Shown here: positions 1-64,000 of the stretch, in pieces
How positions within the stretch are numbered: the first letter of the stretch is position 1
Layout of the letters: every line of letters begins with the position of its first letter
Source of the DNA: Escherichia coli
GTDB lineage: Bacteria; Pseudomonadota; Gammaproteobacteria; Enterobacterales; Enterobacteriaceae
DNA length: 64,000 bases
NCBI RefSeq assembly: GCF_048403405.1
Contig: NZ_CP183129.1
Reading direction: 5' to 3' (one strand)
Translations under genes and position numbers: made by a program
The notes under the pieces: generated by a model
The model's database searches: none
What the model was told of the DNA's origin: nothing
What the model saw: the letters and a program-made list of their open reading frames with translations, nothing else

Positions 1-245
1 CCAAGCTGGAATTTGCCAAACTCAATGCCGCGCGGCGCATCTGCCGGACGCGGAGTGAACATCTGCCATTCGCCGTTAAAGTCTTCATCGATAAACGGGC
101 TGGCGGCGCGGAAGTCGACCACTTCCGTTCCGTGTTTCGGTGCGCCGAAACGCACGCGGATTTTCACTTCATTGGCTAAAATCGCCCGATCTTCATACTC
201 AACCAGCGCAGCAACACGCGGTGCTGTGGCTACTAACTTTTTCAT
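1..245 (-). CDS. ycjQ: YcjQ-like zinc-dependent dehydrogenase, N-terminal part only (gene runs off window start)
   Basis: Minus-strand ORF with ATG at 243-245; position upstream of ycjP matches ycjQ synteny; truncated by window edge. Confidence 0.65.
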   Translation of the reverse strand, partial: MKKLVATAPRVAALVEYEDRAILANEVKIRVRFGAPKHGTEVVDFRAASPFIDEDFNGEWQMFTPRPADAPRGIEFGKFQL

Positions 246-275
246 TTAAAACTCCTTGTAAAGAAACTGGCCGCT

Positions 276-1118
276 TTAGCCCTTCACGCCACCGGCGGTC
301 AAACCACTCTTAATAAAACGTTCCGAAAGCGCATACATAATCACCACCGGCAATGCGGTCACCAGTGAGGCCGCCATCATCCGTCCCCAGATGTAATCTG
401 GCGTACTGAACAGCGCGTTCAGGCCCACCGGTAAGGTGAAATTGCTGGCGCTGGAGAGGAAAATCGACGCAAACAGATAGTCGTTCCACGCCACCATAAA
501 GCAGTAGACGAACACGGATATCAGCCCGGACATCGCCAACGGCACGGTGATGCGGAAGATAATTTGCAGACGGTTGAGGCCATCCATCATCGCCGCTTCT
601 TCGATCTCATCGGGGATGGTGTCGAAGTAGCTTTTCAGCATAAACACGGCGGTGGGCAGAGTTTGCGTCACCATGGTGATGATCAGCGCCATCTCGGTGT
701 CGTAAATGCCCAGCGCGGTGATGATTTTGAACAGCGGCACCACCAGCAAAATGCCAGAGAACATATACACCGTGTAAAAGCTGGCATTGATGGTCATCCG
801 ACCTTTAAAGCGCAGGCGGGAAAGCGCGTAAGCCCCAAGAATGCCGAGGAATACCGCCACCACGGATGAAACCACCGACACCACCAGACTGTTACGGAAG
901 TAGTCGACAAACGGGAAAATCATCGGGTTAAAAATGTCGACGTAATGCTCCAGCGTCCACTGCTGCGGCAGCAGCGTAGGATGCAGTGAGATCGCCTCTT
1001 TCGCGCCCTTGAACGAGGTCATCAGCATCACAAAAAATGGAAACAGCGTGATGATGAGAAACAGCGCCAGCCCGCAGTAAAAACCGATGCGACTGAGTGT
1101 GCGTTTATTTGTTGCCAT
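276..1118 (-). CDS. ycjP: ABC sugar transporter permease
   Basis: 280-aa ORF with multiple TM segments and MalG-like permease signature; synteny ycjNOP. Confidence 0.88.
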   Translation of the reverse strand: MATNKRTLSRIGFYCGLALFLIITLFPFFVMLMTSFKGAKEAISLHPTLLPQQWTLEHYVDIFNPMIFPFVDYFRNSLVVSVVSSVVAVFLGILGAYALSRLRFKGRMTINASFYTVYMFSGILLVVPLFKIITALGIYDTEMALIITMVTQTLPTAVFMLKSYFDTIPDEIEEAAMMDGLNRLQIIFRITVPLAMSGLISVFVYCFMVAWNDYLFASIFLSSASNFTLPVGLNALFSTPDYIWGRMMAASLVTALPVVIMYALSERFIKSGLTAGGVKG

Positions 1119-1986
1119 TGAGGTTCACCCGTTTCCTGGTCAGCAGAATGACAGCGAAAATAATGATGAAGAGCACCACCGAGATCGCCGCCGCTTTTCC
1201 TAAATCATTAAAGGCAAAGGCGGTTTTGTAGAGATATACACCGAGAATATCGACCTTGGTCGTCAGCAGATAAACATCCGCGAACATGTAGAACATCCAG
1301 ATGGTGCGCAGGGTCACCACCGTCGCCAGGACCGGCATAATCGCGGGCAGCGTGACAATGCGAAACCGCTGCCAGGCATTAGCGCCATCCATCTCTGCCG
1401 CTTCGTACAACGATTTATCAATGGTCTGCAAAATCGCCAGAAACGAAATAAAGGCATAGGGGAAGTAGCGCCAGATGGCGAACAGCACCACCAGCACAAA
1501 GCTACTGCCCGGATTATCGAACCACAGCGGTGCCTGCTCATAGAGATGCAGAAGATCGACGCCGAGGTAGTTCACAATGCCGTAACCGTTGTTGAACATG
1601 TATTTCCAGGCGAACACCAGCGAAATAGACGGCGTTACGTAGGAGAGGATCACCAGCGAACGCGCGGTTTTGCGCAGGCGGAACTCGCGGTTGAAAAACA
1701 TCGCCACGGCCAGCCCGAGCACGGTGCTGCCCGTCACCACCAGTGTGGTATACCAGACCGTCATCCACAGCGAGTGCCAGAAGCCGGGATCGGAGAGAAT
1801 ACGCACGTAGTTGCTTACCCCAACAAACGTTGACTCGATGTTGGGATTGAGCGGCAGACGTAAAAAACTGATTTCGATATTCGACACCATCGGCCACGCC
1901 ACCAGACCGCCCAGCAGTAATAAGCTGGGCGCGAGAAGCAACAGCGCAAAGGGCATATCGGAACGACCTGAAAAAAGCCTGTTCAT
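1105..1986 (-). CDS. ycjO: ABC sugar transporter permease
   Basis: 293-aa ORF, MalF-like permease; overlaps ycjP start, operon arrangement. Confidence 0.88.
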   Translation of the reverse strand: MNRLFSGRSDMPFALLLLAPSLLLLGGLVAWPMVSNIEISFLRLPLNPNIESTFVGVSNYVRILSDPGFWHSLWMTVWYTTLVVTGSTVLGLAVAMFFNREFRLRKTARSLVILSYVTPSISLVFAWKYMFNNGYGIVNYLGVDLLHLYEQAPLWFDNPGSSFVLVVLFAIWRYFPYAFISFLAILQTIDKSLYEAAEMDGANAWQRFRIVTLPAIMPVLATVVTLRTIWMFYMFADVYLLTTKVDILGVYLYKTAFAFNDLGKAAAISVVLFIIIFAVILLTRKRVNLNGNK

Positions 1987-2006
1987 TGCGGATTCCTGTC
2001 CTGGGT

Positions 2007-3299
2007 TTAGTGCTGTTCAACCAACTCATCCAGCTTTTTCTGGCTCGTTTGCAGCGTGCCAGGGAGGTCGGCTTTACCCACGGTGACGTTATGCACCATG
2101 GAGCTCACCACGCCAGAACCCGTCACATCGCCCATGCGGGTAAAATTTTTATCCCCTACTGCGCCAAAGACCTGAATATTTGGCAGTTCGCTGATTAACT
2201 GATTTGGCAGCTCACCCAGCGCCTTAATAACGTCGTTGTCTTTCCAGGTGGCGGTAGTGACAACCGCTTTGTTCACCGGCAGCGCCGCGCCTGGCGACAT
2301 CATCACCCAGTCGGCAATGTTGTCTGCCTGCTCCATAAAGGTGACAAATTTTTCTGCTGCTTCCGTCTCTTCGGTCTTTTGCCCGGCGGTAATGGTCAGC
2401 GAGGTCAACATGCCGTAGACCGCAGAGTTTTTCTCGGTTGGCACCACGAAACCGACGTTTTTCGGATCGCCTTCTTTAATTACAGCCGGAAGGATATAGG
2501 TGGAGTAAATCGCCAGCGGCGCGGTGCCGTTCATAAAGGCGTCTTTCACTTCCATGATGTCGTTAGAACCCGGCATCGTGTTGGCGGCAAGGTCGCGGTA
2601 ATAGGTCAGCGCCTGCATCATCTCTGGGGTATCAAGGGTGATTTTGCCTTCTGCGTTAAAGACGTTGGCCTGGTTGGATAACGCAAACTGGGAGAAGGAT
2701 TGTTCCGTCAGTACGCTTTCTGCCGTCGGCAGTGCAATGCCGTATTTTTTATTCGCCGGGTCATTCAGTTTCTGTGCAACGTCCAGTAGCTGTTGCCAGT
2801 TTTTCGGCTCCTCCAGCCCCGCTTTTGCCAGCACATCTTTGCGATACCAGATGCCGCCAATCCAGGCACTCACAGGAACACCGGTCCATGCGCTACCATC
2901 TTCGGTGCGCACAATACGCAGTACGCCATCGTAAAACGCGCCTTCACCCACGTTGCTGATGACTGTGGCAACCGCTTTGCGATCGATAAGCTGCTCTTTG
3001 TCCATAACTTTGGCGTAGTCATGGCTGGTTTCGATCACTTCCGGCAGTGAGCCGCTACGTGACAGGGTTATGACTTTGGTGTTATAGGCATCTTCTTCCA
3101 CTGGCACTTGTTTAACGGTGATGCCCGAGTTTTCTTTTTCAAAACGGGCAATCAATTTACTGATAACGGCTTGACGCTCCTGCTCCACCGAAGAATGCAT
3201 AAATTCGATGGATACATGGGTTTTATTTTCTTCTTTACAGCCTGAAATCAGGGCGCAGGAAACCAGTGCTGATAACAGCACGATTTTTGATTTAATCAT
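2007..3299 (-). CDS. ycjN: ABC transporter periplasmic sugar-binding lipoprotein
   Basis: 430-aa ORF with signal peptide and lipobox (LISGC); synteny. Confidence 0.88.
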   Translation of the reverse strand: MIKSKIVLLSALVSCALISGCKEENKTHVSIEFMHSSVEQERQAVISKLIARFEKENSGITVKQVPVEEDAYNTKVITLSRSGSLPEVIETSHDYAKVMDKEQLIDRKAVATVISNVGEGAFYDGVLRIVRTEDGSAWTGVPVSAWIGGIWYRKDVLAKAGLEEPKNWQQLLDVAQKLNDPANKKYGIALPTAESVLTEQSFSQFALSNQANVFNAEGKITLDTPEMMQALTYYRDLAANTMPGSNDIMEVKDAFMNGTAPLAIYSTYILPAVIKEGDPKNVGFVVPTEKNSAVYGMLTSLTITAGQKTEETEAAEKFVTFMEQADNIADWVMMSPGAALPVNKAVVTTATWKDNDVIKALGELPNQLISELPNIQVFGAVGDKNFTRMGDVTGSGVVSSMVHNVTVGKADLPGTLQTSQKKLDELVEQH

Positions 3300-3313
3300 G
3301 AGATGTTCCTTTT

Positions 3314-4993
3314 TTATTTAATCCACATAACCTGCCAGGGGCGCAGCGTTATTTCATTACCCAATATATCAACTTCACTAATCAGATCCCGACCGTGCAG
3401 ATCAGTAATATTTATATGCTGAATATTTTCACTGACATTAAACAATCCTGTCAGACAATTACCATCCGCGTTGTTTCTTTGAATACGCATTACGGATGAA
3501 TTAACCGTGTCGATGGTAAAATCATTATCCGGATGAAACTCGTTATGACTGCAACGAAGTGTAATTAAACGCGACAACTGATGATATACCGCATGCCTTA
3601 ATGTATCTTCATCGTTCAGTTCTCGGGTTATCTCTTCATTGTGATATTTTTTACGGTTAATCGCACGGTTATATCCCAGTTTTTCGACACCTGCGTAATC
3701 ATTACGCGAGCCAAGAATACTTTGAATATATATCGCTGGCACACCGGGGAAACTTAACAAAATCGCATGGGCAAGGATAAACCTGGCACACCGCTCTTCA
3801 TCGCTACTCTCGCGGCGGCTTAACGCATCCATATAGGTGACATTTATTTCATAGGGACTGCGCGTACCGTCGGGATTATTTTTCCAGTTTACTAATGCAC
3901 CTTCCTGCTGTAACGCCTCGACCAGCGCTAATATTTCGCTTTCTGGTAACAAGCCACGCAGTGGGTTCAGCCCGATGCCATCGTGAGAGGCGAGGAAGTT
4001 AAACCAGGTGGTGTTGCTGGAAGGTAGTGTCAGGTTTTGCGCCCACGCACAAAGCGCCTCAACGTTCTGTTTTTGCACCGCATGCAGCACCAGCGGCGGC
4101 AGCGAGAACTGGTACACCATATGCGCTTCGTCATCGCCTTCGCCAAAGTAAGCAATGTTGTCTTTATGCGGAACATTGGTCTCGGTAATGATCACTGTAC
4201 CTGGTGCTACGTCATCAATAATCGACCGTAACAGCTTGATAATCAGATGTGTTTTTTCCAGATGGATGCAGCTTGTTCCTGGCTCTTTCCACATAAAGCC
4301 AACGGCATCCAGCCGGACATATTCTGCGCCCTTTTCCAGGTAGCACAGCAATACATCCACCATCGCCAGCAACACTTCAGGGCTACGGTAATTGAGGTCA
4401 ATTTGATCGTCGCTAAAGGTGGTCCATAAATGGCGCGTGGAATTATCATCCATTTGAAACGGTGTTAATAGCGGTAACGCACGCGGACGGGTGACGGCGC
4501 TGAGATCGGTTTGCGGATCAACAGCAATAAAAAAATCTTCAAAACCTGGCTGCTGTTGTAAATAGTTTTTAAACCATTCACTTTTTGCCGACATATGGTT
4601 GCAGACAAAATCAAACATTAAATGACTGCATTCACCGAGTTGCTGAATATCCTGCCACTCCCCCGCTTCACTGGCGACCTGATGATAATCAATTACCGAA
4701 AACCCATCATCAGATGACCATGGATAAAAAGGTAATAAATGAACATGTGAAAAAATGCTTTGCAGCCATTGATGGTAAAACTGATTAAATGTGGGTAGTG
4801 GTTTTAAATCATTACTGTGAAATTGATCAGCATAGGTAATTAACACGACATCACTTTCATCCCAGTGTTTTTTACGTCGCTGTGTAATTAATCGTTTCGC
4901 ACTCTCAAGACGCGTTACAAGTTTCTGTAAATGAGTCGCGGTAAATGTTCCACCGTAGATTTCGTCCAGGTAATCCGTAATTTTCTGTTTCAT
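3314..4993 (-). CDS. ycjM: GH13 sucrose-phosphorylase-like enzyme (glucosylglycerate phosphorylase)
   Basis: ORF track 3314..5020; start refined to internal ATG at 4991-4993 giving 559 aa, matching YcjM. Confidence 0.82.
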   Translation of the reverse strand: MKQKITDYLDEIYGGTFTATHLQKLVTRLESAKRLITQRRKKHWDESDVVLITYADQFHSNDLKPLPTFNQFYHQWLQSIFSHVHLLPFYPWSSDDGFSVIDYHQVASEAGEWQDIQQLGECSHLMFDFVCNHMSAKSEWFKNYLQQQPGFEDFFIAVDPQTDLSAVTRPRALPLLTPFQMDDNSTRHLWTTFSDDQIDLNYRSPEVLLAMVDVLLCYLEKGAEYVRLDAVGFMWKEPGTSCIHLEKTHLIIKLLRSIIDDVAPGTVIITETNVPHKDNIAYFGEGDDEAHMVYQFSLPPLVLHAVQKQNVEALCAWAQNLTLPSSNTTWFNFLASHDGIGLNPLRGLLPESEILALVEALQQEGALVNWKNNPDGTRSPYEINVTYMDALSRRESSDEERCARFILAHAILLSFPGVPAIYIQSILGSRNDYAGVEKLGYNRAINRKKYHNEEITRELNDEDTLRHAVYHQLSRLITLRCSHNEFHPDNDFTIDTVNSSVMRIQRNNADGNCLTGLFNVSENIQHINITDLHGRDLISEVDILGNEITLRPWQVMWIK

Positions 4994-5160
4994 GTTGCCT
5001 TTCCGTGGTAGCGGTCCCATGAAACGAGAGACTACTCCGCAGAAAATAAACTGTCAATTGAGTACAAGGGTTTTAGTCACGCAGGAAATCATTTTTTACC
5101 AGGGAAAAAGCGTATTTGTGAGCTGACGCAAATAATCTATGGGGATGTAAATAAGGTGTG

Positions 5161-5190
5161 ACAGAAAAAGTAAACGGCGCATAAGCGCCG
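5161..5190 (-). terminator. Intrinsic terminator downstream of pspE
   Basis: GC hairpin cggcgc-ataa-gcgccg followed on the minus strand by a T-rich run, directly after the pspE stop. Confidence 0.5.
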
Positions 5191-5206
5191 CTTAGGGTGG
5201 ATTCTT

Positions 5207-5521
5207 TTAACCTTTGACCTTCGGCATTGCGATGTCTTTCAGGCCACCGGCGTTCTCAACGTGGGTATATCCCATCTCGCTAAGGATCTCTTTTGCCTGC
5301 CCTGACTGGCGTCCGGCATTGCAATACACTTTCACGGTGTCGTTTTTATCCGGAACGGCGGTGGCAATGCGCTCTTTTACTTCCTTCAGGGGAATATTGA
5401 TGGCTCCCTGAACGTGCTCTTGCTGATACTGCTCTGGAACACGAACATCGATCCAGTGTTCAGCGGCGAAAACGGGCAGTGAAAACACCAGTGTCAGAGC
5501 AAGTAAGCCTTTTTTAAACAT
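5207..5521 (-). CDS. pspE: Periplasmic rhodanese (thiosulfate sulfurtransferase)
   Basis: 104-aa ORF with signal peptide and rhodanese active-site Cys (CNAGRQS); last gene of psp operon. Confidence 0.9.
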   Translation of the reverse strand: MFKKGLLALTLVFSLPVFAAEHWIDVRVPEQYQQEHVQGAINIPLKEVKERIATAVPDKNDTVKVYCNAGRQSGQAKEILSEMGYTHVENAGGLKDIAMPKVKG

Positions 5522-5595
5522 GTAAGCGTCCTTCTATGGATGAAAATTGCCATCCATAATATGCCTTAGCTTTAACAATTTTTGCGAAACTCCCC

Positions 5596-5817
5596 TCACC
5601 TTTTATAACGCTGCGCCAGTTTATTGGCAGCCCGACTTAACAGCGGTTCCAGCGCCACGGCCAGCAACATTTTCAGTGGTCGGCGAGCAACTGATTTTAT
5701 CGCCCAGCCAGCTACACCCGCCGGGCCATAGCGCAGTGCGGTAAGAAGTACCAGCTTGCCTGCTAATTTGAAACCAGGCTTCACCTTTTGCCCGGCCTGT
5801 TGCCAGCGAGTATTCAT
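5596..5817 (-). CDS. pspD: Phage shock protein D
   Basis: ORF track 5596..5829 (GTG start); refined to ATG at 5815-5817 giving 73 aa MNTRWQQ..., matches PspD. Confidence 0.8.
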
Positions 5818-5825
5818 AACTTTCC

Positions 5826-6185
5826 TCACAGTTGACGGAAACGGCTACGTAACGTGAAAGTATCGGAAGTGACATAACGTTCCATCTCGCGTAAAGGCGT
5901 TTCACTTGCCGCCAGTTCACGGTCGACTTCATCCAGCAATTCGCTGCTGGAAGGTAGCTGCTCACCAAAGGCCATGTTGTCCGGCATTGGATCAAGCGCA
6001 AATGACAAAATGATGTAAGCAACCAGGGTAAACAGCGCCAGACCGAAGAAAATCGACAGCACCACCAGGATACGCACCAGTTTTACCGGTACATCAAAAT
6101 AGTTGGCAATCCCGGCGCAGACGCCGCGTACCATGCCCCGCTGTGGAATACGCCATAATTTTTTATTGAGATTAATGCCCGCCAT
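5826..6185 (-). CDS. pspC: Phage shock protein C
   Basis: 119-aa ORF, single TM segment, overlaps pspB stop; operon order. Confidence 0.9.
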
Positions 6186-6409
6186 TAGCGATCCCTCCAG
6201 TTCGGATGTTCTGCATCAAGAATGGATTCCAGCGCCTGAATACGTTCGCGCATCCGTTTTGCTTCATCAGCCAGTTGCGCTAATCGCTGCTGCTCACTTT
6301 GCGACAATTCACTGCGACCAGAACGATTGCTGTAATGCAGCCATAACCAGATCGGTAAAACAAACAGCACAAAAATGGTTAACGGAATAGCCAGAAATAG
6401 CGCGCTCAT
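6185..6409 (-). CDS. pspB: Phage shock protein B
   Basis: 74-aa ORF with N-terminal TM helix; operon order. Confidence 0.9.
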   Translation of the reverse strand: MSALFLAIPLTIFVLFVLPIWLWLHYSNRSGRSELSQSEQQRLAQLADEAKRMRERIQALESILDAEHPNWRDR

Positions 6410-6462
6410 AAGGACTCCTTAGACGATGAGCGGCGGCGCGTTCGGACGCCGCCGGGATGTTA

Positions 6463-7203
<741 letters not shown>

Positions 7204-7297
7204 TTATCTTTTTGATTTATAAAGATCTGATTGAAGAATCAACAGCAACATGCCAGGATGAGTTAGCGAATTACACTAACAAGTGGCGAATTTCATC

Positions 7298-8275
7298 ATG
7301 GCAGAATACAAAGATAATTTACTCGGTGAGGCGAACAGCTTTCTCGAAGTGCTGGAACAGGTTTCGCATCTCGCACCGCTGGACAAACCGGTGCTCATCA
7401 TCGGCGAGCGCGGCACAGGTAAAGAGCTCATTGCCAGCCGTCTGCATTATCTCTCCTCCCGTTGGCAGGGGCCGTTTATTTCCCTTAACTGCGCGGCGTT
7501 AAATGAAAATCTGCTGGATTCCGAACTGTTTGGTCACGAAGCGGGCGCGTTTACCGGTGCGCAAAAACGTCATCCAGGGAGATTTGAACGTGCCGACGGC
7601 GGTACGCTATTTCTTGATGAACTCGCTACGGCACCGATGATGGTGCAGGAGAAATTATTGCGCGTGATTGAGTACGGTGAACTGGAGCGCGTCGGCGGCA
7701 GCCAGCCATTGCAGGTGAATGTACGGTTGGTATGCGCGACGAATGCCGATCTCCCGGCGATGGTCAATGAAGGTACTTTTCGCGCTGACCTACTCGACCG
7801 GCTGGCTTTCGATGTAGTGCAACTGCCGCCCCTGCGCGAGCGCGAAAGCGACATTATGCTGATGGCAGAACACTTTGCCATTCAGATGTGTCGGGAAATC
7901 AAGCTGCCTCTGTTCCCGGGGTTTACGGAGCGCGCCAGAGAAACATTGCTGAATTATCGCTGGCCGGGAAATATTCGTGAATTGAAAAACGTGGTGGAAC
8001 GTTCAGTGTATCGCCACGGCACCAGCGATTATCCGCTTGATGACATCATTATTGATCCCTTTAAACGGCGTCCGCCTGAAGACGCTATCGCCGTTTCAGA
8101 AACCACCTCGCTTCCAACACTGCCGCTGGATTTACGTGAGTTTCAGATGCAGCAGGAAAAAGAGTTGCTGCAACTCAGTTTGCAACAAGGGAAATATAAC
8201 CAGAAGCGCGCGGCTGAATTGCTGGGGTTAACCTATCATCAGTTCCGCGCGTTGTTGAAAAAGCACCAGATTTAG
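7298..8275 (+). CDS. pspF: Sigma-54-dependent transcriptional activator PspF
   Basis: AAA+ sigma-54 activator motifs (GERGTGKE, GAFTGA) and C-terminal HTH; start refined to ATG 7298 (325 aa). Confidence 0.9.
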   Translation: MAEYKDNLLGEANSFLEVLEQVSHLAPLDKPVLIIGERGTGKELIASRLHYLSSRWQGPFISLNCAALNENLLDSELFGHEAGAFTGAQKRHPGRFERADGGTLFLDELATAPMMVQEKLLRVIEYGELERVGGSQPLQVNVRLVCATNADLPAMVNEGTFRADLLDRLAFDVVQLPPLRERESDIMLMAEHFAIQMCREIKLPLFPGFTERARETLLNYRWPGNIRELKNVVERSVYRHGTSDYPLDDIIIDPFKRRPPEDAIAVSETTSLPTLPLDLREFQMQQEKELLQLSLQQGKYNQKRAAELLGLTYHQFRALLKKHQI

Positions 8276-8296
8276 CGAAGTTGGGCAATACAACTT

Positions 8297-8377
8297 GCCG
8301 GATGCGGCGTGAACGCCTTATCCGGCATACATAATCAATACGTCGTTTGCAGGCCTGATAAGCGCAGCGTATCAGAC
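8297..8377. repeat. REP/BIME-like palindromic elements in the pspF-puuE convergent intergenic region
   Basis: GCCGGATGCGGCGTGAACGCCTTATCCGGC (8297-8326) plus a second GCCTGATAAGCGCAGCGTATCAG palindrome; typical E. coli REP sequence style. Confidence 0.45.
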
Positions 8378-8394
8378 ATTATTGCGTTGGGCTA

Positions 8395-9660
8395 TTAATC
8401 GCTCAGCGCATCCTGCAAAATTTTCATTGCCGCATCGAATTGCGCATCCGGGATGGTCAGCGGATACAGGAAACGAATCACGTTGCCGTATGCGCCACAG
8501 GTCAGTAGAAGCAGCCCCTGCGCCAGCGCGCGTTGCTGGATTTTCTGTGCAATCGCCGCTGACGGCTCGCCCGTTTGCGGATCGTTAAACTCTGCCGCAA
8601 TCATAGACCCCAGACCGCGTACCGCCGCGATGGCCGGAACGCTTTCTTTGGCATCAATCAACGTGTTTGTCAGGCGCTGGCCCAGTTGATTCGCGCGTTC
8701 ACAGAGTGATTCTTTGTCGATAATGTTGAGCACAGCGTGCGCGGCAGCCACCGCCAGCGGGTTCCCGGCGTAGGTACCACCCAACCCGCCCGGCGCGGGC
8801 GCGTCCATAATATTCGCGTTACCGACCACGCCCGAAAGCGGCATCCCGCCCGCGAGGCTTTTCGCCATCGTCATTAAGTCCGGCTTATCGGCGTAGTGAT
8901 CCATGGCAAACAGTTTACCGGTACGCGCAAAGCCGCTTTGCACTTCATCGGCAATCATCACAATGCCGTGCTCGTCGCACAGGCGGCGAATGGCGGCAAC
9001 CAGCTCTGTTGGTGCAACGTTGAAACCGCCTTCGCCCTGCACCGGTTCGAAAATAATCGCCGCCACCTGCTTCGCTTCAATGTCCGATTTAAACAAGCGT
9101 TCGATGGCGTCGAGAGAGTCCTGCGTTGAAACGCCATGTAAATCTGACGGATAAGGTACGTGATATACCGAACCGGGGAACGGGCCGAAGCCGATTTTGT
9201 ACGGCGCGACCTTTCCGGTCAGCGCCATGGTCATATATGTACGACCGTGGAAGCCGCCGCTAAACGCAATCACGCCAGGGCGTCCGGTATGGGCGCGGGC
9301 GATTTTCACCGCGTTCTCCACCGCTTCCGCACCGGTGGTGAAGAACGCAGTTTTAGCCTGCCCGCTCACCGGGGCAAGGGCGTTAATTTTCTCCGCCAGG
9401 GTGACGTAGCTTTCGTACGGCACAATCTGATACGCCGTGTGGGTAAACTGTTGCAATTGCTGCTCCACCGCCGCGACCAGATCAGGGTGGCGATGCCCGG
9501 TATTCAGCACCGCAATGCCTGCGGCGAAATCGATGTATTCGTTGCCCTCTACATCCTTCAGCGTGGCGTTTTCTGCCGACTGGGCGAAGAAGTTACACAT
9601 CACGCCAACCCCGCGTGGGGTAGCAGAAAGACGACGCTGATGGAATTCATTGTTGCTCAT
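8395..9660 (-). CDS. puuE: 4-aminobutyrate aminotransferase (PLP-dependent)
   Basis: 421-aa class-III aminotransferase ORF; synteny in puu cluster. Confidence 0.88.
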   Translation of the reverse strand: MSNNEFHQRRLSATPRGVGVMCNFFAQSAENATLKDVEGNEYIDFAAGIAVLNTGHRHPDLVAAVEQQLQQFTHTAYQIVPYESYVTLAEKINALAPVSGQAKTAFFTTGAEAVENAVKIARAHTGRPGVIAFSGGFHGRTYMTMALTGKVAPYKIGFGPFPGSVYHVPYPSDLHGVSTQDSLDAIERLFKSDIEAKQVAAIIFEPVQGEGGFNVAPTELVAAIRRLCDEHGIVMIADEVQSGFARTGKLFAMDHYADKPDLMTMAKSLAGGMPLSGVVGNANIMDAPAPGGLGGTYAGNPLAVAAAHAVLNIIDKESLCERANQLGQRLTNTLIDAKESVPAIAAVRGLGSMIAAEFNDPQTGEPSAAIAQKIQQRALAQGLLLLTCGAYGNVIRFLYPLTIPDAQFDAAMKILQDALSD

Positions 9661-9697
9661 GTTTCACACCTTTTGACTCTTCACTGTTAATCGGAAA

Positions 9698-10978
9698 TTA
9701 AACGCCCAGACGATCGCGCAGGCTGTAATAAGCCGCGCCCATCGCGGTAAACGGAACGCGCAGCGTGCGCCCGCCGGGGAACGGGTAATGCGGCAGATTG
9801 GCGAAGGCGTCGAAGCGCTCGGCGTCACCGCGCAGCAGTTCAGCAATCAAACGCCCGGCGAGGTGGGTACAGGTGACGCCGTGGCCGCTGTAGCCCTGCA
9901 TGTAGTAGATGTTGGTATCGAGGCGACCAAACTGCGGCATGCGTGACAGGGTCAGCAGGAAGTTGCCCGTCCAGCGGTAATCAATTTTCACGCCCTTCAG
10001 TTGCGGGAAGGTTTTCAGCAGTTTCGGCACCACAAGGCGCTCAACATCGTCCGGGTCGCGTGCGCCGTAGACCACGCCGCCGCCGTACAGCAGGCGGTTA
10101 TCGGCAGTCAGACGGTAGTAATCAAGCAGATAGTTACAGTCTTCAACGCAGTAGTTTTTCGGGATCAGCGAACGGGCTAAATCATCGGAAAGCCGCTCGG
10201 TGGTGATCACCTGCGTGCCGCACGGCATGCTGCGTTTCGCCAGTTCCGGTTCCACTTTATCGCCCAGATACGCATTCCCGGCGACAATCACGTATTTCGC
10301 CGTCACCTGACCTTTGGCAGTTCGCACAACGGCTGGCGTGGTGTGCTGGATCTGCGTCACGGCAGAAAGTTCATACACGCGCCCGCCGTTCAGGCGGATG
10401 GCGTCCGCTTCGCCAATGGCGAGGTTTAGCGGATGAATATGCCCACCGCTGTGATCCAGCAGCGCACCAGTGTAGCGATCGCTGGCGACCTCGCGGCGAA
10501 TAGCGTTGGCGTCCAGCAGCTCCAGCTGTTTATTGCCGTAGCGTTCCCAGTTCTCTTTCTGCTCTTCGAGTGTGGCGAGCTGTTTATCATTCATCGCCAC
10601 AAACAGGCCGCCGGGGCGGTAGTCGCAGTCAATCTGATAACGTTTGATACGTTCGCGGATGATCTCGCCGCCTTCGAACATCATGCTGCCGAGCATACGG
10701 GCGGTGTCCATGCCGTAGTTTTTTTCAATGACGTCGATGTCGCGGCTGTAGGAGTTCACAAGCTGCCCGCCGTTGCGTCCGCTTGCGCCGAAGCCGATGC
10801 GTGAGGCTTCAAGAACCACCACGTCAAAGCCCGCTTCCGCCAGATGCAGCGCGGAAGAAAGCCCGGTATAGCCGCCGCCGACCACGCAAACATCGCAGGA
10901 AATCGACTCATTCAGCGTGTCGAATGGTGCGTATTTATTCGCACTGGCGGCGTAATAACTGCTGGTATGTTCGGTCAT
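9698..10978 (-). CDS. puuB: Gamma-glutamylputrescine oxidase (FAD-dependent)
   Basis: 426-aa ORF with N-terminal FAD-binding GxGxxG (VVGGGYTG); synteny. Confidence 0.88.
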   Translation of the reverse strand: MTEHTSSYYAASANKYAPFDTLNESISCDVCVVGGGYTGLSSALHLAEAGFDVVVLEASRIGFGASGRNGGQLVNSYSRDIDVIEKNYGMDTARMLGSMMFEGGEIIRERIKRYQIDCDYRPGGLFVAMNDKQLATLEEQKENWERYGNKQLELLDANAIRREVASDRYTGALLDHSGGHIHPLNLAIGEADAIRLNGGRVYELSAVTQIQHTTPAVVRTAKGQVTAKYVIVAGNAYLGDKVEPELAKRSMPCGTQVITTERLSDDLARSLIPKNYCVEDCNYLLDYYRLTADNRLLYGGGVVYGARDPDDVERLVVPKLLKTFPQLKGVKIDYRWTGNFLLTLSRMPQFGRLDTNIYYMQGYSGHGVTCTHLAGRLIAELLRGDAERFDAFANLPHYPFPGGRTLRVPFTAMGAAYYSLRDRLGV

Positions 10979-10979
10979 T

Positions 10980-12467
10980 TCAGGCCTCCAGGCTTATCCA
11001 GATAGTTTTCAGTTCGGTGAATTTTTCAAGGGCGTGCAGGGATTTGTCGCGACCGTTGCCGCTCTGCTTATAGCCGCCAAACGGCACGGTCATATCGCCG
11101 TCGTTGTAGTTATTGACAAAGACGGAACCGGCTTTCAGGCGACGGCTCATGCGGTGCGCGCGGGAGAGGTCGCGCGTCCATACTGCCGCGCCAAGTCCGT
11201 ACTGGCTGTCGTTAGCAAGCTGTAGCGCCTGTTCTTCTGATGTGAAACGCGTGACCACCAGCACTGGACCGAAAATCTCTTCGCGGCTTAAGGACGCATC
11301 CGGGTCTACATCCACAAAGATCGTCGGGCCGATGGCGGCAGCCAGCTCGGCGTTACGGCCATCCAGCAGCAGTTGCCCTTTGCTTTCGCCTTCACGAATA
11401 AAGCTATGGACCGAGTCGGCGTGGGCGCAGTCGATTAAGGTGCCCATGGTGGTTGCGGGATCAAGTGGATGGCCCGGCTGCCAGTTTTGCGCCTGCTGTT
11501 TTAACAGGTCTAAGAATTCATCGGCGATGCTCTCTTCCAGCAACAGGCGCGTTCCGGCGATACACACCTGCCCCTGGTTGTAGAAAATGCCCGCAGCGGT
11601 CGCGCTCGCCGCTTTTTGCAAATCCGGACAGTCAGCGAAAACGATGTTGGCGCTTTTGCCGCCCGCTTCCAGCCAGACGCGTTTCATGTTGCTGTCGCCT
11701 GCATCTTTCAGCAGCTGTTTCCCGGTGCGGGTTGAGCCAGTAAAGGCGATGGCATCGATATCGTTATGACGCGACAGCGCCTGCCCCGCTTCATGACCAA
11801 AACCCGTCACCACGTTCAACACGCCATCCGGCAGCCCCGCTTCTTTCGCCAGCCCCGCGAGACGAATCGCACTGAGCGGTGATTTTTCAGACGGTTTTAG
11901 GATCACGCTGTTTCCCGCCGCCAGCGCCGGGCCGAGTTTCCAGCAAGTCAGCAGCAGCGGGAAGTTCCACGGCACGATGGCGGCAATCACGCCGACCGGT
12001 TCACGCACGATCATCGCCAGCTCATGGCTACTGGTGGTCGCCACTTCGCCATACACTTTGTCGATCGCTTCGGCGTACCAGCGAATGGCGCGCGCCGCGC
12101 CGGGAATATCATCACGCAGACTGTGACGAATCGGTTTGCCGGTGTCGAGCGTTTCCAGCAGCGCCAGTTCTTCAGCGTTAGCTTCCATTAAATCGGCGAG
12201 TTTATTCAGCACCGCTTTACGCTTAGCCGGAGAAGAGAGTGACCAGTCGCCACGTTCAAACACGCCGCGTGCTGCGCTCACCGCACGGTCAATATCGACG
12301 CTCTTGCCGCGGGCAATATTCGCCAGCGGTGCCTGGGTGACCGGATCAACGGTTTCAAAAGTTTCATTTTCCGCCGCAGCAGTATATTCACCGTTAATAA
12401 ATAAGCGGGTTTCAATGGCGAGACTTAACGCTTTATCCTGCCAGTAAGCCAGATGATGAAAATTCAT
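10980..12467 (-). CDS. puuC: Gamma-glutamyl-gamma-aminobutyraldehyde dehydrogenase (NAD-dependent aldehyde dehydrogenase)
   Basis: Aldehyde dehydrogenase family ORF with catalytic Cys region; start refined to ATG at 12465-12467 (495 aa), preceded by GGAG. Confidence 0.85.
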   Translation of the reverse strand: MNFHHLAYWQDKALSLAIETRLFINGEYTAAAENETFETVDPVTQAPLANIARGKSVDIDRAVSAARGVFERGDWSLSSPAKRKAVLNKLADLMEANAEELALLETLDTGKPIRHSLRDDIPGAARAIRWYAEAIDKVYGEVATTSSHELAMIVREPVGVIAAIVPWNFPLLLTCWKLGPALAAGNSVILKPSEKSPLSAIRLAGLAKEAGLPDGVLNVVTGFGHEAGQALSRHNDIDAIAFTGSTRTGKQLLKDAGDSNMKRVWLEAGGKSANIVFADCPDLQKAASATAAGIFYNQGQVCIAGTRLLLEESIADEFLDLLKQQAQNWQPGHPLDPATTMGTLIDCAHADSVHSFIREGESKGQLLLDGRNAELAAAIGPTIFVDVDPDASLSREEIFGPVLVVTRFTSEEQALQLANDSQYGLGAAVWTRDLSRAHRMSRRLKAGSVFVNNYNDGDMTVPFGGYKQSGNGRDKSLHALEKFTELKTIWISLEA

Positions 12468-12616
12468 TATGACTCCTGTTTCACGTCTATCAGATATATG
12501 CAGTTTGTGAACGTCAGGGCGCAGAGATCCCCGGGCCGTATGCCCGTTTATTTCTGGCGACATTCTTTATGGATTGCCGGGCGCATTGCGCTTACCCGGC
12601 TTACAGAACAAAAAGA

Positions 12617-13174
12617 TTAAAACGTGGTGGGCGTATGGGCGCTGATAATTCGGCAAATACCTGCCGACGTATTACTGAAACTGTGCGGGATGCCGGTATT
12701 AATGGCATAACTTTGCCCCGCGACGAGGTGGTAATCCTGACCATTAATCGTCAGAACAATTTCACCTTCCAGTACAGTGCCTATTTCCTCACCCTGATGC
12801 TTAATTCTTTCCCCAGTGGTTGTGCCCGGCTGGTAAGTTTCAAAGATCATCGCCAGCGTGCGATTCGGGTTACCGTTATGAACCAGCTTCATTGACACAC
12901 CCTGACTGCCCATCTCAATTAAGTCGTCCTGATTAATGACGACCTGCGGCTCATCAGGTTTTTCCGGCTCGGAAAAGAATTCCGAGAGTGACAGACCATA
13001 CACCTTCAGCAGCTTTTGCAGCGTACTGATGGCAGGGCTGACTTTATCTTGTTCTATCGTACTGATAGCACTGTGAGTCAGCCCGGAGAGTTCGGCGGCA
13101 CGACGTTGTGAAAGCCCCTGCTGCTGGCGGATTTCCGACAAGCGTTTTCCTGGCGCCAGTCCCTCATCACTCAT
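12617..13174 (-). CDS. puuR: HTH-XRE/cupin transcriptional repressor of puu genes
   Basis: 185-aa ORF with N-terminal HTH and C-terminal cupin fold; synteny. Confidence 0.87.
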   Translation of the reverse strand: MSDEGLAPGKRLSEIRQQQGLSQRRAAELSGLTHSAISTIEQDKVSPAISTLQKLLKVYGLSLSEFFSEPEKPDEPQVVINQDDLIEMGSQGVSMKLVHNGNPNRTLAMIFETYQPGTTTGERIKHQGEEIGTVLEGEIVLTINGQDYHLVAGQSYAINTGIPHSFSNTSAGICRIISAHTPTTF

Positions 13175-13200
13175 ATTTGCATTTCCTTAAACTGTAGTGG

Positions 13201-13965
13201 TCAGAGTCGCTGTTTTTCAGCGATATGGTGCTGACAAGCGGTGATAAAGCCCTCGAACAATATACGCGAAAGCGCGTACTCGCTACTGTTCCATTCCGGG
13301 TGCCACTGTACGCCCAGCGCAAAAGGATGATTGATGACGCTAACCGCCTCAACTAAGCCATCCGGCGAGCGAGCTTCAACACGCAACCGTGGGCTAACGA
13401 CCTTCGCCCCTTGTCCATGCAGAGAGTTTACCCAAAAGTTGCTACATTCAGGTAACAACGCAGACAGTAATCCCCCCTCTTCAACCTGAACTTCATGCGA
13501 CGGCGCATATTGCTGCTCCACCGGCAGTTCGGGATCTTCCCGATGTTCCAGCAATTCAGGCTGTTCGCACAGCTTGCGATGCAACGAACCACCGGTTGCC
13601 ACCACCAGTTCCTGTAAACCCCGGCAGATGGCGAAAATGGGGATGCGCCTTTCGAGTGCGGCATTAATTAACGCCATGCTCAGAAGATCACGCCCGGGAT
13701 CGGCGTCAGGCTCATCGCCGTTTTCACCATATAGGTGCGGCTGCACATTGCTGGGACTACCAGGAAGATAAATGCCATCGAGTTTCGGCAAAAGTTGTTC
13801 AAGTAATGACGGTTCCGCCAGCGCATGTGGCAGCGCAATTGGCAAGCCGCCTGCGTGGATGATGGCATTCAGGTACTTTTCTTGCAGAGTCTGGGTCGCA
13901 TGACCCTTAAGCCTGTTCCTGCACATTACGACACCGATAACCGGATTGTTCATTATATTTTCCAT
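13201..13965 (-). CDS. puuD: Gamma-glutamyl-gamma-aminobutyrate hydrolase (class-I glutamine amidotransferase-like)
   Basis: ORF track 13201..13977; start refined to ATG at 13963-13965 (254 aa). Confidence 0.87.
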   Translation of the reverse strand: MENIMNNPVIGVVMCRNRLKGHATQTLQEKYLNAIIHAGGLPIALPHALAEPSLLEQLLPKLDGIYLPGSPSNVQPHLYGENGDEPDADPGRDLLSMALINAALERRIPIFAICRGLQELVVATGGSLHRKLCEQPELLEHREDPELPVEQQYAPSHEVQVEEGGLLSALLPECSNFWVNSLHGQGAKVVSPRLRVEARSPDGLVEAVSVINHPFALGVQWHPEWNSSEYALSRILFEGFITACQHHIAEKQRL

Positions 13966-14033
13966 GCTCAATCTCACAAAGTGGACTAAATTATCGCCAT
14001 TACTGCGCTTTAAATGACCTTTATGTTCAATAT

Positions 14034-14048
14034 TTTTTCAATCTAGCA
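14034..14048. promoter_or_regulatory. Candidate PuuR operator in puuD-puuA divergent region
   Basis: TGTTCAATATTTTTT (rc AAAAAATATTGAACA) resembles the AT-rich PuuR recognition motif as I recall it; sits in the puuA/puuD divergent promoter region. Confidence 0.4.
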
Positions 14049-14118
14049 GTGGGTTTTCATTTTTGCAAACTCAATTTAACATTTGACAAACATTTAGTTT
14101 GCATACAGATTCGAATGG

Positions 14119-14133
14119 TGGTCATTATATTTT
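14119..14133. promoter_or_regulatory. Candidate PuuR operator in puuD-puuA divergent region (second copy)
   Basis: TGGTCATTATATTTT (rc AAAATATAATGACCA), a second related copy of the same motif just upstream of puuA. Confidence 0.4.
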
Positions 14134-14176
14134 ACGCTTTGATAACGAGCGGAAAACAAACCAAAGGCGAAGAATC

Positions 14177-15595
14177 ATGGAAACCAATATCGTTGAAGTA
14201 GAGAACTTTGTTCAGCAGTCAGAAGAGAGGCGGGGTAGCGCCTTTACGCAGGAAGTGAAACGCTACCTGGAGCGCTACCCGAATACGCAATATGTTGATG
14301 TTTTACTTACCGATTTGAATGGTTGCTTCCGTGGAAAACGTATTCCTGTTTCAAGCCTGAAGAAGCTCGAGAAAGGGTGTTATTTCCCGGCCTCGGTATT
14401 TGCAATGGATATTCTGGGTAATGTAGTAGAAGAAGCGGGCCTGGGTCAGGAAATGGGCGAGCCGGATCGTACCTGTGTTCCTGTTCTCGGTTCCTTAACC
14501 CCTTCTGCCGCCGATCCAGAGTTTATAGGTCAGATGCTCCTGACCATGGTCGATGAAGATGGCGCTCCCTTTGACGTTGAGCCGCGGAACGTTCTTAACC
14601 GCCTGTGGCAGCAGCTGCGCCAGCGCGGATTGTTCCCGGTCGTAGCGGTAGAGCTGGAGTTCTATTTACTGGATCGCCAGCGCGACGCTGAAGGGTATCT
14701 GCAACCGCCCTGCGCGCCCGGCACCGATGACCGCAATACACAAAGCCAGGTTTACTCCGTTGATAATCTCAACCACTTCGCCGACGTGCTCAATGATATT
14801 GATGAACTGGCGCAGTTACAGCTGATTCCGGCAGATGGAGCGGTCGCTGAGGCCTCGCCAGGTCAGTTTGAAATCAATCTTTACCATACCGATAACGTGC
14901 TGGAAGCTTGCGATGATGCGCTGGCACTAAAACGCCTGGTGCGTCTGATGGCAGAAAAGCATAAGATGCACGCCACTTTTATGGCGAAGCCGTATGAAGA
15001 GCACGCGGGCAGCGGGATGCATATCCATATCAGTATGCAAAATAACCGTGGCGAGAACGTGCTTTCTGACGCGGAAGGCGAAGATTCGCCGCTGCTGAAA
15101 AAGATGCTTGCCGGGATGATTGACCTGATGCCGTCATCAATGGCGTTGCTGGCACCAAACGTGAACTCGTATCGCCGCTTCCAGCCAGGTATGTATGTAC
15201 CGACGCAGGCGTCGTGGGGCCATAACAACCGCACCGTCGCCCTGCGTATTCCGTGCGGCGATCGCCATAATCACCGCGTGGAATATCGCGTGGCGGGTGC
15301 CGATGCCAACCCGTATCTGGTGATGGCGGTGATTTTTGCCGGTATTTTGCATGGCCTTGATAACGAACTGCCATTACAGGAAGAAGTCGAAGGTAACGGG
15401 CTGGAACAGGAAGGCTTACCCTTCCCGATTCGTCAGAGCGATGCCCTGGGTGAGTTTATCGAGAATGATCACCTGCGCCGCTATTTAGGCGAACGCTTCT
15501 GCCATGTCTATCACGCCTGTAAAAATGATGAGCTGTTGCAGTTTGAGCGCCTCATCACAGAAACAGAAATTGAGTGGATGTTGAAAAACGCGTAA
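14177..15595 (+). CDS. puuA: Gamma-glutamylputrescine synthetase (glutamine synthetase family)
   Basis: ORF track 14099..15595; start refined to ATG 14177 (472 aa, METNIVEV...), preceded by AGGCGAAG; GS catalytic-domain motifs. Confidence 0.88.
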   Translation: METNIVEVENFVQQSEERRGSAFTQEVKRYLERYPNTQYVDVLLTDLNGCFRGKRIPVSSLKKLEKGCYFPASVFAMDILGNVVEEAGLGQEMGEPDRTCVPVLGSLTPSAADPEFIGQMLLTMVDEDGAPFDVEPRNVLNRLWQQLRQRGLFPVVAVELEFYLLDRQRDAEGYLQPPCAPGTDDRNTQSQVYSVDNLNHFADVLNDIDELAQLQLIPADGAVAEASPGQFEINLYHTDNVLEACDDALALKRLVRLMAEKHKMHATFMAKPYEEHAGSGMHIHISMQNNRGENVLSDAEGEDSPLLKKMLAGMIDLMPSSMALLAPNVNSYRRFQPGMYVPTQASWGHNNRTVALRIPCGDRHNHRVEYRVAGADANPYLVMAVIFAGILHGLDNELPLQEEVEGNGLEQEGLPFPIRQSDALGEFIENDHLRRYLGERFCHVYHACKNDELLQFERLITETEIEWMLKNA

Positions 15596-15897
15596 TACCC
15601 CTTGCGGGGTTGTTTCATCGGCCTGAGCGGAGCCAGGCCTGACATTTGCTGGTAATCCAGACATTTTCCGGATGTCGCGTTATGGAGCGCAGGCGGCAAC
15701 GGGCTTCCGTTAACGATTAAGACTGTGACGAGGAAATGAGATGATGCCGATGATTAAATCCCCGCATGGCGAGGGAGGCTGCGTATGCGCCCCTCCTGCG
15801 ACTGACTGGACTCCGCCCCCTTTGCTTCCCTTGCTAAACAGGTTTGATTTCAGGTCGACACGACCGCGAACCTTATTACGCAGGGGAGGCAGCAATT

Positions 15898-17283
15898 ATG
15901 GCTATTAATTCACCACTAACTATTGCTGCGCAATCTGGCAAAACCCGTCTGCGAAAATCACTGAAATTGTGGCAGGTGGTGATGATGGGTCTGGCCTATC
16001 TCACGCCGATGACCGTATTTGATACTTTTGGTATTGTCTCCGGCATTAGCGACGGTCACGTTCCGGCGTCCTATTTGCTGGCGCTGGCGGGCGTGCTGTT
16101 TACCGCTATCAGCTACGGCAAACTGGTTCGCCAGTTTCCGGAAGCCGGTTCGGCCTATACCTACGCGCAAAAGTCGATTAACCCGCACGTCGGATTTATG
16201 GTCGGCTGGTCATCACTGCTGGATTATCTCTTTTTGCCAATGATCAACGTTTTATTGGCGAAAATCTATCTCTCCGCCCTCTTCCCGGAAGTGCCGCCGT
16301 GGGTGTGGGTGGTAACCTTCGTCGCCATTTTAACCGCCGCGAATCTGAAGAGCGTCAACCTGGTCGCTAACTTCAATACCCTGTTTGTACTGGTGCAAAT
16401 CTCCATCATGGTGGTGTTTATCTTCCTGGTGGTTCAGGGACTGCATAAAGGAGAAGGCGTTGGCACAGTCTGGTCACTTCAGCCGTTTATCAGCGAGAAC
16501 GCGCACCTGATCCCGATTATTACCGGGGCGACGATTGTCTGTTTCTCCTTCCTCGGTTTCGATGCGGTGACCACGCTTTCGGAAGAGACGCCGGACGCCG
16601 CACGCGTGATCCCAAAAGCCATCTTCCTGACGGCGGTATACGGCGGCGTTATCTTTATCGCTGCGTCGTTCTTTATGCAGCTGTTCTTTCCCGATATCAG
16701 CCGCTTTAAAGACCCGGACGCCGCACTGCCTGAAATTGCGCTGTACGTCGGCGGCAAGCTCTTCCAGTCGATTTTCCTCTGCACCACGTTTGTGAACACG
16801 TTAGCGTCTGGCCTGGCTTCACATGCCAGCGTGTCGCGTCTGCTGTATGTGATGGGGCGTGACAATGTGTTTCCGGAGCGCGTGTTTGGCTATGTGCACC
16901 CGAAATGGCGCACGCCAGCGCTGAACGTCATTATGGTCGGGATTGTTGCGCTGTCGGCGCTGTTCTTTGATTTAGTCACCGCGACAGCATTGATTAACTT
17001 CGGTGCTCTGGTGGCATTTACCTTCGTAAATCTGTCGGTGTTTAATCATTTCTGGCGGCGTAAAGGAATGAATAAAAGCTGGAAGGATCACTTTCACTAT
17101 TTGCTGATGCCGCTGGTTGGCGCGCTGACGGTGGGTGTGCTGTGGGTTAACCTCGAGTCAACGTCACTGACACTCGGTCTGGTATGGGCTTCGTTAGGCG
17201 GCGCATATTTGTGGTATCTGATCCGCCGCTATCGCAAAGTGCCGTTGTATGATGGTGACAGAACGCCGGTGAGCGAAACGTAA
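15898..17283 (+). CDS. puuP: Putrescine importer (APC-family amino acid/polyamine permease)
   Basis: ORF track 15844..17283; start refined to ATG 15898 (461 aa); 12-TM permease. Confidence 0.87.
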
Positions 17284-17416
17284 TAGTCGGATGCGCGGCG
17301 CATTATCCTGCCTGAGGGTAATGCACCGCGCCATTAACTATAAAAAGATGTATGACCCGGATCACGAGTGCTATCATCCGCCCTTATGCTTAGCGCATTA
17401 ACCCCAGGGGCAAATA

Positions 17417-17662
17417 ATGAACCACGATATCCCGCTAAAATATTTTGATATTGCCGATGAGTACGCGACCGAATGCGCAGAGCCTGTCGCAGACGCTGAA
17501 CGCACACCGCTGGCCCACTACTTCCAGTTACTGCTCACCCGTTTGATGAACAATGAAGAGATCAGCGAAGAAGCCCAACATGAAATGGCTGCTGAAGCGG
17601 GGATTAATCCCGTACGCATTGATGAGATCGCAGAGTTTTTGAATCAATGGGGTAATGAGTAA
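17417..17662 (+). CDS. ymjA: Small conserved protein YmjA (DUF2543)
   Basis: 81-aa acidic ORF between puuP and sapA; synteny. Confidence 0.72.
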
Positions 17663-17695
17663 TTATTTCATTGCAGACGCTCGGTCAGTATCGTT

Positions 17696-17726
17696 GCCCG
17701 GATAAAGCGTTCACGCCGCATCCGGC
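17696..17726. repeat. REP element
   Basis: GCCCGGATAAAGCGTTCACGCCGCATCCGGC palindromic unit in the ymjA-sapA intergenic region. Confidence 0.45.
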
Positions 17727-17974
17727 TAAAAATGACACGCACTGCAGCGTGCTTTAATGGGGTTCTCACGATCGTACCGCTCTGCTCCTCGCTAAGTTGT
17801 TCTGTGAGTTATAGTTATAGAGAAATCACGGGTACGAATGTTGAACAGATGGCGACGTCACCTGTTCAACGACCAACCACACGGCCCTCATTACGACCCC
17901 TGAACACAAACGGTAATGGCAAATGTCATTAAATATTAGTAAGATAGCCTCTTTACATAAAATCCATTAATATT

Positions 17975-19618
17975 ATGCGCCAGGTATTATCGTCTCTTTT
18001 GGTGATTGCTGGACTTGTGAGTGGTCAGGCAATCGCCGCGCCTGAATCCCCCCCGCATGCTGATATCCGCGACAGCGGTTTTGTCTATTGCGTCAGCGGG
18101 CAAGTCAACACCTTTAACCCATCCAAAGCGAGCAGTGGGTTAATTGTCGATACCCTTGCCGCCCAGTTTTATGATCGACTGCTGGATGTCGATCCCTATA
18201 CCTATCGCCTGATGCCGGAACTTGCCGAAAGCTGGGAAGTTCTCGATAACGGCGCGACCTATCGCTTCCACCTGCGTCGCGATGTTCCGTTTCAAAAAAC
18301 CGACTGGTTTACTCCCACTCGTAAAATGAATGCCGACGATGTGGTGTTTACCTTCCAGCGAATTTTTGACCGCAACAACCCGTGGCATAACGTCAACGGC
18401 AGCAACTTCCCCTACTTCGACAGCCTGCAATTTGCCGATAACGTGAAAAGCGTCCGCAAACTGGATAATCATACGGTTGAGTTCCGACTCGCCCAGCCGG
18501 ATGCTTCTTTTTTGTGGCACCTGGCGACCCATTATGCATCGGTCATGTCGGCAGAATATGCCCGGAAGTTAGAGAAAGAAGATCGCCAGGAGCAACTCGA
18601 CCGTCAACCGGTCGGCACTGGACCGTATCAGTTGTCGGAATACCGCGCCGGGCAATTTATTCGCCTACAACGTCATGATGACTTCTGGCGCGGTAAACCG
18701 TTAATGCCGCAGGTGGTGGTGGATTTAGGCTCCGGCGGCACCGGACGTCTGTCGAAACTCCTGACCGGGGAATGCGACGTTCTGGCCTGGCCTGCTGCGA
18801 GCCAGCTATCCATTTTGCGTGACGACCCGCGCTTGCGTTTAACGCTGCGTCCTGGGATGAACGTCGCCTATCTGGCATTTAACACCGCCAAACCGCCACT
18901 AAATAATCCCGATGTCCGCCATGCGCTGGCACTGGCGATTAATAACCAGCGCCTGATGCAATCCATCTATTATGGTACGGCTGAAACGGCGGCCTCTATT
19001 TTACCGCGCGCCTCGTGGGCCTATGACAACGAGGCTAAAATTACTGAATATAATCCGGCGAAATCGCGCGAACAGTTGAAGGCGTTGGGGCTGGAAAACT
19101 TAACGCTGAAACTGTGGGTACCAACACGTTCGCAGGCGTGGAACCCCAGTCCACTGAAAACTGCCGAATTGATTCAGGCGGATATGGCACAGGTTGGCGT
19201 AAAAGTGGTGATTGTGCCGGTAGAAGGTCGCTTTCAGGAGGCGCGGTTGATGGATATGAGCCATGATCTGACGTTATCCGGTTGGGCGACTGACAGTAAC
19301 GACCCGGACAGTTTCTTCCGTCCGTTACTGAGCTGCGCGGCAATTCATTCGCAGACCAACCTCGCCCACTGGTGCGATCCGAAATTCGACAGCGTATTGC
19401 GTAAGGCGCTCTCCTCGCAGCAACTGGCGGCGCGCATCGAAGCCTATGACGAAGCGCAGAGTATTCTGGCGCAGGAATTGCCCATTTTGCCGCTGGCGTC
19501 GTCATTGCGTTTGCAGGCCTATCGGTACGATATCAAAGGTCTGGTACTTAGCCCGTTTGGTAACGCCTCCTTTGCTGGGGTGTATCGCGAGAAACAGGAT
19601 GAGGTGAAAAAACCATGA
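17975..19618 (+). CDS. sapA: Periplasmic substrate-binding protein of Sap ABC transporter
   Basis: 547-aa ORF with signal peptide, family-5 solute-binding protein; first gene of sapABCDF. Confidence 0.9.
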
Positions 19619-20580
19619 TTATCTTCACCTTACGCCGCATTTTGTTATTGATTGTCACCTTGTTCCTGCTGACCTTCGTTGGCTTCAGCTTGAGCTATTT
19701 CACTCCACACGCGCCGTTACAAGGCGCGTCACTGTGGAATGCCTGGGTGTTCTGGTTTAATGGCCTGATCCACTGGGATTTTGGTGTTTCCAGCATTAAC
19801 GGTCAACCGATTGCCGAACAGTTAAAAGAGGTCTTCCCGGCGACGATGGAACTGTGCATCCTCGCCTTCGGTTTTGCGCTGATTGTTGGCATCCCCGTGG
19901 GGATGATTGCCGGGATTACGCGCCATAAGTGGCAGGATAACTTGATCAACGCCATCGCCTTACTGGGCTTTTCCATCCCGGTGTTCTGGCTGGCGCTTCT
20001 GTTGACGCTATTTTGTTCACTCACGCTAGGTTGGTTGCCCGTTTCAGGGCGTTTCGATCTGCTCTACGAAGTGAAACCGATTACCGGTTTTGCGTTGATT
20101 GATGCCTGGCTTTCGGACTCACCATGGCGGGATGAAATGGTCATGAGCGCAATCCGCCATATGATATTGCCCGTGATCACCCTGTCGGTTGCGCCAACAA
20201 CTGAAGTGATCCGACTGATGCGTATCAGCACTATCGAAGTGTATGACCAGAACTATGTTAAAGCAGCGGCGACCCGCGGTTTGTCGCGCTTTACTATTTT
20301 GCGTCGCCACGTTCTGCATAACGCGTTACCTCCGGTTATTCCTCGCCTGGGCTTACAGTTTTCTACCATGCTGACGCTGGCGATGATCACCGAAATGGTT
20401 TTTAGCTGGCCGGGTTTAGGGCGCTGGTTAATTAACGCTATCCGCCAGCAGGATTACGCAGCCATTTCCGCCGGAGTGATGGTGTGTGGCTCACTGGTCA
20501 TTATTGTTAACGTGATTTCTGATATTTTGGGTGCCATGGCTAACCCTCTGAAACATAAGGAATGGTATGCCTTACGATAG
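19615..20580 (+). CDS. sapB: Sap ABC transporter permease
   Basis: 321-aa multi-TM permease ORF, overlaps sapA stop. Confidence 0.9.
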
Positions 20581-21457
20581 CGTATACAGCGAAAAGCGCC
20601 CGCCGGGCACGCTGCGTACCGCCTGGCGCAAATTTTATAGTGACGCCTCTGCGATGGTCGGCCTGTACGGCTGCGCGGGGCTGGCTGTACTGTGTATTTT
20701 TGGCGGCTGGTTTGCGCCTTACGGCATCGATCAGCAATTTCTCGGTTATCAATTATTGCCACCGTCATGGTCGCGCTATGGCGAAGTTTCTTTCTTCCTT
20801 GGGACTGACGACCTCGGACGCGATGTTTTAAGCCGTTTACTGAGCGGAGCTGCGCCAACCGTAGGCGGCGCATTTGTGGTGACGCTTGCCGCGACGATCT
20901 GTGGCCTGGTACTGGGCACCTTCGCCGGGGCGACGCACGGCCTACGCTCAGCGGTGCTTAACCATATTCTGGATACCTTACTGGCGATCCCTTCCCTACT
21001 GCTGGCAATTATCGTTGTAGCGTTTGCCGGACCGAGTTTGTCTCACGCCATGTTTGCCGTCTGGCTGGCGCTGCTGCCTCGTATGGTACGTTCGATTTAC
21101 AGCATGGTGCATGACGAACTGGAAAAAGAGTACGTTATCGCCGCCCGTCTGGATGGCGCATCAACGCTGAATATTCTCTGGTTTGCTGTGATGCCAAACA
21201 TCACCGCCGGGCTGGTCACCGAGATCACCCGCGCACTGTCGATGGCAATTCTCGATATCGCCGCGCTGGGCTTTCTCGATCTCGGCGCACAACTCCCCTC
21301 ACCTGAATGGGGAGCGATGCTCGGTGATGCGCTGGAACTGATTTATGTCGCTCCGTGGACTGTCATGCTGCCAGGTGCGGCAATTATGATTAGCGTGCTG
21401 TTGGTTAACCTCCTTGGCGACGGTGTCCGTCGTGCAATTATTGCGGGGGTGGAATAA
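20567..21457 (+). CDS. sapC: Sap ABC transporter permease
   Basis: 296-aa multi-TM permease ORF, overlaps sapB. Confidence 0.9.
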
Positions 21458-22449
21458 TGCCATTACTCGATATTCGTAACCTGACCATTGAATTTAAAAC
21501 CGGTGATGAGTGGGTTAAAGCCGTCGACCGCGTAAGTATGACCTTAACCGAAGGTGAAATCCGCGGTCTTGTTGGCGAATCAGGTTCCGGCAAAAGTTTG
21601 ATTGCGAAAGCAATTTGTGGGGTGAATAAAGATAACTGGCGTGTTACAGCTGATCGTATGCGTTTTGATGATATCGATTTGCTGCGTCTCTCCGCACGCG
21701 AACGGCGCAAGCTGGTTGGTCACAACGTGTCGATGATTTTCCAGGAACCGCAGTCGTGTCTTGATCCTTCAGAACGAGTGGGTCGCCAGTTGATGCAAAA
21801 CATCCCAGCCTGGACCTATAAAGGCCGTTGGTGGCAGCGTTTTGGCTGGCGCAAACGCCGTGCCATTGAACTGCTGCACCGCGTGGGGATTAAAGATCAC
21901 AAAGATGCGATGCGCAGTTTTCCCTATGAGTTGACCGAAGGTGAATGTCAGAAAGTGATGATAGCCATTGCACTGGCGAATCAACCGCGTCTGCTGATTG
22001 CTGACGAACCGACAAACTCAATGGAGCCAACAACCCAGGCGCAAATCTTTCGCCTCCTGACGCGTCTCAATCAAAACAGCAATACCACTATTTTGCTTAT
22101 CAGCCATGACTTACAAATGCTTAGCCAATGGGCGGATAAAATTAACGTGCTTTACTGCGGTCAAACGGTGGAAACCGCGCCAAGTAAGGAATTGGTGACA
22201 ATGCCACATCATCCTTATACCCAGGCGCTGATCCGCGCGATACCAGACTTCGGCAGCGCGATGCCGCATAAAAGTCGCCTCAATACGCTGCCCGGCGCTA
22301 TCCCACTGCTGGAACAGTTACCGATTGGGTGTCGTCTGGGGCCGCGTTGCCCGTATGCACAACGAGAATGCATTGTGACGCCACGTTTGACGGGGGCGAA
22401 AAATCATCTCTATGCCTGTCATTTCCCGCTGAACATGGAGAAAGAGTGA
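21457..22449 (+). CDS. sapD: Sap ABC transporter ATP-binding protein
   Basis: 330-aa ORF with Walker A (GESGSGKS) and ABC signature. Confidence 0.9.
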
Positions 22450-22450
22450 G

Positions 22451-23257
22451 ATGATCGAAACGCTGCTTGAAGTGCGTAATTTAAGTAAAACGTTCCGCTA
22501 CCGGACCGGCTGGTTTCGTCGTCAGACCGTAGAAGCGGTAAAACCCTTGAGCTTTACGCTACGTGAAGGCCAGACACTGGCGATCATTGGTGAGAATGGT
22601 TCTGGTAAATCCACGCTGGCAAAAATGCTGGCGGGAATGATAGAACCTACCAGCGGCGAGTTATTGATTGACGATCATCCGCTGCATTTTGGCGATTATT
22701 CCTTCCGCAGTCAGCGTATTCGCATGATTTTTCAGGATCCTTCGACCTCGTTGAATCCCCGTCAACGTATCTCGCAAATTCTGGATTTTCCACTGCGTCT
22801 GAACACCGATCTGGAACCTGAACAGCGTCGCAAACAGATTATTGAAACGATGCGTATGGTTGGGCTGCTACCGGATCACGTCAGTTACTATCCGCATATG
22901 TTGGCACCCGGGCAAAAACAGCGTCTGGGGCTGGCGCGCGCGCTGATATTGCGCCCAAAAGTCATTATTGCCGATGAAGCCCTCGCCTCACTGGATATGT
23001 CGATGCGTTCGCAGTTGATTAATCTGATGCTTGAGTTACAGGAAAAACAGGGCATTTCGTATATTTATGTTACCCAGCATATCGGAATGATGAAGCACAT
23101 TAGCGACCAGGTGCTGGTGATGCATCAGGGCGAGGTTGTCGAGCGAGGCAGCACCGCCGATGTGCTGGCATCGCCGCTGCATGAACTCACCAAACGGCTG
23201 ATCGCCGGTCATTTTGGCGAGGCATTGACGGCGGATGCGTGGCGTAAGGACCGTTAG
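22451..23257 (+). CDS. sapF: Sap ABC transporter ATP-binding protein
   Basis: 268-aa ORF with Walker A (GENGSGKST); last gene of the operon. Confidence 0.9.
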   Translation: MIETLLEVRNLSKTFRYRTGWFRRQTVEAVKPLSFTLREGQTLAIIGENGSGKSTLAKMLAGMIEPTSGELLIDDHPLHFGDYSFRSQRIRMIFQDPSTSLNPRQRISQILDFPLRLNTDLEPEQRRKQIIETMRMVGLLPDHVSYYPHMLAPGQKQRLGLARALILRPKVIIADEALASLDMSMRSQLINLMLELQEKQGISYIYVTQHIGMMKHISDQVLVMHQGEVVERGSTADVLASPLHELTKRLIAGHFGEALTADAWRKDR

Positions 23258-23265
23258 TGTTTTGC

Positions 23266-23302
23266 ACCTCATCCTGACAGGGGCCCCCCTCAGGATGAGG
23301 TG
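23266..23302. terminator. Bidirectional stem-loop between convergent sapF and the MFS transporter gene
   Basis: Perfect 13-bp inverted repeat CACCTCATCCTGA / TCAGGATGAGGTG around a G/C-rich loop, filling the 49-bp gap between two convergent stop codons. Confidence 0.55.
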
Positions 23303-23306
23303 TTCA

Positions 23307-24470
23307 TTACTTTTGATTGTCGATTCTGGTGAGAGCAACCAGCAATGCCAGCGTATAACACACCGTAATTGCCAGACTCATTTTTAACAGTGTTTCTCCG
23401 CCAATTCCCGACAATGGCGCGGCTATACCGCCGAAGACAAACATGCTCATCCCCATCAACGCAGACGCCGTTCCAGATTCCTGCGTCCCTACTGCACTCA
23501 TAGCCTCTGCCCCGCCAACAGTGCCGATGCCGCTACAAAATGCGATGGTGAAAAATAATGCCACCAGTGCCGGAATGGGCAATTGTATCCATGCGCATAA
23601 GACCGTGAGCAATGCACACAAAATTGCCGCTATCAGGCCACCTCGCAACAATGTCATCGCGTTAATCCGTCGCGCCAGGCGCGAGAAGATCCATGAAGCA
23701 ATGATAAGTCCGATGCCGTTAAGGCCAAACACCAGGCTAAATTGCATTGGATTAAAGCCAAATTCCTTCTGCAACACGAACGACGAAGAGCCGATATATG
23801 CAAACAAACCGGCCAGCATAAAACTTTGAATCAGGCAAAAGCGCATAAAACGGCGGTTCTGCACCACGCTTCGTCCGGTTAATAGCAATGATGAGCCCCT
23901 TTTATTTTCTGGCAAGGTCTCATTAATAAATAACAGGCAGCCCAGCAACAGTACGGTGCTAATTTCAGCCATTACCCAGAATAAAGTGCGCCAGTCAAAA
24001 GTGCTGACAATGTACCCGCCCAGCACTGGCGACAACACCGGTGCCAGGCCATTCACCGTCATTAACAGCGCAAAAAACTGGGTCAACGTTACTCCCTGAT
24101 ATTTGTCACGAGCAATAGAACGAGAGAGCACCGAACCACCCGCCCCCGCGATCCCTTGAATAAAACGCCAGACCACCAGCCAGTAAATATTGTTCGTTGT
24201 CGCGCACAAAATGGAAGAAACAATAAACAATAGCAACGACAAGATTAACGGACGTTTACGCCCTATTTTGTCGCTCAGAGGGCCAAATAACAGTTGTCCG
24301 ACGCCAAGACCGATCAGTGATGCAGTCAGCGTTAATTGCGTTATGGTCGTGGTTGCCGCCAGTTGCTCAGACATCTCCGGCAAAGCCGGCAAATAAAGAT
24401 CGGTACACATCGGGCCGATACCGGCTAAAAGACCAAGAATCAATGCCCATGAAAGAGAGACTCTAGCCAT
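23307..24470 (-). CDS. MFS drug/H+ antiporter, Bcr/CflA (DHA1) family, 12 TM
   Basis: 387-aa ORF with MFS signature region GPLSDKIGRKRP and 12 predicted TM segments; 8 bp downstream of the OMF gene. Confidence 0.8.
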   Translation of the reverse strand: MARVSLSWALILGLLAGIGPMCTDLYLPALPEMSEQLAATTTITQLTLTASLIGLGVGQLLFGPLSDKIGRKRPLILSLLLFIVSSILCATTNNIYWLVVWRFIQGIAGAGGSVLSRSIARDKYQGVTLTQFFALLMTVNGLAPVLSPVLGGYIVSTFDWRTLFWVMAEISTVLLLGCLLFINETLPENKRGSSLLLTGRSVVQNRRFMRFCLIQSFMLAGLFAYIGSSSFVLQKEFGFNPMQFSLVFGLNGIGLIIASWIFSRLARRINAMTLLRGGLIAAILCALLTVLCAWIQLPIPALVALFFTIAFCSGIGTVGGAEAMSAVGTQESGTASALMGMSMFVFGGIAAPLSGIGGETLLKMSLAITVCYTLALLVALTRIDNQK

Positions 24471-24478
24471 ATTATTCC

Positions 24479-25852
24479 TTACTTGAGTGATGACATGCCG
24501 CCGCCCAGCGACTGCCAGAGCGTGATTCGGTTTGTAAAATCAGTCAGTTGTAGTGCCAGCAGCGCCTGCTGTGCGCTCCACAAGCTGCGCTGCGCCGTCA
24601 ACACGGTCAGGTAATCACCAACACCCGCCTGATAGCGACGCAAGCCAACATCGACCGTTTGTTGCTCAGCTTTAACATACTGGCGCTGTGCATCCAGTTG
24701 CTCTTCAAGCGTGGTCCGCCGCGCCAGTGCGTTAGCGACATCTTTAAATGCGCTCTGAACGGTTTTTTCATAGGTGGCAATGAGTCCACGCTTTTGTGCT
24801 TCTGCGTAACGAAGCTGCGCCAGATTACTTCCGCCAGTGAACAGCGGTAATGTGACCGATGGCGTAAATGACCAGATCTGCATTCCGTGGCTGAACAACG
24901 ACGACAATGCTTCACTGCCAACACCAGCGCTGGCAGTCAGCGAAATCGTCGGAAAAAAGTTAGCCCGCGCCGCGCCAATATCGGCATTGGCGCTCTTCAA
25001 ATTATGTTCCGCTTCCTGGATATCCGGGCGACGCAGCAGAACGTCAGATGACACTCCCGCAGGAACCAGACTTATCATCTGTTCCGGCAGGCTTTCCAGT
25101 GTTCCCGGTAGCAAATTTTCCTCAAGCGTTGTACCTGCCAGTAAGTTCAGCGCATTTTTATCCTGCATCACTTGTGTCTGATAGCTGGCAACGCTGGCGC
25201 GCGCTTGCTGATAAACACTCATCGCCTCACTGACATCTGTCGCTGCCGCCGTGCCAACCTGTTGCTGGCGCTGGATAATTTTCAATGAGTTTTCTGCACT
25301 GGCCATCGTTTCTTTTGCCAGGGCCAGGTTGCTGTTATCAGCCGCCAGTGTCAGCCAGGCGGTGCTGATTTCAGCAATCAGCGTTAAACGAGTGTTCTGG
25401 GCTGTAAATTCACTGGCAAGCCAGGTTTCCCGCGCCGCCCGAGATAAACTCTGATTACGACCAAACAGATCTAACGTAAAACTGGACACCGTGCCGTCAG
25501 CCTCGGCAGTGGTTTCCGTACCATTCGCCAGCGAACGACTGCGGGTTGAACTTAAGGCCGCATTCACCGTCGGGAATAACGACGCATTAGTTTGCCCATA
25601 GAGCGCCCGTGCTGAGTCAATATCAGCAATCGCTTTTTGCACATCGCGGTTACTGTTCAGTGCAATAGTCACCACCTGCTGCAATCGGGGATCGTGGATC
25701 ACCTGCTGCCAGTCATGGCTGATTGCCTTTCCCTGGCCCTGTGCTCCCGGCAAGGTCGCCGGGATTGGGGATTCAGGCGTGCTGTAGTGGGGCTCGAGCG
25801 AGACACATCCCGCACTCAACAGCACCAGAAAAATAAGAGAACGACGCAACAT
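24479..25852 (-). CDS. Outer-membrane efflux lipoprotein, NodT/OprM family
   Basis: 457-aa ORF with lipoprotein signal (LLSAGC) and OprM-like outer membrane factor repeats; 3 bp downstream of the RND gene. Confidence 0.85.
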   Translation of the reverse strand: MLRRSLIFLVLLSAGCVSLEPHYSTPESPIPATLPGAQGQGKAISHDWQQVIHDPRLQQVVTIALNSNRDVQKAIADIDSARALYGQTNASLFPTVNAALSSTRSRSLANGTETTAEADGTVSSFTLDLFGRNQSLSRAARETWLASEFTAQNTRLTLIAEISTAWLTLAADNSNLALAKETMASAENSLKIIQRQQQVGTAAATDVSEAMSVYQQARASVASYQTQVMQDKNALNLLAGTTLEENLLPGTLESLPEQMISLVPAGVSSDVLLRRPDIQEAEHNLKSANADIGAARANFFPTISLTASAGVGSEALSSLFSHGMQIWSFTPSVTLPLFTGGSNLAQLRYAEAQKRGLIATYEKTVQSAFKDVANALARRTTLEEQLDAQRQYVKAEQQTVDVGLRRYQAGVGDYLTVLTAQRSLWSAQQALLALQLTDFTNRITLWQSLGGGMSSLK

Positions 25853-25855
25853 AAC

Positions 25856-28800
25856 TTACTCCTGACGGCGCGGTTTACCGGCAAACAAACGTTTCACCAG
25901 TACAAAAAACAGAGGAACAAAGAAAATAGCCAGCAACGTAGCGGTCAGCGTACCGCCAATAATGCCCGTACCAATGGCGATGCGGCTGTTCGCCCCTGCG
26001 CCGGTTGCTATCGCCAGCGGCATTACCCCCGCAATAAACGCCAGCGAGGTCATGATGATTGGGCGTAAACGAGTCTGCGCCGCGCGTAATGCCGCACGAC
26101 TCAAGGAATAGCCCTCTGCAACCGCCGCTTCAGCAAATTCCACAATCAGAATGGCGTTTTTCGACGACAAGCCGATAGTGGTTAATAGCGCCACCTGGAA
26201 GTAAACATCGTTGTTTAAATCACGCATCCAGGCCGCCAGCGCCGCGCCAAGAAGCCCCAGAGGGATCACCAGAATGACCGAGAACGGGACTGACCAGCTT
26301 TCGTACAGTGCTGCAAGGCAGAGGAAAACCACCAGAATAGAAACTGCATACAGACTCAATGCCTGACCGCTGGCCAGTTTCTCCTGCAATGACAAACCAC
26401 TCCAGGCCCAGGTTGTTCCCGCAGGAAGACTGTTTGCCAGTTCCTCCATTTTTGTCATTGCATCGCCGGAACTAAAGCCAGTCGCATTTTCCCCCTGAAT
26501 TTCATAGGCTGCAGAACCGTTGTAGCGCACCAGTCTTTCCGGTCCATACAGCCAGCGGGTGGTTGCAAAAGCAGAGAATAGTGTCATGGCGTTATCGCTA
26601 CCGCGCACAAACCATTTACCTAAGTCTGACGGCGTGGAACGAAATTCACTGTCGCCCTGAATGTAGACTTTTTTCACACGACCACGGTCAATAAAGTCAT
26701 TCACATAAGTACCGCCCCACGCACTGGACAGGGTGTCGGTGACATCATTCAAACTCAACCCTAATGACACCGCTTTATTACTATCAATATCTACCTGCAA
26801 TTGCGGCATTTGTGGCAAATCATTGGCACGCACAGAATGTAACTCCGGACTTTGATTCGCTTTTTCTATCAACTGATTACGCATTTGCAGTAGTGTTTCG
26901 CGATCGGTTCCACCGTTAGCTAACAATTCAAACGTAAAACCATTGCTTTGCCCCAGCCCATCAACGGCTGGCGGCGTCATCGCAAATACCGTGGCATCAC
27001 GAATTGTGCCCAGCTCTTTGGTTGCCCGTAGGGCGATAGCCTGGGCGGTGTTTTCTGCCCCTTTACGTTGAGACCAGTTTTTCAACGAAACAAACGCCAT
27101 CCCGGTGTTCTGTCCGCTGCCGCTAAAACTGAAACCATCAACGGTAAAAATGACATCGGTATTTGCTTTCTCATTAATCAGGAACCAGTCAACAATCTGG
27201 CGATTCACTTCTGCTGTACGGGCAGCGGTCGCCCCGGCCGGCAGCGTGTACTGCACCATGATTTCGCCCTGGTCTTCAGTGGGTAAGAAACTGCCCGGCA
27301 GTTTCCACATCATCAGGGCCATTCCACCACCCAGTACGACATAAAGCCCCATCGTTCGAGCAGCACGGCGCAGGACATAAATTACGCCTCGCTGATATTT
27401 ATCTTCAGTACGGCGGTAAAAGCGGTTAAATGCGCCGAAAAAGCCTTTTTTATGTGGCGGAACATGCTGGAGGACGGAACCGCACAGGGCGGGAGTCAAG
27501 GTCAATGCCACTACCACGGAAAGCAGCATTGCGGAGATAATGGTTATCGAAAACTGACGATAAATTACCCCCGTAGATCCCCCAAAGAAGGCCATAGGCA
27601 GGAATACGGCTGACAACACCAGCGCAATGGCAACCAGTGCGCCAGAAATCTCGCCCATTGATTTTTCCGTGGCTTCACGCGCGGGCAACCCTTCGTCACG
27701 CATAATACGTTCGACGTTCTCCACCACCACAATGGCATCGTCCACCAGCAAGCCGATCGCCAGCACCATTGCAAACAACGTCAGGGTATTAATCGAATAG
27801 CCAAACAACGCAAGAACGCCGAATGTGCCCAGCAAAACGACGGGGACAGCTAACGCCGGAATCAGTGTGGCACGCAGGTTTTGCAGGAATAAATACATCA
27901 CGCAAACCACCAATACGATGGCTTCAAACAGCGTCTGAATTACGTCCTCTACAGAGATTTTAATAAATTCAGTGCTGTCTTTCGGGTATGCGATGTCGTA
28001 TCCCTGCGGCATGTTCCGCTGGAATTCGGCAATCTTATCCTTGACCAGCGTCGCCGTATTCAGCGCATTCGCACCGGGCGAAAGCATTACAGCAACCCCG
28101 GCAGACGGGTGACCGTTAAGTTTGCCGATAGCGGTATAATCTTCACTGCCCATCTCAACGCGAGCCACATCTTTTATACGAACAACTGCGCCGTCTGACT
28201 GGCTTTTCACGATAATATTTTTGAACTGATCCACCGTCTGCAAGCGAGACTGCGCACGTACCGTTGCGGTCAGTTGCTGAGTATTCGGTGAAGGCAATGC
28301 CCCTATTTTCCCGGCAGTAACCTGCACGTTTTGCGCTTCAATAGCACTTTGCACGTCTGAAGGCATTAGCGAGTAAGACGCCAGTTTGGCCGGGTCAAGC
28401 CAGATGCGCATAGCGTATTCCGCGCCAAAGACTTGCAGACTCCCCACACCTTCAACACGCGCCAGCGGGTCCTGAACGTTACTAACCAACCAGTCGGCGA
28501 TATCCGAACTGGAGGCTTTGTCAGTGGTGTCATACACGGCAGCAATCAGCAAAAAGTTGCTTTGTGATTTCTCCACCGTAACACCCGTTTGCTGCACTTC
28601 GCTGGGTAGGCGCGACTCCGCCTGCTGAATTTTATTCTGCACCTGAACCTGTGCAGTATCTGGATCGGTACCTTGTTCAAAGGTCACATTAATACTGACC
28701 GAACCATCAGAGCTGCTGGTTGAGCTGAAATAGAGTAAATTATCAAGCCCAGTGAGTTGTTGCTCGATAACCTGAGTCACGCTGTTCTCCAGCGTTTCGG

Positions 28801-28963
28801 CAGAAGCACCAGTATAAGTGGCTGAAATTTTAATGGTCGGTGGCGCAACGTCAGGATATTGCGCGACGGGCAATGTGCGAATAGCCAGAATCCCCGCCAA
28901 CATAATCAAAATGGCGATAACCCAGGCAAAGACCGGGCGGCGAACAAAAAAGCGCGAAAACAT
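25856..28963 (-). CDS. RND multidrug efflux permease (AcrB/MexB/HAE1 family)
   Basis: 1035-aa ORF with clear similarity to AcrB/MdtF but not identical to any K-12 RND pump I can recall; 12 TM plus large periplasmic loops. Confidence 0.9.
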   Translation of the reverse strand: MFSRFFVRRPVFAWVIAILIMLAGILAIRTLPVAQYPDVAPPTIKISATYTGASAETLENSVTQVIEQQLTGLDNLLYFSSTSSSDGSVSINVTFEQGTDPDTAQVQVQNKIQQAESRLPSEVQQTGVTVEKSQSNFLLIAAVYDTTDKASSSDIADWLVSNVQDPLARVEGVGSLQVFGAEYAMRIWLDPAKLASYSLMPSDVQSAIEAQNVQVTAGKIGALPSPNTQQLTATVRAQSRLQTVDQFKNIIVKSQSDGAVVRIKDVARVEMGSEDYTAIGKLNGHPSAGVAVMLSPGANALNTATLVKDKIAEFQRNMPQGYDIAYPKDSTEFIKISVEDVIQTLFEAIVLVVCVMYLFLQNLRATLIPALAVPVVLLGTFGVLALFGYSINTLTLFAMVLAIGLLVDDAIVVVENVERIMRDEGLPAREATEKSMGEISGALVAIALVLSAVFLPMAFFGGSTGVIYRQFSITIISAMLLSVVVALTLTPALCGSVLQHVPPHKKGFFGAFNRFYRRTEDKYQRGVIYVLRRAARTMGLYVVLGGGMALMMWKLPGSFLPTEDQGEIMVQYTLPAGATAARTAEVNRQIVDWFLINEKANTDVIFTVDGFSFSGSGQNTGMAFVSLKNWSQRKGAENTAQAIALRATKELGTIRDATVFAMTPPAVDGLGQSNGFTFELLANGGTDRETLLQMRNQLIEKANQSPELHSVRANDLPQMPQLQVDIDSNKAVSLGLSLNDVTDTLSSAWGGTYVNDFIDRGRVKKVYIQGDSEFRSTPSDLGKWFVRGSDNAMTLFSAFATTRWLYGPERLVRYNGSAAYEIQGENATGFSSGDAMTKMEELANSLPAGTTWAWSGLSLQEKLASGQALSLYAVSILVVFLCLAALYESWSVPFSVILVIPLGLLGAALAAWMRDLNNDVYFQVALLTTIGLSSKNAILIVEFAEAAVAEGYSLSRAALRAAQTRLRPIIMTSLAFIAGVMPLAIATGAGANSRIAIGTGIIGGTLTATLLAIFFVPLFFVLVKRLFAGKPRRQE

Positions 28964-30084
28964 CAGGCGTTGCCTCCATTAGCCTGAACTTCAACAGCCT
29001 TGACGGTCTGCCCTGAAGTGACTTTGGCAGAACCTTCAACAATCAGTCGGTCGCCGTTGTGCAGGCCGTTCAGCACCAGCCATTTATCACCATACGTTTC
29101 TCCCGTTTCGAGCGTTCGCTGCTCTACTTTATTGTCTTTATTCACCACCAGCGCAGTTGCATTGCCTTTAGCATCGCGCGTGACGCCCTGTTGCGGCGCG
29201 AGAATAGCGTCTTCCATCACGCCTTCATCGACACGAGCGCGAACAAACATTCCCGGTAATAACTGCTGTTGTGGATTGGGGAAAATCGCCCGTAATGTCA
29301 CCGAACCGGTAGACTCATCTACAGCGACTTCGGTGAGTTCCAGACGCCCTTTTTCGCTGTAGGTTGTGCCATCTTCCAGAATAAGTGAGACGCTCATGGT
29401 GTCACTGTTGGTCGCCAGTGACTGTTTACGCAGACGTAATAAATCGACACTGGAGCGAGTGAGGTCGACATACATTGTCTCCAGACCACGAATAGTCGTT
29501 AACGCTGTATCTTGCGACGCGGTCACCAGTGCGCCAGGGGTTACCGACGAAATGCCAATTCGCCCTGAAATCGGTGCGGTTACCGTGGTCCAGTCAAGAT
29601 TAATGCGCGCAGTTTCCAGCGCGGCTTTTTTCGCCTCTACACTGGCTTTATCTTGTGCACAGGTAGACTGAGCATCATCAGCATCCTGTTGTGAAACACC
29701 GTTCTCTTTCACCAGTCGGGCATAACGCTGCGCTTTCTGGCAATCGGCTTTTACCAGTGCCTGTGCTTGTTGTAATGCTGCCCGAGCTTCATTCCATGCA
29801 GCCTGATAACTGACCGCATCAATCTGGTAGAGAGGCTGTCCAGCCTTGACCAGATCCCCTTCCTTAAATAAGCGTTTCTGGATAATTCCCCCAACCTGCG
29901 GACGTACTTCAGCACTGAGCGCAGCACTGGTGCGTCCGGTTAATTCACTGACTACCGAGACCGGTTGAGATTTGACTGTAACAACGCCGACTTCTGTTTC
30001 TGACGGGGATGAATTGTTACTTTGCGTATTATCACAACCAGATAAGAGCAGCATTGCCACTACAGATGTTGCTATATACTTCAT
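28963..30084 (-). CDS. RND efflux membrane fusion protein (periplasmic adaptor lipoprotein)
   Basis: ORF track 28963..30117; start refined to ATG 30082-30084 (373 aa) preceded by GGAG; lipobox LLSGC; AcrA/MexA-like; stop overlaps the RND start. Confidence 0.85.
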   Translation of the reverse strand: MKYIATSVVAMLLLSGCDNTQSNNSSPSETEVGVVTVKSQPVSVVSELTGRTSAALSAEVRPQVGGIIQKRLFKEGDLVKAGQPLYQIDAVSYQAAWNEARAALQQAQALVKADCQKAQRYARLVKENGVSQQDADDAQSTCAQDKASVEAKKAALETARINLDWTTVTAPISGRIGISSVTPGALVTASQDTALTTIRGLETMYVDLTRSSVDLLRLRKQSLATNSDTMSVSLILEDGTTYSEKGRLELTEVAVDESTGSVTLRAIFPNPQQQLLPGMFVRARVDEGVMEDAILAPQQGVTRDAKGNATALVVNKDNKVEQRTLETGETYGDKWLVLNGLHNGDRLIVEGSAKVTSGQTVKAVEVQANGGNA

Positions 30085-30111
30085 TATTTTCTCCAGGGTG
30101 AGAAATACCCT

Positions 30112-30131
30112 CCTCATTAAAATTAATGAGG
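30112..30131. promoter_or_regulatory. Candidate TetR-family operator upstream of the efflux operon
   Basis: Inverted repeat CCTCATTAA-aa-TTAATGAGG with perfect 9-bp arms between the TetR gene and the MFP gene; further palindromes at 30169-30184 and 30195-30212. Confidence 0.35.
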
Positions 30132-30232
30132 ATATGTCAGGGATATTCAGTTATAACGAACCCGCATCGCGAAATGAATTTCGCAATGAAATAAGGGGGA
30201 TTAATATCCCCCGCTATTGGTTAATTCTGTTC

Positions 30233-30799
30233 TTATTTATTTATCAACATACTAACAATATCCTGATATATTTCCTGCAGATGTTGTGGATCGCTTTTTT
30301 GCGGTGTTAAACGACGATAAACCGTACCTTCCATCATGGTAGCAAACACTTCAACGCAGCAACGAATGTGCTCGTCGCTAAGATGGGGATGCATTCTTTT
30401 CATATGTGCACAACCGTTAGCGAACATTCTGGCGTCAGCTTCTTCAAGCATTGCCATAACCCGCGGGTTGCGTGTGGCTTCTGCAGCCACTTCCAGCATC
30501 AGCGCGTCGTCGTCCTCATTTAAGGATTTACGCAAGGCAAGGACTTCCGGGAAGTGATCGGTACGCGCGTCAATGTCCATTTGGGCAATACGAAAGTCGA
30601 TGATACGGCGAACCATCTCTTCAATAATGGCGTCTTTGTTGGCGAAGTAACGATATATCTGACCCACGCTAAGCTGAGCTTCGCTGGCAATTTGCGACAT
30701 ACTGGCGGCATGAAACCCGCAGCGACGAAAACACCGACGGGCGGCGTTAATGATTTCATCCTGACGCTGTTTGTGGCGTATCTCCAGCTTGCTGGTCAT
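30233..30799 (-). CDS. TetR/AcrR-family transcriptional regulator
   Basis: ORF track 30233..30898; start refined to ATG 30797-30799 (188 aa) preceded by AGGAGA; N-terminal TetR HTH (SMSQIASEAQLSVGQIYRYFANKD). Confidence 0.8.
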   Translation of the reverse strand: MTSKLEIRHKQRQDEIINAARRCFRRCGFHAASMSQIASEAQLSVGQIYRYFANKDAIIEEMVRRIIDFRIAQMDIDARTDHFPEVLALRKSLNEDDDALMLEVAAEATRNPRVMAMLEEADARMFANGCAHMKRMHPHLSDEHIRCCVEVFATMMEGTVYRRLTPQKSDPQHLQEIYQDIVSMLINK

Positions 30800-31276
30800 T
30801 TCTGTCTCCTGGCCTATCACTTGGTGAGAATGATCGTTCTCATTTTTGCTGATTATACGTTTCTCCAAAGTAATGGAAAGTATTTTTATCTTATTCATGG
30901 TGCATATTCTGATAATGAAGAGATTGTGGAGATTATGTGAAGATAGTTGACAATATTAAGTTGGGGTCAATTCATCAGAAAGGCTGCTACTTGTTGTCGC
31001 CAGTTCTGTTTTCATCATCAAACTTATCGGAGCTAATACGAATAGTTTCAGAGTCAGATTCTATAAGATATTCCCCCAACCTACCCCTTGCAGGCGTCAA
31101 GAGTAGATAACGCAAAATGCTCTGTACCGCAGCTTCTCTCCGGTACAGAAAGCGCAACTATAGCCACCCACAGCCAGGTTGATTATAATAACCGTTTATC
31201 TGTTCGTACTGTTTACTAAAACGACGAATCGCCTGATTTTCAGGCACAACAAGCATCAACAATAAGGATTAAAGCT

Positions 31277-32065
31277 ATGGGTTTTCTTTCCGGTAAGCGC
31301 ATTCTGGTAACCGGTGTTGCCAGCAAACTGTCCATCGCCTACGGTATCGCTCAGGCGATGCACCGCGAAGGAGCTGAACTGGCATTCACCTACCAGAACG
31401 ACAAACTGAAAGGCCGCGTAGAAGAATTTGCCGCTCAATTGGGTTCTGACATCGTTCTGCAGTGCGATGTTGCAGAAGATGCCAGCATCGACACCATGTT
31501 CGCTGAACTGGCGAAAGTTTGGCCGAAATTTGACGGTTTCGTACACTCTATTGGTTTTGCACCTGGCGATCAGCTGGATGGTGACTATGTTAATGCCGTT
31601 ACCCGTGAAGGCTTCAAAATTGCCCACGACATCAGCTCCTACAGCTTCGTTGCAATGGCAAAAGCTTGCCGCTCCATGCTGAATCCGGGTTCTGCCCTGC
31701 TGACCCTTTCCTACCTTGGCGCTGAGCGCGCTATCCCGAACTACAACGTTATGGGTCTGGCAAAAGCGTCTCTGGAAGCAAACGTGCGCTATATGGCGAA
31801 CGCAATGGGTCCGGAAGGTGTGCGTGTTAACGCCATCTCTGCGGGTCCGATCCGTACTTTGGCGGCCTCCGGTATCAAAGACTTCCGCAAAATGCTGGCT
31901 CATTGCGAAGCCGTTACCCCGATTCGCCGTACCGTTACTATTGAAGATGTGGGTAACTCCGCGGCATTCCTGTGCTCCGATCTCTCTGCCGGTATCTCCG
32001 GTGAAGTGGTCCACGTTGACGGCGGTTTCAGCATCGCTGCAATGAACGAACTCGAATTGAAATAA
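31277..32065 (+). CDS. fabI: Enoyl-ACP reductase (NADH)
   Basis: 262-aa [29 protein letters not shown]...; SDR family; matches FabI. Confidence 0.93.
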
Positions 32066-32085
32066 TCATTCTGTTGGTAAATATT

Positions 32086-32110
32086 GGGCGGCGTTCTGCC
32101 GCCCGTTATC
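32086..32110 (+). terminator. Intrinsic terminator after fabI
   Basis: GGGCGGC-loop-GCCGCCC hairpin followed by a T-containing tract, 20 bp after the fabI stop. Confidence 0.5.
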
Positions 32111-32209
32111 TCTGTTATACCTTTCTGATATTTGTTATCGCCGATCCGTCTTTCTCCCCTTCCCGCCTTGCGTCAGGATAACGATTTCCTTTACGACCAA
32201 GGAGCGCCC

Positions 32210-33337
32210 ATGGAACAACGCCACATCACCGGCAAAAGCCACTGGTATCATGAAACGCAATCCAGTACTGCGGAGTATGACGTTCTGCCTCTGGTCCCGG
32301 AAGCCGCAAAGGTCAGCGATCCCTTTCTGCTCGACGTGATCCTTGATGAAGAAACGCTGGCTCCCTTCCTTTCATGGCTGGTCCCTGCGCGCGTTCTTGC
32401 AGTGGAATTGTTCCCTGACCAGCTTACCGTGACCCGTTCACAGACCTTCACCGCTTATGAACGCTTGTCTACGGCCCTGACGGTTGCTCAGGTTTGCGGC
32501 GTCCAGCGGTTATGTAACTACTATTCGGCGCGACTTACGCCGCTCCCCGGGCCTGATTCCTCCAGGGAAAGCAATCATAGGTTGGCACAAATCACGCAAT
32601 ATGCCCGCCAACTGGCTAGCTCGCCTTCTATTATCGACAACCGATCGCGCCAGCATCTGATTGACGTCGGTCTTACTGCCGGGGACTGTGTGATCATTAA
32701 CCAAATCATTGGTTTTATTGGCTTTCAGGCGCGGACCATTGCGACATTTCAGGCTTATCTCGGGCACCCGGTACGCTGGTTACCCGGTCTGGAAATACAA
32801 AACTACGCCGACGCGTCACTGTTTGCTGATGAATCAATACGCTGGCGAAGCAGCTATGAGGTGGAAAAACTACCTGAAGAGTACACAAAAAGTTCAACTG
32901 CAGAACTTTGCCAACTGGCCGAAACACTCTCTCTCCACCCTATTTCACTTTCCCTTCTCGAAAGGTTGTTAAACAGTACACGGGTTAATACACAGCCGGA
33001 TAATAAGCTTGCGGCGTTGTTATGCGCGCGGATAAATGGCAGTCCTGCTTGTTTTGCCGCCTGTATGGATTCATCAAATGAATATAAAAAAATCAGCGCC
33101 CTTGTGCGCAAGGGCGAAAATGAAATTAACCAATGGGCTGACCGTCATTCTGTTGAGCACGCTACCGTTCAGGCGATACAATGGCTGACCCGAGCACCCG
33201 ATCGCTTTAGCGCCGCCCAGTTCAGCCCTTTACTCGAACACGAAAAATCATCAACGCAGATTATTAATCTGCTGGTATGGAGCGGGCTGTGTGGCTGGAT
33301 AAATCGCTTAAAAATCGCGTTGGGTGAGACATATTAA
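32210..33337 (+). CDS. yciW: YciW, putative peroxidase-related/CMD-like protein
   Basis: ORF track 32132..33337; start refined to ATG 32210 (375 aa) preceded by AAGGAG; synteny between fabI and rnb. Confidence 0.8.
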
Positions 33338-33404
33338 CCTTGCCGCGTCAGACAGATTCGCGTAAAACTGTCAGCCGCTCTAATGGCCACCAAAATAGAC
33401 AATT

Positions 33405-35339
33405 ATGTTTCAGGACAACCCGCTGCTAGCGCAGCTTAAACAGCAACTGCATTCCCAGACGCCACGCGCTGAAGGGGTGGTAAAAGCCACAGAAAAAGGC
33501 TTTGGCTTCCTGGAAGTCGACGCGCAAAAAAGTTATTTCATTCCGCCGCCGCAGATGAAAAAAGTCATGCATGGCGACCGAATTATCGCGGTGATCCACA
33601 GTGAAAAAGAACGTGAATCCGCAGAGCCAGAAGAACTGGTTGAACCGTTCCTGACTCGTTTCGTGGGTAAAGTTCAGGGCAAAAATGACCGTCTGGCCAT
33701 CGTTCCTGATCATCCACTCTTAAAAGACGCCATTCCTTGCCGCGCAGCCCGTGGCCTGAACCACGAGTTTAAAGAAGGCGACTGGGCGGTTGCCGAAATG
33801 CGCCGTCATCCGCTGAAAGGCGATCGTTCTTTCTATGCTGAACTGACACAATACATCACTTTTGGTGACGACCACTTTGTACCGTGGTGGGTTACACTTG
33901 CGCGCCATAATCTGGAAAAAGAAGCACCAGACGGCGTCGCTACCGAAATGCTCGATGAAGGTCTGGTTCGTGAAGATCTGACCGCGCTGGATTTTGTCAC
34001 CATCGACAGTGCCAGCACAGAAGATATGGATGACGCCCTTTTCGCTAAGGCGTTGCCGGATGACAAACTTCAGCTGATTGTGGCGATTGCCGATCCAACC
34101 GCGTGGATTGCAGAAGGCAGCAAGCTGGACAAAGCCGCGAAAATTCGCGCATTCACCAACTATCTGCCTGGCTTCAACATCCCTATGCTGCCTCGCGAGC
34201 TTTCTGACGATCTCTGCTCACTGCGCGCCAATGAAGTCCGCCCGGTACTGGCATGCCGCATGACGCTCTCCGCTGATGGCACCATTGAAGATAATATCGA
34301 ATTCTTTGCCGCCACCATCGAATCCAAAGCGAAGCTGGTGTATGACCAGGTTTCTGACTGGCTGGAAAATACCGGTGACTGGCAGCCTGAAAGTGAAGCA
34401 ATTGCCGAACAAGTCCGTTTGTTAGCGCAAATTTGCCAACGCCGCGGCGAGTGGCGTCATAACCACGCACTGGTGTTTAAAGATCGCCCGGATTACCGCT
34501 TTATTCTCGGTGAAAAAGGTGAAGTGCTGGATATCGTCGCCGAGCCCCGTCGCATTGCCAACCGTATCGTCGAAGAAGCGATGATTGCCGCTAACATTTG
34601 TGCGGCCCGCGTACTGCGCGATAAGCTCGGTTTTGGCATCTATAACGTGCATATGGGCTTTGATCCGGCAAATGCCGACGCGCTGGCAGCGTTGCTGAAA
34701 ACGCACGGTCTGCATGTCGATGCCGAAGAAGTGCTCACGCTGGACGGTTTCTGCAAACTGCGTCGTGAACTGGACGCGCAACCAACTGGTTTCCTCGACA
34801 GCCGCATTCGTCGCTTCCAGTCATTTGCTGAAATTAGCACTGAACCCGGTCCTCACTTTGGCCTCGGTCTGGAAGCATACGCCACCTGGACTTCGCCGAT
34901 CCGTAAATATGGCGACATGATCAACCACCGTCTGCTGAAAGCGGTTATCAAAGGCGAAACTGCGACGCGTCCGCAGGATGAAATCACTGTCCAAATGGCC
35001 GAGCGTCGCCGTCTCAACCGAATGGCAGAACGTGATGTTGGCGACTGGTTATACGCACGCTTCCTGAAAGACAAAGCCGGGACTGACACCCGTTTCGCGG
35101 CGGAAATTGTCGATATCAGCCGTGGCGGCATGCGTGTGCGTTTGGTTGATAACGGCGCTATTGCCTTTATTCCGGCACCTTTCTTACACGCTGTGCGCGA
35201 TGAACTGGTTTGCAGCCAGGAAAACGGCACTGTACAAATTAAAGGTGAAACGGCTTACAAAGTGACTGACGTTATTGACGTCACCATTGCCGAAGTCCGC
35301 ATGGAAACCCGCAGCATTATTGCGCGCCCGGTCGCGTAA
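33405..35339 (+). CDS. rnb: Exoribonuclease II (RNase II)
   Basis: 644-aa ORF with RNB catalytic domain and C-terminal S1 domain. Confidence 0.92.
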
Positions 35340-35350
35340 TCTCCTTTCAC

Positions 35351-35380
35351 GGCCCATTCCTCATGAATGGGCCATTTATT
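35351..35380 (+). terminator. Intrinsic terminator after rnb
   Basis: GGCCCATT-loop-AATGGGCC hairpin followed by ATTTATTT. Confidence 0.5.
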
Positions 35381-35573
35381 TCCCCGCTCCACCTTCGTCA
35401 TATCCCGGCAGATTTTTAACTGACTTTCGTTTGAAAACTGGCGTTTTTCCAAAACTGGATTACAAATAAATATATAAAAAAAACAATGCGTTTAGCCGCC
35501 GTTAATTTCATGTAAGTCATGTTGTTCCTTTTATTTAACCGCGGACTCCGCTGTTAACCGGAGGATATGCATC

Positions 35574-37559
35574 ATGAAAACCGTTAGGGAGTCCACAACG
35601 TTGTACAACTTTCTCGGATCGCACAATCCATACTGGCGGTTAACGGAAAGCAGCGATGTTTTGCGCTTTTCTACCACCGAAACCACAGAACCTGAACGTA
35701 CGTTGCAGTTATCTGCCGAACAGGCTGCTCGCATCAGGGAAATGACAGTCATCACTTCCAGTCTGATGATGAGTCTGACCGTCGATGAAAGCGATCTTTC
35801 TGTGCATCTGGTAGGACGAAAAATCAATAAACGGGAATGGGCTGGCAACGCGTCGGCATGGCATGACACACCGGCGGTTGCTCGTGATTTATCACACGGG
35901 CTTTCCTTTGCTGAGCAGGTAGTTTCTGAAGCACATTCCGCAATAGTGATTCTCGACAGTCGGGGGAATATCCAGCGCTTCAATCGGTTATGTGAAGATT
36001 ACACAGGGTTGAAAGAACACGACGTCATTGGGCAAAGCGTGTTTAAACTGTTTATGAGCCGTCGTGAAGCTGCGGCATCCAGGCGCAATAACCGTGTATT
36101 TTTTCGAAGCGGCAATGCATATGAAGTCGAACTGTGGATACCAACACGTAAAGGCCAGCGGCTGTTTCTGTTTCGCAATAAATTTGTCCACAGCGGTAGT
36201 GGCAAAAACGAGATTTTTTTAATCTGTTCCGGCACCGACATTACCGAAGAGCGCCGCGCTCAGGAGCGACTGCGCATTCTGGCAAATACCGACAGTATCA
36301 CCGGACTGCCGAATCGTAACGCAATGCAGGAGTTAATCGATCACGCTATTAATCAGGCAGATAACAATAAAGTTGGGGTTGTGTATCTTGATTTGGATAA
36401 TTTTAAAAAGGTCAACGACGCCTATGGGCATTTGTTTGGTGACCAGCTATTACGCGACGTGTCATTGGCTATTTTAAGCTGTCTCGAACATGACCAGGTG
36501 TTGGCGCGTCCAGGTGGCGATGAGTTTCTGGTACTGGCATCCAACACCTCACAAAGCGCGCTGGAAGCAATGGCATCACGAATTTTGACCCGCTTACGGC
36601 TCCCCTTTCGCATTGGTTTAATTGAAGTTTATACCAGCTGTTCAGTAGGTATTGCACTCTCTCCCGAACATGGTTCAGACAGCACGGCTATTATTCGTCA
36701 CGCCGACACAGCAATGTACACAGCGAAGGAAGGCGGACGAGGACAATTTTGCGTTTTTACCCCAGAAATGAATCAACGGGTATTTGAATATCTCTGGCTG
36801 GATACCAACTTGCGTAAAGCACTGGAAAACGATCAGTTGGTTATTCACTATCAACCGAAAATCACCTGGCGTGGCGAAGTGCGCAGTCTGGAAGCACTAG
36901 TACGTTGGCAGTCACCTGAACGTGGGTTGATTCCACCGTTGGACTTCATTTCCTACGCCGAAGAGTCAGGGCTAATTGTGCCTTTAGGCCGTTGGGTGAT
37001 TCTCGATGTCGTACGCCAGGTGGCGAAGTGGCGGGATAAAGGTATTAACCTGCGAGTGGCGGTAAATATTTCTGCACGTCAGCTCGCCGATCAAACCATT
37101 TTCACCGCCCTGAAACAGGTTCTCCAGGAACTCAATTTTGAATACTGCCCTATAGATGTTGAACTGACAGAGAGTTGTCTGATTGAGAATGATGAACTGG
37201 CACTGTCTGTTATTCAACAATTTAGCCAACTAGGTGCGCAAGTGCATCTGGATGATTTTGGTACCGGCTACTCTTCACTTTCGCAACTGGCGCGCTTTCC
37301 GATCGATGCCATCAAACTTGACCAGGTTTTTGTTCGAGATATTCACAAACAACCTGTCTCGCAGTCACTGGTCCGGGCGATCGTCGCTGTGGCCCAGGCA
37401 TTGAATCTTCAGGTGATCGCCGAAGGTGTAGAGAGTGCAAAGGAAGATGCTTTTTTAACCAAGAACGGGATCAATGAGCGGCAAGGATTTTTGTTTGCCA
37501 AACCGATGCCCGCCGTCGCCTTCGAACGCTGGTATAAACGCTATCTGAAGCGCGCATAA
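35574..37559 (+). CDS. pdeR: Cyclic-di-GMP phosphodiesterase PdeR (PAS-GGDEF-EAL)
   Basis: 661-aa ORF with PAS, degenerate GGDEF and intact EAL domain; synteny. Confidence 0.9.
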   Translation: MKTVRESTTLYNFLGSHNPYWRLTESSDVLRFSTTETTEPERTLQLSAEQAARIREMTVITSSLMMSLTVDESDLSVHLVGRKINKREWAGNASAWHDTPAVARDLSHGLSFAEQVVSEAHSAIVILDSRGNIQRFNRLCEDYTGLKEHDVIGQSVFKLFMSRREAAASRRNNRVFFRSGNAYEVELWIPTRKGQRLFLFRNKFVHSGSGKNEIFLICSGTDITEERRAQERLRILANTDSITGLPNRNAMQELIDHAINQADNNKVGVVYLDLDNFKKVNDAYGHLFGDQLLRDVSLAILSCLEHDQVLARPGGDEFLVLASNTSQSALEAMASRILTRLRLPFRIGLIEVYTSCSVGIALSPEHGSDSTAIIRHADTAMYTAKEGGRGQFCVFTPEMNQRVFEYLWLDTNLRKALENDQLVIHYQPKITWRGEVRSLEALVRWQSPERGLIPPLDFISYAEESGLIVPLGRWVILDVVRQVAKWRDKGINLRVAVNISARQLADQTIFTALKQVLQELNFEYCPIDVELTESCLIENDELALSVIQQFSQLGAQVHLDDFGTGYSSLSQLARFPIDAIKLDQVFVRDIHKQPVSQSLVRAIVAVAQALNLQVIAEGVESAKEDAFLTKNGINERQGFLFAKPMPAVAFERWYKRYLKRA

Positions 37560-37705
37560 GTAGATGAATATATATACTTAGCGCTATATCCCGTCATTAT
37601 ATATCGTATTCCTGGATGATAATTAGCCGTTGCTGTTAAACACTTCTCTTTTAGCGGCAATTTTTGCATTATTCATTTTCCACTTTTACTATAAGGATGT
37701 CCTTG

Positions 37706-37879
37706 ATGTCTGAATTTGATGCCCAGCGCGTTGCCGAACGTATTGATATTGTGTTAGATATCCTTGTGGCAGGCGATTACCACTCTGCGATCCATAATCT
37801 CGAGATACTTAAAGCAGAACTCTTGCGCCAGGTTGCTGAATCTACGCCAGACATCCCGAAGGCACCGTGGGAGATTTAA
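37706..37879 (+). CDS. yciZ: Small protein YciZ (UPF0509)
   Basis: ORF track 37664..37879; start refined to ATG 37706 (57 aa [14 protein letters not shown]...). Confidence 0.7.
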
Positions 37880-37968
37880 CAATCGTGCCTTCAGGTTTTC
37901 CTATTTGAGGATGCCCGGCGCGTCAGTATTTTTTTATTTAGTATTATAACGTTATAAGAATTACAGCG

Positions 37969-38718
37969 ATGAATTCCCGACAACAAACTATTCTACAGAT
38001 GGTCATTGACCAGGGTCAGGTTAGCGTAACCGATCTGGCAAAAGCCACTGGAGTTTCTGAAGTTACCATTCGCCAGGATCTCAACACCCTCGAAAAACTG
38101 AGTTACCTCCGCCGTGCACATGGCTTTGCAGTTTCGCTTGATAGTGATGACGTCGAAACCCGTATGATGAGCAACTATACGCTGAAGCGTGAACTCGCCG
38201 AGTTTGCCGCGTCTCTGGTTCAACCGGGCGAAACCATCTTTATCGAAAATGGTAGCAGCAATGCCCTGCTCGCCCGGACTCTGGGCGAACAGAAGAAAAA
38301 TGTCACTATCATCACAGTCAGCAGCTACATTGCGCATTTGCTGAAAGACGCGCCTTGTGAAGTCATTTTGCTCGGTGGCGTGTACCAGAAAAAAAGCGAA
38401 AGTATGGTTGGCCCTTTGACACGCCAGTGCATCCAGCAGGTACATTTCAGCAAAGCATTTATTGGTATTGATGGCTGGCAACCTGAAACTGGATTCACCG
38501 GTCGCGATATGATGCGTACCGATGTGGTCAATGCCGTGCTGGAAAAAGAGTGCGAAGCGATAGTCCTGACTGACAGCTCGAAATTTGGTGCTGTACATTC
38601 ATACTCCATCGGTCCCGTTGAGCGATTCAATCGCGTGATTACCGATTCGAAAATACGCGCCAGCGATCTGATGCATCTTGAGCACAGTAAACTCACCGTT
38701 CACGTCGTTGACATTTAA
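37969..38718 (+). CDS. yciT: DeoR-family transcriptional regulator
   Basis: 249-aa ORF with N-terminal DeoR HTH and C-terminal sugar-phosphate-binding domain. Confidence 0.85.
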
Positions 38719-38986
38719 CCATTTCCCTTCTCTACGGATGATTTGCAGTTTGGCAAATCATCCGCTCTAAGATGATTCCTGGTTGATAATTAAGACTATT
38801 TACCTGTTATTAACACTCTCAAGATATAAAATTATTATCAGCGATATAACAGGAAGTCATTATCACCTGCGTGATATAACCCTGCGCGCGAGCAGATTTC
38901 ACGGAATAATTTCACCAGGCTTATTCTTAGCTATTATAGTTATAGAGAGCTTACTTCCGTGAATCATAAATTCAGGAGAGAGTATT

Positions 38987-39205
38987 ATGTTTGTAACGAG
39001 CAAAAAAATGACCGCGGCTGTTCTGGCAATTACCCTGGCAATGTCTCTGAGTGCCTGTTCTAACTGGTCTAAACGGGACCGCAACACCGCAATCGGCGCG
39101 GGTGCAGGGGCATTAGGCGGTGCAGTACTGACCGATGGCAGTACGTTGGGTACATTAGGTGGTGCAGCTGTCGGTGGTGTTATTGGTCACCAGGTCGGTA
39201 AATAA
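38987..39205 (+). CDS. osmB: Osmotically inducible lipoprotein B
   Basis: 72-aa ORF with lipobox LSACS and glycine-zipper G-x-G-A repeats. Confidence 0.88.
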   Translation: MFVTSKKMTAAVLAITLAMSLSACSNWSKRDRNTAIGAGAGALGGAVLTDGSTLGTLGGAAVGGVIGHQVGK

Positions 39206-39300
39206 TCGTAAATAAATGTCGATTATCGACTCGCAATTATAATACGCTTGATTCTGTTCAGTACGAAATAACTGAATAATACACACAGTAAAATATTCGA

Positions 39301-39328
39301 AAGCCACGGATATATCCGTGGCTTTTTA
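39301..39328. terminator. Bidirectional intrinsic terminator between convergent osmB and yciH
   Basis: AAGCCACGG-atatat-CCGTGGCTT hairpin flanked by A- and T-runs. Confidence 0.6.
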
Positions 39329-39330
39329 TG

Positions 39331-39660
39331 TTAACCACCTGCGAGTTTTACCTTCATCCCTTTCGCTTCAAGTAGTGATTTTAATAAATCACGCTTATCG
39401 CCCTGGATTTCAATAACTCCATCTTTAACTGCTCCGCCGCAGCCGCATTTTTTCTTCAGTTCCGCTGCAAGTTTTGTCAGTTCGGCATCATCGAGATCGA
39501 CACCGGTAATCAGGCAAACGCCCTTACCTTTACGTCCACTGGTCTGACGCTGAATACGCACCACACCGTCGCCTTTAGGGCGTACAGGGGCCGCTTTGGG
39601 CTCATCAATACGTCCGGTTTCCGTTGAGTAGACCAGACGGCTGTTGGAATCACTCATCAT
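39331..39660 (-). CDS. yciH: SUI1/eIF1-family translation initiation factor homologue
   Basis: 109-aa ORF; SUI1 fold; overlaps pyrF stop. Confidence 0.87.
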
Positions 39661-40394
39661 GCACTCCGCTGTAAAGAGGCGTTGATCGCTTTCAGCGTCT
39701 GCGCTGGATCTACCGATTGCGTTACCGGGCGACCAATCACCATATAATCAACACCAGCCGACAACGCCTGTTCTGGCGTCATAATGCGGCGCTGGTCACC
39801 AGCTTCACTCCCCTGCGGACGAATGCCCGGCGTAACCAGTTTGAACTCCTGACCGAATACCTGTTTAAAGCGCACAGCTTCCTGAGCAGAACACACCACA
39901 CCATCAAGGCCACATTTTTGCGTCAGTGCCGCCAGACGTTCTGCATAATCTGCAGGTGACAGTGTCATGCCAAGATCGACCAGGTCGCTGGCTTCCATGC
40001 TGGTCAACACTGTCACAGCAATCAAAAGCGGTGCATCTTTGCCAAACGGAACCAGTGCCTCACGCGCTGCGGTCATCATACGCGCCCCACCAGAGGCATG
40101 AACATTCACCATCCACACGCCTAAGTCAGCTGCAGCAGCGACAGCGTGCGCAGCAGTGTTAGGAATATCGTGGAATTTCAGGTCAAGAAAGATATCAAAA
40201 CCACGCTGTTGAAGTTCGCGCACAAACTGTGGCCCAAACAATGTAAACATCTCTTTGCCGACCTTCAGACGACAATCGCGTGGGTCGATCTTGTCGACAA
40301 AGGACAGCGCGTCATCACGATTATGATAATCAAGGGCAACAACCACAGGAGAATTCGTAACAGCGCGGGAAGAAGATGAAGCAGTTAACGTCAT
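39657..40394 (-). CDS. pyrF: Orotidine-5'-phosphate decarboxylase
   Basis: ORF track 39657..40454; start refined to ATG 40392-40394 (245 aa). Confidence 0.9.
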
Positions 40395-40586
40395 GACCAG
40401 ACCTTCTTGATGATGGGCACCGGAAGTGGCGCGAAACAGGTAAACGGCGAGCATTCTACCCGTGGAAATAAAAAATTAACAGTTGCGATTTTTCCCCTGG
40501 CAGGCTTTTTCTGCGCCGTCGTTGCCGGAGCACAATGGAACATCAATAACTAGTATGTTGTAACTAAAGTCGGATTTTTTTAAAAA

Positions 40587-41756
40587 TTACAGGCCATCAA
40601 GACCGCGAATCGGTTTAATGGTTGACCAGGCCCGACAAGACGGACAATGCCAGTAGAGGGTGTATGCGGTAAAACCACATTTCTGGCAGCGATAACGAGG
40701 CTTACTACGCACCTTCTCGCCAACCATGTCACGCAGCACCATCAGACTCTCTTTGGCACGCCCTTCTTCCGCTTCATTTAAGTGGTAATCCATTAGCTTA
40801 TGGAACACACGCATGGTCGGATGACGCTGAAGCTGACGCGTAATATAGACCTGTGCGGCCTCACTACCGTCGCGCGCTTCGATAATATCCGCAAGCATCA
40901 ATTCAGCATCGGCACCGGTGTTCTCTTCCACCGCGCGCTGCAGGAATTCTGCCCATTCGGCAGTTTTACCCAACTGCTGATAGCAGGTTTGCAACATTTC
41001 CAGCGTTTCGCTGACCAGTTCTCTGTCCTGGGATATCACGCGTTGCAAACTTTCGACGGCTTTGGCGTATTCTCCTTTCGCCATAAACACGCGTCCCATC
41101 ATGATGGATACGCGGGCGCTGTTTTTATCTGCCGCAGCCCCTTTTTTTAGCAAGGTCATGGCACGATCGAGATCGTCGCTGGCCATATGCTGCAGGGCTA
41201 ACTCACAGTAGAAATGGGCAATTTCGACGCGCTGTTTATCTTTACCCAGCTTCACCAGGCGTTCGGCAACATCAATTGCTTTCTGCCACTCGCTGGTAGC
41301 CTGGTAGATTTGTAGCAACTGTTGCAGCGCGCCAATGCGGAAGTCAGTTTCATCGGTCAGCTGATTGAACATGTCTTCCGCGCGGTCGTATAACCCGGCG
41401 GCCATGTAATCACGCCCCAGTTGTTGAATCGCCAACAGACGCTGTTCATAGGTCAGCGAGGCGCTTTCCATTAGGGTCTGATGGATGCGAATAGCGCGAT
41501 CAACTTCGCCACGCGAACGGAACAGGTTTCCGAGCGTAAGGTGGGCTTCAACGGTACCCGTATCCTCTTTAAGCATATCGAGAAACAGGTCTACCGCTTT
41601 ATCCTGTTGATTACTAAGCAGAAAGTTAACCCCCGCTACGTAATCACGCGACAAGCGGTTGGCTTCATCTTGCTTGTTTTGTTGCGCACTTCTGCGGCCC
41701 ATATACCAGCCATAGGCAGCGGCTACAGGCAAAAGCAGAAACAACAACTCCAGCAT
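40587..41756 (-). CDS. lapB: LPS assembly protein LapB (TPR repeats plus rubredoxin-like zinc finger)
   Basis: 389-aa ORF with N-terminal TM, TPR repeats and C-terminal CxxC...CxxC metal-binding motif. Confidence 0.9.
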   Translation of the reverse strand: MLELLFLLLPVAAAYGWYMGRRSAQQNKQDEANRLSRDYVAGVNFLLSNQQDKAVDLFLDMLKEDTGTVEAHLTLGNLFRSRGEVDRAIRIHQTLMESASLTYEQRLLAIQQLGRDYMAAGLYDRAEDMFNQLTDETDFRIGALQQLLQIYQATSEWQKAIDVAERLVKLGKDKQRVEIAHFYCELALQHMASDDLDRAMTLLKKGAAADKNSARVSIMMGRVFMAKGEYAKAVESLQRVISQDRELVSETLEMLQTCYQQLGKTAEWAEFLQRAVEENTGADAELMLADIIEARDGSEAAQVYITRQLQRHPTMRVFHKLMDYHLNEAEEGRAKESLMVLRDMVGEKVRSKPRYRCQKCGFTAYTLYWHCPSCRAWSTIKPIRGLDGL

Positions 41757-41762
41757 AGAAAG

Positions 41763-42071
41763 TTATTCCTTCGCCGCTGACGAATGCGGCGCTACAGCCA
41801 CGTCAGTCGCGGGTGAAAGCTGGTTTTCCAGTCGCTTTATTTTACGTTCAGCGCGCGCCAGGGAAACACGAACTCGCAGCCAGAACAGACCGCAAATCAG
41901 CCAACCGATAGCAAACCCCGCAGCAAACAATACCGCCAGCAATGTGGAAATACGGTACTCCCCTTGCGCTAACAGATAATTAAACGTCACCTGTTGATCG
42001 TTCTGCGCACCTAACGTGACCGAAATCACGAAGATCGCTAACACCAGTAAGAAAATGAGTAAATATTTCAC
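41763..42071 (-). CDS. lapA: LPS assembly protein LapA
   Basis: 102-aa two-TM ORF immediately upstream of lapB. Confidence 0.85.
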   Translation of the reverse strand: MKYLLIFLLVLAIFVISVTLGAQNDQQVTFNYLLAQGEYRISTLLAVLFAAGFAIGWLICGLFWLRVRVSLARAERKIKRLENQLSPATDVAVAPHSSAAKE

Positions 42072-42219
42072 ATTACTTCCCGTTATGTGGTTAGAGCGAA
42101 TAAATTATGGTCAACTTACCGCAATAGCCCTTTAAAGTACCATTTTCGCGCCGTCTGCGAAATGGCATCCACGCGCATTGTTGATGATTTAAGGGCTAAA
42201 TTCGGAAAATCAACCAGCG

Positions 42220-42984
42220 TTAACTTTCTTGTTCTCGTTGTGCAATTTCGCGATTTTCTTCCGCAGGTGGTGTTAATGGCCCACAAATTCGTTGCGCAAG
42301 CCACGTTGCCACCGCCACCAGCGCCCACGAAATCAACGTAGCTACCACCAGATCGCGTGGCCAATGCATCCCGAGCAGCAGGCGGCTTCCCATGACTCCC
42401 GTTGCCCAGACCAACAAGATAGCAATGGTTAACGTTCGCCGACGCGGCCATAGCAAACCAACGGCCAGCAGCGCCCAACTGGCAGCAAACATCGTGTGAC
42501 CGGAAGGAAAGGCAAACCCCGTCTCTTTCTGCCAGTGTGAACGCAAATATTGTGGGATATTTTTCTCTTCAGCCAACTGTTCTTTCACTAGATTTCCGCG
42601 TTCTGCTCGCTTTAAAGTGTAGAACTCATCAACCGGAATATGATGTGTTTTTTCCAGCCAGATAACAAAAGGTCGTGGTTCCTGGACTTTGTCTTTGATC
42701 CAGGATTTAACGCCTTGTCCCACAAGAATTGCCGCCGCCAGAATGGCAAATAACATAATGGCAGCCTTAATGCGAAAACGCAGACACCAGAGAAACCAAC
42801 CGAATAAAATCAAATGTGTAATGACGCCCCAGGGCTGGGTAACAGTTTCAGTAACCCAAAAAGCCGCTTTTAGTAGCCAACTTTGTTCTCCAGGTTGCCA
42901 ACGCCAGCCAGAAATCCATACGGCTACTGGCATAACAAGCAATAGTGCAGCTCCCACTGCGGTACGTCTGGCAATCGAACGCAT
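42220..42984 (-). CDS. pgpB: Phosphatidylglycerophosphatase B (PAP2 family)
   Basis: 254-aa membrane ORF with PAP2 motifs (PSGH, SRLLLGMHWPRD). Confidence 0.88.
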   Translation of the reverse strand: MRSIARRTAVGAALLLVMPVAVWISGWRWQPGEQSWLLKAAFWVTETVTQPWGVITHLILFGWFLWCLRFRIKAAIMLFAILAAAILVGQGVKSWIKDKVQEPRPFVIWLEKTHHIPVDEFYTLKRAERGNLVKEQLAEEKNIPQYLRSHWQKETGFAFPSGHTMFAASWALLAVGLLWPRRRTLTIAILLVWATGVMGSRLLLGMHWPRDLVVATLISWALVAVATWLAQRICGPLTPPAEENREIAQREQES

Positions 42985-43153
42985 GGCCTCTCCTTTTTGA
43001 TAAGTCCCACAATCATAACTGAAAATGCCAGTTCCAGGAAAAATTGACAGATTTGTGCCATTCCGTGAACGATCGACGCGTCGTGATTAGGTGAACCCCT
43101 TCTCGTTATGGCAAAATAAGCCAATACAGAACCAGCATTATCTGGAGAATTTC

Positions 43154-43744
43154 ATGCAGCTTAAACGTGTGGCAGAAGCCAAACTGCCAACCCCATGGGG
43201 CGATTTCCTGATGGTGGGATTTGAAGAACTGGCAACCGGACACGATCATGTCGCGCTAGTCTATGGCGATATTTCCGGGCATACCCCGGTACTTGCGCGC
43301 GTCCATTCCGAATGTCTGACCGGTGACGCCCTGTTCAGCTTGCGCTGCGATTGTGGCTTCCAGCTCGAAGCGGCACTGACGCAAATTGCCGAAGAAGGCC
43401 GTGGTATTTTGCTGTATCACCGTCAGGAAGGTCGTAACATTGGTCTGCTGAATAAAATCCGCGCTTATGCACTGCAGGATCAAGGTTACGATACCGTAGA
43501 GGCTAACCACCAGTTAGGCTTCGCCGCTGATGAGCGCGACTTCACTCTTTGCGCTGATATGTTCAAACTCCTTGGCGTCAATGAAGTCCGCTTGTTAACC
43601 AATAACCCGAAAAAAGTCGAAATTCTGACCGAAGCAGGGATTAATATTGTTGAACGCGTACCGTTGATTGTAGGTCGTAACCCCAATAACGAACATTATC
43701 TTGATACCAAAGCCGAGAAAATGGGTCATTTGCTGAACAAATAA
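43154..43744 (+). CDS. ribA: GTP cyclohydrolase II
   Basis: ORF track 43091..43744; start refined to ATG 43154 (196 aa); CxGxC zinc-binding motif. Confidence 0.9.
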
Positions 43745-43807
43745 CCCTCTTGCATTGTGTAATTCATTTGCTTGCCGGAAGCAAAATAACCGGCAAGCAA
43801 ATACTCG

Positions 43808-46483
43808 TTACTTCAACATATTACGAATGACATAATGCAAAATGCCGTCGTTCTGGTAGTAGGTCAACTCCGTCGCGGTGTCGATACGACAACGGCAGGG
43901 TACGACTTCCTGGCTACCATCCGCGCGCGTAAACGTCACCGGAACCGTCGCGCCGGGTTGTAGACTTTGCAGATCGCCAATATCAATCTTCTCTTCCCCG
44001 ATTAGCCCTAACGTTTTACGCATCACGCCTTGCGGAAATTCTAGCGGCAGGATGCCCATGCCAATTAAATTCGAGCGGTGAATTCGTTCAAACGATTCGG
44101 CAATCACAACACGAATACCAAGTAGACGCGGACCTTTTGCCGCCCAGTCACGGCTGGAGCCTGATCCATACTCTTTCCCGGCAATCACCGCCAGCGGCGT
44201 TTGCGCCTGCTTATAGCGCATCGCGGCATCATAAATAGAGATGACCTCGCTGTCAGGTAAATGCCGCGTCATCCCCCCTTCAACGCCAGGCACCATTTCA
44301 TTACGGATGCGAATATTGGCGAAGGTGCCGCGCATCATCACTTCATGGTTACCACGCCGCGAACCGTAGGAGTTAAAGTCTTTTCGCTCAACACCCCGAC
44401 CTTGTAGATATCGACCCGCTGGGCTGTCGGGCTTAATACTGCCCGCCGGAGAGATATGGTCAGTGGTGACTGAATCCCCCAGCATTGCGAGGATCCGCGC
44501 ACCGTGAATATCTTCCACAGGTTCTGGTGTTGCCTGCATTTCATCAAAGAAAGGCGATAAGCGAATATAGGTTGAATCTTCCTGCCAACCGTAGGTATCG
44601 GATCGTGTGACGTTAATTTCCTTCCACTCTGCTGTGCCTTCAAAAACTTCTGCGTACTCTTTGCGGAACATTTCTGTGGAGACTTGTTCTACCGCACGGG
44701 CAATTTCTTGTGCCGATGGCCAGATATCTTTCAGATATACCGGATCGCCTTTGCGATCATGGCCGATAGGCTCAGATGCGAGGTTGATATTCATATTTCC
44801 CGCCAGCGCATAGGCAACCACCAGCGGCGGCGAGGCCAGCCAGTTGGTTTTAACCAGCGGATGGATACGGCCTTCAAAGTTACGGTTGCCGGACAGCACT
44901 GCACCGACGGTTAAATCGCCTTTTTTGATTGCCGTTTCGATAGGGTCGGGCAGCGGCCCAGAGTTACCAATACAGGTGGTACAACCGTATCCCACAAGGT
45001 TAAACCCCAGTTCGTCGAGATACGGTGTCAATTTCGCTTTTGCCAGATAGTCAGAAACAACTTTCGAGCCTGGTGCCAGCGACGCTTTGACCCACGGTTG
45101 CCGCTTGAGGCCCAGAGTTACGGCTTTTTTCGCCAGCAAGCCTGCGGCCATCAGCACACTTGGGTTAGAGGTATTGGTGCACGACGTTATCGCAGCAATG
45201 ACCACCGCGCCATCAGGTAACTGATACTGATGTCCGTTCATAACATAATCGACCGGCTGGCGATCTTTATGCGTGGCATTTACTTCCAGTTCGTTACTGG
45301 CGGCAAATGCTTTTGGTACATCGGGCAGTGCAACGCGATCCTGTGGGCGTTTTGGCCCTGCCAGGCTCGCTTCAACGTCATTCATATCCAGTTCTAACGT
45401 ACTGGTAAAAATCGGTTCATCGCCCGGATTACGCCACATGCCCTGCGCTTTGGCGTATTTTTCGACCAACTCGACCTGATCTTCACTGCGCCCGCTTAAA
45501 CGCATGTAATCGAGGGTGACAGCATCGATTGGGAAGAAGCCACAGGTGGCACCATATTCTGGCGACATATTGGCAATGGTGGCGCGATCCGCCAGCGGTA
45601 GTGAATCCAGCCCATCACCATAAAATTCGACGAATTTCCCCACCACGCCATGTTTGCGCAGCATTTGGGTAACGGTGAGAACCAGGTCTGTGGCGGTAAT
45701 ACCTTCACGTAATTTTCCGGTAAGTTTAAAGCCTACTACGTCCGGGATAAGCATGGAAACCGGCTGGCCTAACATTGCGGCTTCTGCTTCGATGCCACCA
45801 ACGCCCCACCCCAGCACGCCAAGGCCGTTGATCATGGTGGTGTGCGAGTCAGTACCAACGAGTGTATCCGGATAAGCAATCCATTCACCGTCCTGCAATT
45901 CGCTCCACACTGCTTTGCCGAGATATTCGAGGTTAACCTGATGGCAAATGCCTGTGCCTGGCGGCACGACGCTAAACCGACTGAACGCTTGCTTTCCCCA
46001 TTTCAGGAACACATAACGTTCGTGGTTGCGCTCCATTTCCAGGCGTACGTTTTCTTCAAATGCCTCATCATCACCAAAACGATCGACGGTCACCGAGTGG
46101 TCAATAACCAGGTCGACCGGTGAGAGCGGGTTAACCTTTGCAGTATCGCCGCCGAGGCGTTTAACCGCTTCGCGCATTGCCGCCAGATCAACAACGGCAG
46201 GTACGCCGGTAAAGTCCTGCATCAGCACCCTTGCCGGGCGGTAGGCAATTTCACGGTCAGCATGGGCATTTTTCAGCCATCCCGCCAGCGCGTAGATATC
46301 CTCTTCGGTAACCGAGTTACCATCCTGCCAGCGCAGCAGGTTTTCGAGCAAAACTTTGAGTGACTTAGGCAAACGGGTGATATCGCCCAGTGATTTGGCA
46401 GCAAGCGGCAGGCTGTAGTAGTGGTAAGTTTTATCTTTGGCCTGCAACGTGTCCTTACTGGCTTCTCGTAGGGTTGACGACAT
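43808..46483 (-). CDS. acnA: Aconitate hydratase A
   Basis: 891-aa aconitase-family ORF with Fe-S cluster cysteines. Confidence 0.92.
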
Positions 46484-46855
46484 AGCTCCTCCTTAATGAC
46501 AGGGTTGCGAAGCCCTGATTCTCTTCAGGGTGAATATTAAAGATAACACAAACATCGCGTAACGATTTGATAACAACCCAAATTGATAAAAGAGGAGAAA
46601 GCTTGTGGCAAAACAAATGAAAACCCCGCCGCAGCGGGGTCAGGGATCAGTGAGTAATGATCCAGAGGAGTTCGGCCCAGAAGAGCATCGACAGAGAAAA
46701 TGCGCCCATCCAGGACCAATATTTCATATTTGTGTTGATCATAGGCTACACCTTTAACGGTTATTACTTTGTGTTGAGATAACTCAACCTGTTATTGCTG
46801 CGGTGTATTAAAAGCCCTGTAATTCATTAAAAATGGGTAATAAGAATGATGATAA

Positions 46856-47023
46856 TTATTGTTTCGGCTGATCATCTTCAGCAAACAGTTCTATAAAGGC
46901 TTGCTGCTGCGATGTTAGTTGCCAGTCGTCTGGAATAACGACGGAACATTCCCGTTTCGTTTCTGTTTCATTGTCACTATGCTGGCATAATGGTGACGAC
47001 TCCAGTTGCTCCTGACCGACCAT
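46856..47023 (-). CDS. yciX: Small protein YciX
   Basis: ORF track 46856..47044; start probably the internal ATG at 47021-47023 (55 aa MVGQEQLESS...). Confidence 0.55.
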   Translation of the reverse strand: MVGQEQLESSPLCQHSDNETETKRECSVVIPDDWQLTSQQQAFIELFAEDDQPKQ

Positions 47024-47025
47024 AG

Positions 47026-47154
47026 TTATCCCCACACTTTCCAAATCAGCAGTGCGACAACCACCCAGAAAAGTGCAGAACCAAGAAAAACCGCCAGCCA
47101 GGCTTTACGTTTTAATTCAGGATCGCGGCGGGGTTCCTGATTTCCAGAAGGCAT
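47026..47154 (-). CDS. ymiA: Small membrane protein YmiA
   Basis: 42-aa ORF MPSGNQEPRRDPELKRKAWLAVFLGSALFWVVVALLIWKVWG read from the minus strand, below the ORF-track length cutoff; immediately upstream of yciX. Confidence 0.55.
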   Translation of the reverse strand: MPSGNQEPRRDPELKRKAWLAVFLGSALFWVVVALLIWKVWG

Positions 47155-47484
47155 TGCTAACCTCATATAATCGCCATCACTTATCAGCAAGACGTTGAAC
47201 GATTGGTGTAATTAATCATACGATGAGACAAATCCTAAAGAAACTTTAGTCAAAAATCCAGCGAATTTACGAATCGTCTCCAGTGAATAATTCAATCTTT
47301 TGACCTGAAATAGATATTTGAAAACTCGAGTTTGCGAGGCGGGTAATTAGACACTACTTTACAGGTAATTTACCCTATAAATATGAGGGATAAAAATATT
47401 GTGCACGGTATACAAATAAGCAACAAAAGAGAATATATTCCGGCACCTTCGCTACATAAAAGGTGCCGAAAATAACGCAAGAAA

Positions 47485-48483
<999 letters not shown>

Positions 48484-48668
48484 TCAGAACATCGTTTTTT
48501 CGTCACACCTGGCGGGTGACTAATACGATTTAATAATAAAAAAGGTGCTAACTATAACCACTATATCATTTATAGCCTTAGTGTATAGGTGTGAAGAAAA
48601 AATAATATGCAATAAAAAAGGGCCGCTTTCGCGACCCTTTGTTTATAAAAACCTGACAGAATTAAAGG

Positions 48669-51307
48669 TTATTTTTTCCCTTCAACCCATTTGCCATCAA
48701 CATAAAATGCTGACCAGCCAGTCGCCTTTCCGTCTTTTTCCGAAGAGACATATTGCTGTTTGGTTTTACGGCTAAAGCGAACCATGGTCTTATTACCTTC
48801 CGGATCCTGCTGTGGCGCATCGGCCAGATAACGCAGTTTTTCCGGCAGACGGTCGCGGAAGCGATAAAGCTCTTCCACCAATGGCGCGCGTGTTTCACGC
48901 GATTTCGGGAAGGTATTGGCCGCCAGGAACACACCGGCAGCACCGTCACGCAGCACGAAATAGGCATCTGATTTTTCGCACGGCAGCTCCGGTAATGGCA
49001 CCGGATCTTCCTTCGGTGGTGCCACTTCGCCGTTACGTAAAATCTTACGTGTGTTTTTACACTCTTCGTTAGTGCAGGCCATGTATTTACCGAAACGTCC
49101 CATTTTCAGGTGCATTTCAGAGCCACATTTTTCACACTCAACGATCGGGCCGTCATAACCTTTAATGCGGAATTCGCCCTCTTCGATCTCGTAACCGTCG
49201 CAGGTTGGGTTATTACCACAGACATGCAACTTACGTTTCGGATCGATGAGATAGCTGTCCATCGCCGTGCCGCATTTCGGGCAACGACGTTTTGCGCGCA
49301 GCGCGTTGGTTTCAGCGTCTTCACCTTCCAGCACGTTCAGCACTTCGTTTTCCGGCACCAGGTTGATGGTGGTTTTGCAACGCTCTTTCGGTGGCAGAGC
49401 GTAGCCGGAACAGCCAAGGAATACCCCGGTGCTCGCTGTGCGAATACCCATTTTGCGACCACAGGTCGGGCAGTCGATGCTGGTCAGAACCATCTGGTTC
49501 GGGCGCATCCCCCCTCTTCCGGATCTTTTTCAGCTTTATCTAACTGCTGGGTGAAATCCGAGAAGAAGTGATCCAGTACAGCTTTCCACTCTGCTTCGTG
49601 ATTTGCCACCTGGTCGAGGCTGTTTTCCATCTGTGCGGTGAAGTCGTAGTTCATTAACTCACGGAAATTCTCTTCCAGGCGATCGGTGACGATTTCGCCC
49701 ATTTTTTCCGCATAGAAACGACGATTTTCTACTCGCACATAGCCACGATCCTGAATGGTCGAAATGATCGACGCATAGGTAGACGGACGACCGATACCGC
49801 GTTTTTCCAGCTCTTTAACCAGCGATGCTTCACTAAAACGGGCTGGCGGCTTGGTAAAGTGCTGGGCTGGTGTCAGTTCAACGAGCGTCAGAGCATCGCC
49901 TTTATCGACTGCCGGTAATATACGATCTTCATCGCCTTTACGCAGTGCAGGCATCACTTTTGTCCAGCCATCAAAGCGCAAAATACGACCGCGTGCTTTC
50001 AGGCGGAAATCGCCCGCACCAACGGTCAGCGTCGTGGAGTCATATTTCGCTGGGGTCATCTGGCAGGCAACGAACTGACGCCAGATTAACTGGTACAATT
50101 TTTGCGCATCTGCTTCCATATCCTTCAACGATTCCGCCATCACATTGACGTCAGAAGGACGAATCGCTTCGTGCGCTTCCTGTGAGTTTTCTTTGCTGGC
50201 GTACTGATTCGGACTTTCCGGCAGATATTTCTTACCAAAATTATCGCTGATATAACCGCGAACCATATTTACCGCGTCCTGACTCAGGTTGGTGGAGTCG
50301 GTACGCATGTAAGTGATATAGCCTGCTTCATACAAACGCTGCGCCATCATCATGGTTTTTTTCACGCCAAAACCAAGACGGGTGCTGGCAGCTTGTTGCA
50401 GCGTAGAGGTAATAAAAGGAGCGCCAGGTTTACTGGTTGTCGGTTTGTCTTCACGTTCCAGCACGCTGTAGCGCGCTTTTTCCAGCAGACTTACCGCAGC
50501 CTGTGTTTGTTCTTTGTTGACCGGGCGGAACGGTTTGTCGTTCTGATGAGTCACCTGCAACGCCAACGCATCACCAGATGGCGTGGTCGTGCTGGCATCG
50601 ACTTCCCAGAACTCTTCCGGTACGAACGCTTTAATTTCACGCTCACGCTCGACCACCAGGCGGACCGCCACCGACTGCACACGACCTGCAGACAGACCAC
50701 GAGCGATCTTTTTCCACAGCAGCGGCGAAACCATATATCCCACCACGCGGTCCATAAAGCGACGCGCCTGCTGGGCATTAACACGATCAATATTCAGCTC
50801 ACCTGGTTTGTTAAATGCCTGGCGGATCGCGTTTTTAGTAATTTCGTTAAACACCACTCGGCTATAGCGCGCATCATCACCACCAATCACTTCCCGCAGG
50901 TGCCATGCAATGGCTTCCCCTTCGCGGTCAAGGTCGGTTGCGAGATAGATGTGGTCGGCTTTTTCAGCCAGTTGTTTCAGTTCAGAGACGACCTTCTCTT
51001 TACCAGGCAACACTTCATAGTGCGCCTCCCAATTGTGCCACGGGTCAACCCCCATACGGTTGACGAGAGCGCCACGTTCATCCTTTTTAGGCTTTTTAGC
51101 CGTCTTGGTGGAGGTAGAGTCGGCACTCTTTTTGGCAGCTGAGCCACTGGTCGGCAAATCGCGGATGTGACCGACGCTGGATTTCACCACGTAGTCACTA
51201 CCCAGATACTTGTTGATCGTTTTGGCTTTTGCCGGGGACTCAACGATGACAAGAGCTTTACCCATATTCACCTTACCTAATTTGATTCTTCCAGGAATGC
51301 GTCGCAC
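48669..51307 (-). pseudogene. topA: DNA topoisomerase I, reading frame interrupted by an apparent single-nucleotide frameshift
   Basis: Two adjacent minus-strand ORFs (49484..51307, 607 aa with the TOPRIM/catalytic core; 48669..49508, 279 aa with the Zn-ribbon C-terminal region) overlap in different frames at a C6 run (49509-49514). Could be a genuine mutation or an assembly error. Confidence 0.7.
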
Positions 51308-51644
51308 GTTGATAAACCTTCCACTGGCAACGAGTTACCGATATGGACTCGCTCTCTGCGGATATCAACCCCTTGTCGTGACTCTGTTCACGAAAATTCA
51401 GGTGACTGAGTTAACAGGTCTTGGCCTACAGGCGCTATAGCACGACGGAATTTTGGTCGAATGTCAAGCAAATCTATTGCCAGATTGACGAAAGCGTCAC
51501 ACTGTACCTGATAAAATCCGATACGCAACTTTATTAGCATGCAAAATCCAAAGTTGCCAGTAAGGCGCTCTTGCCACCAGCGTGGTATATTTGTCTGCAA
51601 GCCATGCCTGGCGTAGACTAATGTCCTTGTTTAAGGAGTAAATA

Positions 51645-51896
51645 ATGAACAAAGAGACACAACCCATCGACCGCGAGACGCTGTTGAAAGAGGCCAACAA
51701 AATCATTCGTGAGCATGAGGATACGCTCGCAGGGATTGAAGCCACCGGCGTCACGCAGCGTAATGGCGTGCTGGTATTTACCGGCGACTACTTTTTAGAT
51801 GAACAAGGATTGCCAACAGCCAAAAGCACCGCGGTGTTTAATATGTTCAAACACCTGGCCCATGTGCTTTCAGAAAAATATCATCTGGTTGATTAA
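51645..51896 (+). CDS. yciN: Small conserved protein YciN
   Basis: 83-aa ORF; synteny next to topA. Confidence 0.85.
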
Positions 51897-51936
51897 ATAA
51901 ATATCCTCCGGCATAGCCGGAGGTTTTTCAAATGCG

Positions 51937-52640
51937 CCTATAAGGCTCTCTTACCAGCCGCGCCCTAACAGGCGCACACGATCTGACATTTGCATCCAAC
52001 TTCGTTACTTACGGCCCGTAAACGGGCTGCCCGGATAGGGAATCGATAACTGCTCTCCCATTTTATCCTCTTCAAGCTGGTGCTTTATGTAATCCTGTAT
52101 CTTCGCCGTGTTCTTACCCACCGTATCGACGTAGTACCCTCTGCACCAGAACTCCCTGTTCCTGTATTTGAATTTCAAATCACCAAACTGCTCGTAAAGC
52201 ATCAGACTGCTTTTCCCTTTCAGATATCCCATAAAGCCGGATACGCTCATTTTGGGCGGGATCTCCACAAGCATATGGATATGATCTGCACAGCATTCAG
52301 CTTCCAGAATCCGTACACTTTTCCACTCACACAGCTTTCTCAAAATACTGCCTATTGCTCTACGCTTCTCTCTGTAGAACACCTGTCTTCGGTATTTTGG
52401 CGCAAAAACTATGTGATATTTACAGTTCCATCGGGTGTGCGCTAAGCTCTTTTCGTTCCCCATTGGGACCCCCTTTTGATTTCTTGTTTGACACTTGCAG
52501 TTGCCAGACCGCAAGGTGTTTTAACAAATCAAAAGGGGTTTTAATAACTGGCTTAAAGCTGAAAGCTTTCCGGAACCCCCAGCCTAGCTGGGGGTTTTCT
52601 GTGCACAAACAAAACGCGAGGTCTTAGCCTCGCGTTTGTC
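51937..52640 (-). mobile_element. IS200-like insertion sequence (IS200/IS605 family), approximate boundaries
   Basis: Contains a Y1 transposase gene plus the characteristic stem-loops (52576-52596 and 52611-52636); not present between yciN and sohB in K-12. Ends estimated from the expected ~0.7 kb size. Confidence 0.7.
52005..52463 (-). CDS. tnpA: IS200 transposase TnpA (HUH Y1 transposase)
   Basis: ORF track 52005..52514; start refined to ATG 52461-52463 (152 aa MGNEKSLAHTRWNCKYHIVFAPKYRR...), HxH motif (HIHMLVEIPP). Confidence 0.85.
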   Translation of the reverse strand: MGNEKSLAHTRWNCKYHIVFAPKYRRQVFYREKRRAIGSILRKLCEWKSVRILEAECCADHIHMLVEIPPKMSVSGFMGYLKGKSSLMLYEQFGDLKFKYRNREFWCRGYYVDTVGKNTAKIQDYIKHQLEEDKMGEQLSIPYPGSPFTGRK

Positions 52641-52642
52641 TT

Positions 52643-53692
52643 TTACATCAATGGTTTTTGCCCCCGCTGCCACCAGCGTAACAACAATCGATCGGCGCTC
52701 TCTGCCGCGCTGCCGGTGAATCGGTCAATGAGTCGTTTACGCTGCATATAGCGTACATTGACCACTTCACGGCCTTCCATCAGGCTAAGAATAACTTCAT
52801 CACTGGTGTTGATTTCATCAACCAGGCCTTTCTCTACCGCCTGTTGTCCGTACCAGTGTTCACCCGTTGCCACCTGATCAATATTCAGAGACGGACGCAT
52901 ACGCTTCACAAAATCTTTAAATAACTGATGCGTTTCGTTCAGCTCTTCGCGGAATTTCTCCCGCCCTTCTTCGGTGTTTTCACCCAGCAAAGTCAGCGTG
53001 CGCTTATACTGCCCGGCGGTGTGCAGTTCGATATCAATATCTTTGCTTTTCAGGAAGCGGTTAAAGTTGGGCATTTGTGCCACCACGCCAATGGAACCCA
53101 CAATAGCAAACGGTGCGGAAACAATTTTGTCCGCCACACAGGCCATCATGTAACCGCCACTGGCAGCAACTTTGTCTACCGTAACAGTTAAAGGAATGTT
53201 TTTATCACGCAGACGCTGCAGCTGCGAAGCCGCCAGCCCGTAACCATGCACCATGCCACCAGGGCTTTCCAGACGTAGCACAACCTGATCCTGCGGTTTG
53301 AATGCTGCGAGTACCGCCGTTATCTCTTCACGTAGCGAGTTCACTTCATGGGCGTCCATGCTGCCTTTAAAATCCAGCACCCAGACGCGAGGTTTACTGT
53401 CAGTTGCCACCTCGCCCAGTTTGGCTTTCGCTTTTGCTGCTTTCGCTTCTTGCTTGTGCTTTTTCTTCTGCGCTTTGTGCCACTGTTTTTGCTGATGTGA
53501 GTCCATCAGCGCCGCGGCCAGTTCTTCTTTCATCTCCTTATACTGTTCGCTGAGATTGTTGACCCGTAACTCGCCACGCTGGCGTTTATTACGTTGAGCA
53601 ACATTGACAATAATGGCGGCAATCGCCGCAATCGCTAGCACAACGGTAACGATTTTCGCCAAAAACAAACCATATTCAGACAACAATTCCAC
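52643..53692 (-). CDS. sohB: Inner-membrane peptidase SohB (S49 family)
   Basis: 349-aa ORF with N-terminal TM and ClpP/S49 peptidase domain. Confidence 0.9.
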   Translation of the reverse strand: MELLSEYGLFLAKIVTVVLAIAAIAAIIVNVAQRNKRQRGELRVNNLSEQYKEMKEELAAALMDSHQQKQWHKAQKKKHKQEAKAAKAKAKLGEVATDSKPRVWVLDFKGSMDAHEVNSLREEITAVLAAFKPQDQVVLRLESPGGMVHGYGLAASQLQRLRDKNIPLTVTVDKVAASGGYMMACVADKIVSAPFAIVGSIGVVAQMPNFNRFLKSKDIDIELHTAGQYKRTLTLLGENTEEGREKFREELNETHQLFKDFVKRMRPSLNIDQVATGEHWYGQQAVEKGLVDEINTSDEVILSLMEGREVVNVRYMQRKRLIDRFTGSAAESADRLLLRWWQRGQKPLM

Positions 53693-53911
53693 GAGTCCCC
53701 ACCTTGGTTAAACAACGCTTTGGCTCACAGTTTACAACAGGCATGTTAAGCCGTCTCGCAGAGATGTTATTGCAGCGAAAGTATGACAAAGTATCCATTT
53801 TGCGGTGTTATCGCCCCAGGCTGATTGAAATGCCCTTCTGTTTCAGGCATAAAGCCCCAAAGTCATAAAGTACACTGGCAGCGCGACAGACAACGTCGTT
53901 GAGGAGTAGCC

Positions 53912-54670
53912 ATGCATTACCAGCCAAAACAAGATTTACTCAATGATCGCATTATCCTGGTGACGGGAGCCAGCGATGGTATTGGCCGTGAAGCCGCGAT
54001 GACGTATGCACGCTATGGTGCGACAGTGATTCTGTTGGGCCGTAATGAAGAAAAATTACGTCAGGTAGCCAGCCACATAAACGAAGAAACTGGACGTCAG
54101 CCACAGTGGTTTATTCTCGATTTGCTGACCTGCACGTCCGAAGATTGCCAACAACTGGCACAGCGCATTGCCGTTAATTATCCGCGTCTGGATGGTGTTT
54201 TGCATAATGCCGGATTGCTCGGCGATGTTTGCCCAATGAGCGAACAAAATCCGCAGGTCTGGCAGGACGTCATGCAGGTCAACGTTAATGCCACCTTTAT
54301 GCTCACCCAGGCACTGCTTCCTTTATTACTCAAATCGGACGCCGGTTCACTGGTCTTTACTTCATCAAGCGTTGGACGTCAGGGACGAGCCAACTGGGGC
54401 GCATATGCAGCGTCGAAATTTGCCACCGAAGGGATGATGCAGGTACTGGCCGATGAATATCAGCAGCGCCTGCGCGTCAACTGCATTAACCCAGGCGGTA
54501 CGCGCACCGCAATGCGGGCCAGCGCCTTCCCGACCGAAGATCCACAGAAACTTAAAACACCCGCTGATATCATGCCGCTCTACCTCTGGCTGATGGGCGA
54601 TGACAGCCGCCGTAAAACCGGCATGACCTTTGACGCCCAACCGGGCCGTAAACCAGGAATTTCCCAATGA
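53912..54670 (+). CDS. yciK: Short-chain dehydrogenase/reductase
   Basis: 252-aa SDR ORF with TGASDGIG cofactor-binding motif; overlaps btuR start. Confidence 0.88.
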   Translation: MHYQPKQDLLNDRIILVTGASDGIGREAAMTYARYGATVILLGRNEEKLRQVASHINEETGRQPQWFILDLLTCTSEDCQQLAQRIAVNYPRLDGVLHNAGLLGDVCPMSEQNPQVWQDVMQVNVNATFMLTQALLPLLLKSDAGSLVFTSSSVGRQGRANWGAYAASKFATEGMMQVLADEYQQRLRVNCINPGGTRTAMRASAFPTEDPQKLKTPADIMPLYLWLMGDDSRRKTGMTFDAQPGRKPGISQ

Positions 54671-55257
54671 GTGATGAACGCTACCAACAGCGTCAGCAGC
54701 GAGTGAAAGAAAAAGTCGATGCTCGTGTGGCCCAGGCCCAGGATGAACGCGGTATTATCATCGTTTTTACCGGCAATGGAAAAGGCAAAACCACCGCGGC
54801 ATTTGGTACGGCAACTCGTGCAGTAGGCCATGGCAAAAAAGTGGGTATCGTGCAGTTTATTAAAGGCACCTGGCCTAATGGCGAGCGCAATCTACTGGAG
54901 CCACATGGCGTTGAGTTTCAGGTGATGGCAACGGGCTTTACCTGGGATACACAAAATCGCGAATCTGATACCGCGGCCTGCCGTGAAGTCTGGCAACATG
55001 CCAAACGAATGCTGGCCGATCCTTCACTGGATATGGTTTTGCTCGATGAGCTGACTTATATGGTGGCGTATGATTATTTGCCACTGGAAGAAGTGGTGAA
55101 GGCGTTAAATGAACGTCCACATCAGCAAACCGTCATTATTACGGGTCGTGGTTGTCATCGGGATATACTTGAACTGGCGGATACGGTAAGTGAATTACGC
55201 CCCGTGAAACATGCGTTTGATGCCGGTGTAAAAGCGCAGATAGGGATTGACTACTAA
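54667..55257 (+). CDS. btuR: Cob(I)yrinic acid a,c-diamide adenosyltransferase
   Basis: 196-aa ORF with P-loop GNGKGKTTAA, CobA family. Confidence 0.9.
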   Translation: MSDERYQQRQQRVKEKVDARVAQAQDERGIIIVFTGNGKGKTTAAFGTATRAVGHGKKVGIVQFIKGTWPNGERNLLEPHGVEFQVMATGFTWDTQNRESDTAACREVWQHAKRMLADPSLDMVLLDELTYMVAYDYLPLEEVVKALNERPHQQTVIITGRGCHRDILELADTVSELRPVKHAFDAGVKAQIGIDY

Positions 55258-55260
55258 GTG

Positions 55261-55294
55261 AAAGCACCTCAAAAGAAGCCTCTTGAGGTGCTTT
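55261..55294. terminator. Stem-loop between convergent btuR and the inserted two-gene cassette
   Basis: 12-bp inverted repeat AAAGCACCTCAA / TTGAGGTGCTTT immediately after the btuR stop. Confidence 0.5.
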
Positions 55295-55308
55295 AATCAT
55301 GATTATAT

Positions 55309-55617
55309 TCAAGCGGCAATAGCGAAATTCAGAATACGTGTAATCTCATTCAAATGTCCCGGATATGCTTCATGATTCTCAGCGTCAACATCTTCAATAA
55401 ATAATATCAGTTCAGTAATTAACGCATTAGCATCGTCATAATTTATCCCGGCTAACTCTGGCGAAGTTTCAGTACCATAGTTAATCGTCAGGTTGTTCAT
55501 AACTGTGAGGATATGGATAAAATATTTATGACAAACATTACATGTGGTTTTATTACCCAAAGTATTATACAGCATATCAAGTAATGCCAATATTCTACGG
55601 TTTTGCACATCGTTCAT
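55309..55617 (-). CDS. Hypothetical small acidic cytoplasmic protein (102 aa), function unknown
   Basis: ORF with ATG start 6 nt after an AGGAGG Shine-Dalgarno that overlaps the stop of the upstream lipoprotein gene; AT-rich; no family recognised. Confidence 0.6.
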   Translation of the reverse strand: MNDVQNRRILALLDMLYNTLGNKTTCNVCHKYFIHILTVMNNLTINYGTETSPELAGINYDDANALITELILFIEDVDAENHEAYPGHLNEITRILNFAIAA

Positions 55618-55627
55618 AAAAAGCCTC

Positions 55628-56629
55628 CTATAACATTATTCCGCTGGCAATAAGTAATTTTGCCAGCCCCTCAGACGCCTTTAACCCACTAATGACCTGT
55701 GCGCGTAATATTTCATTTAATCTTTTTTGTTCAGCTGCCGTGCGTGTTTTATTAACGTATAAGCTTTTTAGATAATCACCCTTATCTATAAAGGCATTTA
55801 AAGCCTCAATCGCAGGCATGGCAGGTGCCGATGCCTGTAGTCTGGTTTCATTCACATTGATTACTGAACTTAGAAACTCCTTCCTGTTTTTCAGAGTGTT
55901 AAACTCTGTATTCTTAGAGTTTTTAGATGCTGTATTATAATAAAACATATTATCATGCACATTCGCAAAGGTATAATTTTCAATCTTATTGCTTTTTGTA
56001 TAAATATCATTGCGCAAAACCGCCATGTTCTTTATAAGTCTTACCCAGTTTTCATCTGCCGTTTTGCCTATTTTTCCAGAATTGACTTTAATTATATATA
56101 ACTCATTGAAATAATTTACCAAATCTTTAACCGCTGCTGCAGATTGAGCTAAATCTTTGCTATGTGAAACACCAAGTAGTGTTTGTGCGTTGTTTGCGTG
56201 ATCCAGAGCCTGTTTAAGTAATGCCACTTGCTGACTTTCCGTAGTTGCCATATCCTTTGTCAGAAGTTCCACATAAGCGCTCATGCTATTAATGACTTCC
56301 ATTGAAGCCAGTAATTTTTCTTTCTCGAAAGGGACTAATTGTACTTGTTTTGTATTTGGCCCTGAACGCTGGCATAATTTTCCGCCATTCCCATCACCGC
56401 CTATATCAATGGTATAATCAGGTCGCAATGCACAATCCGGATTAGTCGCGTAGAAATTAACAAGGAAGTTTTCACGAGAAGCATAGTATTGTTTAAAGAA
56501 ACTTGCATTCGCCGCTACTGCTTTGTTACCCGCAGTAATAACAGTTTCAGCTTGTTCGTTTTTCAATGCTTCAGTTGCACAACCTGAAAGCATTAACAGC
56601 GATAGAAATATTCCACTATATCTAATCAT
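55628..56629 (-). CDS. Hypothetical lipoprotein (333 aa), function unknown
   Basis: ATG start with SD GAGGTG; signal peptide plus lipobox LMLSGC (Cys17); N/K-rich, AT-rich coding sequence; no family recognised. Confidence 0.65.
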   Translation of the reverse strand: MIRYSGIFLSLLMLSGCATEALKNEQAETVITAGNKAVAANASFFKQYYASRENFLVNFYATNPDCALRPDYTIDIGGDGNGGKLCQRSGPNTKQVQLVPFEKEKLLASMEVINSMSAYVELLTKDMATTESQQVALLKQALDHANNAQTLLGVSHSKDLAQSAAAVKDLVNYFNELYIIKVNSGKIGKTADENWVRLIKNMAVLRNDIYTKSNKIENYTFANVHDNMFYYNTASKNSKNTEFNTLKNRKEFLSSVINVNETRLQASAPAMPAIEALNAFIDKGDYLKSLYVNKTRTAAEQKRLNEILRAQVISGLKASEGLAKLLIASGIML

Positions 56630-56798
56630 AACCCACCTCTTGACGTTGAGTTTATCTCAGATAATTAAATAGTAATGTGGCTATTTCCGGGTATTATTCA
56701 TAAGCAAGTATGAAATTAAATTAAAATACTGCGACTATTTATCATGCTTCAAATGAAGAAAAGGCCCCGCAGGGCCTTTATTTTATACTTATCTTAAA

Positions 56799-57674
56799 TT
56801 AACCGTTATTATTACGTCCGCCAGAACGACGACCGCCGCTCACCTGACTGTGACGCTTAACCGCTCGACGAATCTGATTCGCCTTCATACGACGACGGTC
56901 TTTTTCTACAGCGACTTTAGAGCTGGTTTCTGGCGGTAGCTCCACCAGTTCGCGCAGATAGTTAGTCTGGGCGAGGTCCAGCTCCGTCCAGCCACCGCGT
57001 GGCAGACCTTTCGGCAGTGGGATATCACCGTAACGAACACGGATCAGGCGGCTTACCTGCACACCAACCGCTTCCCAAAGACGACGAACTTCACGGTTAC
57101 GGCCTTCGGTCAGAGTTACGTTGTACCACTGGTTGATCCCTTCGCCGCCGCTGAACTTGATGGTTTTAAAGGCTGCCGGACCATCTTCCAGCTGCACGCC
57201 ACGACTCAAATCACGCAGTTTCGCGTCGTCAACCTGACCAAATACACGCACGGCATATTCACGTTCAACTTCACGGCTTGGATGCATTAAACGGTTTGCC
57301 AGTTCACCGTCGGTGGTGAACAGCAGCAGACCACAGGTGTTAACGTCCAGACGACCTACGGCAATCCAGCGTGCGCCACGCAGCTTTGGCAGACGGTCAA
57401 ACACCGTTGGACGCCCTTCCGGATCGTTACGGGTACACAACTCACCTTCCGGTTTGTAATAGGCCAGAACGCGACAAATTTGTTCAGCGGACTCACGTAC
57501 CGAAATCAGGTGACCATCGATACGGATTTTCAATCCAGGTGTAACTTCAACGCGATCGCCGAGTTTAGCAATTTTGCCATCAACACTCACACGACCGGCT
57601 TCAATAATAGATTCGATTTCACGGCGAGAACCGTGGCCGGCACGCGCCAGCACTTTCTGTAGCTTTTCGCTCAT
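56799..57674 (-). CDS. rluB: 23S rRNA pseudouridine(2605) synthase
   Basis: 291-aa ORF with S4 domain and RsuA-family catalytic domain, Arg/Gly-rich C-terminal tail. Confidence 0.9.
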
Positions 57675-57884
57675 AGAGCTTCCTTTTGGTGTCGCCTTCC
57701 CAGGCGTCTGATATGCTTTTGTGCAACAGTGAGTCAGAACTTACATCTGACTCACTGATAGTAAAGTCTGTTTGAACTCTTCAGGCCTTAAGTAAACGAC
57801 TCGACGTTTATCGGCCTGGCTTTGAGGCGCAACATACTACACTATCTTTATGGTTAAAGCTTGTTTCGATTAACATCAGCTTGA

Positions 57885-59789
57885 TTACCAGCCACCGCCG
57901 CCTCCGCCACCTGCACCGCCACCAGCACCACCACCGGAATAGCTACGCCCCAACAAACTGGTATAGGCCCCGCAACTCAGGTGCGTCTGTAATGAGAATA
58001 AAACGCCACTACGGGCAATTTCCGGGGCGCGAACAGCCGCTGTGAGTGATGGGGTGATACGTGCTGCCCATTCTCTGCCAAGGTTTGCCGAGACCGCCCA
58101 ACCTAACAACGCGTAATCCAGTTTCCGTGTTTCCCCTTTCCGCCGCCGCCCACTGTGTGTTGCTGCCTCTTTACGCGCAAGATAGTTAACGATAGCTTCA
58201 CCGTGGACATAACGTTGCTGCCCAGTTTGGGTAAACTTTGGCAGAAAAATATACCCCAAGCCAGTGAGATAACCGGTCAGGACAACAGCGCTAAAATAAC
58301 CCGCTGGCATATACCAGTAAAAGAATACATCTCCGACATTGATATAGAGAGAATAAAAGGCCACGCCTGAACAAATCAGCGGTAAAAACAAAGTGATGAT
58401 TACACGATTAACGCAAGGCTTGTCATCATCGCGGGCAAACACAAGCTCAAGGGAACAAAATAAAAAAGGAAGAAGCCAGCAGATCATAATAAACATATCG
58501 CCCACCAGACTCATTCCTGCCCAGCCTACGGGACTCAGGTTACCGTAGAGAATGACCGCTAATATCGCCATTCCCCCCCATTGCAAAAACGCATCAGGTC
58601 GGTAAAACGAAGACTTTTTACGCGGCAGATAAAATTTCTGCATCCGTAAAAATGCCCTGCGTAAGACTCTGTTGCGTCTCCCCGTAAGAACGACCTTATC
58701 GCCTTTACGAAATAACGCTTCCAGTAATAACTGCTCTGCGGGCAGTAATACCGCATTATTTCTGGTCGCGCCTTCATTAACACGAATCAGGATTTGCTGG
58801 TTCTTATCATACTGATCTTCCAGATGAATTTTGCCTTTCACAATCAGATTTACGATATCGGCACAAAAACCTTTATCGTCGTAAACCAGCTTCGCATCGA
58901 GACGTAACATGCCGGGCGTGTAATCTGGCGGAATGACATCGGTTTCAATCACATCTACCGGCGTAAATTGCGGCCTGCGCTTCCAGAGATATAACCATCC
59001 ACAAACCAGGAATAGACACGGAAACCAAATTAACAACGATGACGTGGAGGGTAAAAGAAGATGGCTGAAAATATTCGTCGTTTGTGGAGCCGGGGCATTG
59101 CTAAGTAAAGCGTGAGGCCAGCGGTAGAGTACCGTGAAATCTTCACGATAAAACGGATCGCGGGATTCAATTCTTCCGTCCTCAAGGATGCGGCCATTTC
59201 GATATGTGTCGCCCTCTTCTCCAGTAAAGAGATCGATTTCGCTAAATGGATTACCCGCGATATCAGGGAACTTGAGTGAAAATCGGGTCTTATAGATTTC
59301 AAACGGCCAGTGGTTACCGGTCACGTTCCAGATTAACAGATCTGAATCTCCCTCACGCAGGAAAGCATTTTTAACCTGATAATGAATTTGATAATGATAG
59401 TCGCCTTGAGGCAAGAAACGTTGTTTATCGCCCACGACGATACTCATTAAACCGATATGCCAGTCAAGATGCCAGGGTTCAGGAACACCATCACGGGTGA
59501 CGCCAACAATATGATAGTTCAGCAGTGCAGCGTCCCCATCAGGCTGCATCCAGAGTCGTGGTAAATCACGATAAAATCCGTGCTTAATCTGCTGATTTCG
59601 CGCCTGAAAATGAATATTTTCTTTGATGTCGAGCCCCCCATCCGGTTGCAGAGTGGCTTCAACATCAAAGAGCGAGATCCCTTCTTCATAAAAAGGGATC
59701 TCCGTGTTTTTCGGATAACTCAACGAAGAGAAAAAAGCCCAACTATCAACAGCAAAATGCAGCGATATATCCCTGCCATAGTCTTCCAT
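57885..59789 (-). CDS. yciQ: DUF2207-family inner-membrane protein
   Basis: 634-aa ORF with multiple TM segments and a Gly/Ala-rich C-terminal tail; synteny. Confidence 0.85.
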   Translation of the reverse strand: MEDYGRDISLHFAVDSWAFFSSLSYPKNTEIPFYEEGISLFDVEATLQPDGGLDIKENIHFQARNQQIKHGFYRDLPRLWMQPDGDAALLNYHIVGVTRDGVPEPWHLDWHIGLMSIVVGDKQRFLPQGDYHYQIHYQVKNAFLREGDSDLLIWNVTGNHWPFEIYKTRFSLKFPDIAGNPFSEIDLFTGEEGDTYRNGRILEDGRIESRDPFYREDFTVLYRWPHALLSNAPAPQTTNIFSHLLLPSTSSLLIWFPCLFLVCGWLYLWKRRPQFTPVDVIETDVIPPDYTPGMLRLDAKLVYDDKGFCADIVNLIVKGKIHLEDQYDKNQQILIRVNEGATRNNAVLLPAEQLLLEALFRKGDKVVLTGRRNRVLRRAFLRMQKFYLPRKKSSFYRPDAFLQWGGMAILAVILYGNLSPVGWAGMSLVGDMFIMICWLLPFLFCSLELVFARDDDKPCVNRVIITLFLPLICSGVAFYSLYINVGDVFFYWYMPAGYFSAVVLTGYLTGLGYIFLPKFTQTGQQRYVHGEAIVNYLARKEAATHSGRRRKGETRKLDYALLGWAVSANLGREWAARITPSLTAAVRAPEIARSGVLFSLQTHLSCGAYTSLLGRSYSGGGAGGGAGGGGGGGW

Positions 59790-59806
59790 CCGTGGAACGC
59801 AATTTG

Positions 59807-60427
59807 TTATAAGAAAGGCTTCACATCACCTACGCCTTCACGCACCACGACCGGCGTATCATCAGTAAGATCAATAACCGTTGTTGGTTTCTGCCCGAGA
59901 TAGCCGCCGTGAATAATCAAGTCCACCTGTTTTTCCAGACGGTCTTTAATTTCTTCCGGATCGGATTCGGTAAATTCGCTGCCTGGCAGCATTAGCGAAG
60001 TGGAAAGCATCGGTTCGCCCAGTGCTTCAAGCAACGCCTGCGCAATCGGGTTAGAAGGCACACGCATACCGATGGTTTTGCGTTTTTCCTGCAACAGACG
60101 GCGTGGCACCTCCTTCGTCCCTTTCAGGATGAAGGTGTAGTTGCCCGGCGTGTTGTTTTTCATCAAACGAAACGCAACGTTATCCACGAATGAATAGGTC
60201 GAGAGCTCAGAAAGATCGCGACACATCAGGGTAAAGTTGTGACCGTCCGGCAGCTGGCGAATTCGACAAATACGCTCCATGGCGTTTTTATCTTCAATTT
60301 TACAGCCGAGCGCATAGCCGGAATCGGTTGGATAAACAATCACCCCGCCTTTACGCACGATCTCCACCGCCTGGTTGATCAGACGTTGCTGCGGATTATC
60401 AGGATGAATATAAAAAAACTGGCTCAT
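59807..60427 (-). CDS. yciO: YrdC/Sua5-family RNA-binding protein
   Basis: ORF track 59807..60463; start refined to ATG 60425-60427 (206 aa MSQFFYIHP...). Confidence 0.85.
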   Translation of the reverse strand: MSQFFYIHPDNPQQRLINQAVEIVRKGGVIVYPTDSGYALGCKIEDKNAMERICRIRQLPDGHNFTLMCRDLSELSTYSFVDNVAFRLMKNNTPGNYTFILKGTKEVPRRLLQEKRKTIGMRVPSNPIAQALLEALGEPMLSTSLMLPGSEFTESDPEEIKDRLEKQVDLIIHGGYLGQKPTTVIDLTDDTPVVVREGVGDVKPFL

Positions 60428-61305
60428 AATTCCCTCTCTGTGGTGTTCTGCGGCTGTTCCCATAGCTGCCAGACGCCTTCAACGCCTGCGGGCAGCCAGA
60501 GTTTACGACCCAGTTCGATCCACGGGCATGGCTGATGAAAATCAGATCCTTGTGATGCCCATAAATGATGCTGACGCGCAAGTGTCGCCAGCTGGGTGCG
60601 TTCATTGGGCGATTGCTGGCACTGCGCGACTTCCATCGCGTCGCCGTGGTGTTCGGCAAAATGCGCAACCAATCTTTTCAGCCATTTAGCACTAAGATTG
60701 TACCGCCCAGGATGAGCTAGCACCGCCTTACCGCCAGAATGATGAATGACATCAATAGCTTGTTCTATTGTACACCACTGTGGCGGAACGTATCCGGTTT
60801 TCCCGCGCGCCAGATATTTTTTAAAGACATCCGCCATTGAACTGGCTTTGCCGCACTCCACAAGGAAACGCGCAAAATGACCGCGCGTCACCGCACCGCC
60901 CTGCGCCAGTCGTTGCGCGCCTTCCAGTGCCCCAGGTATTTGCGCTTTTTCAAGTCTTTCGGCAATCAGCTGCGCCCGCTGATTGCGCCGTTCTGTCTGC
61001 TGCGCGAGGAACTCACACATTAGCGGATGAGTAATATCAATATTCAGCCCGACAATATGAATTTCATGATTTTCCCAGACCGTGGAGATTTCCACGCCGG
61101 GAATAAGATTCAGCGCCAGTCCCGAACGTGAAATTTCCTCTCTTGCTGGTGAGATTGCAGCTGTGGTGTCATGGTCGGTGATCGCCAGGGTGCCGACGCG
61201 CATCTCGACTGCACGGTGCACCAATGCTTCTGGCGTCAGGCAGCCATCGGAAGCTGTGGTATGGCTGTGCAGGTCGTAAATCACTGCGTAATTCGTGTCG
61301 CTCAA
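60424..61305 (-). CDS. trpH: PHP-domain 5'-3' exoribonuclease (TrpH/YciV/Rnm)
   Basis: 293-aa ORF with PHP histidine motifs (YDLHSHTTASDG). Confidence 0.88.
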   Translation of the reverse strand: MSDTNYAVIYDLHSHTTASDGCLTPEALVHRAVEMRVGTLAITDHDTTAAISPAREEISRSGLALNLIPGVEISTVWENHEIHIVGLNIDITHPLMCEFLAQQTERRNQRAQLIAERLEKAQIPGALEGAQRLAQGGAVTRGHFARFLVECGKASSMADVFKKYLARGKTGYVPPQWCTIEQAIDVIHHSGGKAVLAHPGRYNLSAKWLKRLVAHFAEHHGDAMEVAQCQQSPNERTQLATLARQHHLWASQGSDFHQPCPWIELGRKLWLPAGVEGVWQLWEQPQNTTEREL

Positions 61306-61380
61306 GGCGCACTCCCGTTCTGGATAATGTTTTTTGCGCCGACATCATAACGGTTCTGGCAAATATTCTGAAATGAGCTG

Positions 61381-61416
61381 TTGACAATTAATCATCGAAC
61401 TAGTTAACTAGTACGC
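61381..61416 (+). promoter_or_regulatory. trp promoter (-35 TTGACA, -10 TTAACT) with overlapping TrpR operator
   Basis: TTGACAATTAATCATCGAACTAGTTAACTAGTACG: canonical trp promoter and the ACTAGTTAACTAGT operator palindrome. Confidence 0.85.
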
Positions 61417-61442
61417 AAGTTCACGTAAAAAGGGTATCGACA

Positions 61443-61487
61443 ATGAAAGCAATTTTCGTACTGAAAGGTTGGTGGCGCACTTCCTGA
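61443..61487 (+). CDS. trpL: trp operon leader peptide
   Basis: ATGAAAGCAATTTTCGTACTGAAAGGTTGGTGGCGCACTTCCTGA encodes [14 protein letters not shown] with tandem Trp codons. Confidence 0.88.
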
Positions 61488-61528
61488 AACGGGCAGTGTA
61501 TTCACCATGCGTAAAGCAATCAGATACC

Positions 61529-61557
61529 CAGCCCGCCTAATGAGCGGGCTTTTTTTT
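61529..61557 (+). terminator. trp attenuator (3:4 terminator hairpin plus U-tract)
   Basis: AGCCCGCC-taat-GAGCGGGCT followed by TTTTTTTT, between trpL and trpE. Confidence 0.85.
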
Positions 61558-61578
61558 GAACAAAATTAGAGAATAACA

Positions 61579-63141
61579 ATGCAAACACAAAAACCGACTC
61601 TCGAACTGCTAACCTGCGAAGGCGCTTATCGCGACAACCCGACTGCGCTTTTTCACCAGTTGTGTGGGCATCGTCCAGCAACGCTGCTGCTGGAATCCGC
61701 AGATATCGACAGCAAAGATGATTTAAAAAGTCTGCTGCTGATAGACAGTGCGCTGCGCATTACAGCATTAGGTGACACTGTCACAATTCAGGCACTTTCC
61801 GGCAATGGCGAAGCCCTGCTGGCACTACTGGATAACGCCCTGCCTGCGGGTGTGGAAAGTGAACAATCACCAAACTGCCGTGTGCTGCGCTTCCCCCCTG
61901 TCAGTCCACTGCTGGATGAAGACGCCCGCTTATGCTCCCTTTCGGTTTTTGACGCTTTCCGCTTATTGCAGAATCTGTTGAATGTACCGAGGGAAGAGCG
62001 AGAAGCAATGTTCTTCGGCGGCCTGTTCTCTTATGACCTTGTGGCGGGATTTGAAGATTTACCACAACTGGCAGCGGAAAATAACTGTCCTGATTTCTGT
62101 TTTTATCTCGCTGAAACGCTGATGGTGATTGACCATCAGAAAAAAAGCACCCGCATTCAGGCCAGTCTTTTTGCTCCGAATGAAGAAGAAAAACAACGTC
62201 TCACTGCTCGCCTGAACGATCTTCGCCAGCAACTGACTGAAACCGCGCCACCGCTGCCGGTGGTTTCCGTGCCGCATATGCGTTGTGAATGTAACCAGAG
62301 CGATGAAGAGTTCGGTGGCGTAGTGCGTTTGTTGCAAAAAGCGATTCGCGCCGGAGAAATTTTCCAGGTCGTACCATCTCGCCGTTTCTCTCTGCCCTGC
62401 CCGTCACCGCTGGCGGCCTATTACGTGCTGAAAAAGAGTAATCCCAGCCCGTACATGTTTTTTATGCAGGATAATGATTTCACCCTGTTTGGCGCGTCGC
62501 CGGAAAGTTCGCTCAAGTATGACGCCACCAGCCGCCAGATTGAGATCTACCCCATTGCCGGAACACGTCCACGCGGTCGTCGTGCCGATGGTTCACTGGA
62601 CAGAGACCTCGACAGCCGCATCGAACTGGAAATGCGTACCGATCATAAAGAGCTTTCTGAACATCTGATGCTGGTGGATCTCGCCCGTAATGATCTGGCA
62701 CGCATTTGCACCCCCGGTAGTCGCTACGTCGCCGATCTCACCAAAGTTGACCGTTATTCTTATGTGATGCACCTCGTCTCCCGCGTGGTCGGTGAGCTGC
62801 GCCACGATCTCGACGCCCTGCACGCTTACCGCGCCTGTATGAATATGGGCACGTTAAGCGGCGCGCCGAAAGTGCGCGCCATGCAGTTAATTGCCGAGGC
62901 GGAAGGTCGTCGCCGCGGCAGCTACGGCGGCGCAGTAGGTTATTTCACCGCGCATGGCGATCTCGACACCTGCATTGTGATCCGCTCGGCGCTGGTGGAA
63001 AACGGTATCGCCACCGTGCAAGCCGGTGCTGGCGTGGTACTTGATTCTGTTCCGCAGTCGGAAGCCGACGAAACCCGTAATAAAGCCCGCGCTGTACTGC
63101 GCGCTATTGCCACCGCGCATCATGCACAGGAGACGTTCTGA
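61579..63141 (+). CDS. trpE: Anthranilate synthase component I
   Basis: 520-aa ORF, chorismate-binding enzyme; stop overlaps trpD start (TGATGG). Confidence 0.93.
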
Positions 63142-64000
63142 TGGCTGACATTCTGCTGCTCGATAATATCGACTCTTTTACTTACAACCTGGCAGATCAG
63201 TTGCGCAGCAATGGTCATAACGTGGTGATTTACCGCAACCATATTCCGGCGCAGACCTTAATTGAACGCCTGGCGACAATGAGCAATCCGGTGCTGATGC
63301 TTTCTCCTGGCCCCGGTGTGCCAAGCGAAGCCGGTTGTATGCCAGAACTCCTCACCCGCCTGCGCGGCAAGCTGCCAATTATTGGCATTTGCCTCGGTCA
63401 TCAGGCGATTGTCGAAGCTTATGGGGGGTATGTCGGTCAGGCGGGCGAAATTCTTCACGGTAAAGCGTCGAGTATTGAACATGACGGTCAGGCGATGTTT
63501 GCCGGATTAACAAACCCATTGCCAGTGGCGCGTTATCACTCGCTGGTTGGCAGTAACATTCCGGCCGGTTTAACCATCAACGCCCATTTTAATGGCATGG
63601 TGATGGCGGTGCGTCACGATGCAGATCGCGTTTGTGGATTCCAGTTCCATCCGGAATCCATTCTTACTACCCAGGGTGCTCGCCTGCTGGAACAAACGCT
63701 GGCCTGGGCGCAGCAGAAACTGGAACCGACCAACACGCTGCAACCGATTCTGGAAAAACTGTATCAGGCGCAGACCCTTAGCCAGCAGGAAAGTCACCAG
63801 CTGTTTTCAGCGGTGGTACGTGGCGAACTGAAACCGGAACAACTGGCGGCGGCGCTGGTGAGCATGAAAATTCGCGGCGAGCACCCGAACGAGATCGCCG
63901 GAGCAGCAACCGCGCTACTGGAAAACGCCGCGCCGTTCCCGCGCCCGGATTATCTGTTTGCTGATATCGTCGGTACTGGCGGTGACGGCAGTAACAGCAT
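63141..64000 (+). CDS. trpD: Anthranilate synthase component II / anthranilate phosphoribosyltransferase, N-terminal part (runs off window end)
   Basis: Begins [21 protein letters not shown]..., glutamine amidotransferase domain with catalytic GICLGHQ; truncated by window edge. Confidence 0.9.

Follow-up and report, generated by a model that had tools for sequence, protein, structure and literature searches.

A topA gene split at a one-base-short G run in Escherichia coli, most probably through a homopolymer consensus error

In the 64-kb stretch of Escherichia coli DNA analysed here (the window), topA, the gene for DNA topoisomerase I, is broken by the loss of a single base from a homopolymer. 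The break is most probably a leftover miscall of homopolymer length in the consensus of an assembly that is otherwise good and based on long reads, and no biological feature. The true genome would then have seven G at this site (C7 on the + strand) and encode topoisomerase I as an intact protein of 865 aa. One base of the G7 run would have been lost in the base-calling or polishing of long-read data, and nothing biological would be taking place at topA 49509-49514. A dropped homopolymer base is the commonest residual error type in long-read assemblies. The error is favoured because the relatives of the window have intact genes, the assemblies that share its C6 run are error-laden, and the same loss recurs in noisy long-read data; that the window is otherwise clean speaks against it. 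The original prediction had offered two alternatives, a sequencing or assembly error and a genuine C-terminal truncation. Its gene identity, site and one-base repair all stand, and between the alternatives the evidence favours the error.

The broken gene and its two fragments

The gene occupies 48669-51265 on the minus strand, starting at the ATG at 51265, in the neighbourhood cysB - topA - yciN - IS200C - sohB. It is 2597 nt long against the normal 2598 and, by its translation, is thus frameshifted. The lesion is a C run at exactly 49509-49514 (G6 on the coding strand, codons 584-586; C7 in the closest relatives), which reads GGGCGCAT CCCCCC TCTTCCGG on the + strand. The sequence agrees with the prediction that the frame breaks at this run, that the N-terminal part ends in CARTRWF and a stop, and that the rest of the protein continues in another frame from 49508. 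The N-terminal ORF (49484-51265, minus strand; 593 aa, 66.9 kDa) encodes native residues 1-586, the tail CARTRWF and the out-of-frame stop TGA at 49486-49484; the mechanical ORF list gives it as 607 aa, counted from an upstream GTG. The 597 N-terminal codons of the prediction are a miscount, as there are 586 native codons, or 593 aa with the tail, and the slip may go back to 1ECL, the crystallised fragment of 67 kDa, which is 597 residues long. The C-terminal ORF (48669-49508, minus strand; 279 aa, 31.3 kDa) runs from the ATG at 49508 to 48669, encodes native Met587-Lys865 with EGKK at its end, and overlaps the 593-aa ORF by 25 nt. A Shine-Dalgarno-like purine tract, GGAAGAGGGGGG (49509-49520, minus strand), abuts ATG587 on its upstream side.

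Insertion of one G into the run restores a 2598-nt topA ORF of 865 aa, as had been predicted. The repaired gene is identical, in DNA and in protein, to topA of E. coli MS 69-1, the nearest complete genome, where the gene is annotated as intact (WP_001309471.1), and its product matches full-length E. coli topoisomerase I (PDB 4RUL) over residues 2-865. After addition of one G, therefore, the gene is the same as that of E. coli TopA (4RUL, WP_001309471.1) and stands in the usual order cysB - topA - yciN - sohB. Unlike intact E. coli topA, the gene in the window is one base short and consists of two ORFs as written. The C6 in topA is no chance feature, being a one-base difference from a gene that is otherwise identical in the closest relatives.

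The two ORFs divide the enzyme into its catalytic and zinc-binding parts. The N-terminal fragment comprises domains D1-D4 ('TOP67') with the active-site Tyr319, and an identical 593-aa product has Pfam matches to Toprim (PF01751) and Topoisom_bac (PF01131); this catalytic core matches both 1ECL and 4RUL. The C-terminal fragment ('TOP30C') contains three 4-Cys zinc ribbons and two ribbon-like domains, with Pfam matches to Zn_ribbon_Top1, Zn_ribbon_bTOP1 and Zn_Ribbon_Topo. All 12 ribbon cysteines (599, 602, 619, 630, 662, 665, 683, 689, 711, 714, 731 and 736) are accounted for. A single 865-aa chain carrying both core and ribbons is not encoded as written, the ribbons being intact in the other frame. 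The TOP67 constructs (1ECL, residues 1-597; 1MW8, residues 1-592) and TOP30C divide D1-D4 from D5-D9 at nearly the same place. Compared with 1ECL, the N-terminal fragment in the window ends at native residue 586, is 11 residues shorter, and bears the 7-residue out-of-frame tail.

Closest relatives and the quality of the assembly

Compared along its full 64 kb with the complete MS 69-1 genome (CP146675), the window shows just three differences. One is the topA base; the others are a synonymous SNP at 55590 and, in puuB, an indel of 10 bp. The SNP is a G to A change (CTG to TTG, Leu10) in a gene for a 102-aa hypothetical protein; the A is found in the window only, all 14 relatives compared having G. 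The indel, at 9861-9870, consists of 10 bases (AGGTGGGTAC) that are present in the window and missing from MS 69-1. In MS 69-1 this deletion lies between AGGTG direct repeats and turns puuB into a frameshifted pseudogene, and the copy in the window is free of it. Because the A at 55590 is private, the window represents a separate isolate of the clone to which MS 69-1 belongs. That it might be an older draft of MS 69-1 was considered and rejected on the strength of the 10-bp puuB indel and the private SNP seen against the 14 sequences.

The original prediction had also called for comparison with topA of close relatives, and in all six of the closest complete genomes (MS 69-1, 4621, TUM14771, TUM1226, OX030728 and GN02461) the gene is one base longer. 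Direct reading confirms C7 in TUM14771 and MS 69-1. The difference is thus a one-base change, C6 against C7, in a run of at least six bases relative to near-identical genomes, which is the form that a homopolymer artefact takes.

A distinct isolate with a private SNP could also carry real private mutations. A genuine and very recent -1 replication slippage in the G7 run of this isolate, truncating TopA after residue 586, is an unlikely explanation but one with several observations on its side. The change at 55590 is at least one other private difference, and G/C runs of 7 are by nature prone to slippage. The window also lacks a local error signature. The 16 other runs of at least seven bases, including the C7 runs at 18048 and 58573, are the same as in MS 69-1, as are all eight other G/C runs of 6; the trpE C6 run at 61893 matches both MS 69-1 and the intact genomes. 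Comparison of these runs with MS 69-1 revealed no other homopolymer error within the 64 kb. Both this absence of accompanying errors and the private change at 55590 count against a miscall. Against a mutation stand the intact genes of the six closest relatives and the absence of secondary decay from the 840 nt downstream, where the C-terminal ORF has no changes relative to MS 69-1. Without further changes in that ORF, there is no sign that topA is decaying.

The type of assembly bears on how such a pattern is to be read. Between yciN and sohB lies an IS200C element of 709 bp (51898-52606, tnpA on the minus strand), an element present in 11-26 copies in related genomes. The contig spans this multi-copy sequence, and it was therefore almost certainly built with long reads or finishing. 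The insertion at yciN/sohB is common to the closest relatives and is not found in other lineages. Consensus errors in long-read data cluster in long homopolymers, those of G/C above all. The window assembly is much cleaner than those whose C6 is clearly artefactual. In a polished long-read assembly, one leftover error in 64 kb would be ordinary, and a single real mutation would look just the same.

Shortened runs in complete genomes and other public assemblies

A query of 86 bases centred on the run matched 5,420 RefSeq complete E. coli genomes. The identical C6 86-mer occurs in three of these, B1.H1.18, B1.H1.1 and UID2309220031, and in none of the remaining 5,417 with a match. Both this rarity and the fact that the three C6 cases have other homopolymer deletions argue against a real mutation. 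In the two C6 assemblies checked (B1.H1.18 and UID2309220031), the NCBI annotation pipeline PGAP labels topA as 'frameshifted'. Within 40 kb of topA it also flags trpE and yciQ as frameshifted in B1.H1.18, and pdeR, trpE and trpB in UID2309220031. Those of the extra frameshifts that were mapped, by alignment to the window, each come down to the loss of one base from a short run of G or C (trpE C6 to C5, yciQ C7 to C6 and pdeR GGG to GG).

As a control, the trpE C5 and yciQ C6 variants were searched for in the RefSeq complete genomes. The trpE C5 variant is found in 5 of 5,408 genomes overall, yet in 3/3 of those with topA C6, and yciQ C6 in one RefSeq genome, B1.H1.18. The co-occurrence of topA C6 and trpE C5 points to poor homopolymer calling or assembly quality and not to independent mutations. 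It is a matter of observation that the window has the C6, that one base repairs it exactly, that it is rare and that elsewhere it accompanies error-laden assemblies; from this we infer that the window's own assembly made the same miscall. The trpE C6 (61893-61898) and yciQ C7 (58573-58579) runs are themselves further sites of recurrent false frameshifts in public 'complete' E. coli genomes; both are intact in the window.

The lesion resembles known homopolymer errors of nanopore, PacBio RS and 454-era data, which likewise consist of one-base deletions in a G/C run of 7. Assemblies known to contain such errors are hit at the topA site alongside trpE C6 to C5, yciQ C7 to C6, T7 to T5 and A5 to A4, and receive the PGAP label 'frameshifted'. 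Unlike these clear-cut cases, the window has the topA base as its sole such discrepancy in 64 kb.

Among public assemblies more broadly, the 279-aa C-terminal fragment is called as a gene of its own on hundreds of contigs. The exact 593-aa N-terminal fragment is found on 57 contigs, recorded from Logan and ENA assemblies only. Look-ups of both fragments and of a neighbouring 333-aa protein yielded no contig that combines IS200C beside yciN with a broken topA, and the GTDB species-representative genomes gave no exact match to a 44-mer. The same one-base loss is present in at least four unrelated lineages, at 0, 30, 52 and about 70 mismatches from the window over topA-cysB, and it occurs there alongside other homopolymer indels. 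In one affected lineage, the run is normally G6T and is found as G5T, and one assembly has lost two bases from the run. Several such records have topA broken at further places, or acnA broken. Contigs with an identical 593-aa product come from the read-set series ERR15941xxx, SRR30896xxx and ERR11861xxx, in which splits of yciQ, cobO, trpE, acnA, lapB and rluB vary between runs; sibling contigs differ from one another by T7/T5 and A5/A4. In some E. coli lineages, the same Gly-Gly pair is encoded by GGT GGT, so that there is no homopolymer. Because the same loss appears across lineages, the accompanying splits vary by run and GGT GGT alleles exist, the G7 run of topA is a recurrent site of false frameshifts in noisy data and not a conserved switch.

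Variation of the run between public assemblies (G7, G6 and G5) would also be expected of a phase-variable contingency locus, and the heptamer G_GGG_GGA, which lies in the zero frame across codons 584-586, has the form of a programmed -1 frameshift site. That the topA run is either is scarcely credible, and an evolved switch is effectively refuted. Most assemblies with a shortened run, where their surroundings were examined, carry other homopolymer indels, and the run-length polymorphism that phase variation would produce in good genomes of one lineage was not seen, the variants falling mostly in indel-bearing assemblies. As a housekeeping gene, topA is also unlike the surface or restriction-modification genes that undergo phase variation, and the lineages with GGT GGT have no run to vary. 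The 88 nt downstream of the run, searched for a stimulatory structure, fold no better than shuffled sequences (z = -0.93). A two-frame arrangement is not conserved, since 6/6 of the closest relatives are in frame and the C6 sequence is limited to 3/5,420 complete genomes. Programmed frameshifting was rejected on these two grounds, the missing downstream structure and the missing conservation.

Other features of the window vary between lineages. The yciQ gene (57885-59789, minus strand) has A6 at 59724-59735 both in the window and in MS 69-1, against A7 in other lineages; read on the coding strand, this is T7 to T6 some 16 codons from the start of the gene. PGAP labels yciQ of MS 69-1 as 'frameshifted'. 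The gene can still be read as an ORF of 634 aa if an ATG further upstream is used, or give the 627-aa product typical of this allele if translation starts downstream. An error shared with MS 69-1 was considered for this site and rejected, the 627-aa product being called in several other NCBI assemblies as well; from this comparison, a real lineage polymorphism is more likely. Between cobO and rluB, at 55309-56629, are adjoining genes for proteins of 102 aa and 333 aa, with no recorded Pfam match. The 333-aa protein has a lipoprotein-like N-terminus and is very widespread in E. coli assemblies; the lineage of B1.H1.18 and UID2309220031 is without the pair, and there cobO adjoins rluB. At about 23300-30800, in the sapF-fabI interval, the window lineage has a five-gene block encoding a TetR-family regulator, an RND adaptor, an RND permease, an outer-membrane factor and an MFS transporter, whereas the B1.H1.18-type lineage has only ycjD at this position.

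Consequences of a real frameshift and practical value

If the frameshift were real, the isolate would be left with a TOP67-like protein that cleaves DNA without relaxing it, and thus with little or no topoisomerase I activity, an outcome no more probable than the unlikely mutation itself. On their own, the N-terminal domains cut and reseal DNA without being able to relax supercoils (PMC4678816), and Top67 fails to complement in vivo (PMC10187895); both results weigh against a genuine mutation. Survival would call for compensation through lower gyrase activity, or through more topoisomerase IV or topoisomerase III, and is to be considered just as doubtful. Such compensation has precedent, in that topA-null E. 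coli grow once compensated, their growth requiring gyrA or gyrB substitutions or amplification of parC-parE (PMC6160223). The gyrA, gyrB, parC and parE genes are all located outside the 64-kb window. Real topA frameshifts can also be selected in the laboratory, as seen in the experimental evolution of a cya strain, where suppressor papillae yielded viable frameshifts near the C-terminus of topA that lower TopoI function (PMC8546631). These speak for a real mutation and against a miscall. Literature searches for topA frameshifts arising naturally in a homopolymer gave no relevant result, and no report of a natural isolate with this lesion came to light.

A real frameshift might also leave topoisomerase I function largely preserved, which we consider very improbable. 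Two routes can be envisaged. In one, the N-terminal fragment and a C-terminal fragment initiated at Met587, with the purine tract as ribosome binding site, would associate in trans. In the other, occasional -1 slippage of the ribosome on G_GGG_GGA, or of RNA polymerase on the G run, would yield the exact wild-type protein. A viable natural two-piece topoisomerase I, with TOP67-like and 31-kDa halves reassembled in trans and possibly helped by -1 slippage, has only a slight chance of being correct, and a functional split or recoded TopA would make up a small subset of the already improbable real mutation, one with little prospect of applying here.

Some features of the site are consistent with this idea. 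The frame is interrupted in the D4-D5 linker; D5, whose first residue is Q591, has few contacts with D4 (PMC4678816). The tract GGAAGAGGGGGG before ATG587 is predicted to form an anti-Shine-Dalgarno duplex of -7.0 kcal/mol, compared with -5.8 at the native topA start, both energies being purely predictive estimates of pairing with the 3' end of 16S rRNA. In the zero frame, the heptamer G_GGG_GGA conforms to the pattern X_XXY_YYZ, and a -1 shift on it reads E-G-G-M-R-P, which is the native sequence. The Shine-Dalgarno-like tract and the heptamer could together soften the lesion, a consideration relevant only if the frameshift is real. Ahumada and Tse-Dinh reportedly observed in 2002 that a purified Zn-domain fragment partly restores relaxation when added to Top67. 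Against preserved function, it presupposes a real frameshift, the split is not conserved in any relative, and a stable structure downstream is absent (z = -0.93). Runs of six G are, moreover, poor slippage sites compared with long A/T runs.

If the missing base is an artefact, as is favoured here, its value is modest and practical. The G7 run at codons 584-586 would be a site at which long-read assemblies repeatedly show a false pseudogene, and it should be verified before any claim of 'topA inactivation', and together with the nearby trpE C6 and yciQ C7 runs it provides a quick marker for unpolished homopolymers. If the frameshift is real, the window would represent a natural E. coli isolate without an intact topoisomerase I. 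It would then be relevant to how essential topA is outside laboratory conditions, and to the question of whether the enzyme's catalytic half and its zinc-ribbon half can function as separate chains in vivo.

Follow-up and report, generated by a model that had tools for sequence, protein, structure and literature searches.

An IS200C insertion element at the sohB terminator between yciN and sohB of Escherichia coli

Introduction

The element investigated in this study belongs to a group of related insertion sequences of which IS608 from Helicobacter pylori and ISDra2 from Deinococcus provide references for the mechanism of transposition. Both encode a TnpA that is homologous to the transposase found here and they share with our element the presence of subterminal hairpins, the lack of a target duplication and the residence on the lagging-strand template, an orientation that was reported for the IS200/IS605 family (PMC5027513). 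In contrast to these two elements, which rely on a fixed tetra- or pentanucleotide target such as TTAC, the IS200C copy described below is found at a hairpin followed by a T-tract and it does not carry tnpB. [quoted passage not shown]

Here, we have analysed a window of 64,000 nucleotides from an Escherichia coli chromosome (contig NZ_CP183129.1), for which a first-pass annotation had proposed an IS200-like element inserted between yciN and sohB. Our comparisons leave little doubt that positions 51898-52608 constitute one complete and apparently functional copy of IS200C, which represents the IS200 group (IS200/IS605 family) in E. coli and whose name rests on the RefSeq/PGAP annotation. The copy is already known, since it is annotated in RefSeq at the exact site in 118 complete genomes, and the insertion itself matters little. 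In practice, its presence or absence can mark one E. coli clade and its structure illustrates clearly how an IS200 element is built, and the landing of this group of elements in the T-tract of terminators may interest the field of single-strand transposition.

Results

Boundaries of the element

The ends of the element were set by comparison to empty sites (in K-12, strain S1-ZIM-01-A and others) and to five other copies residing in unrelated contexts, of which three stem from E. coli records while the remaining two are Yersinia IS1541. In all five aligned copies, the similarity starts at TAAATATCC and stops at GCACAA. The window reads GATTAAA, followed by the element TAAATATCC ... CTGTGCACAA and by ACAAAACGCGAGG, and both types of comparison converge on a unit of 711 bp with its left end (LE) at 52608 and its right end (RE) at 51898 (Table 1). 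The initial bounds of 51937-52640 thus proved to be wrong at both ends, and they omit 39 bp at the start of the element, in which the RE hairpin is located. When 5426 complete E. coli genomes were searched by megablast with the region 51400-53100, the whole stretch was recovered from 118 of them, and in essentially all others the two flanks are joined and the site is shorter by the same 711 bp. In K-12 MG1655, sohB and yciN are separated by a gap of 35 nt with the intergenic sequence GATTAAAGCAAAACGCGAGGTCTTAGCCTCGCGTTTGTC. This gap contains no transposase, which agrees with the earlier statement that the element is absent from the K-12 site. A host gene that fills the interval by vertical descent throughout E. 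coli is contradicted by more than 5000 empty sites. The assignment is not a product of chance, as the motif of the LE hairpin has zero expected matches in shuffled sequence and as annotated RefSeq genomes match the locus at 100% identity.

The insertion has left no target-site duplication, since the empty site GATTAAAACAAAACG equals the sum of the left and right flanks, and the apparent TT/AA repeat at the junction is the T-tract itself. Terminal inverted repeats are equally absent, the ends of the element not being complementary. On the top strand, a TT flanks RE in 72 of 72 copies among the matches listed. These bases are identical to the first two of LE and thus permit a shift of the register by up to 2 nt, which makes 51896-52606 equally compatible with the data and leaves the exact cleavage positions, as far as they can be read from sequence alone, ambiguous by 2 nt. 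As an alternative description of the event, we have considered a 712-bp element accompanied by a 1-nt deletion, which would account for a G-to-A difference at the junction between K-12 (TTAAAGCAAAACG) and the joined flanks of the window (TTAAAACAAAACG). Since the empty site carrying the A-allele, represented by the joined flanks GATTAAAACAAAACGCG, is matched exactly in 15 other genomes, the event is more simply read as insertion of a 711-bp unit into this allele without further change, and the 712-bp version was rejected.

Table 1. Features of the yciN-sohB interval in the window (nt, nucleotide of the element counted from 52608 as nt 1).
Feature	Position	Strand	Description
yciN	51645-51896	plus	intact; stop codon 51894-51896; element begins 1 nt later
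Complete IS200C element	51898-52608	minus	711 bp; LE at 52608, RE at 51898
RE subterminal hairpin	51905-51923		8-bp stem, then TTTTT on plus strand
Second imperfect inverted repeat in RE	51933-51976		between tnpA stop and RE hairpin; 13-nt arms, 85% complementary
tnpA	52005-52463	minus	ATG-initiated open reading frame, 152 aa, Y1/HUH transposase, begins MGNEKSLAHTRWNCKYHIVF
Candidate art200 promoter	-35 TTTACA 52419-52424; weak -10 near 52442-52448	plus	hexamers read from sequence, inferred
Predicted art200 antisense RNA	52455-52544	plus	about 90 nt, complementary to tnpA 5' UTR and first three codons; Salmonella coordinates transferred
tnpA 5' UTR stem-loop	52470-52538	minus	IS nt 71-139; RNA fold z = -4.6, inverted repeat
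Rfam RF01405 match (STnc490, Hfq-binding RNA of IS200)	52473-52596	minus	146.1 bits, gathering score 56, E = 2.4e-31, full model 1-124
LE subterminal hairpin	52574-52596	minus	IS nt 13-35, perfect 10-bp stem, -11.7 kcal/mol
Host bidirectional sohB/yciN terminator hairpin	52612-52637	both	outside element; in K-12 and other empty sites
sohB	52643-53692	minus	intact; stop codon 52643-52645, 34 nt from LE

The transposase

Within the 711-bp unit, tnpA is the sole open reading frame of the size of a transposase, and the 107 bp that separate its stop codon from the end of RE hold no further one. This compactness bears on the question of whether the element could instead be a unit of the IS605/IS608 type, containing tnpB and a guide RNA besides tnpA, or a truncated remnant. 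Such an assignment would be in line with the membership in the same family and with the homology of TnpA; it conflicts with the small size of a unit carrying a single open reading frame, with the lack of a tnpB-sized open reading frame in or beside the element on the map of reading frames, and with the fact that both ends are common to full-length copies of IS200C and IS1541, which measure 709-711 bp. The proposal is refuted already by the map and by the conserved ends, and we assign it a negligible probability.

The properties of the encoded protein place it firmly among IS200 transposases. It is matched over the whole domain by the Pfam family Y1_Tnp (PF01797, E = 3.8e-38, 130.7 bits at a cut-off of 23) and it scores 147.7 bits against the NCBIfam equivalog transpos_IS200 (NF033573), whose cut-off is 55. 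The HUH motif, in form of the sequence H-I-H, comprises residues 61-63 and the catalytic tyrosine is residue 125. Homologues of known structure include the Y1 transposases 2a6m (ISHp608/IS608, E = 3.9e-19) and 2xm3 (E = 1.9e-16), the latter of which we take to be TnpA of ISDra2, and the DHIH motif and the C-terminal tyrosine in the arrangement Y-x-x-x-Q could be aligned with the archaeal transposases 2ec2 and 2f4f. The description of the gene as a minus-strand HUH/Y1 transposase of 152 aa, which was part of the first-pass annotation, is therefore borne out by the map of open reading frames, by Pfam and NCBIfam and by the homology to solved TnpA structures. Its likeness to TnpA of IS200, which had been proposed there as well, is now documented by the transpos_IS200 score and by an identical RefSeq protein (WP_000526135.1), annotated as "IS200/IS605-like element IS200C family transposase".

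We have also considered whether the open reading frame could be a host gene encoding a domesticated REP-associated tyrosine transposase (RAYT or TnpA_REP). The same fold family and a weak match to the NCBIfam model REP_Tyr_transpos (NF047646; 32.2 bits, E = 8.5e-08) would be compatible with this idea, although the score lies far below the cut-off of 80 of this model and contrasts with the strong match to transpos_IS200. Moreover, the gene is part of a discrete 711-bp unit that most genomes lack at this site and that occurs many times at other places, and it is flanked by LE and RE hairpins of the IS200 type instead of REP/BIME arrays. The domesticated host gene is already refuted by the score below the curated cut-off, by the polymorphism of the insertion and by the presence of multiple copies, and we see hardly any chance for it to be correct.

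A comparison with known relatives underlines the assignment to IS200C. Relative to RefSeq-annotated copies of this element, which share the identical protein, the length of 711 bp and the T-rich site, no difference was detectable. The comparison with Salmonella IS200 was made through the Rfam model and the published coordinates (PMC4513863); our copy is 4 bp longer than the 707 bp of that element, with which it shares a Y1 transposase of 152 aa, the position of Tyr125, the Shine-Dalgarno sequence and the STnc490/art200 segment, and the two regulatory hairpins are shifted by only one or two nucleotides (nt 12-34 compared to 13-35 for the LE hairpin and nt 69-138 compared to 71-139 for the stem-loop preceding tnpA). 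IS1541 from Yersinia pestis and Y. pseudotuberculosis is 87.5% identical over the full length, corresponding to a divergence of about 12%, with an identical LE hairpin, a near-identical RE end and the same preference for a terminator and its T-tract as target. Its copy number in Y. pestis is much higher, a single genome containing at least about 70 distinct insertions. A copy from Citrobacter amalonaticus shows a full-length identity of 92.5% to the element of the window.

Among the matches listed, Serratia sp. Ag1 contains ten copies of 430 bp that lack tnpA (loci L082-L091). These combine an IS200-type RE (131 nt, 90%) with a corresponding LE (50 nt, 94%) and look like a non-autonomous, MITE-like derivative.

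Hairpins and regulatory segments

Of the two stem-loops that had been noted on the 5' side of tnpA, the one at 52576-52596 is part of the element and corresponds to the LE hairpin with its perfect 10-bp stem (52574-52596), whereas the other, at 52611-52636, is the terminator of the host and is found unchanged in K-12 and other empty sites. By analogy to IS200, the LE hairpin is expected to act as bidirectional rho-independent terminator that would block incoming transcription, and in its form on the top strand it is presumed to double as binding structure for TnpA, as in the IS200/IS605 family. All aligned copies, those of Yersinia IS1541 among them, retain the RE hairpin. The LE hairpin (52576-52598) and the RE hairpin (51905-51927) form a direct repeat with 78% identity over 23 nt, and both fold stably. 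Their relationship in direct orientation is the arrangement expected of a transposase for which both ends are substrates on the same strand. A match of the RE hairpin to the Rfam family Ysr202 (27.9 bits at a gathering score of 315) was discarded as generic terminator-like similarity.

The segment between LE and tnpA carries the remaining features known from Salmonella IS200. The ATG of tnpA is located at IS nt 146 (with 52608 as nt 1), and the preceding Shine-Dalgarno sequence AAGGGGGU (52468-52475) is paired within the predicted 5' UTR stem-loop. The match to RF01405 spans both the LE hairpin and this stem-loop, and the sequence of the STnc490 segment hardly deviates from the Rfam consensus. 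The match is found on the tnpA-sense strand, while STnc490/art200 was described to be antisense to the tnpA 5' UTR (PMC4513863), and it thus marks the segment and not the transcript. It is possible that the model stands for the sense 5'tnpA RNA or that its orientation differs from that of the published transcript. A promoter scan of 51300-53000 called no sigma-70-like site, a result that is no evidence of silence and that agrees with the weak and undefined tnpA promoter in the literature.

Target sites and strand

To place the target of the window copy in a broader context, exact matches to the LE hairpin were collected in a scan covering one genome per species, which retrieved at least 120 stretches from Yersinia, Serratia, Brenneria, Citrobacter, Kluyvera, Pectobacterium, Vibrio and other genera outside Salmonella and Escherichia. 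A flank was counted as containing a hairpin if a perfect stem of at least 6 bp ended no more than 8 nt from the junction. Among the matches listed, such a hairpin was present in the top-strand DNA just 5' of LE in 92 of 112 unique insertions (82%), which are distributed over more than 15 genera, and in 42 of 45 insertions outside Y. pestis, compared to 2 of 72 mirrored flanks at RE and 107 of 2000 random 50-mers (5%). In the same set, a T is found at each of positions -4 to -2 before LE in 84-99% of copies, and the last 35 nt before LE show a mean fold energy of -16.7 kcal/mol compared to -5.4 kcal/mol for random sequences. In the 5' flanks of LE (loci L010-L129), the GC-rich hairpin followed by a run of T has the form of an intrinsic terminator. 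The T-tract of intrinsic terminators is thus almost always the target of IS200-group elements, and the copy of the window fits this pattern, with the sohB terminator being followed by TTTTGT and then by LE. In light of the published T-rich sites and the excess of terminators, the target pattern as such is not new.

[quoted passage not shown] These dimers can either reflect the use of the element's own RE as target or constitute retained tandems resembling a circle junction.

The target pattern raises the question of how the site is selected. One possible answer, which we put forward tentatively and with somewhat more doubt than confidence, is that transposases of the IS200 group choose the site by its structure, with the hairpin and T-tract of a host intrinsic terminator being recognized in single-stranded form as stand-in for the RE of the element. 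This proposal draws support from the 82% of 112 independent insertions that abut a terminator and from the Y. pestis dimers, where RE, itself a hairpin with a T-rich tail, would have been used as target. If true, it would explain the harmlessness and the persistence of IS200 and it would distinguish the group from IS608 and ISDra2 with their fixed-sequence targets. Only this mechanism, the target as surrogate RE, would in this case be novel, as the excess of terminators at the level of the family is already contained in the preprint (10.1101/2025.07.22.666184).

Distribution and recent movement

The first-pass annotation had regarded the insertion as a strain marker. Among the 5426 complete E. 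coli genomes, only 118 have the site filled, which confirms its value as marker of a strain or lineage. The accompanying claim that IS200 occurs only in some E. coli lineages is correct insofar as the element is not universal; its wording is loose, since IS200C is detected at a coverage of at least 80% in 2063 of the 5426 genomes, or about 38%. The clade with the filled site presumably belongs to phylogroup D and includes relatives of ST405. Two of the filled strains were used in an ST405-centred comparison (PMC9037040). Six filled genomes match the window over 1.1 kb at 100% identity, compared to 99.5% for the remaining rows listed, which defines two flank haplotypes among the filled genomes.

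The number of matching places per genome, with partial copies counted, reaches 35 overall and ranges from 11 to 35 in genomes carrying the yciN-sohB insertion, and the window itself contains a single copy. Strain TUM14771, whose alignment with the window over 49.6 kb shows 4 SNPs and 1 indel, contains 11 matching places in all, among them a copy at another locus with 100% identity. The presence of an identical copy elsewhere in a near-identical genome points to recent movement in the lineage.

This finding is relevant for an alternative in which the element would be a fixed, immobile relic that contributes RNAs (the 5'tnpA sRNA and art200) instead of transposition. Such a role would be consistent with the very rare transposition of IS200 and with the regulation of Salmonella genes by RNA derived from its 5' UTR (PMC4513863, PMC5435999, bioRxiv 10.1101/2024.06.26.600842). 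The near-identity of the STnc490 segment to the Rfam consensus and the stability of the insertion in 118 genomes with two flank haplotypes would equally suit a relic. To our knowledge, there are no E. coli targets of IS200 sRNAs. We consider immobility improbable in view of the intact open reading frame and ends, of 100% identical copies at other loci in near-identical genomes and of the 11-35 matching places among carriers, which, with partial copies included, point to recent transposition. A contribution of RNAs is nevertheless compatible with the functional IS200C copy that we favour.

Consequences for the neighbouring genes

The genes yciN and sohB are convergent and both reading frames are untouched by the insertion, with the same YciN accession (WP_001031530.1) being annotated at filled and empty sites alike. 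The element had been described as abutting the stop codon of sohB, which turned out to be incorrect, since the sohB terminator is located between the stop codon and LE. This terminator has a fold energy of -11.8 kcal/mol (z = -5.5) and is called on both strands by a terminator scan. Its hairpin and T-tract form the insertion target that adjoins LE. On the opposite side, the same scan indicates that yciN now meets the RE hairpin and its TTTTT, starting from 9 nt past its stop codon, and the RE hairpin thus looks like a terminator for this gene. With the sohB terminator kept upstream of the element, a terminator-like hairpin provided to yciN by RE and both frames preserved, a polar effect on neighbouring genes, as suggested in the first-pass annotation, appears unlikely and, with the corrected ends, it should not be assumed.

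Proposed course of insertion and silencing

The observed anatomy, homology, ends, polymorphism, target pattern and strand of the element can be combined with transposition chemistry and regulation adopted from the family literature into the following scenario. By analogy to IS608 and ISDra2, TnpA would bind the similar hairpins close to both ends of the top strand, which is the minus strand of the window, and excise this strand as a single-stranded circle. The circle would then be pasted into single-stranded target DNA at the replication fork in a process termed 'peel and paste', which would leave neither terminal inverted repeats nor a target duplication. In the present case, the copy landed in the T-tract just past the hairpin of the sohB terminator, with LE facing the terminator. 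The expression of tnpA would be kept very low by the LE terminator hairpin, the weak promoter, the stem-loop hiding the Shine-Dalgarno sequence and art200 together with Hfq, as described for related elements. The insertion leaves all genes undisrupted and should thus be nearly neutral, and through its vertical inheritance in one E. coli clade it marks the lineage.

Other features of the window

Three further features of the window concern regions outside the element. On the minus strand, topA is split into two open reading frames (49484-51307 and 48669-49508) by a 1-nt deletion in a homopolymer at 49508-49514, which contains six C in the window and seven in TUM14771, where topA encodes an intact protein of 865 aa. 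This deletion is the only indel in the 49.6 kb alignment with TUM14771, beside the 4 SNPs, and it may reflect an error in sequencing or assembly, unless the C-terminal domains of topoisomerase I are indeed truncated. The interval between cobO/btuR and rluB, which measures about 40 bp in K-12, contains two hypothetical genes on the minus strand at 55309-55617 (102 aa) and about 55628-56629 (about 333 aa), which constitute a small strain-specific insertion. Finally, the interval between fabI and sapF (about 23305-30797) encodes, according to the annotation of TUM14771, a TetR regulator, an RND adaptor, an RND pump, an outer-membrane factor and an MFS transporter, a cluster that is presumably absent from K-12.

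Follow-up and report, generated by a model that had tools for sequence, protein, structure and literature searches.

In a 64,000-nucleotide stretch of Escherichia coli DNA (the window), btuR (cobO) on one side and rluB on the other flank an accessory, AT-rich, co-translated two-gene unit of which K-12 has no copy. The upstream gene encodes a lipoprotein that, judged by sequence, appears to be the first E. coli representative of a lipoprotein family not yet described, and the downstream gene encodes a small acidic protein. Our leading explanation, which we regard as possible rather than probable, is that the pair acts at the envelope as an exclusion or defence module against invaders such as phage, and possibly against periplasm-acting toxins.

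Locus, gene junction and flanking signals

The lipoprotein gene and the small gene (Table 1) are real, co-oriented and translationally coupled. The stop codon of the lipoprotein gene (TAG, 55628-55630) overlaps the Shine-Dalgarno sequence AGGAGG (55624-55629), downstream of which the ATG of the small gene lies at 55615-55617, and this overlap together with the nearby start implies coupled translation. In relatives the two genes are spaced alike, at about 6-25 nt. The two open reading frames, the lipobox-bearing lipoprotein and the TAGGAGG overlap of stop and Shine-Dalgarno sequence, all described in the original prediction, can be read directly in the sequence. So can the AT-richness that it reported against a backbone of about 51% GC: GC content is 35-37% for the pair versus ~51% for the window, windowed GC is 0.31-0.41 across 55300-56800 versus 0.50-0.57 in the flanks, and GC3 is 0.32 versus 0.46-0.54. 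As was also stated there, btuR and rluB are adjacent in K-12, where an empty site of only 39 bp separates cobO (btuR) from rluB.

Both hairpins that had been described as the cassette's own flanking structures exist, but they read as ordinary terminators of neighbouring genes and not the ends of an element. The GC-rich inverted repeat sits between the btuR stop codon and that of the small gene, folds with -19.3 kcal/mol on the plus strand and -22.3 kcal/mol on the minus strand (z -4.6 and -5.3, respectively), and reads as a bidirectional terminator for the convergent btuR and cassette transcripts. The hairpin at the other end has an 8-bp stem in which five pairs are GC, runs into a U-tract (UUUUCUUCAUUU) on the rluB strand, folds with -16 kcal/mol (z -2.3), and is kept in the alignment of all alleles and Citrobacter. 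It stands between rluB and the promoter region of the cassette.

That promoter and leader region, which includes the lipoprotein Shine-Dalgarno sequence GAGGTGGG, is 96-98% identical among allele A (that of the window), allele B (the ST131 type) and E. albertii, exceeding the conservation of the flanking core genes. A promoter scan of its minus strand gave no confident sigma-70 promoter, and Rfam gave no RNA family between 55000 and 57000. The region contains, ~70 nt upstream of the lipoprotein ATG, the palindrome TTCATA-n6-TATGAA, which the alignment shows to be kept from Escherichia to Citrobacter and which occurs once in the window versus 0.18 occurrences expected by chance. The palindrome looks like a candidate operator.

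Table 1. Features of the rluB-btuR interval, in positions of the window
Feature	Position	Strand	Basis
Lipoprotein gene (333-aa prelipoprotein)	55628-56629	-	ORF list, protein properties
Small acidic protein gene (102 aa)	55309-55617	-	ORF list, protein properties
Gene junction	55615-55630	-	direct reading of the letters
Putative bidirectional terminator (GC-rich inverted repeat)	55261-55294		inverted repeat and fold
rluB intrinsic terminator hairpin	56760-56779	-	terminator scan and fold
Cassette promoter/5' leader region	56630-56759	-	identities, alignment, promoter scan
Operator-like perfect palindrome	56697-56714		alignment
Two-Cys and predicted beta-hairpin segment (lipoprotein codons 66-100)	56330-56434	-	alignments, model

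Distribution and age of the pair

In keeping with the original prediction of a cassette that K-12 lacks, the pair was found in 1234 of 5426 complete E. coli genomes (~23%), ST131 included, and not in K-12 and the rest of the 4192 genomes (~77%) that lack it. The site is binary, and the genomes without the cassette carry the K-12-type empty site, which led us to reject a multi-cargo hotspot. An apparent third allele at 33% identity turned out to be a frameshift-ridden assembly, and plasmid matches of the pair were mislabelled pieces of chromosome.

The cassette had also been called a horizontally acquired islet, and this now appears doubtful. The atypical composition and the absence from K-12 and most genomes expected of an islet were found; mobility scars and a different site were not. 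The identical rluB-btuR site holds the pair in Citrobacter, E. albertii and E. whittamii, and it has diverged from these copies about as far as the flanking genes have (in E. whittamii the cassette has 95.5% nucleotide identity versus 89-95% for its own flanks). No integrase, insertion sequence (IS), target duplication or terminal or junction repeat was seen at the locus. Given the shared site, the flank-like divergence and the lack of scars, the simpler reading of these comparisons is that the pair has long resided between rluB and btuR in Escherichia and Citrobacter, being kept patchily and lost repeatedly.

Both open reading frames are genes under purifying selection. E. coli has at least two deeply diverged alleles, between which dS is saturated; over this saturated synonymous divergence, and in several genera, the frames are intact and dN/dS is 0.1-0.25 (~0.24 for the lipoprotein between alleles), and the small gene has a pN of 0.14 versus a pS of 0.81. 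These values and the highly conserved upstream region argue against a decaying remnant, that is, an old acquisition that is being lost and has no current function. Decay would fit the 77% of E. coli genomes that lack the pair, the IS insertions and the split copy seen in some strains, and the low GC, which suggests silencing by H-NS; we nevertheless consider it very improbable.

The two proteins and their family

The lipoprotein begins with MIRYSGIFLSLLMLSG, followed by the cysteine of a lipobox (L-S-G-C17, in the context MIRYSGIFLSLLM-LSGC17) that fits [LVI][ASTVI][GAS]C, the Cys17 codon being at 56579-56581. The signal peptide (residues 1-16) is the only hydrophobic segment, and the mature protein has 317 residues, 35 kDa and a pI of 8.9. 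In E. coli, Asp at position +2 acts as the Lol-avoidance residue. Residues +2 and +3 after Cys17 are Ala-Thr and, since +2 is Ala and not Asp, the protein, a putative bacterial lipoprotein and Lgt/LspA substrate, is predicted to be sorted to the outer membrane.

The small protein (11.5 kDa, pI 4.6) has no signal peptide and no membrane segment according to its protein properties, and with the lipoprotein exported the two products are predicted to be in different compartments. Within the Escherichia/Citrobacter clade C26, C29, H30 and H88 (CxxCH...H) are invariant. A c-type cytochrome was rejected on account of the missing signal peptide and the absence of CxxCH from remote partners, as was a Tat reading of the RR motif, which is not kept in remote partners.

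An exhaustive HMM search revealed a rare lipoprotein family of 324-357 amino acids, with 56 representatives among 1.84 billion proteins; its members align as homologues from end to end, and a word-indexed search with the family profile returned close relatives only. Neither of the two proteins, nor the remote members and their partners, gave a usable match in Pfam, NCBIfam, PADLOC or PHROGs. PADLOC-DB v2.0.0, searched with both proteins, the alleles, the remote members and the partners, gave nothing significant (one chance-level match, E 0.015), and a PDB sequence search with profiles of the lipoprotein and the small protein gave coiled-coil noise only. No match to the exclusion lipoproteins Llp, Cor, TraT and Bor was obtained with NCBIfam, Pfam and PHROGs, no toxin or enzyme domain was detected in either protein by Pfam, NCBIfam or the PDB sequence search, and a literature search by WP accession or flanking gene names found nothing on the pair. 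By these searches neither protein appears to belong to any described family. The original prediction, which recognised no family for either, is thereby upheld against Pfam, NCBIfam, PADLOC, PHROGs and PDB sequences.

An AlphaFold2 (AF2) model of the lipoprotein built from a 30-sequence alignment (pLDDT 75, pTM 0.67; an earlier one from 13 close sequences, pLDDT 53, was too poor for use) is all-alpha with a beta-hairpin, whose predicted strands are residues 73-77 and 93-97. Among 30 distant homologues only C17, C66, C86 and Y119 are invariant in the alignment, and C66 and C86 lie in the hairpin segment. The model thus depicts what is predicted to be a non-enzymatic helical bundle with a beta-hairpin bearing an invariant Cys pair. 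Beyond the family, its Foldseek neighbours in AFDB50 (E 1e-10 to 1e-3, TM 0.55-0.78) are generic or ligand-binding-type helical bundles with no enzyme fold, and carry the labels DUF3829, DUF4142, imelysin-like and four-helix-bundle sensor domain of the NarX/PilJ type. We rejected membership of the imelysin-like/Peptidase_M75 group (EfeO, IrpA), to which the Foldseek labels are the sole link: Pfam searches with 30 family members gave no match to Peptidase_M75 (PF09375), DUF3829 or any other family, and the 30-member alignment has no invariant copy of an HxxE-type metal motif. Membership of DUF3829/YiiG was rejected as well, since hhalign of the family alignment against K-12 YiiG gave a probability of 2.9% and aligned the lipobox alone.

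Variation among the A-type sub-alleles peaks at residues 76-96, with 12 of the 15 columns at residues 76-90 variable within the A-type group, and the segment of codons 66-100 differs between alleles by a 7-residue indel. The DNA available gave no sign of positive selection in the hairpin (pN/pS 0.13 among five A-type sequences).

Relatives, genomic contexts and possible functions

A gene of 96-107 amino acids is also found 6-45 nt downstream of the lipoprotein gene in Citrobacter, Buttiauxella, Klebsiella, Raoultella, Pantoea, two metagenomic contigs and a Chlorobiaceae-like contig (green sulfur bacterium). A gene of ~100 amino acids follows the lipoprotein gene in most loci examined, and the two genes have co-travelled across Enterobacterales. 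The small protein of the window is homologous to the partner in the Buttiauxella prophage (BLASTP E 1e-7). Comparison of close and remote small partners by hhalign was not significant, and the case for remote homology is therefore one of position, size and a shared helix-plus-Cys pattern at the N-terminus. In genomes of ~54% GC, every copy examined is AT-rich (36-42% GC).

Three loci with long context place relatives among defence genes or mobile elements. The Buttiauxella pair lies in a P2-like prophage between gpS and gpV, exactly in the S-V slot (ORF30), which is a recognised moron slot, the P2 moron loci also including old/tin and Z/fun (PMC6823313, PMC9122126); the anti-phage hotspot that PMC9122126 tested adjoins cos and is not the S-V slot. 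The low GC of the pair is typical of morons, whereas the E. coli cassette is outside any prophage. Another relative sits in an integrase-bearing island adjoining proBA, where the HamB gene of a complete Hachiman system is 543 bp away, and the Raoultella relative shares its island with integrases, AlpA, PDC-S15 (E 2e-52) and a weak match to AbiC. Guilt by association amounts to these three loci; among the few loci overall, such context was not seen in the Escherichia, Citrobacter, Pantoea and Chlorobiaceae-like ones. Neither the Pantoea nor the Chlorobiaceae-like locus is in a defence island, and for two copies, those of Pantoea and L028, FecI/FecR/TonB-receptor genes are within 2-7 kb. In E. 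coli and Citrobacter the neighbours are housekeeping genes with no other defence gene near the pair, and the rluB-btuR site is not among the E. coli defence hotspots named in PMC10121019. A tblastn search with three members against 50,697 phage records (INPHARED) gave no match and four pattern-seeded scans of IMG/VR gave nothing; with the family missing from phage records, the prophage locus stands as an isolated case. In none of the loci examined did a toxin, T6SS, CDI or colicin gene adjoin the pair.

The proposal of a conflict module thus stands in part, through the relatives in the P2 moron slot, beside Hachiman and in the island with PDC-S15 and the weak AbiC match, but its toxin/immunity form is unsupported. 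In that form the toxin would be the lipoprotein, whether delivered or self-acting, and its cytoplasmic antidote the small acidic protein. The tight translational coupling of a basic protein of 35 kDa (pI 8.9) to an acidic one of 11.5 kDa (pI 4.6) and the co-inheritance of both genes across genera are in line with it, and the SitA lipoprotein toxins of Myxococcus with their SitI immunity proteins are a precedent. As in SitA/SitI, a lipoprotein gene is followed by a gene for a small cytoplasmic protein on mobile DNA. However, no toxin or enzyme domain was found by sequence or fold, the model being a generic helical bundle; homology within the family covers the whole length of the lipoprotein, with none of the swapping of C-terminal domains that is usual in polymorphic toxins; and the predicted compartments are separate, with a Sec-exported lipoprotein and a partner that has no signal. 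The pair has neither a nuclease domain, nor a polymorphic C-terminus, nor homology to SitA/SitI, and E. coli is not known to have outer-membrane-exchange machinery or a delivery route of that kind. E. albertii NBRC 107761 has a split lipoprotein gene and an intact small gene, which we also listed against a toxin and its antidote, although it is compatible with either model. Altogether, we consider this explanation quite improbable.

An orphan immunity lipoprotein against periplasm-acting toxins (T6SS effectors, colicins, CDI), retained without its cognate toxin, is also unlikely. Lipoproteins are common among immunity proteins to periplasmic effectors, and such a role would suit a protein predicted to be a non-enzymatic binder in the periplasm, with a disulfide bond and a variable loop, as well as the deep divergence of alleles at a single locus and the patchy distribution. 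Against it, the loci examined have no adjoining toxin, T6SS, CDI or colicin gene, 317 mature residues are large for an immunity protein, and the conserved cytoplasmic partner would be left without a role.

It is possible, though doubtful, that the pair is an envelope accessory unrelated to conflict, the lipoprotein being a periplasmic ligand- or protein-binding helical bundle and the small protein a cytoplasmic cofactor or regulator. The roles proposed are envelope homeostasis, metal or iron handling, and host interaction (serum resistance or surface antigen; compare TraT, Bor and Iss). This would be consistent with the Foldseek labels (imelysin-like, NarX/PilJ-like, DUF3829, DUF4142), the FecI/FecR/TonB-receptor genes near the Pantoea and L028 copies, a stable housekeeping-flanked position in several genera, purifying selection, presence in ExPEC lineages such as ST131, and the conserved operator-like palindrome, which implies specific regulation. 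The 30 members, however, have no Pfam match to Peptidase_M75, DUF3829 or another family and no invariant HxxE-type motif, the YiiG/DUF3829 alignment covers the lipobox only, and the AT-richness, patchiness and island and prophage relatives better suit dispensable conflict cargo.

If the pair is instead an envelope-acting defence module, the 333-residue product would leave the cytoplasm through Sec, receive its lipid at Cys17 (Lgt/LspA/Lnt) and reach the outer membrane by Lol sorting. There a periplasmic Cys66-Cys86 disulfide would staple the beta-hairpin onto a long-helix bundle without a catalytic motif. The hairpin and loop, proposed as the recognition surface because they are the most variable part between sub-alleles, would bind an envelope-crossing foreign component or its receptor, thereby blocking entry. 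The small acidic Cys/His protein would stay in the cytoplasm as a partner in fixed ratio, possible roles being regulation, assembly or a block at a second step. On the side of defence we counted the coupled and selected genes, the invariant Cys, Cys and Tyr, the helical-bundle model and the conservation of the pair, as well as the conflict-type contexts, AT-rich copies, patchy presence, divergent alleles and variable loop. On the other side we counted the lack of homology to any known defence or exclusion protein and the absence from phage records, together with the housekeeping location, the non-defence Pantoea and Chlorobiaceae-like contexts and purifying selection throughout.

Several known systems resemble parts of this scheme. 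The exclusion lipoproteins that phages and plasmids encode for the outer membrane (T5 Llp, phi80/N15 Cor, F-plasmid TraT and lambda Bor) have roughly 60-230 residues. The window lipoprotein is, like them, accessory, AT-rich and predicted to be an outer-membrane lipoprotein sorted by Lol, with relatives in a prophage moron slot and in defence islands; unlike them, it has 317 mature residues and a small partner in most loci, has no sequence or profile similarity to them, and belongs to a family missing from the phage databases searched. Ltp of the Streptococcus thermophilus phage TP-J34, a helical lipoprotein of ~140 amino acids that has no partner gene and blocks DNA injection in a Gram-positive host, is likewise all-helical (as predicted here), non-enzymatic and membrane-tethered, and provides a precedent for a helical binder as an entry block, but library and PDB sequence searches gave no homology between the two. 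The nearest proteins by fold labels are the imelysin-like (Peptidase_M75/EfeO), NarX/PilJ and 4HB_MCP sensor domains and the DUF3829/YiiG lipoproteins.

Tentatively, and with low confidence, the pair may be the first case of an envelope system for defence or exclusion that has yet to be described, rare but phylogenetically widespread, in which an outer-membrane lipoprotein (a helical bundle with a disulfide-stapled variable hairpin) and a cytoplasmic Cys protein of ~100 amino acids block the entry of phage or toxins, with E. coli (including ST131) keeping ancient specificity alleles at one site. Envelope defences that block entry are far less explored than cytoplasmic systems that target nucleic acids. 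If the pair does protect cells from phage or toxins, a new family would join the few Gram-negative defences of this kind. As ~23% of complete E. coli genomes including pandemic ST131 carry the pair, it could affect host range in phage therapy. The natural presence and absence at one site, the 39-bp empty site of K-12 and the two or three deeply diverged alleles make it easy to test. Even if its function is not defence, the lipoprotein represents an undescribed family found in Proteobacteria and at least one Chlorobiaceae lineage.

The cassette in the btuR-rluB interval

Between btuR (cobO) and rluB the original prediction placed two ORFs with a lipobox, a stop/Shine-Dalgarno overlap, low GC content and two flanking hairpins, in an interval that is short in K-12, and every one of these details was borne out. 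The K-12 gap is 39 bp and holds an unrelated small hairpin. The hairpins described as the cassette's own do exist, but are better read as terminators that btuR shares and rluB owns.

Features of the btuR-rluB interval (window positions)
Feature	Position	Strand	Remark
cobO/btuR	54667-55257	+	core gene on one side of cassette
Hairpin	55261-55294		read as btuR/cassette bidirectional terminator
Small-protein ORF, 102 aa	55309-55617	-	between cobO/btuR and rluB
Lipoprotein ORF, 333 aa	55628-56629	-	between cobO/btuR and rluB
Conserved rluB-lipoprotein spacer and first 60 codons	56450-56798
Perfect palindrome, TTCATA-n6-TATGAA	56697-56714		about 70 nt upstream of lipoprotein start
Hairpin followed by U-tract	56760-56779		read as rluB terminator
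rluB	56799-57674	-	core gene on other side of cassette

Windowed GC is 0.31-0.41 in the cassette versus 0.50-0.57 alongside, and GC3 is 0.32 versus 0.46-0.54. AGGAGG overlaps the lipoprotein stop codon TAG, and the ATG of the small gene follows 6 nt further on. Both ORFs are real genes. Synonymous divergence between the window allele and the allele of strain S9 has reached saturation (pS 0.56, dS about 1.0, for the lipoprotein; pS 0.81 for the small gene), while non-synonymous change is far lower (dN/dS 0.24 and pN 0.14, respectively); among five sequences of the window's type (A-type), pN/pS is 0.02 to 0.13 by region. That the cassette is a decaying remnant is scarcely credible.

Alleles that are only about 70% identical in nucleotides further downstream agree at 96-100% over the 169-bp upstream spacer and the first 60 codons. 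Even in the comparison with E. albertii, conservation of the spacer exceeds that of rluB and btuR. This points either to strong constraint on a regulatory and signal-peptide region or to a recombination breakpoint close to codon 60. The palindrome, found once in the 64-kb window versus 0.18 expected, is shared by every Escherichia allele and recurs in Citrobacter with 1-2 changes; it looks like a putative operator of a dimeric regulator.

A near-identical 16-nt direct repeat, AACCGT(C/T)ATTATTACG, brackets the cassette at 55128-55143 (in btuR) and 56801-56816 (in the 3' end of rluB); it is probably a chance occurrence, given that strains with an empty site also have both genes intact. In the genome closest to the window, that of strain TUM14771 (99.9% identity; locus L001, 5686-7580), yciQ is annotated as frameshifted, unlike the intact window ORF at 57885-59789.

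Two undescribed protein families

As predicted, neither protein matches a recognised family (Pfam, NCBIfam, PADLOC and PHROGs), and neither is described in the libraries, structure databases or literature searched; both families are undescribed. In a word-indexed search of 5.8 billion proteins (26 and 16 matches) the relatives all came from Escherichia and Citrobacter. When 1.84 billion representatives were searched exhaustively with a profile, 56 proteins came up, about half of them full-length (324-357 aa) and aligning over most of their length. Named sources include Buttiauxella, Klebsiella, Raoultella, Rahnella, Pantoea, Methylomonas, a Sphingosinicellaceae bacterium and a Chlorobiaceae MAG, and all named relatives are annotated 'hypothetical'.

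The lipoprotein begins with MIRYSGIFLSLLMLSG and the cysteine of a standard lipobox (Cys17), followed by Ala-Thr. In E. coli the residues after this cysteine set membrane sorting (the Lol rule), and Ala-Thr predicts the outer membrane. The mature protein (35 kDa, pI 8.9) has the signal peptide as its sole hydrophobic segment. Only the lipobox Cys, C66, C86 and Tyr119 are invariant in a 30-sequence alignment, a pattern consistent with a disulfide in the periplasm and with the lack of a catalytic centre. An AF2 model built from this alignment (pLDDT 75, pTM 0.67) has eight helices, two of which span 45-50 residues, and a beta-hairpin in the Cys-Cys segment (strands 73-77 and 93-97). Variation among A-type sub-alleles peaks in the hairpin loop (residues 76-96), where alleles also differ by an indel; positive selection on the loop was not demonstrable in the five A-type sequences. 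Foldseek returned nothing from BFVD and, from AFDB50 beyond family members, uncharacterised proteins of ~330 aa labelled imelysin-like, NarX/PilJ-like, DUF3829 or DUF4142, none of which passes a sequence test.

The small protein (11.5 kDa, pI 4.6) has no signal peptide or membrane segment. Across the Escherichia/Citrobacter clade, C26, C29, H30 and H88 do not vary. The Buttiauxella partner is homologous to it (29% identity, E 1e-7); remoter partners (96-107 aa) resemble it in position and size and otherwise just in an N-terminal helix and one Cys, and profile comparison with them was not significant.

The original prediction likened the pair to toxin/immunity or other conflict modules. That the two products are a toxin and its immunity protein now appears very improbable, because a toxin domain is absent from both, homology within the lipoprotein family extends over the full length, and the two are predicted to reside in different compartments. 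Orphan immunity to periplasmic toxins is also unlikely, if somewhat less so.

Distribution and age at the site

K-12 lacks the cassette; among 5426 complete E. coli genomes, 1234 have it, each time in one copy between btuR and rluB, two extra places excepted. The window's allele (at least 90% nucleotide identity) accounts for 424 carriers; the other 810, ST131 among them, have alleles at 60-80%. There are at least three lipoprotein classes at the protein level (333 aa and two 340-aa types, about 65% identity), and recombinants too. Where the cassette is lacking, the site is empty as in K-12, which makes the locus binary rather than a multi-cargo hotspot.

The same pair lies between rluB and cobO in Citrobacter and in E. 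albertii and E. whittamii, the latter two being the only matches among 100,044 species-representative genomes. Identity to E. whittamii is 95.5% for the cassette and 89-95% for the flanks; against Citrobacter, both are strongly diverged. No integrase, IS or junction repeat was found at the window cassette. The horizontally acquired islet of the original prediction does not look like a recent insertion; most simply, the cassette would have resided at this site for a long time, with patchy loss and exchange by homologous recombination.

In the E. albertii type strain NBRC 107761 (L025, 2898-3919) the lipoprotein gene is broken into two ORFs of 244 and 96 aa beside an intact 102-aa partner, and appears pseudogenised. 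IS elements interrupt or flank the cassette in NZ_LR898874.1 and NZ_CP029420.1 (ISKpn26 and IS1A in one, IS1 in the other). In two E. coli GPEC genome records (hits H3 and H42) one of the two 'hypothetical protein' entries is replaced by 'amino acid kinase family protein', probably a misannotation. CP054249.1, CP054253.1 and NZ_CP134663.1, filed as plasmids in PLSDB, are chromosomes or chromosome fragments; an apparent '33% identity allele' is spurious, CP054249.1 (carrying trp, rluB and cobO) having many frameshifts. The family was not found in INPHARED phages, four IMG/VR scans or true plasmids.

Relatives and possible function

At every gammaproteobacterial locus examined, and on a Chlorobiaceae-like contig, the lipoprotein gene is followed 6-45 nt on by a ~100-aa gene; two remote members have instead a 269-aa gene with membrane segments or a 773-aa gene. 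All copies examined in ~54% GC genomes have 36-42% GC. In Buttiauxella agrestis the pair sits in a P2-like prophage between gpS and gpV, one of three known P2 moron regions (PMC6823313). In Klebsiella variicola a complete Hachiman system (HamA E 1e-135, HamB E 9e-279) lies 543 bp away from the relative, and their island has an integrase gene and adjoins proBA. The Raoultella island has two integrases, AlpA, an IS, PDC-S15 (E 2e-52) and a weak AbiC match. Contexts in Pantoea and on the Chlorobiaceae-like contig are ordinary, and the E. coli defence hotspots named in PMC10121019 do not include btuR-rluB.

The K. variicola island also encodes a 753-aa protein (L019, 5656-7917, minus strand) that had no Pfam, PADLOC, NCBIfam or PHROG match and could be another cargo gene. 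Klebsiella/Raoultella modules have, 250-350 bp ahead of the lipoprotein gene, a conserved 72-aa ORF (L019 9434-9652, L022 9533-9751, L023 315-533) that has no family match and is not in the E. coli cassette. One remote member (L028, 9035-17035) has FecI/FecR/TonB-receptor genes upstream and, downstream, the uncharacterised 773-aa protein and then, 5 kb away, a Trypco2, AAA_5 (MoxR-like) and FGE-sulfatase cluster, which we take to resemble NTP-dependent conflict systems.

We tentatively propose that the lipoprotein would be a non-enzymatic helical binder with a variable loop, exported, anchored by its lipid, braced by a disulfide bond and translated together with its small cytoplasmic partner, and that the pair may act as an envelope-level exclusion or defence determinant. 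This role best suits both the anatomy and the genetics: the cassette is accessory and AT-rich, its alleles are old and divergent, and relatives occupy a prophage moron slot and two defence islands. The basis for the role is association, at three loci, and we hold it at well short of an even chance. Nearly as likely is an accessory envelope, ligand-binding or host-interaction role without conflict. Accessory envelope lipoproteins of mobile origin are the known kind of system that the pair most resembles. It is possible, if rather doubtful, that the pair is a new envelope defence system, and we regard it as a solid, readily testable candidate rather than a striking anomaly.

Follow-up and report, generated by a model that had tools for sequence, protein, structure and literature searches.

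The 202 bp at positions 61377-61578 of the window, the whole 64,000-nucleotide stretch of Escherichia coli DNA that was analysed, are almost certainly the native regulatory region of the E. coli trpLEDCBA operon, which would control transcription at two levels. The trp control region is intact, already known and ordinary. A preliminary description made from the letters alone had named its classical elements, its interpretation is supported with no result that contradicts it, and all of the elements were located: a -35 TTGACA with a TrpR operator palindrome ahead of trpE (61381-86 and 61396-61415), a 14-codon leader with tandem Trp codons (61443-61487, codons at 61470-75) and a GC hairpin followed by a U8 terminator ahead of trpE (61530-61557).

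Sequence identity and genomic context

Over the 202 bp there is 100% identity to E. coli K-12 MG1655. Of 5426 complete E. coli genomes, 5421 have the region, 5355 of them at an identity of at least 99%. RefSeq labels it there as trpL and 'Trp leader region', and the locus lies between rnm (trpH) and trpE. The K-12 trp promoter-operator, trpL and attenuator characterized by Yanofsky and co-workers occupy the same 202 positions within the same 273-bp intergenic region, with the same neighbours in the same orientation. The flanking genes are as follows.

60424-61305, - strand: rnm (trpH/yciV), the divergent upstream neighbour, a native context
61579-63141, + strand: trpE, anthranilate synthase component I, 520 aa, the first regulated structural gene
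from 63141: trpD, which follows trpE

The upstream neighbours yciQ-yciO-rnm lie on the opposite strand, trpE-trpD lie downstream, and chromosomes such as that of strain 4621 align colinearly with the entire 64-kb window, from ycjQ to trpD, at ~100% identity. These observations bear on the idea that the region is not the native locus but a cloned or engineered trp promoter cassette of the kind carried by expression vectors. Vectors often include the trp promoter/operator, and the 202-bp sequence does have a few matches on plasmids (6 places), but here the full leader, the attenuator and trpE-trpD are present downstream and rnm-yciO-yciQ upstream, in the native divergent arrangement. The native context and the colinearity over 64 kb exclude an engineered cassette, which we regard as exceedingly improbable.

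The regulatory region and its flanks differ in their relationship to K-12. There are no differences in the 273-bp rnm-trpE intergenic region, whereas trpE differs at 64 of 1563 bases (4.1%), 59 of them at third codon positions, with 6 amino acid substitutions. The other comparisons gave 15 differences in 882 bases for rnm (1.7%), 24 in 621 for yciO and 41 in 860 for the part of trpD in the window. At the divergence rate of trpE, the probability of finding zero differences in 273 bp is ~1e-5 by our own arithmetic. The intergenic identity would fit strong constraint on the regulatory sequence, and a recombination mosaic is another possible source of the identity to K-12. Among six natural E. coli variants sampled, the changes fall in the operator/promoter or at position -1, alter the length of the U tract (to T7) or replace A by G in the terminator loop (61539); no stem change was found in any of the six.

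The use of this region as an internal control of sequence quality, proposed in the preliminary description, is justified by 273 bp without a difference from K-12 next to a trpE gene that has diverged. The absence of any difference from K-12 here, next to flanking genes that differ by 2 to 5%, shows that the window is accurate at this point and that it comes from a natural E. coli chromosome of a lineage other than K-12. The sole value of the region is as such a control, with a function known for every base and no base different from K-12.

The region could also be present with its regulation altered by changes elsewhere, such as an inactive trpR or variants of tRNA-Trp or TrpS. Nothing in the window supports this reading; TrpE with its six substitutions relative to K-12 indicates a diverged lineage, but the cis elements are identical to those of K-12. 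Altered regulation is considered very unlikely. The trpR gene is located far from the trp operon on the map and lies outside the 64-kb window.

Promoter, operator and transcription start

The elements that would govern initiation are listed below.

61381-61386, + strand: trp promoter -35 hexamer TTGACA, 6/6 against the consensus
61404-61409, + strand: trp promoter -10 hexamer TTAACT, 3/6 against TATAAT, separated from the -35 by a 17-bp spacer and located inside the operator
61396-61415, no strand: TrpR operator dyad CGAACTAGTTAACTAGTACG, 20 bp, with 9/10 symmetric pairs, covering the -10
61399-61412: operator core, a perfect 14-nt palindrome ACTAGTTAACTAGT with CTAG half-sites at 61400 and 61408
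61417, + strand: transcription start +1 (A61417, mRNA AAGUUCACG...), placed from K-12 knowledge

The -35 and -10 hexamers at a spacing of 16-18 bp, the CTAG dyad and the identity of the operator to that of K-12 point to a sigma-70 promoter repressed by TrpR. The trp operator has 0 differences from the experimentally defined K-12 MG1655 operator. A pattern search for TTGACA-N16-18-TTAACT gave one occurrence in the 64-kb window against 0.02 expected. CTAG-N4-CTAG also occurs once in the window against 0.29 expected, and CTAG itself is found only 17 times in the 64 kb. The half-site CTAGs of the trp operator are 8 bp apart, and the dyad overlaps the -10. Palindromy by itself is insufficient evidence for an operator, as the window contains three perfect 14-nt palindromes and five near-perfect 20-mers. 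The specificity of the promoter/operator call comes from the composite arrangement and from the identity to the K-12 sequence.

The trp promoter was missed by a generic sigma-70 scan of the window: the scan requires an A at position 2 of the -10 hexamer, and TTAACT, with 3 of 6 positions in agreement with TATAAT, has a T there. The specific composite pattern replaced the generic scan and found the promoter. This result serves as a calibration: generic promoter scans overlook the famous trp promoter.

The sigma-70 promoter overlaps the dyad operator in such a way that the two CTAG half-sites bracket the -10, and a tryptophan-bound TrpR dimer at the operator would exclude RNA polymerase. The location of TTAACT inside the operator indicates the manner in which TrpR would occlude the polymerase.

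The +1 position was placed at A61417, which we take to be the 5' end of K-12 trp mRNA (AAGUUCACG). This start lies 7 nt past the -10 and gives a leader of 162 nt to the trpE ATG, with the Trp codons at +54..+59, the stop codon at +69..+71 and the end of the U tract at +141. All of these are the textbook numbers. The start at 61417 also puts the end of the terminated transcript at ~+140, in agreement with the 140-nt rnTrpL (PMC12612679).

The trpL leader peptide gene and the attenuator

The leader contains a translatable short gene followed by the four segments of the attenuator.

~61430-34, + strand: trpL Shine-Dalgarno AAGGG, 9 nt upstream of the ATG
61443-61487, + strand: trpL leader peptide gene, 14 sense codons and a TGA stop, annotated trpL, WP_001700591.1
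61470-61475 (+54..+59), + strand: tandem Trp codons TGGTGG of trpL, the first nucleotides of helix 1:2
61464-61557, + strand: match to Rfam Trp_leader (RF00513), model positions 1-100 of 100
61470-61485 (+54..+69), + strand: segment 1, the 5' arm of helix 1:2, which includes the Trp codons
61490-61507 (+74..+91), + strand: segment 2, the partner of segment 1 or segment 3
61508 (+92), + strand: classical RNA polymerase pause site just 3' of helix 1:2, placed from K-12 knowledge
61523-61537 (+107..+121), + strand: segment 3, the partner of segment 2 (antiterminator) or segment 4 (terminator)
61542-61550 (+126..+134), + strand: segment 4, the 3' arm of the terminator hairpin
61530-61550, + strand: terminator stem of the attenuator, 7 to 8 pairs, 6 of them G-C
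61550-61557, + strand: T8 (U8) tract of the intrinsic terminator, 21 nt before the trpE ATG

Two of these features are unique in the window. trpL is the sole short ATG-initiated + strand open reading frame with adjacent Trp codons, and no T8 run other than that at 61550-61557 occurs on the + strand. The Rfam match scored 93.1 bits (E = 1e-19), above the gathering score of 41. Trp_leader was the only family matched in 58000-64000 at E values up to 1, and other RNA-family readings were rejected on this basis. Both helices modelled in RF00513 (1:2 and 3:4) are formed by the leader here. The RF00513 consensus represents the terminated conformation only and is without the 2:3 antiterminator and the helix that pairs with the Shine-Dalgarno sequence. 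A family score above the threshold, a leader open reading frame, three helices, an intrinsic terminator and a scheme conserved in homologues identify the region as a ribosome-mediated trp attenuator.

The general consensus for a polymerase pause is G-10 / Y-1 / G+1, and G82, U92 and G93 of the leader agree with it. Position +92 is presumably the classical pause site. PMC12288461, citing Winkler & Yanofsky 1981, covers how RNA polymerase pauses on the trp leader of E. coli.

The terminated leader of ~140 nt may have a second role, compatible with attenuation, as rnTrpL, an Hfq-dependent sRNA that base-pairs with dnaA mRNA and further targets. In E. coli the 140-nt rnTrpL is reported to lower the stability of dnaA mRNA and to act on sanA, mhpC, rsuA and bcr (PMC12612679, a review citing Li et al. 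2021). The sequence analysed here is identical to that of K-12, so the K-12 behaviour should hold here; the targets lie elsewhere in the genome, outside the window. We put the chances of this additional role at about even.

Leader RNA folding and the order of synthesis

The leader RNA was folded with ViennaRNA, energies were calculated for the listed pairs and stabilities were compared with those of dinucleotide shuffles. Helix 1:2 (+54-69:+75-91) has an energy of -15.5 kcal/mol (z = -2.1), helix 2:3 (+74-86:+107-119) has -15.6 kcal/mol (z = -3.6) and encloses a small hairpin (+92-94:+100-102), and helix 3:4 (+114-121:+126-134) has -14.0 kcal/mol (z = -4.1). The fold of +50..+141 has an energy of -33.3 kcal/mol, with z = -3.0 against the shuffles. 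Helices 1:2 and 2:3 overlap within +75-86, helices 2:3 and 3:4 overlap at +115-119, and helices 1:2 and 3:4 have no nucleotides in common. Formation of 2:3 thus excludes both 1:2 and 3:4, and 1:2 is compatible with 3:4.

One reading of the attenuator is an equilibrium RNA switch, in which a stalled ribosome shifts the minimum-energy fold from the terminator to the antiterminator. The isolated energies favour this reading slightly, with 2:3 (-15.6 kcal/mol) more stable than 3:4 (-14.0 kcal/mol). To represent the ribosome, its footprint when stalled at either Trp codon was forced single-stranded. Folding the complete +1..+141 RNA to its energy minimum gave the terminator in every ribosome-mask scenario, which argues against an equilibrium switch. 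The RNA from +73 to +141 also gave no advantage to the antiterminator: the two states are nearly iso-energetic, with the terminator at or below the antiterminator (-16.4 versus -15.6 kcal/mol), and are separated by a refolding barrier of ~5.8 kcal/mol in a direct-path estimate. The outcome is instead set by the order of synthesis. An equilibrium switch therefore appears highly improbable, and equilibrium folding of the masked +1..+141 RNA was discarded as an invalid test, since it gives the terminator in all scenarios.

Folding of growing transcripts together with the estimate of the refolding barrier replaced equilibrium folding as the test of the switch. When only the RNA on the 3' side of the stalled ribosome was folded, 2:3 had the lowest energy at every transcript end from +119 to +131. 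A preformed 2:3 stays more stable than any partial 3:4 helix until the last of the 8 pairs has emerged. In these models the antiterminator wins only before segment 4 has been made, and the predicted switch is kinetic and co-transcriptional, as in the classical model. Detection of the switch only in the co-transcriptional analysis is required by the classical kinetic model and is not counter-evidence. The outcome qualifies the folding check put forward in the preliminary description. Its expectation that alternative 1:2, 2:3 and 3:4 hairpins form and exclude one another was borne out, but the equilibrium fold is always the terminator. Its wording that a failure to fold into mutually exclusive structures would refute the attenuator proved too simple, as a purely thermodynamic reading 'fails' and the co-transcriptional analysis gives the switch. 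The attenuation switch is missed when equilibrium folding is used by itself, and the region provides a calibration on this point as well.

The sequence of events that these features would support starts with a 162-nt leader encoding a 14-residue TrpL with two adjacent Trp codons. A pause by RNA polymerase after helix 1:2 would allow a ribosome to load and would couple translation to transcription. With ample charged tRNA-Trp, the ribosome would reach the stop codon and cover segments 1 and 2, the 3:4 GC hairpin would form next to the U8 tract and transcription would stop near +140. When charged tRNA-Trp is scarce, the ribosome would stall at the Trp codons in segment 1, and 2:3 would pair before segment 4 is made. 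With 2:3 formed there would be no terminator, and the polymerase would read into trpE. For this system, binding by TrpR, the start of transcription, the polymerase pause and the response in vivo are established knowledge; the classical values are ~70-fold for repression and 8 to 10-fold for attenuation. The model combining TrpR with 2:3 / 3:4 attenuation is stated in PMC13178558, which also summarises the experimental read-through response to charged tRNA-Trp for the K-12 sequence.

Conservation of the leader in relatives

Species-representative genomes were scanned with the DNA pattern GGTTGGTGGCGCAC-N55-85-TTTTTT, which returned 59 loci. A short open reading frame ending ...GWWRT(S/W)... and a terminal hairpin are present at 42 of the 59. 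These 42 leaders come from Escherichia, Citrobacter, Enterobacter, Leclercia, a Raoultella-labelled metagenome-assembled genome (MAG), Erwinia, Pantoea, Affinibrenneria and Vibrio. Sixteen of the 59 matches are in unrelated phyla and were attributed to chance, with a convincing leader open reading frame, a terminator or both missing. The remaining match, in Dickeya, is ambiguous and could not be aligned past the seed.

Each of the 42 leaders was folded singly, and the free RNA adopted 1:2 and 3:4 in every case. When the first 22 nt were masked and the 3' arm of the terminator was withheld, 2:3 sequestered 5-10 nt of the 5' arm of the terminator in 42/42. An alignment-free test for alternative helices was positive for 42 of 43 related loci, the forty-third being Dickeya. 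The Vibrio leaders differ from that of E. coli in sequence; segments 2 and 4 are both GAGUGGGCUUU and each is complementary to AAAGCCCACUC. The Vibrio stems are a case of three-way compensation.

Column-wise counts on a MAFFT alignment were less informative. Four pairs of helix 2:3 change on both sides, a result matched in 71 of 500 shuffles and obtained with the register shifted by indels, and there was no excess covariation for 1:2 and 3:4 in the MAFFT alignment with its pattern-fixed segment 1. The covariation is weak because the search pattern fixed segment 1 and because indels shift the register in Erwinia and Vibrio. Per-sequence folding therefore replaced the column-wise counts. Column-wise covariation on a quick alignment understates a well-established structure, which is a third point of calibration.

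The leaders of Citrobacter, Enterobacter, Erwinia, Pantoea and Vibrio have in common with the leader here the G-W-W-R-T core, the three overlapping helices and a terminator with its U run. The peptides differ in length, with 14-16 aa in Escherichia, Citrobacter, Enterobacter, Erwinia and Pantoea, 21 aa in Affinibrenneria and 36 aa in Vibrio, where there are further Trp codons. The N-termini of the peptides vary among the trp leaders of Enterobacterales and Vibrio.

Comparison with other attenuators

The his, phe, thr, leu and ilv attenuators follow the same logic, with a short open reading frame rich in cognate codons, alternative helices and an intrinsic terminator. They differ from the leader here in their regulatory codons and belong to other Rfam families, none of which matched. 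Upstream of trpE in Bacillus subtilis, the trp leader likewise offers a choice between an antiterminator and a terminator hairpin (PMC13178558). The mode of sensing differs: in B. subtilis, TRAP acts on an array of GAG/UAG triplets, whereas the leader here has a translatable trpL and would be sensed by the ribosome. A TRAP-type array of 9 to 11 GAG/UAG triplets spaced 2-3 nt apart was sought in the 162-nt leader, which contains 3 such triplets with a longest regular chain of 1. The lack of a triplet array excludes a TRAP-type attenuator.

Pairing of the Shine-Dalgarno region with segment 3

The trpL Shine-Dalgarno region takes part in one further pairing.

61432-61438 (+16..+22), + strand: GGGUAUC, which overlaps the trpL Shine-Dalgarno sequence and pairs with GAUACCC at +107..+113

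GAUACCC is the 5' part of segment 3, and the GGGUAUC:GAUACCC pairing is present in all full-length minimum-energy folds. The lower half of the 2:3 antiterminator shares nucleotides with this pairing. In PNAS in 1983, Das, Urbanowski, Weissbach, Nestor and Yanofsky reportedly proposed that a pairing of this kind limits synthesis of the leader peptide. In addition to shutting leader translation on finished transcripts, the helix would compete with the lower half of 2:3. It could then be a conserved fourth alternative pairing that biases read-through, and the leader a four-state device that senses a second ribosome on the Shine-Dalgarno sequence. We hold this proposal to be tentative and rather unlikely; if it is true, only the coupling of the helix to the antiterminator would be new. 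In the Vibrio leaders, the helix does not rise above chance. An equivalent pairing of 7-11 contiguous pairs is found in 33 of 35 Enterobacterales leaders, a length that at most 2% of shuffles match, and an extension of the helix covaries in Erwinia and Pantoea (GGUAUCUGCAU:GUGCAGAUACU).

Predicted pairing of the trpL Shine-Dalgarno region with a distal leader segment

Every full-length fold of the trp leader RNA paired GGGUAUC in the Shine-Dalgarno region of trpL (61432-61438) with GAUACCC (61523-61529), a segment that lies immediately 5' of the terminator. The helix of 7-11 contiguous base pairs is kept in 33 of the 35 leaders from Enterobacterales, and it shares positions with the 2:3 antiterminator, in the lower half of that helix. 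Such pairing of the Shine-Dalgarno region with a distal segment was probably put forward already by Das et al. 1983.

The same pairing is no better than chance in the leaders from Vibrio. The leader open reading frames of these loci (L011, L018, L025, L026, L044, L053, L056, and L058) are 36 codons long, for example MLLDIHTIKKPLNRTVNSLQGWWRTWTQSEWAFLRA, and contain a tandem Trp pair followed by two more single Trp codons. Their terminator stems are longer, at 10 bp.

The trp control region and natural operator variants in E. coli

The trp control region (61377-61578) had no match in 5 of the 5426 complete E. coli genomes, and six of the matches in this collection are plasmid-borne. The unmatched genomes and the plasmid matches are possibly explained by trp deletion strains, F-primes, or vectors. 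The operator of E. coli Br_190_kylling (locus L064) has an 8-bp tandem duplication, AACTAGTT, aligned to 61397-61404 of the window, that creates a third CTAG half-site with the 8-bp phase unchanged. A TTAACT still lies 17 bp from the -35 element. The duplication might provide an extra tandem TrpR site and shift the start of transcription. The cattle isolate E. coli strain 134 (locus L066) has the left half-site changed from CTAG to CCAG (aligned to 61401) along with a T-to-C change in the spacer (aligned to 61389), and the half-site change looks like the operator-constitutive type.

The rnm-trpE intergenic region

The 273-bp region between rnm (trpH) and trpE (61306-61578) does not differ from E. 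coli K-12 MG1655, and the genes flanking it are 1.7-4.8% divergent from this reference. The 71 bp upstream of the trp -35 element (61306-61376) are invariant to the same degree. A promoter-like site lies on the opposite strand:

61344-61372, minus strand: promoter-like site TTCAGA-17-TATGAT, directed towards rnm (trpH)

The rnm start codon is the TTG at 61305. The site is possibly a divergent promoter that forms a back-to-back pair with the trp promoter.

Downstream of this region, TrpE (61579-63141) differs from the K-12 protein by six residue changes (D31H, V55I, K138R, S165A, E214D, and A222T). The TrpE proteins of strain 1190 and strain 4621, whose chromosome is near-identical and colinear, are annotated under the identical accession WP_001194614.1.

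The yciQ 5' end

One gene upstream of the trp region is altered at its start:

57885-59789, minus strand: yciQ, with an altered 5' end, especially at 59700-59789

Compared with K-12 and strain 1190, yciQ lacks 1 nt at its 5' end, and substitutions are densely clustered there, so that the long open reading frame opens at an upstream ATG (59789). This frame reads MEDYGRDISLHFAVDSW... where the K-12 ATG begins another reading frame. In our reading of the alignment, the K-12 start would encode a hydrophobic signal-type N-terminus that appears to be absent here. The PGAP annotation of strain 4621, which is near-identical, marks yciQ as frameshifted. The carboxy-terminal tail of the open reading frame is Gly-rich.

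Accessory genes and small RNA matches

Further features lie elsewhere in the window:

23307-30799, minus strand: accessory efflux cluster between sapF and fabI
46613-46815, minus strand: Rfam STnc180 small RNA match (201.6 bits), upstream of acnA
52006-52464, minus strand: IS200C transposase gene between yciN and sohB
52473-52596, minus strand: Rfam STnc490 match (146 bits), directly upstream of the IS200C transposase gene
55309-56629, minus strand: two adjoining uncharacterised genes (333 and 102 amino acids) between cobO and rluB

The two proteins encoded between cobO and rluB had no Pfam or PADLOC match, and only 424 of the 5426 E. coli genomes contain the complete gene pair. We read the N-terminal LSGC of the 333-residue protein as a putative lipobox. 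The cluster between sapF and fabI encodes an MFS transporter, an outer-membrane factor, an RND permease, an adaptor, and a TetR-family regulator; at least 80% of positions 25001-50000 is covered in only 2037 of the 5426 genomes. Positions 50001-64000 have many repeated and plasmid matches because the IS200C element is located there. The STnc180 match overlaps the small open reading frame ymiC (46647-46742).
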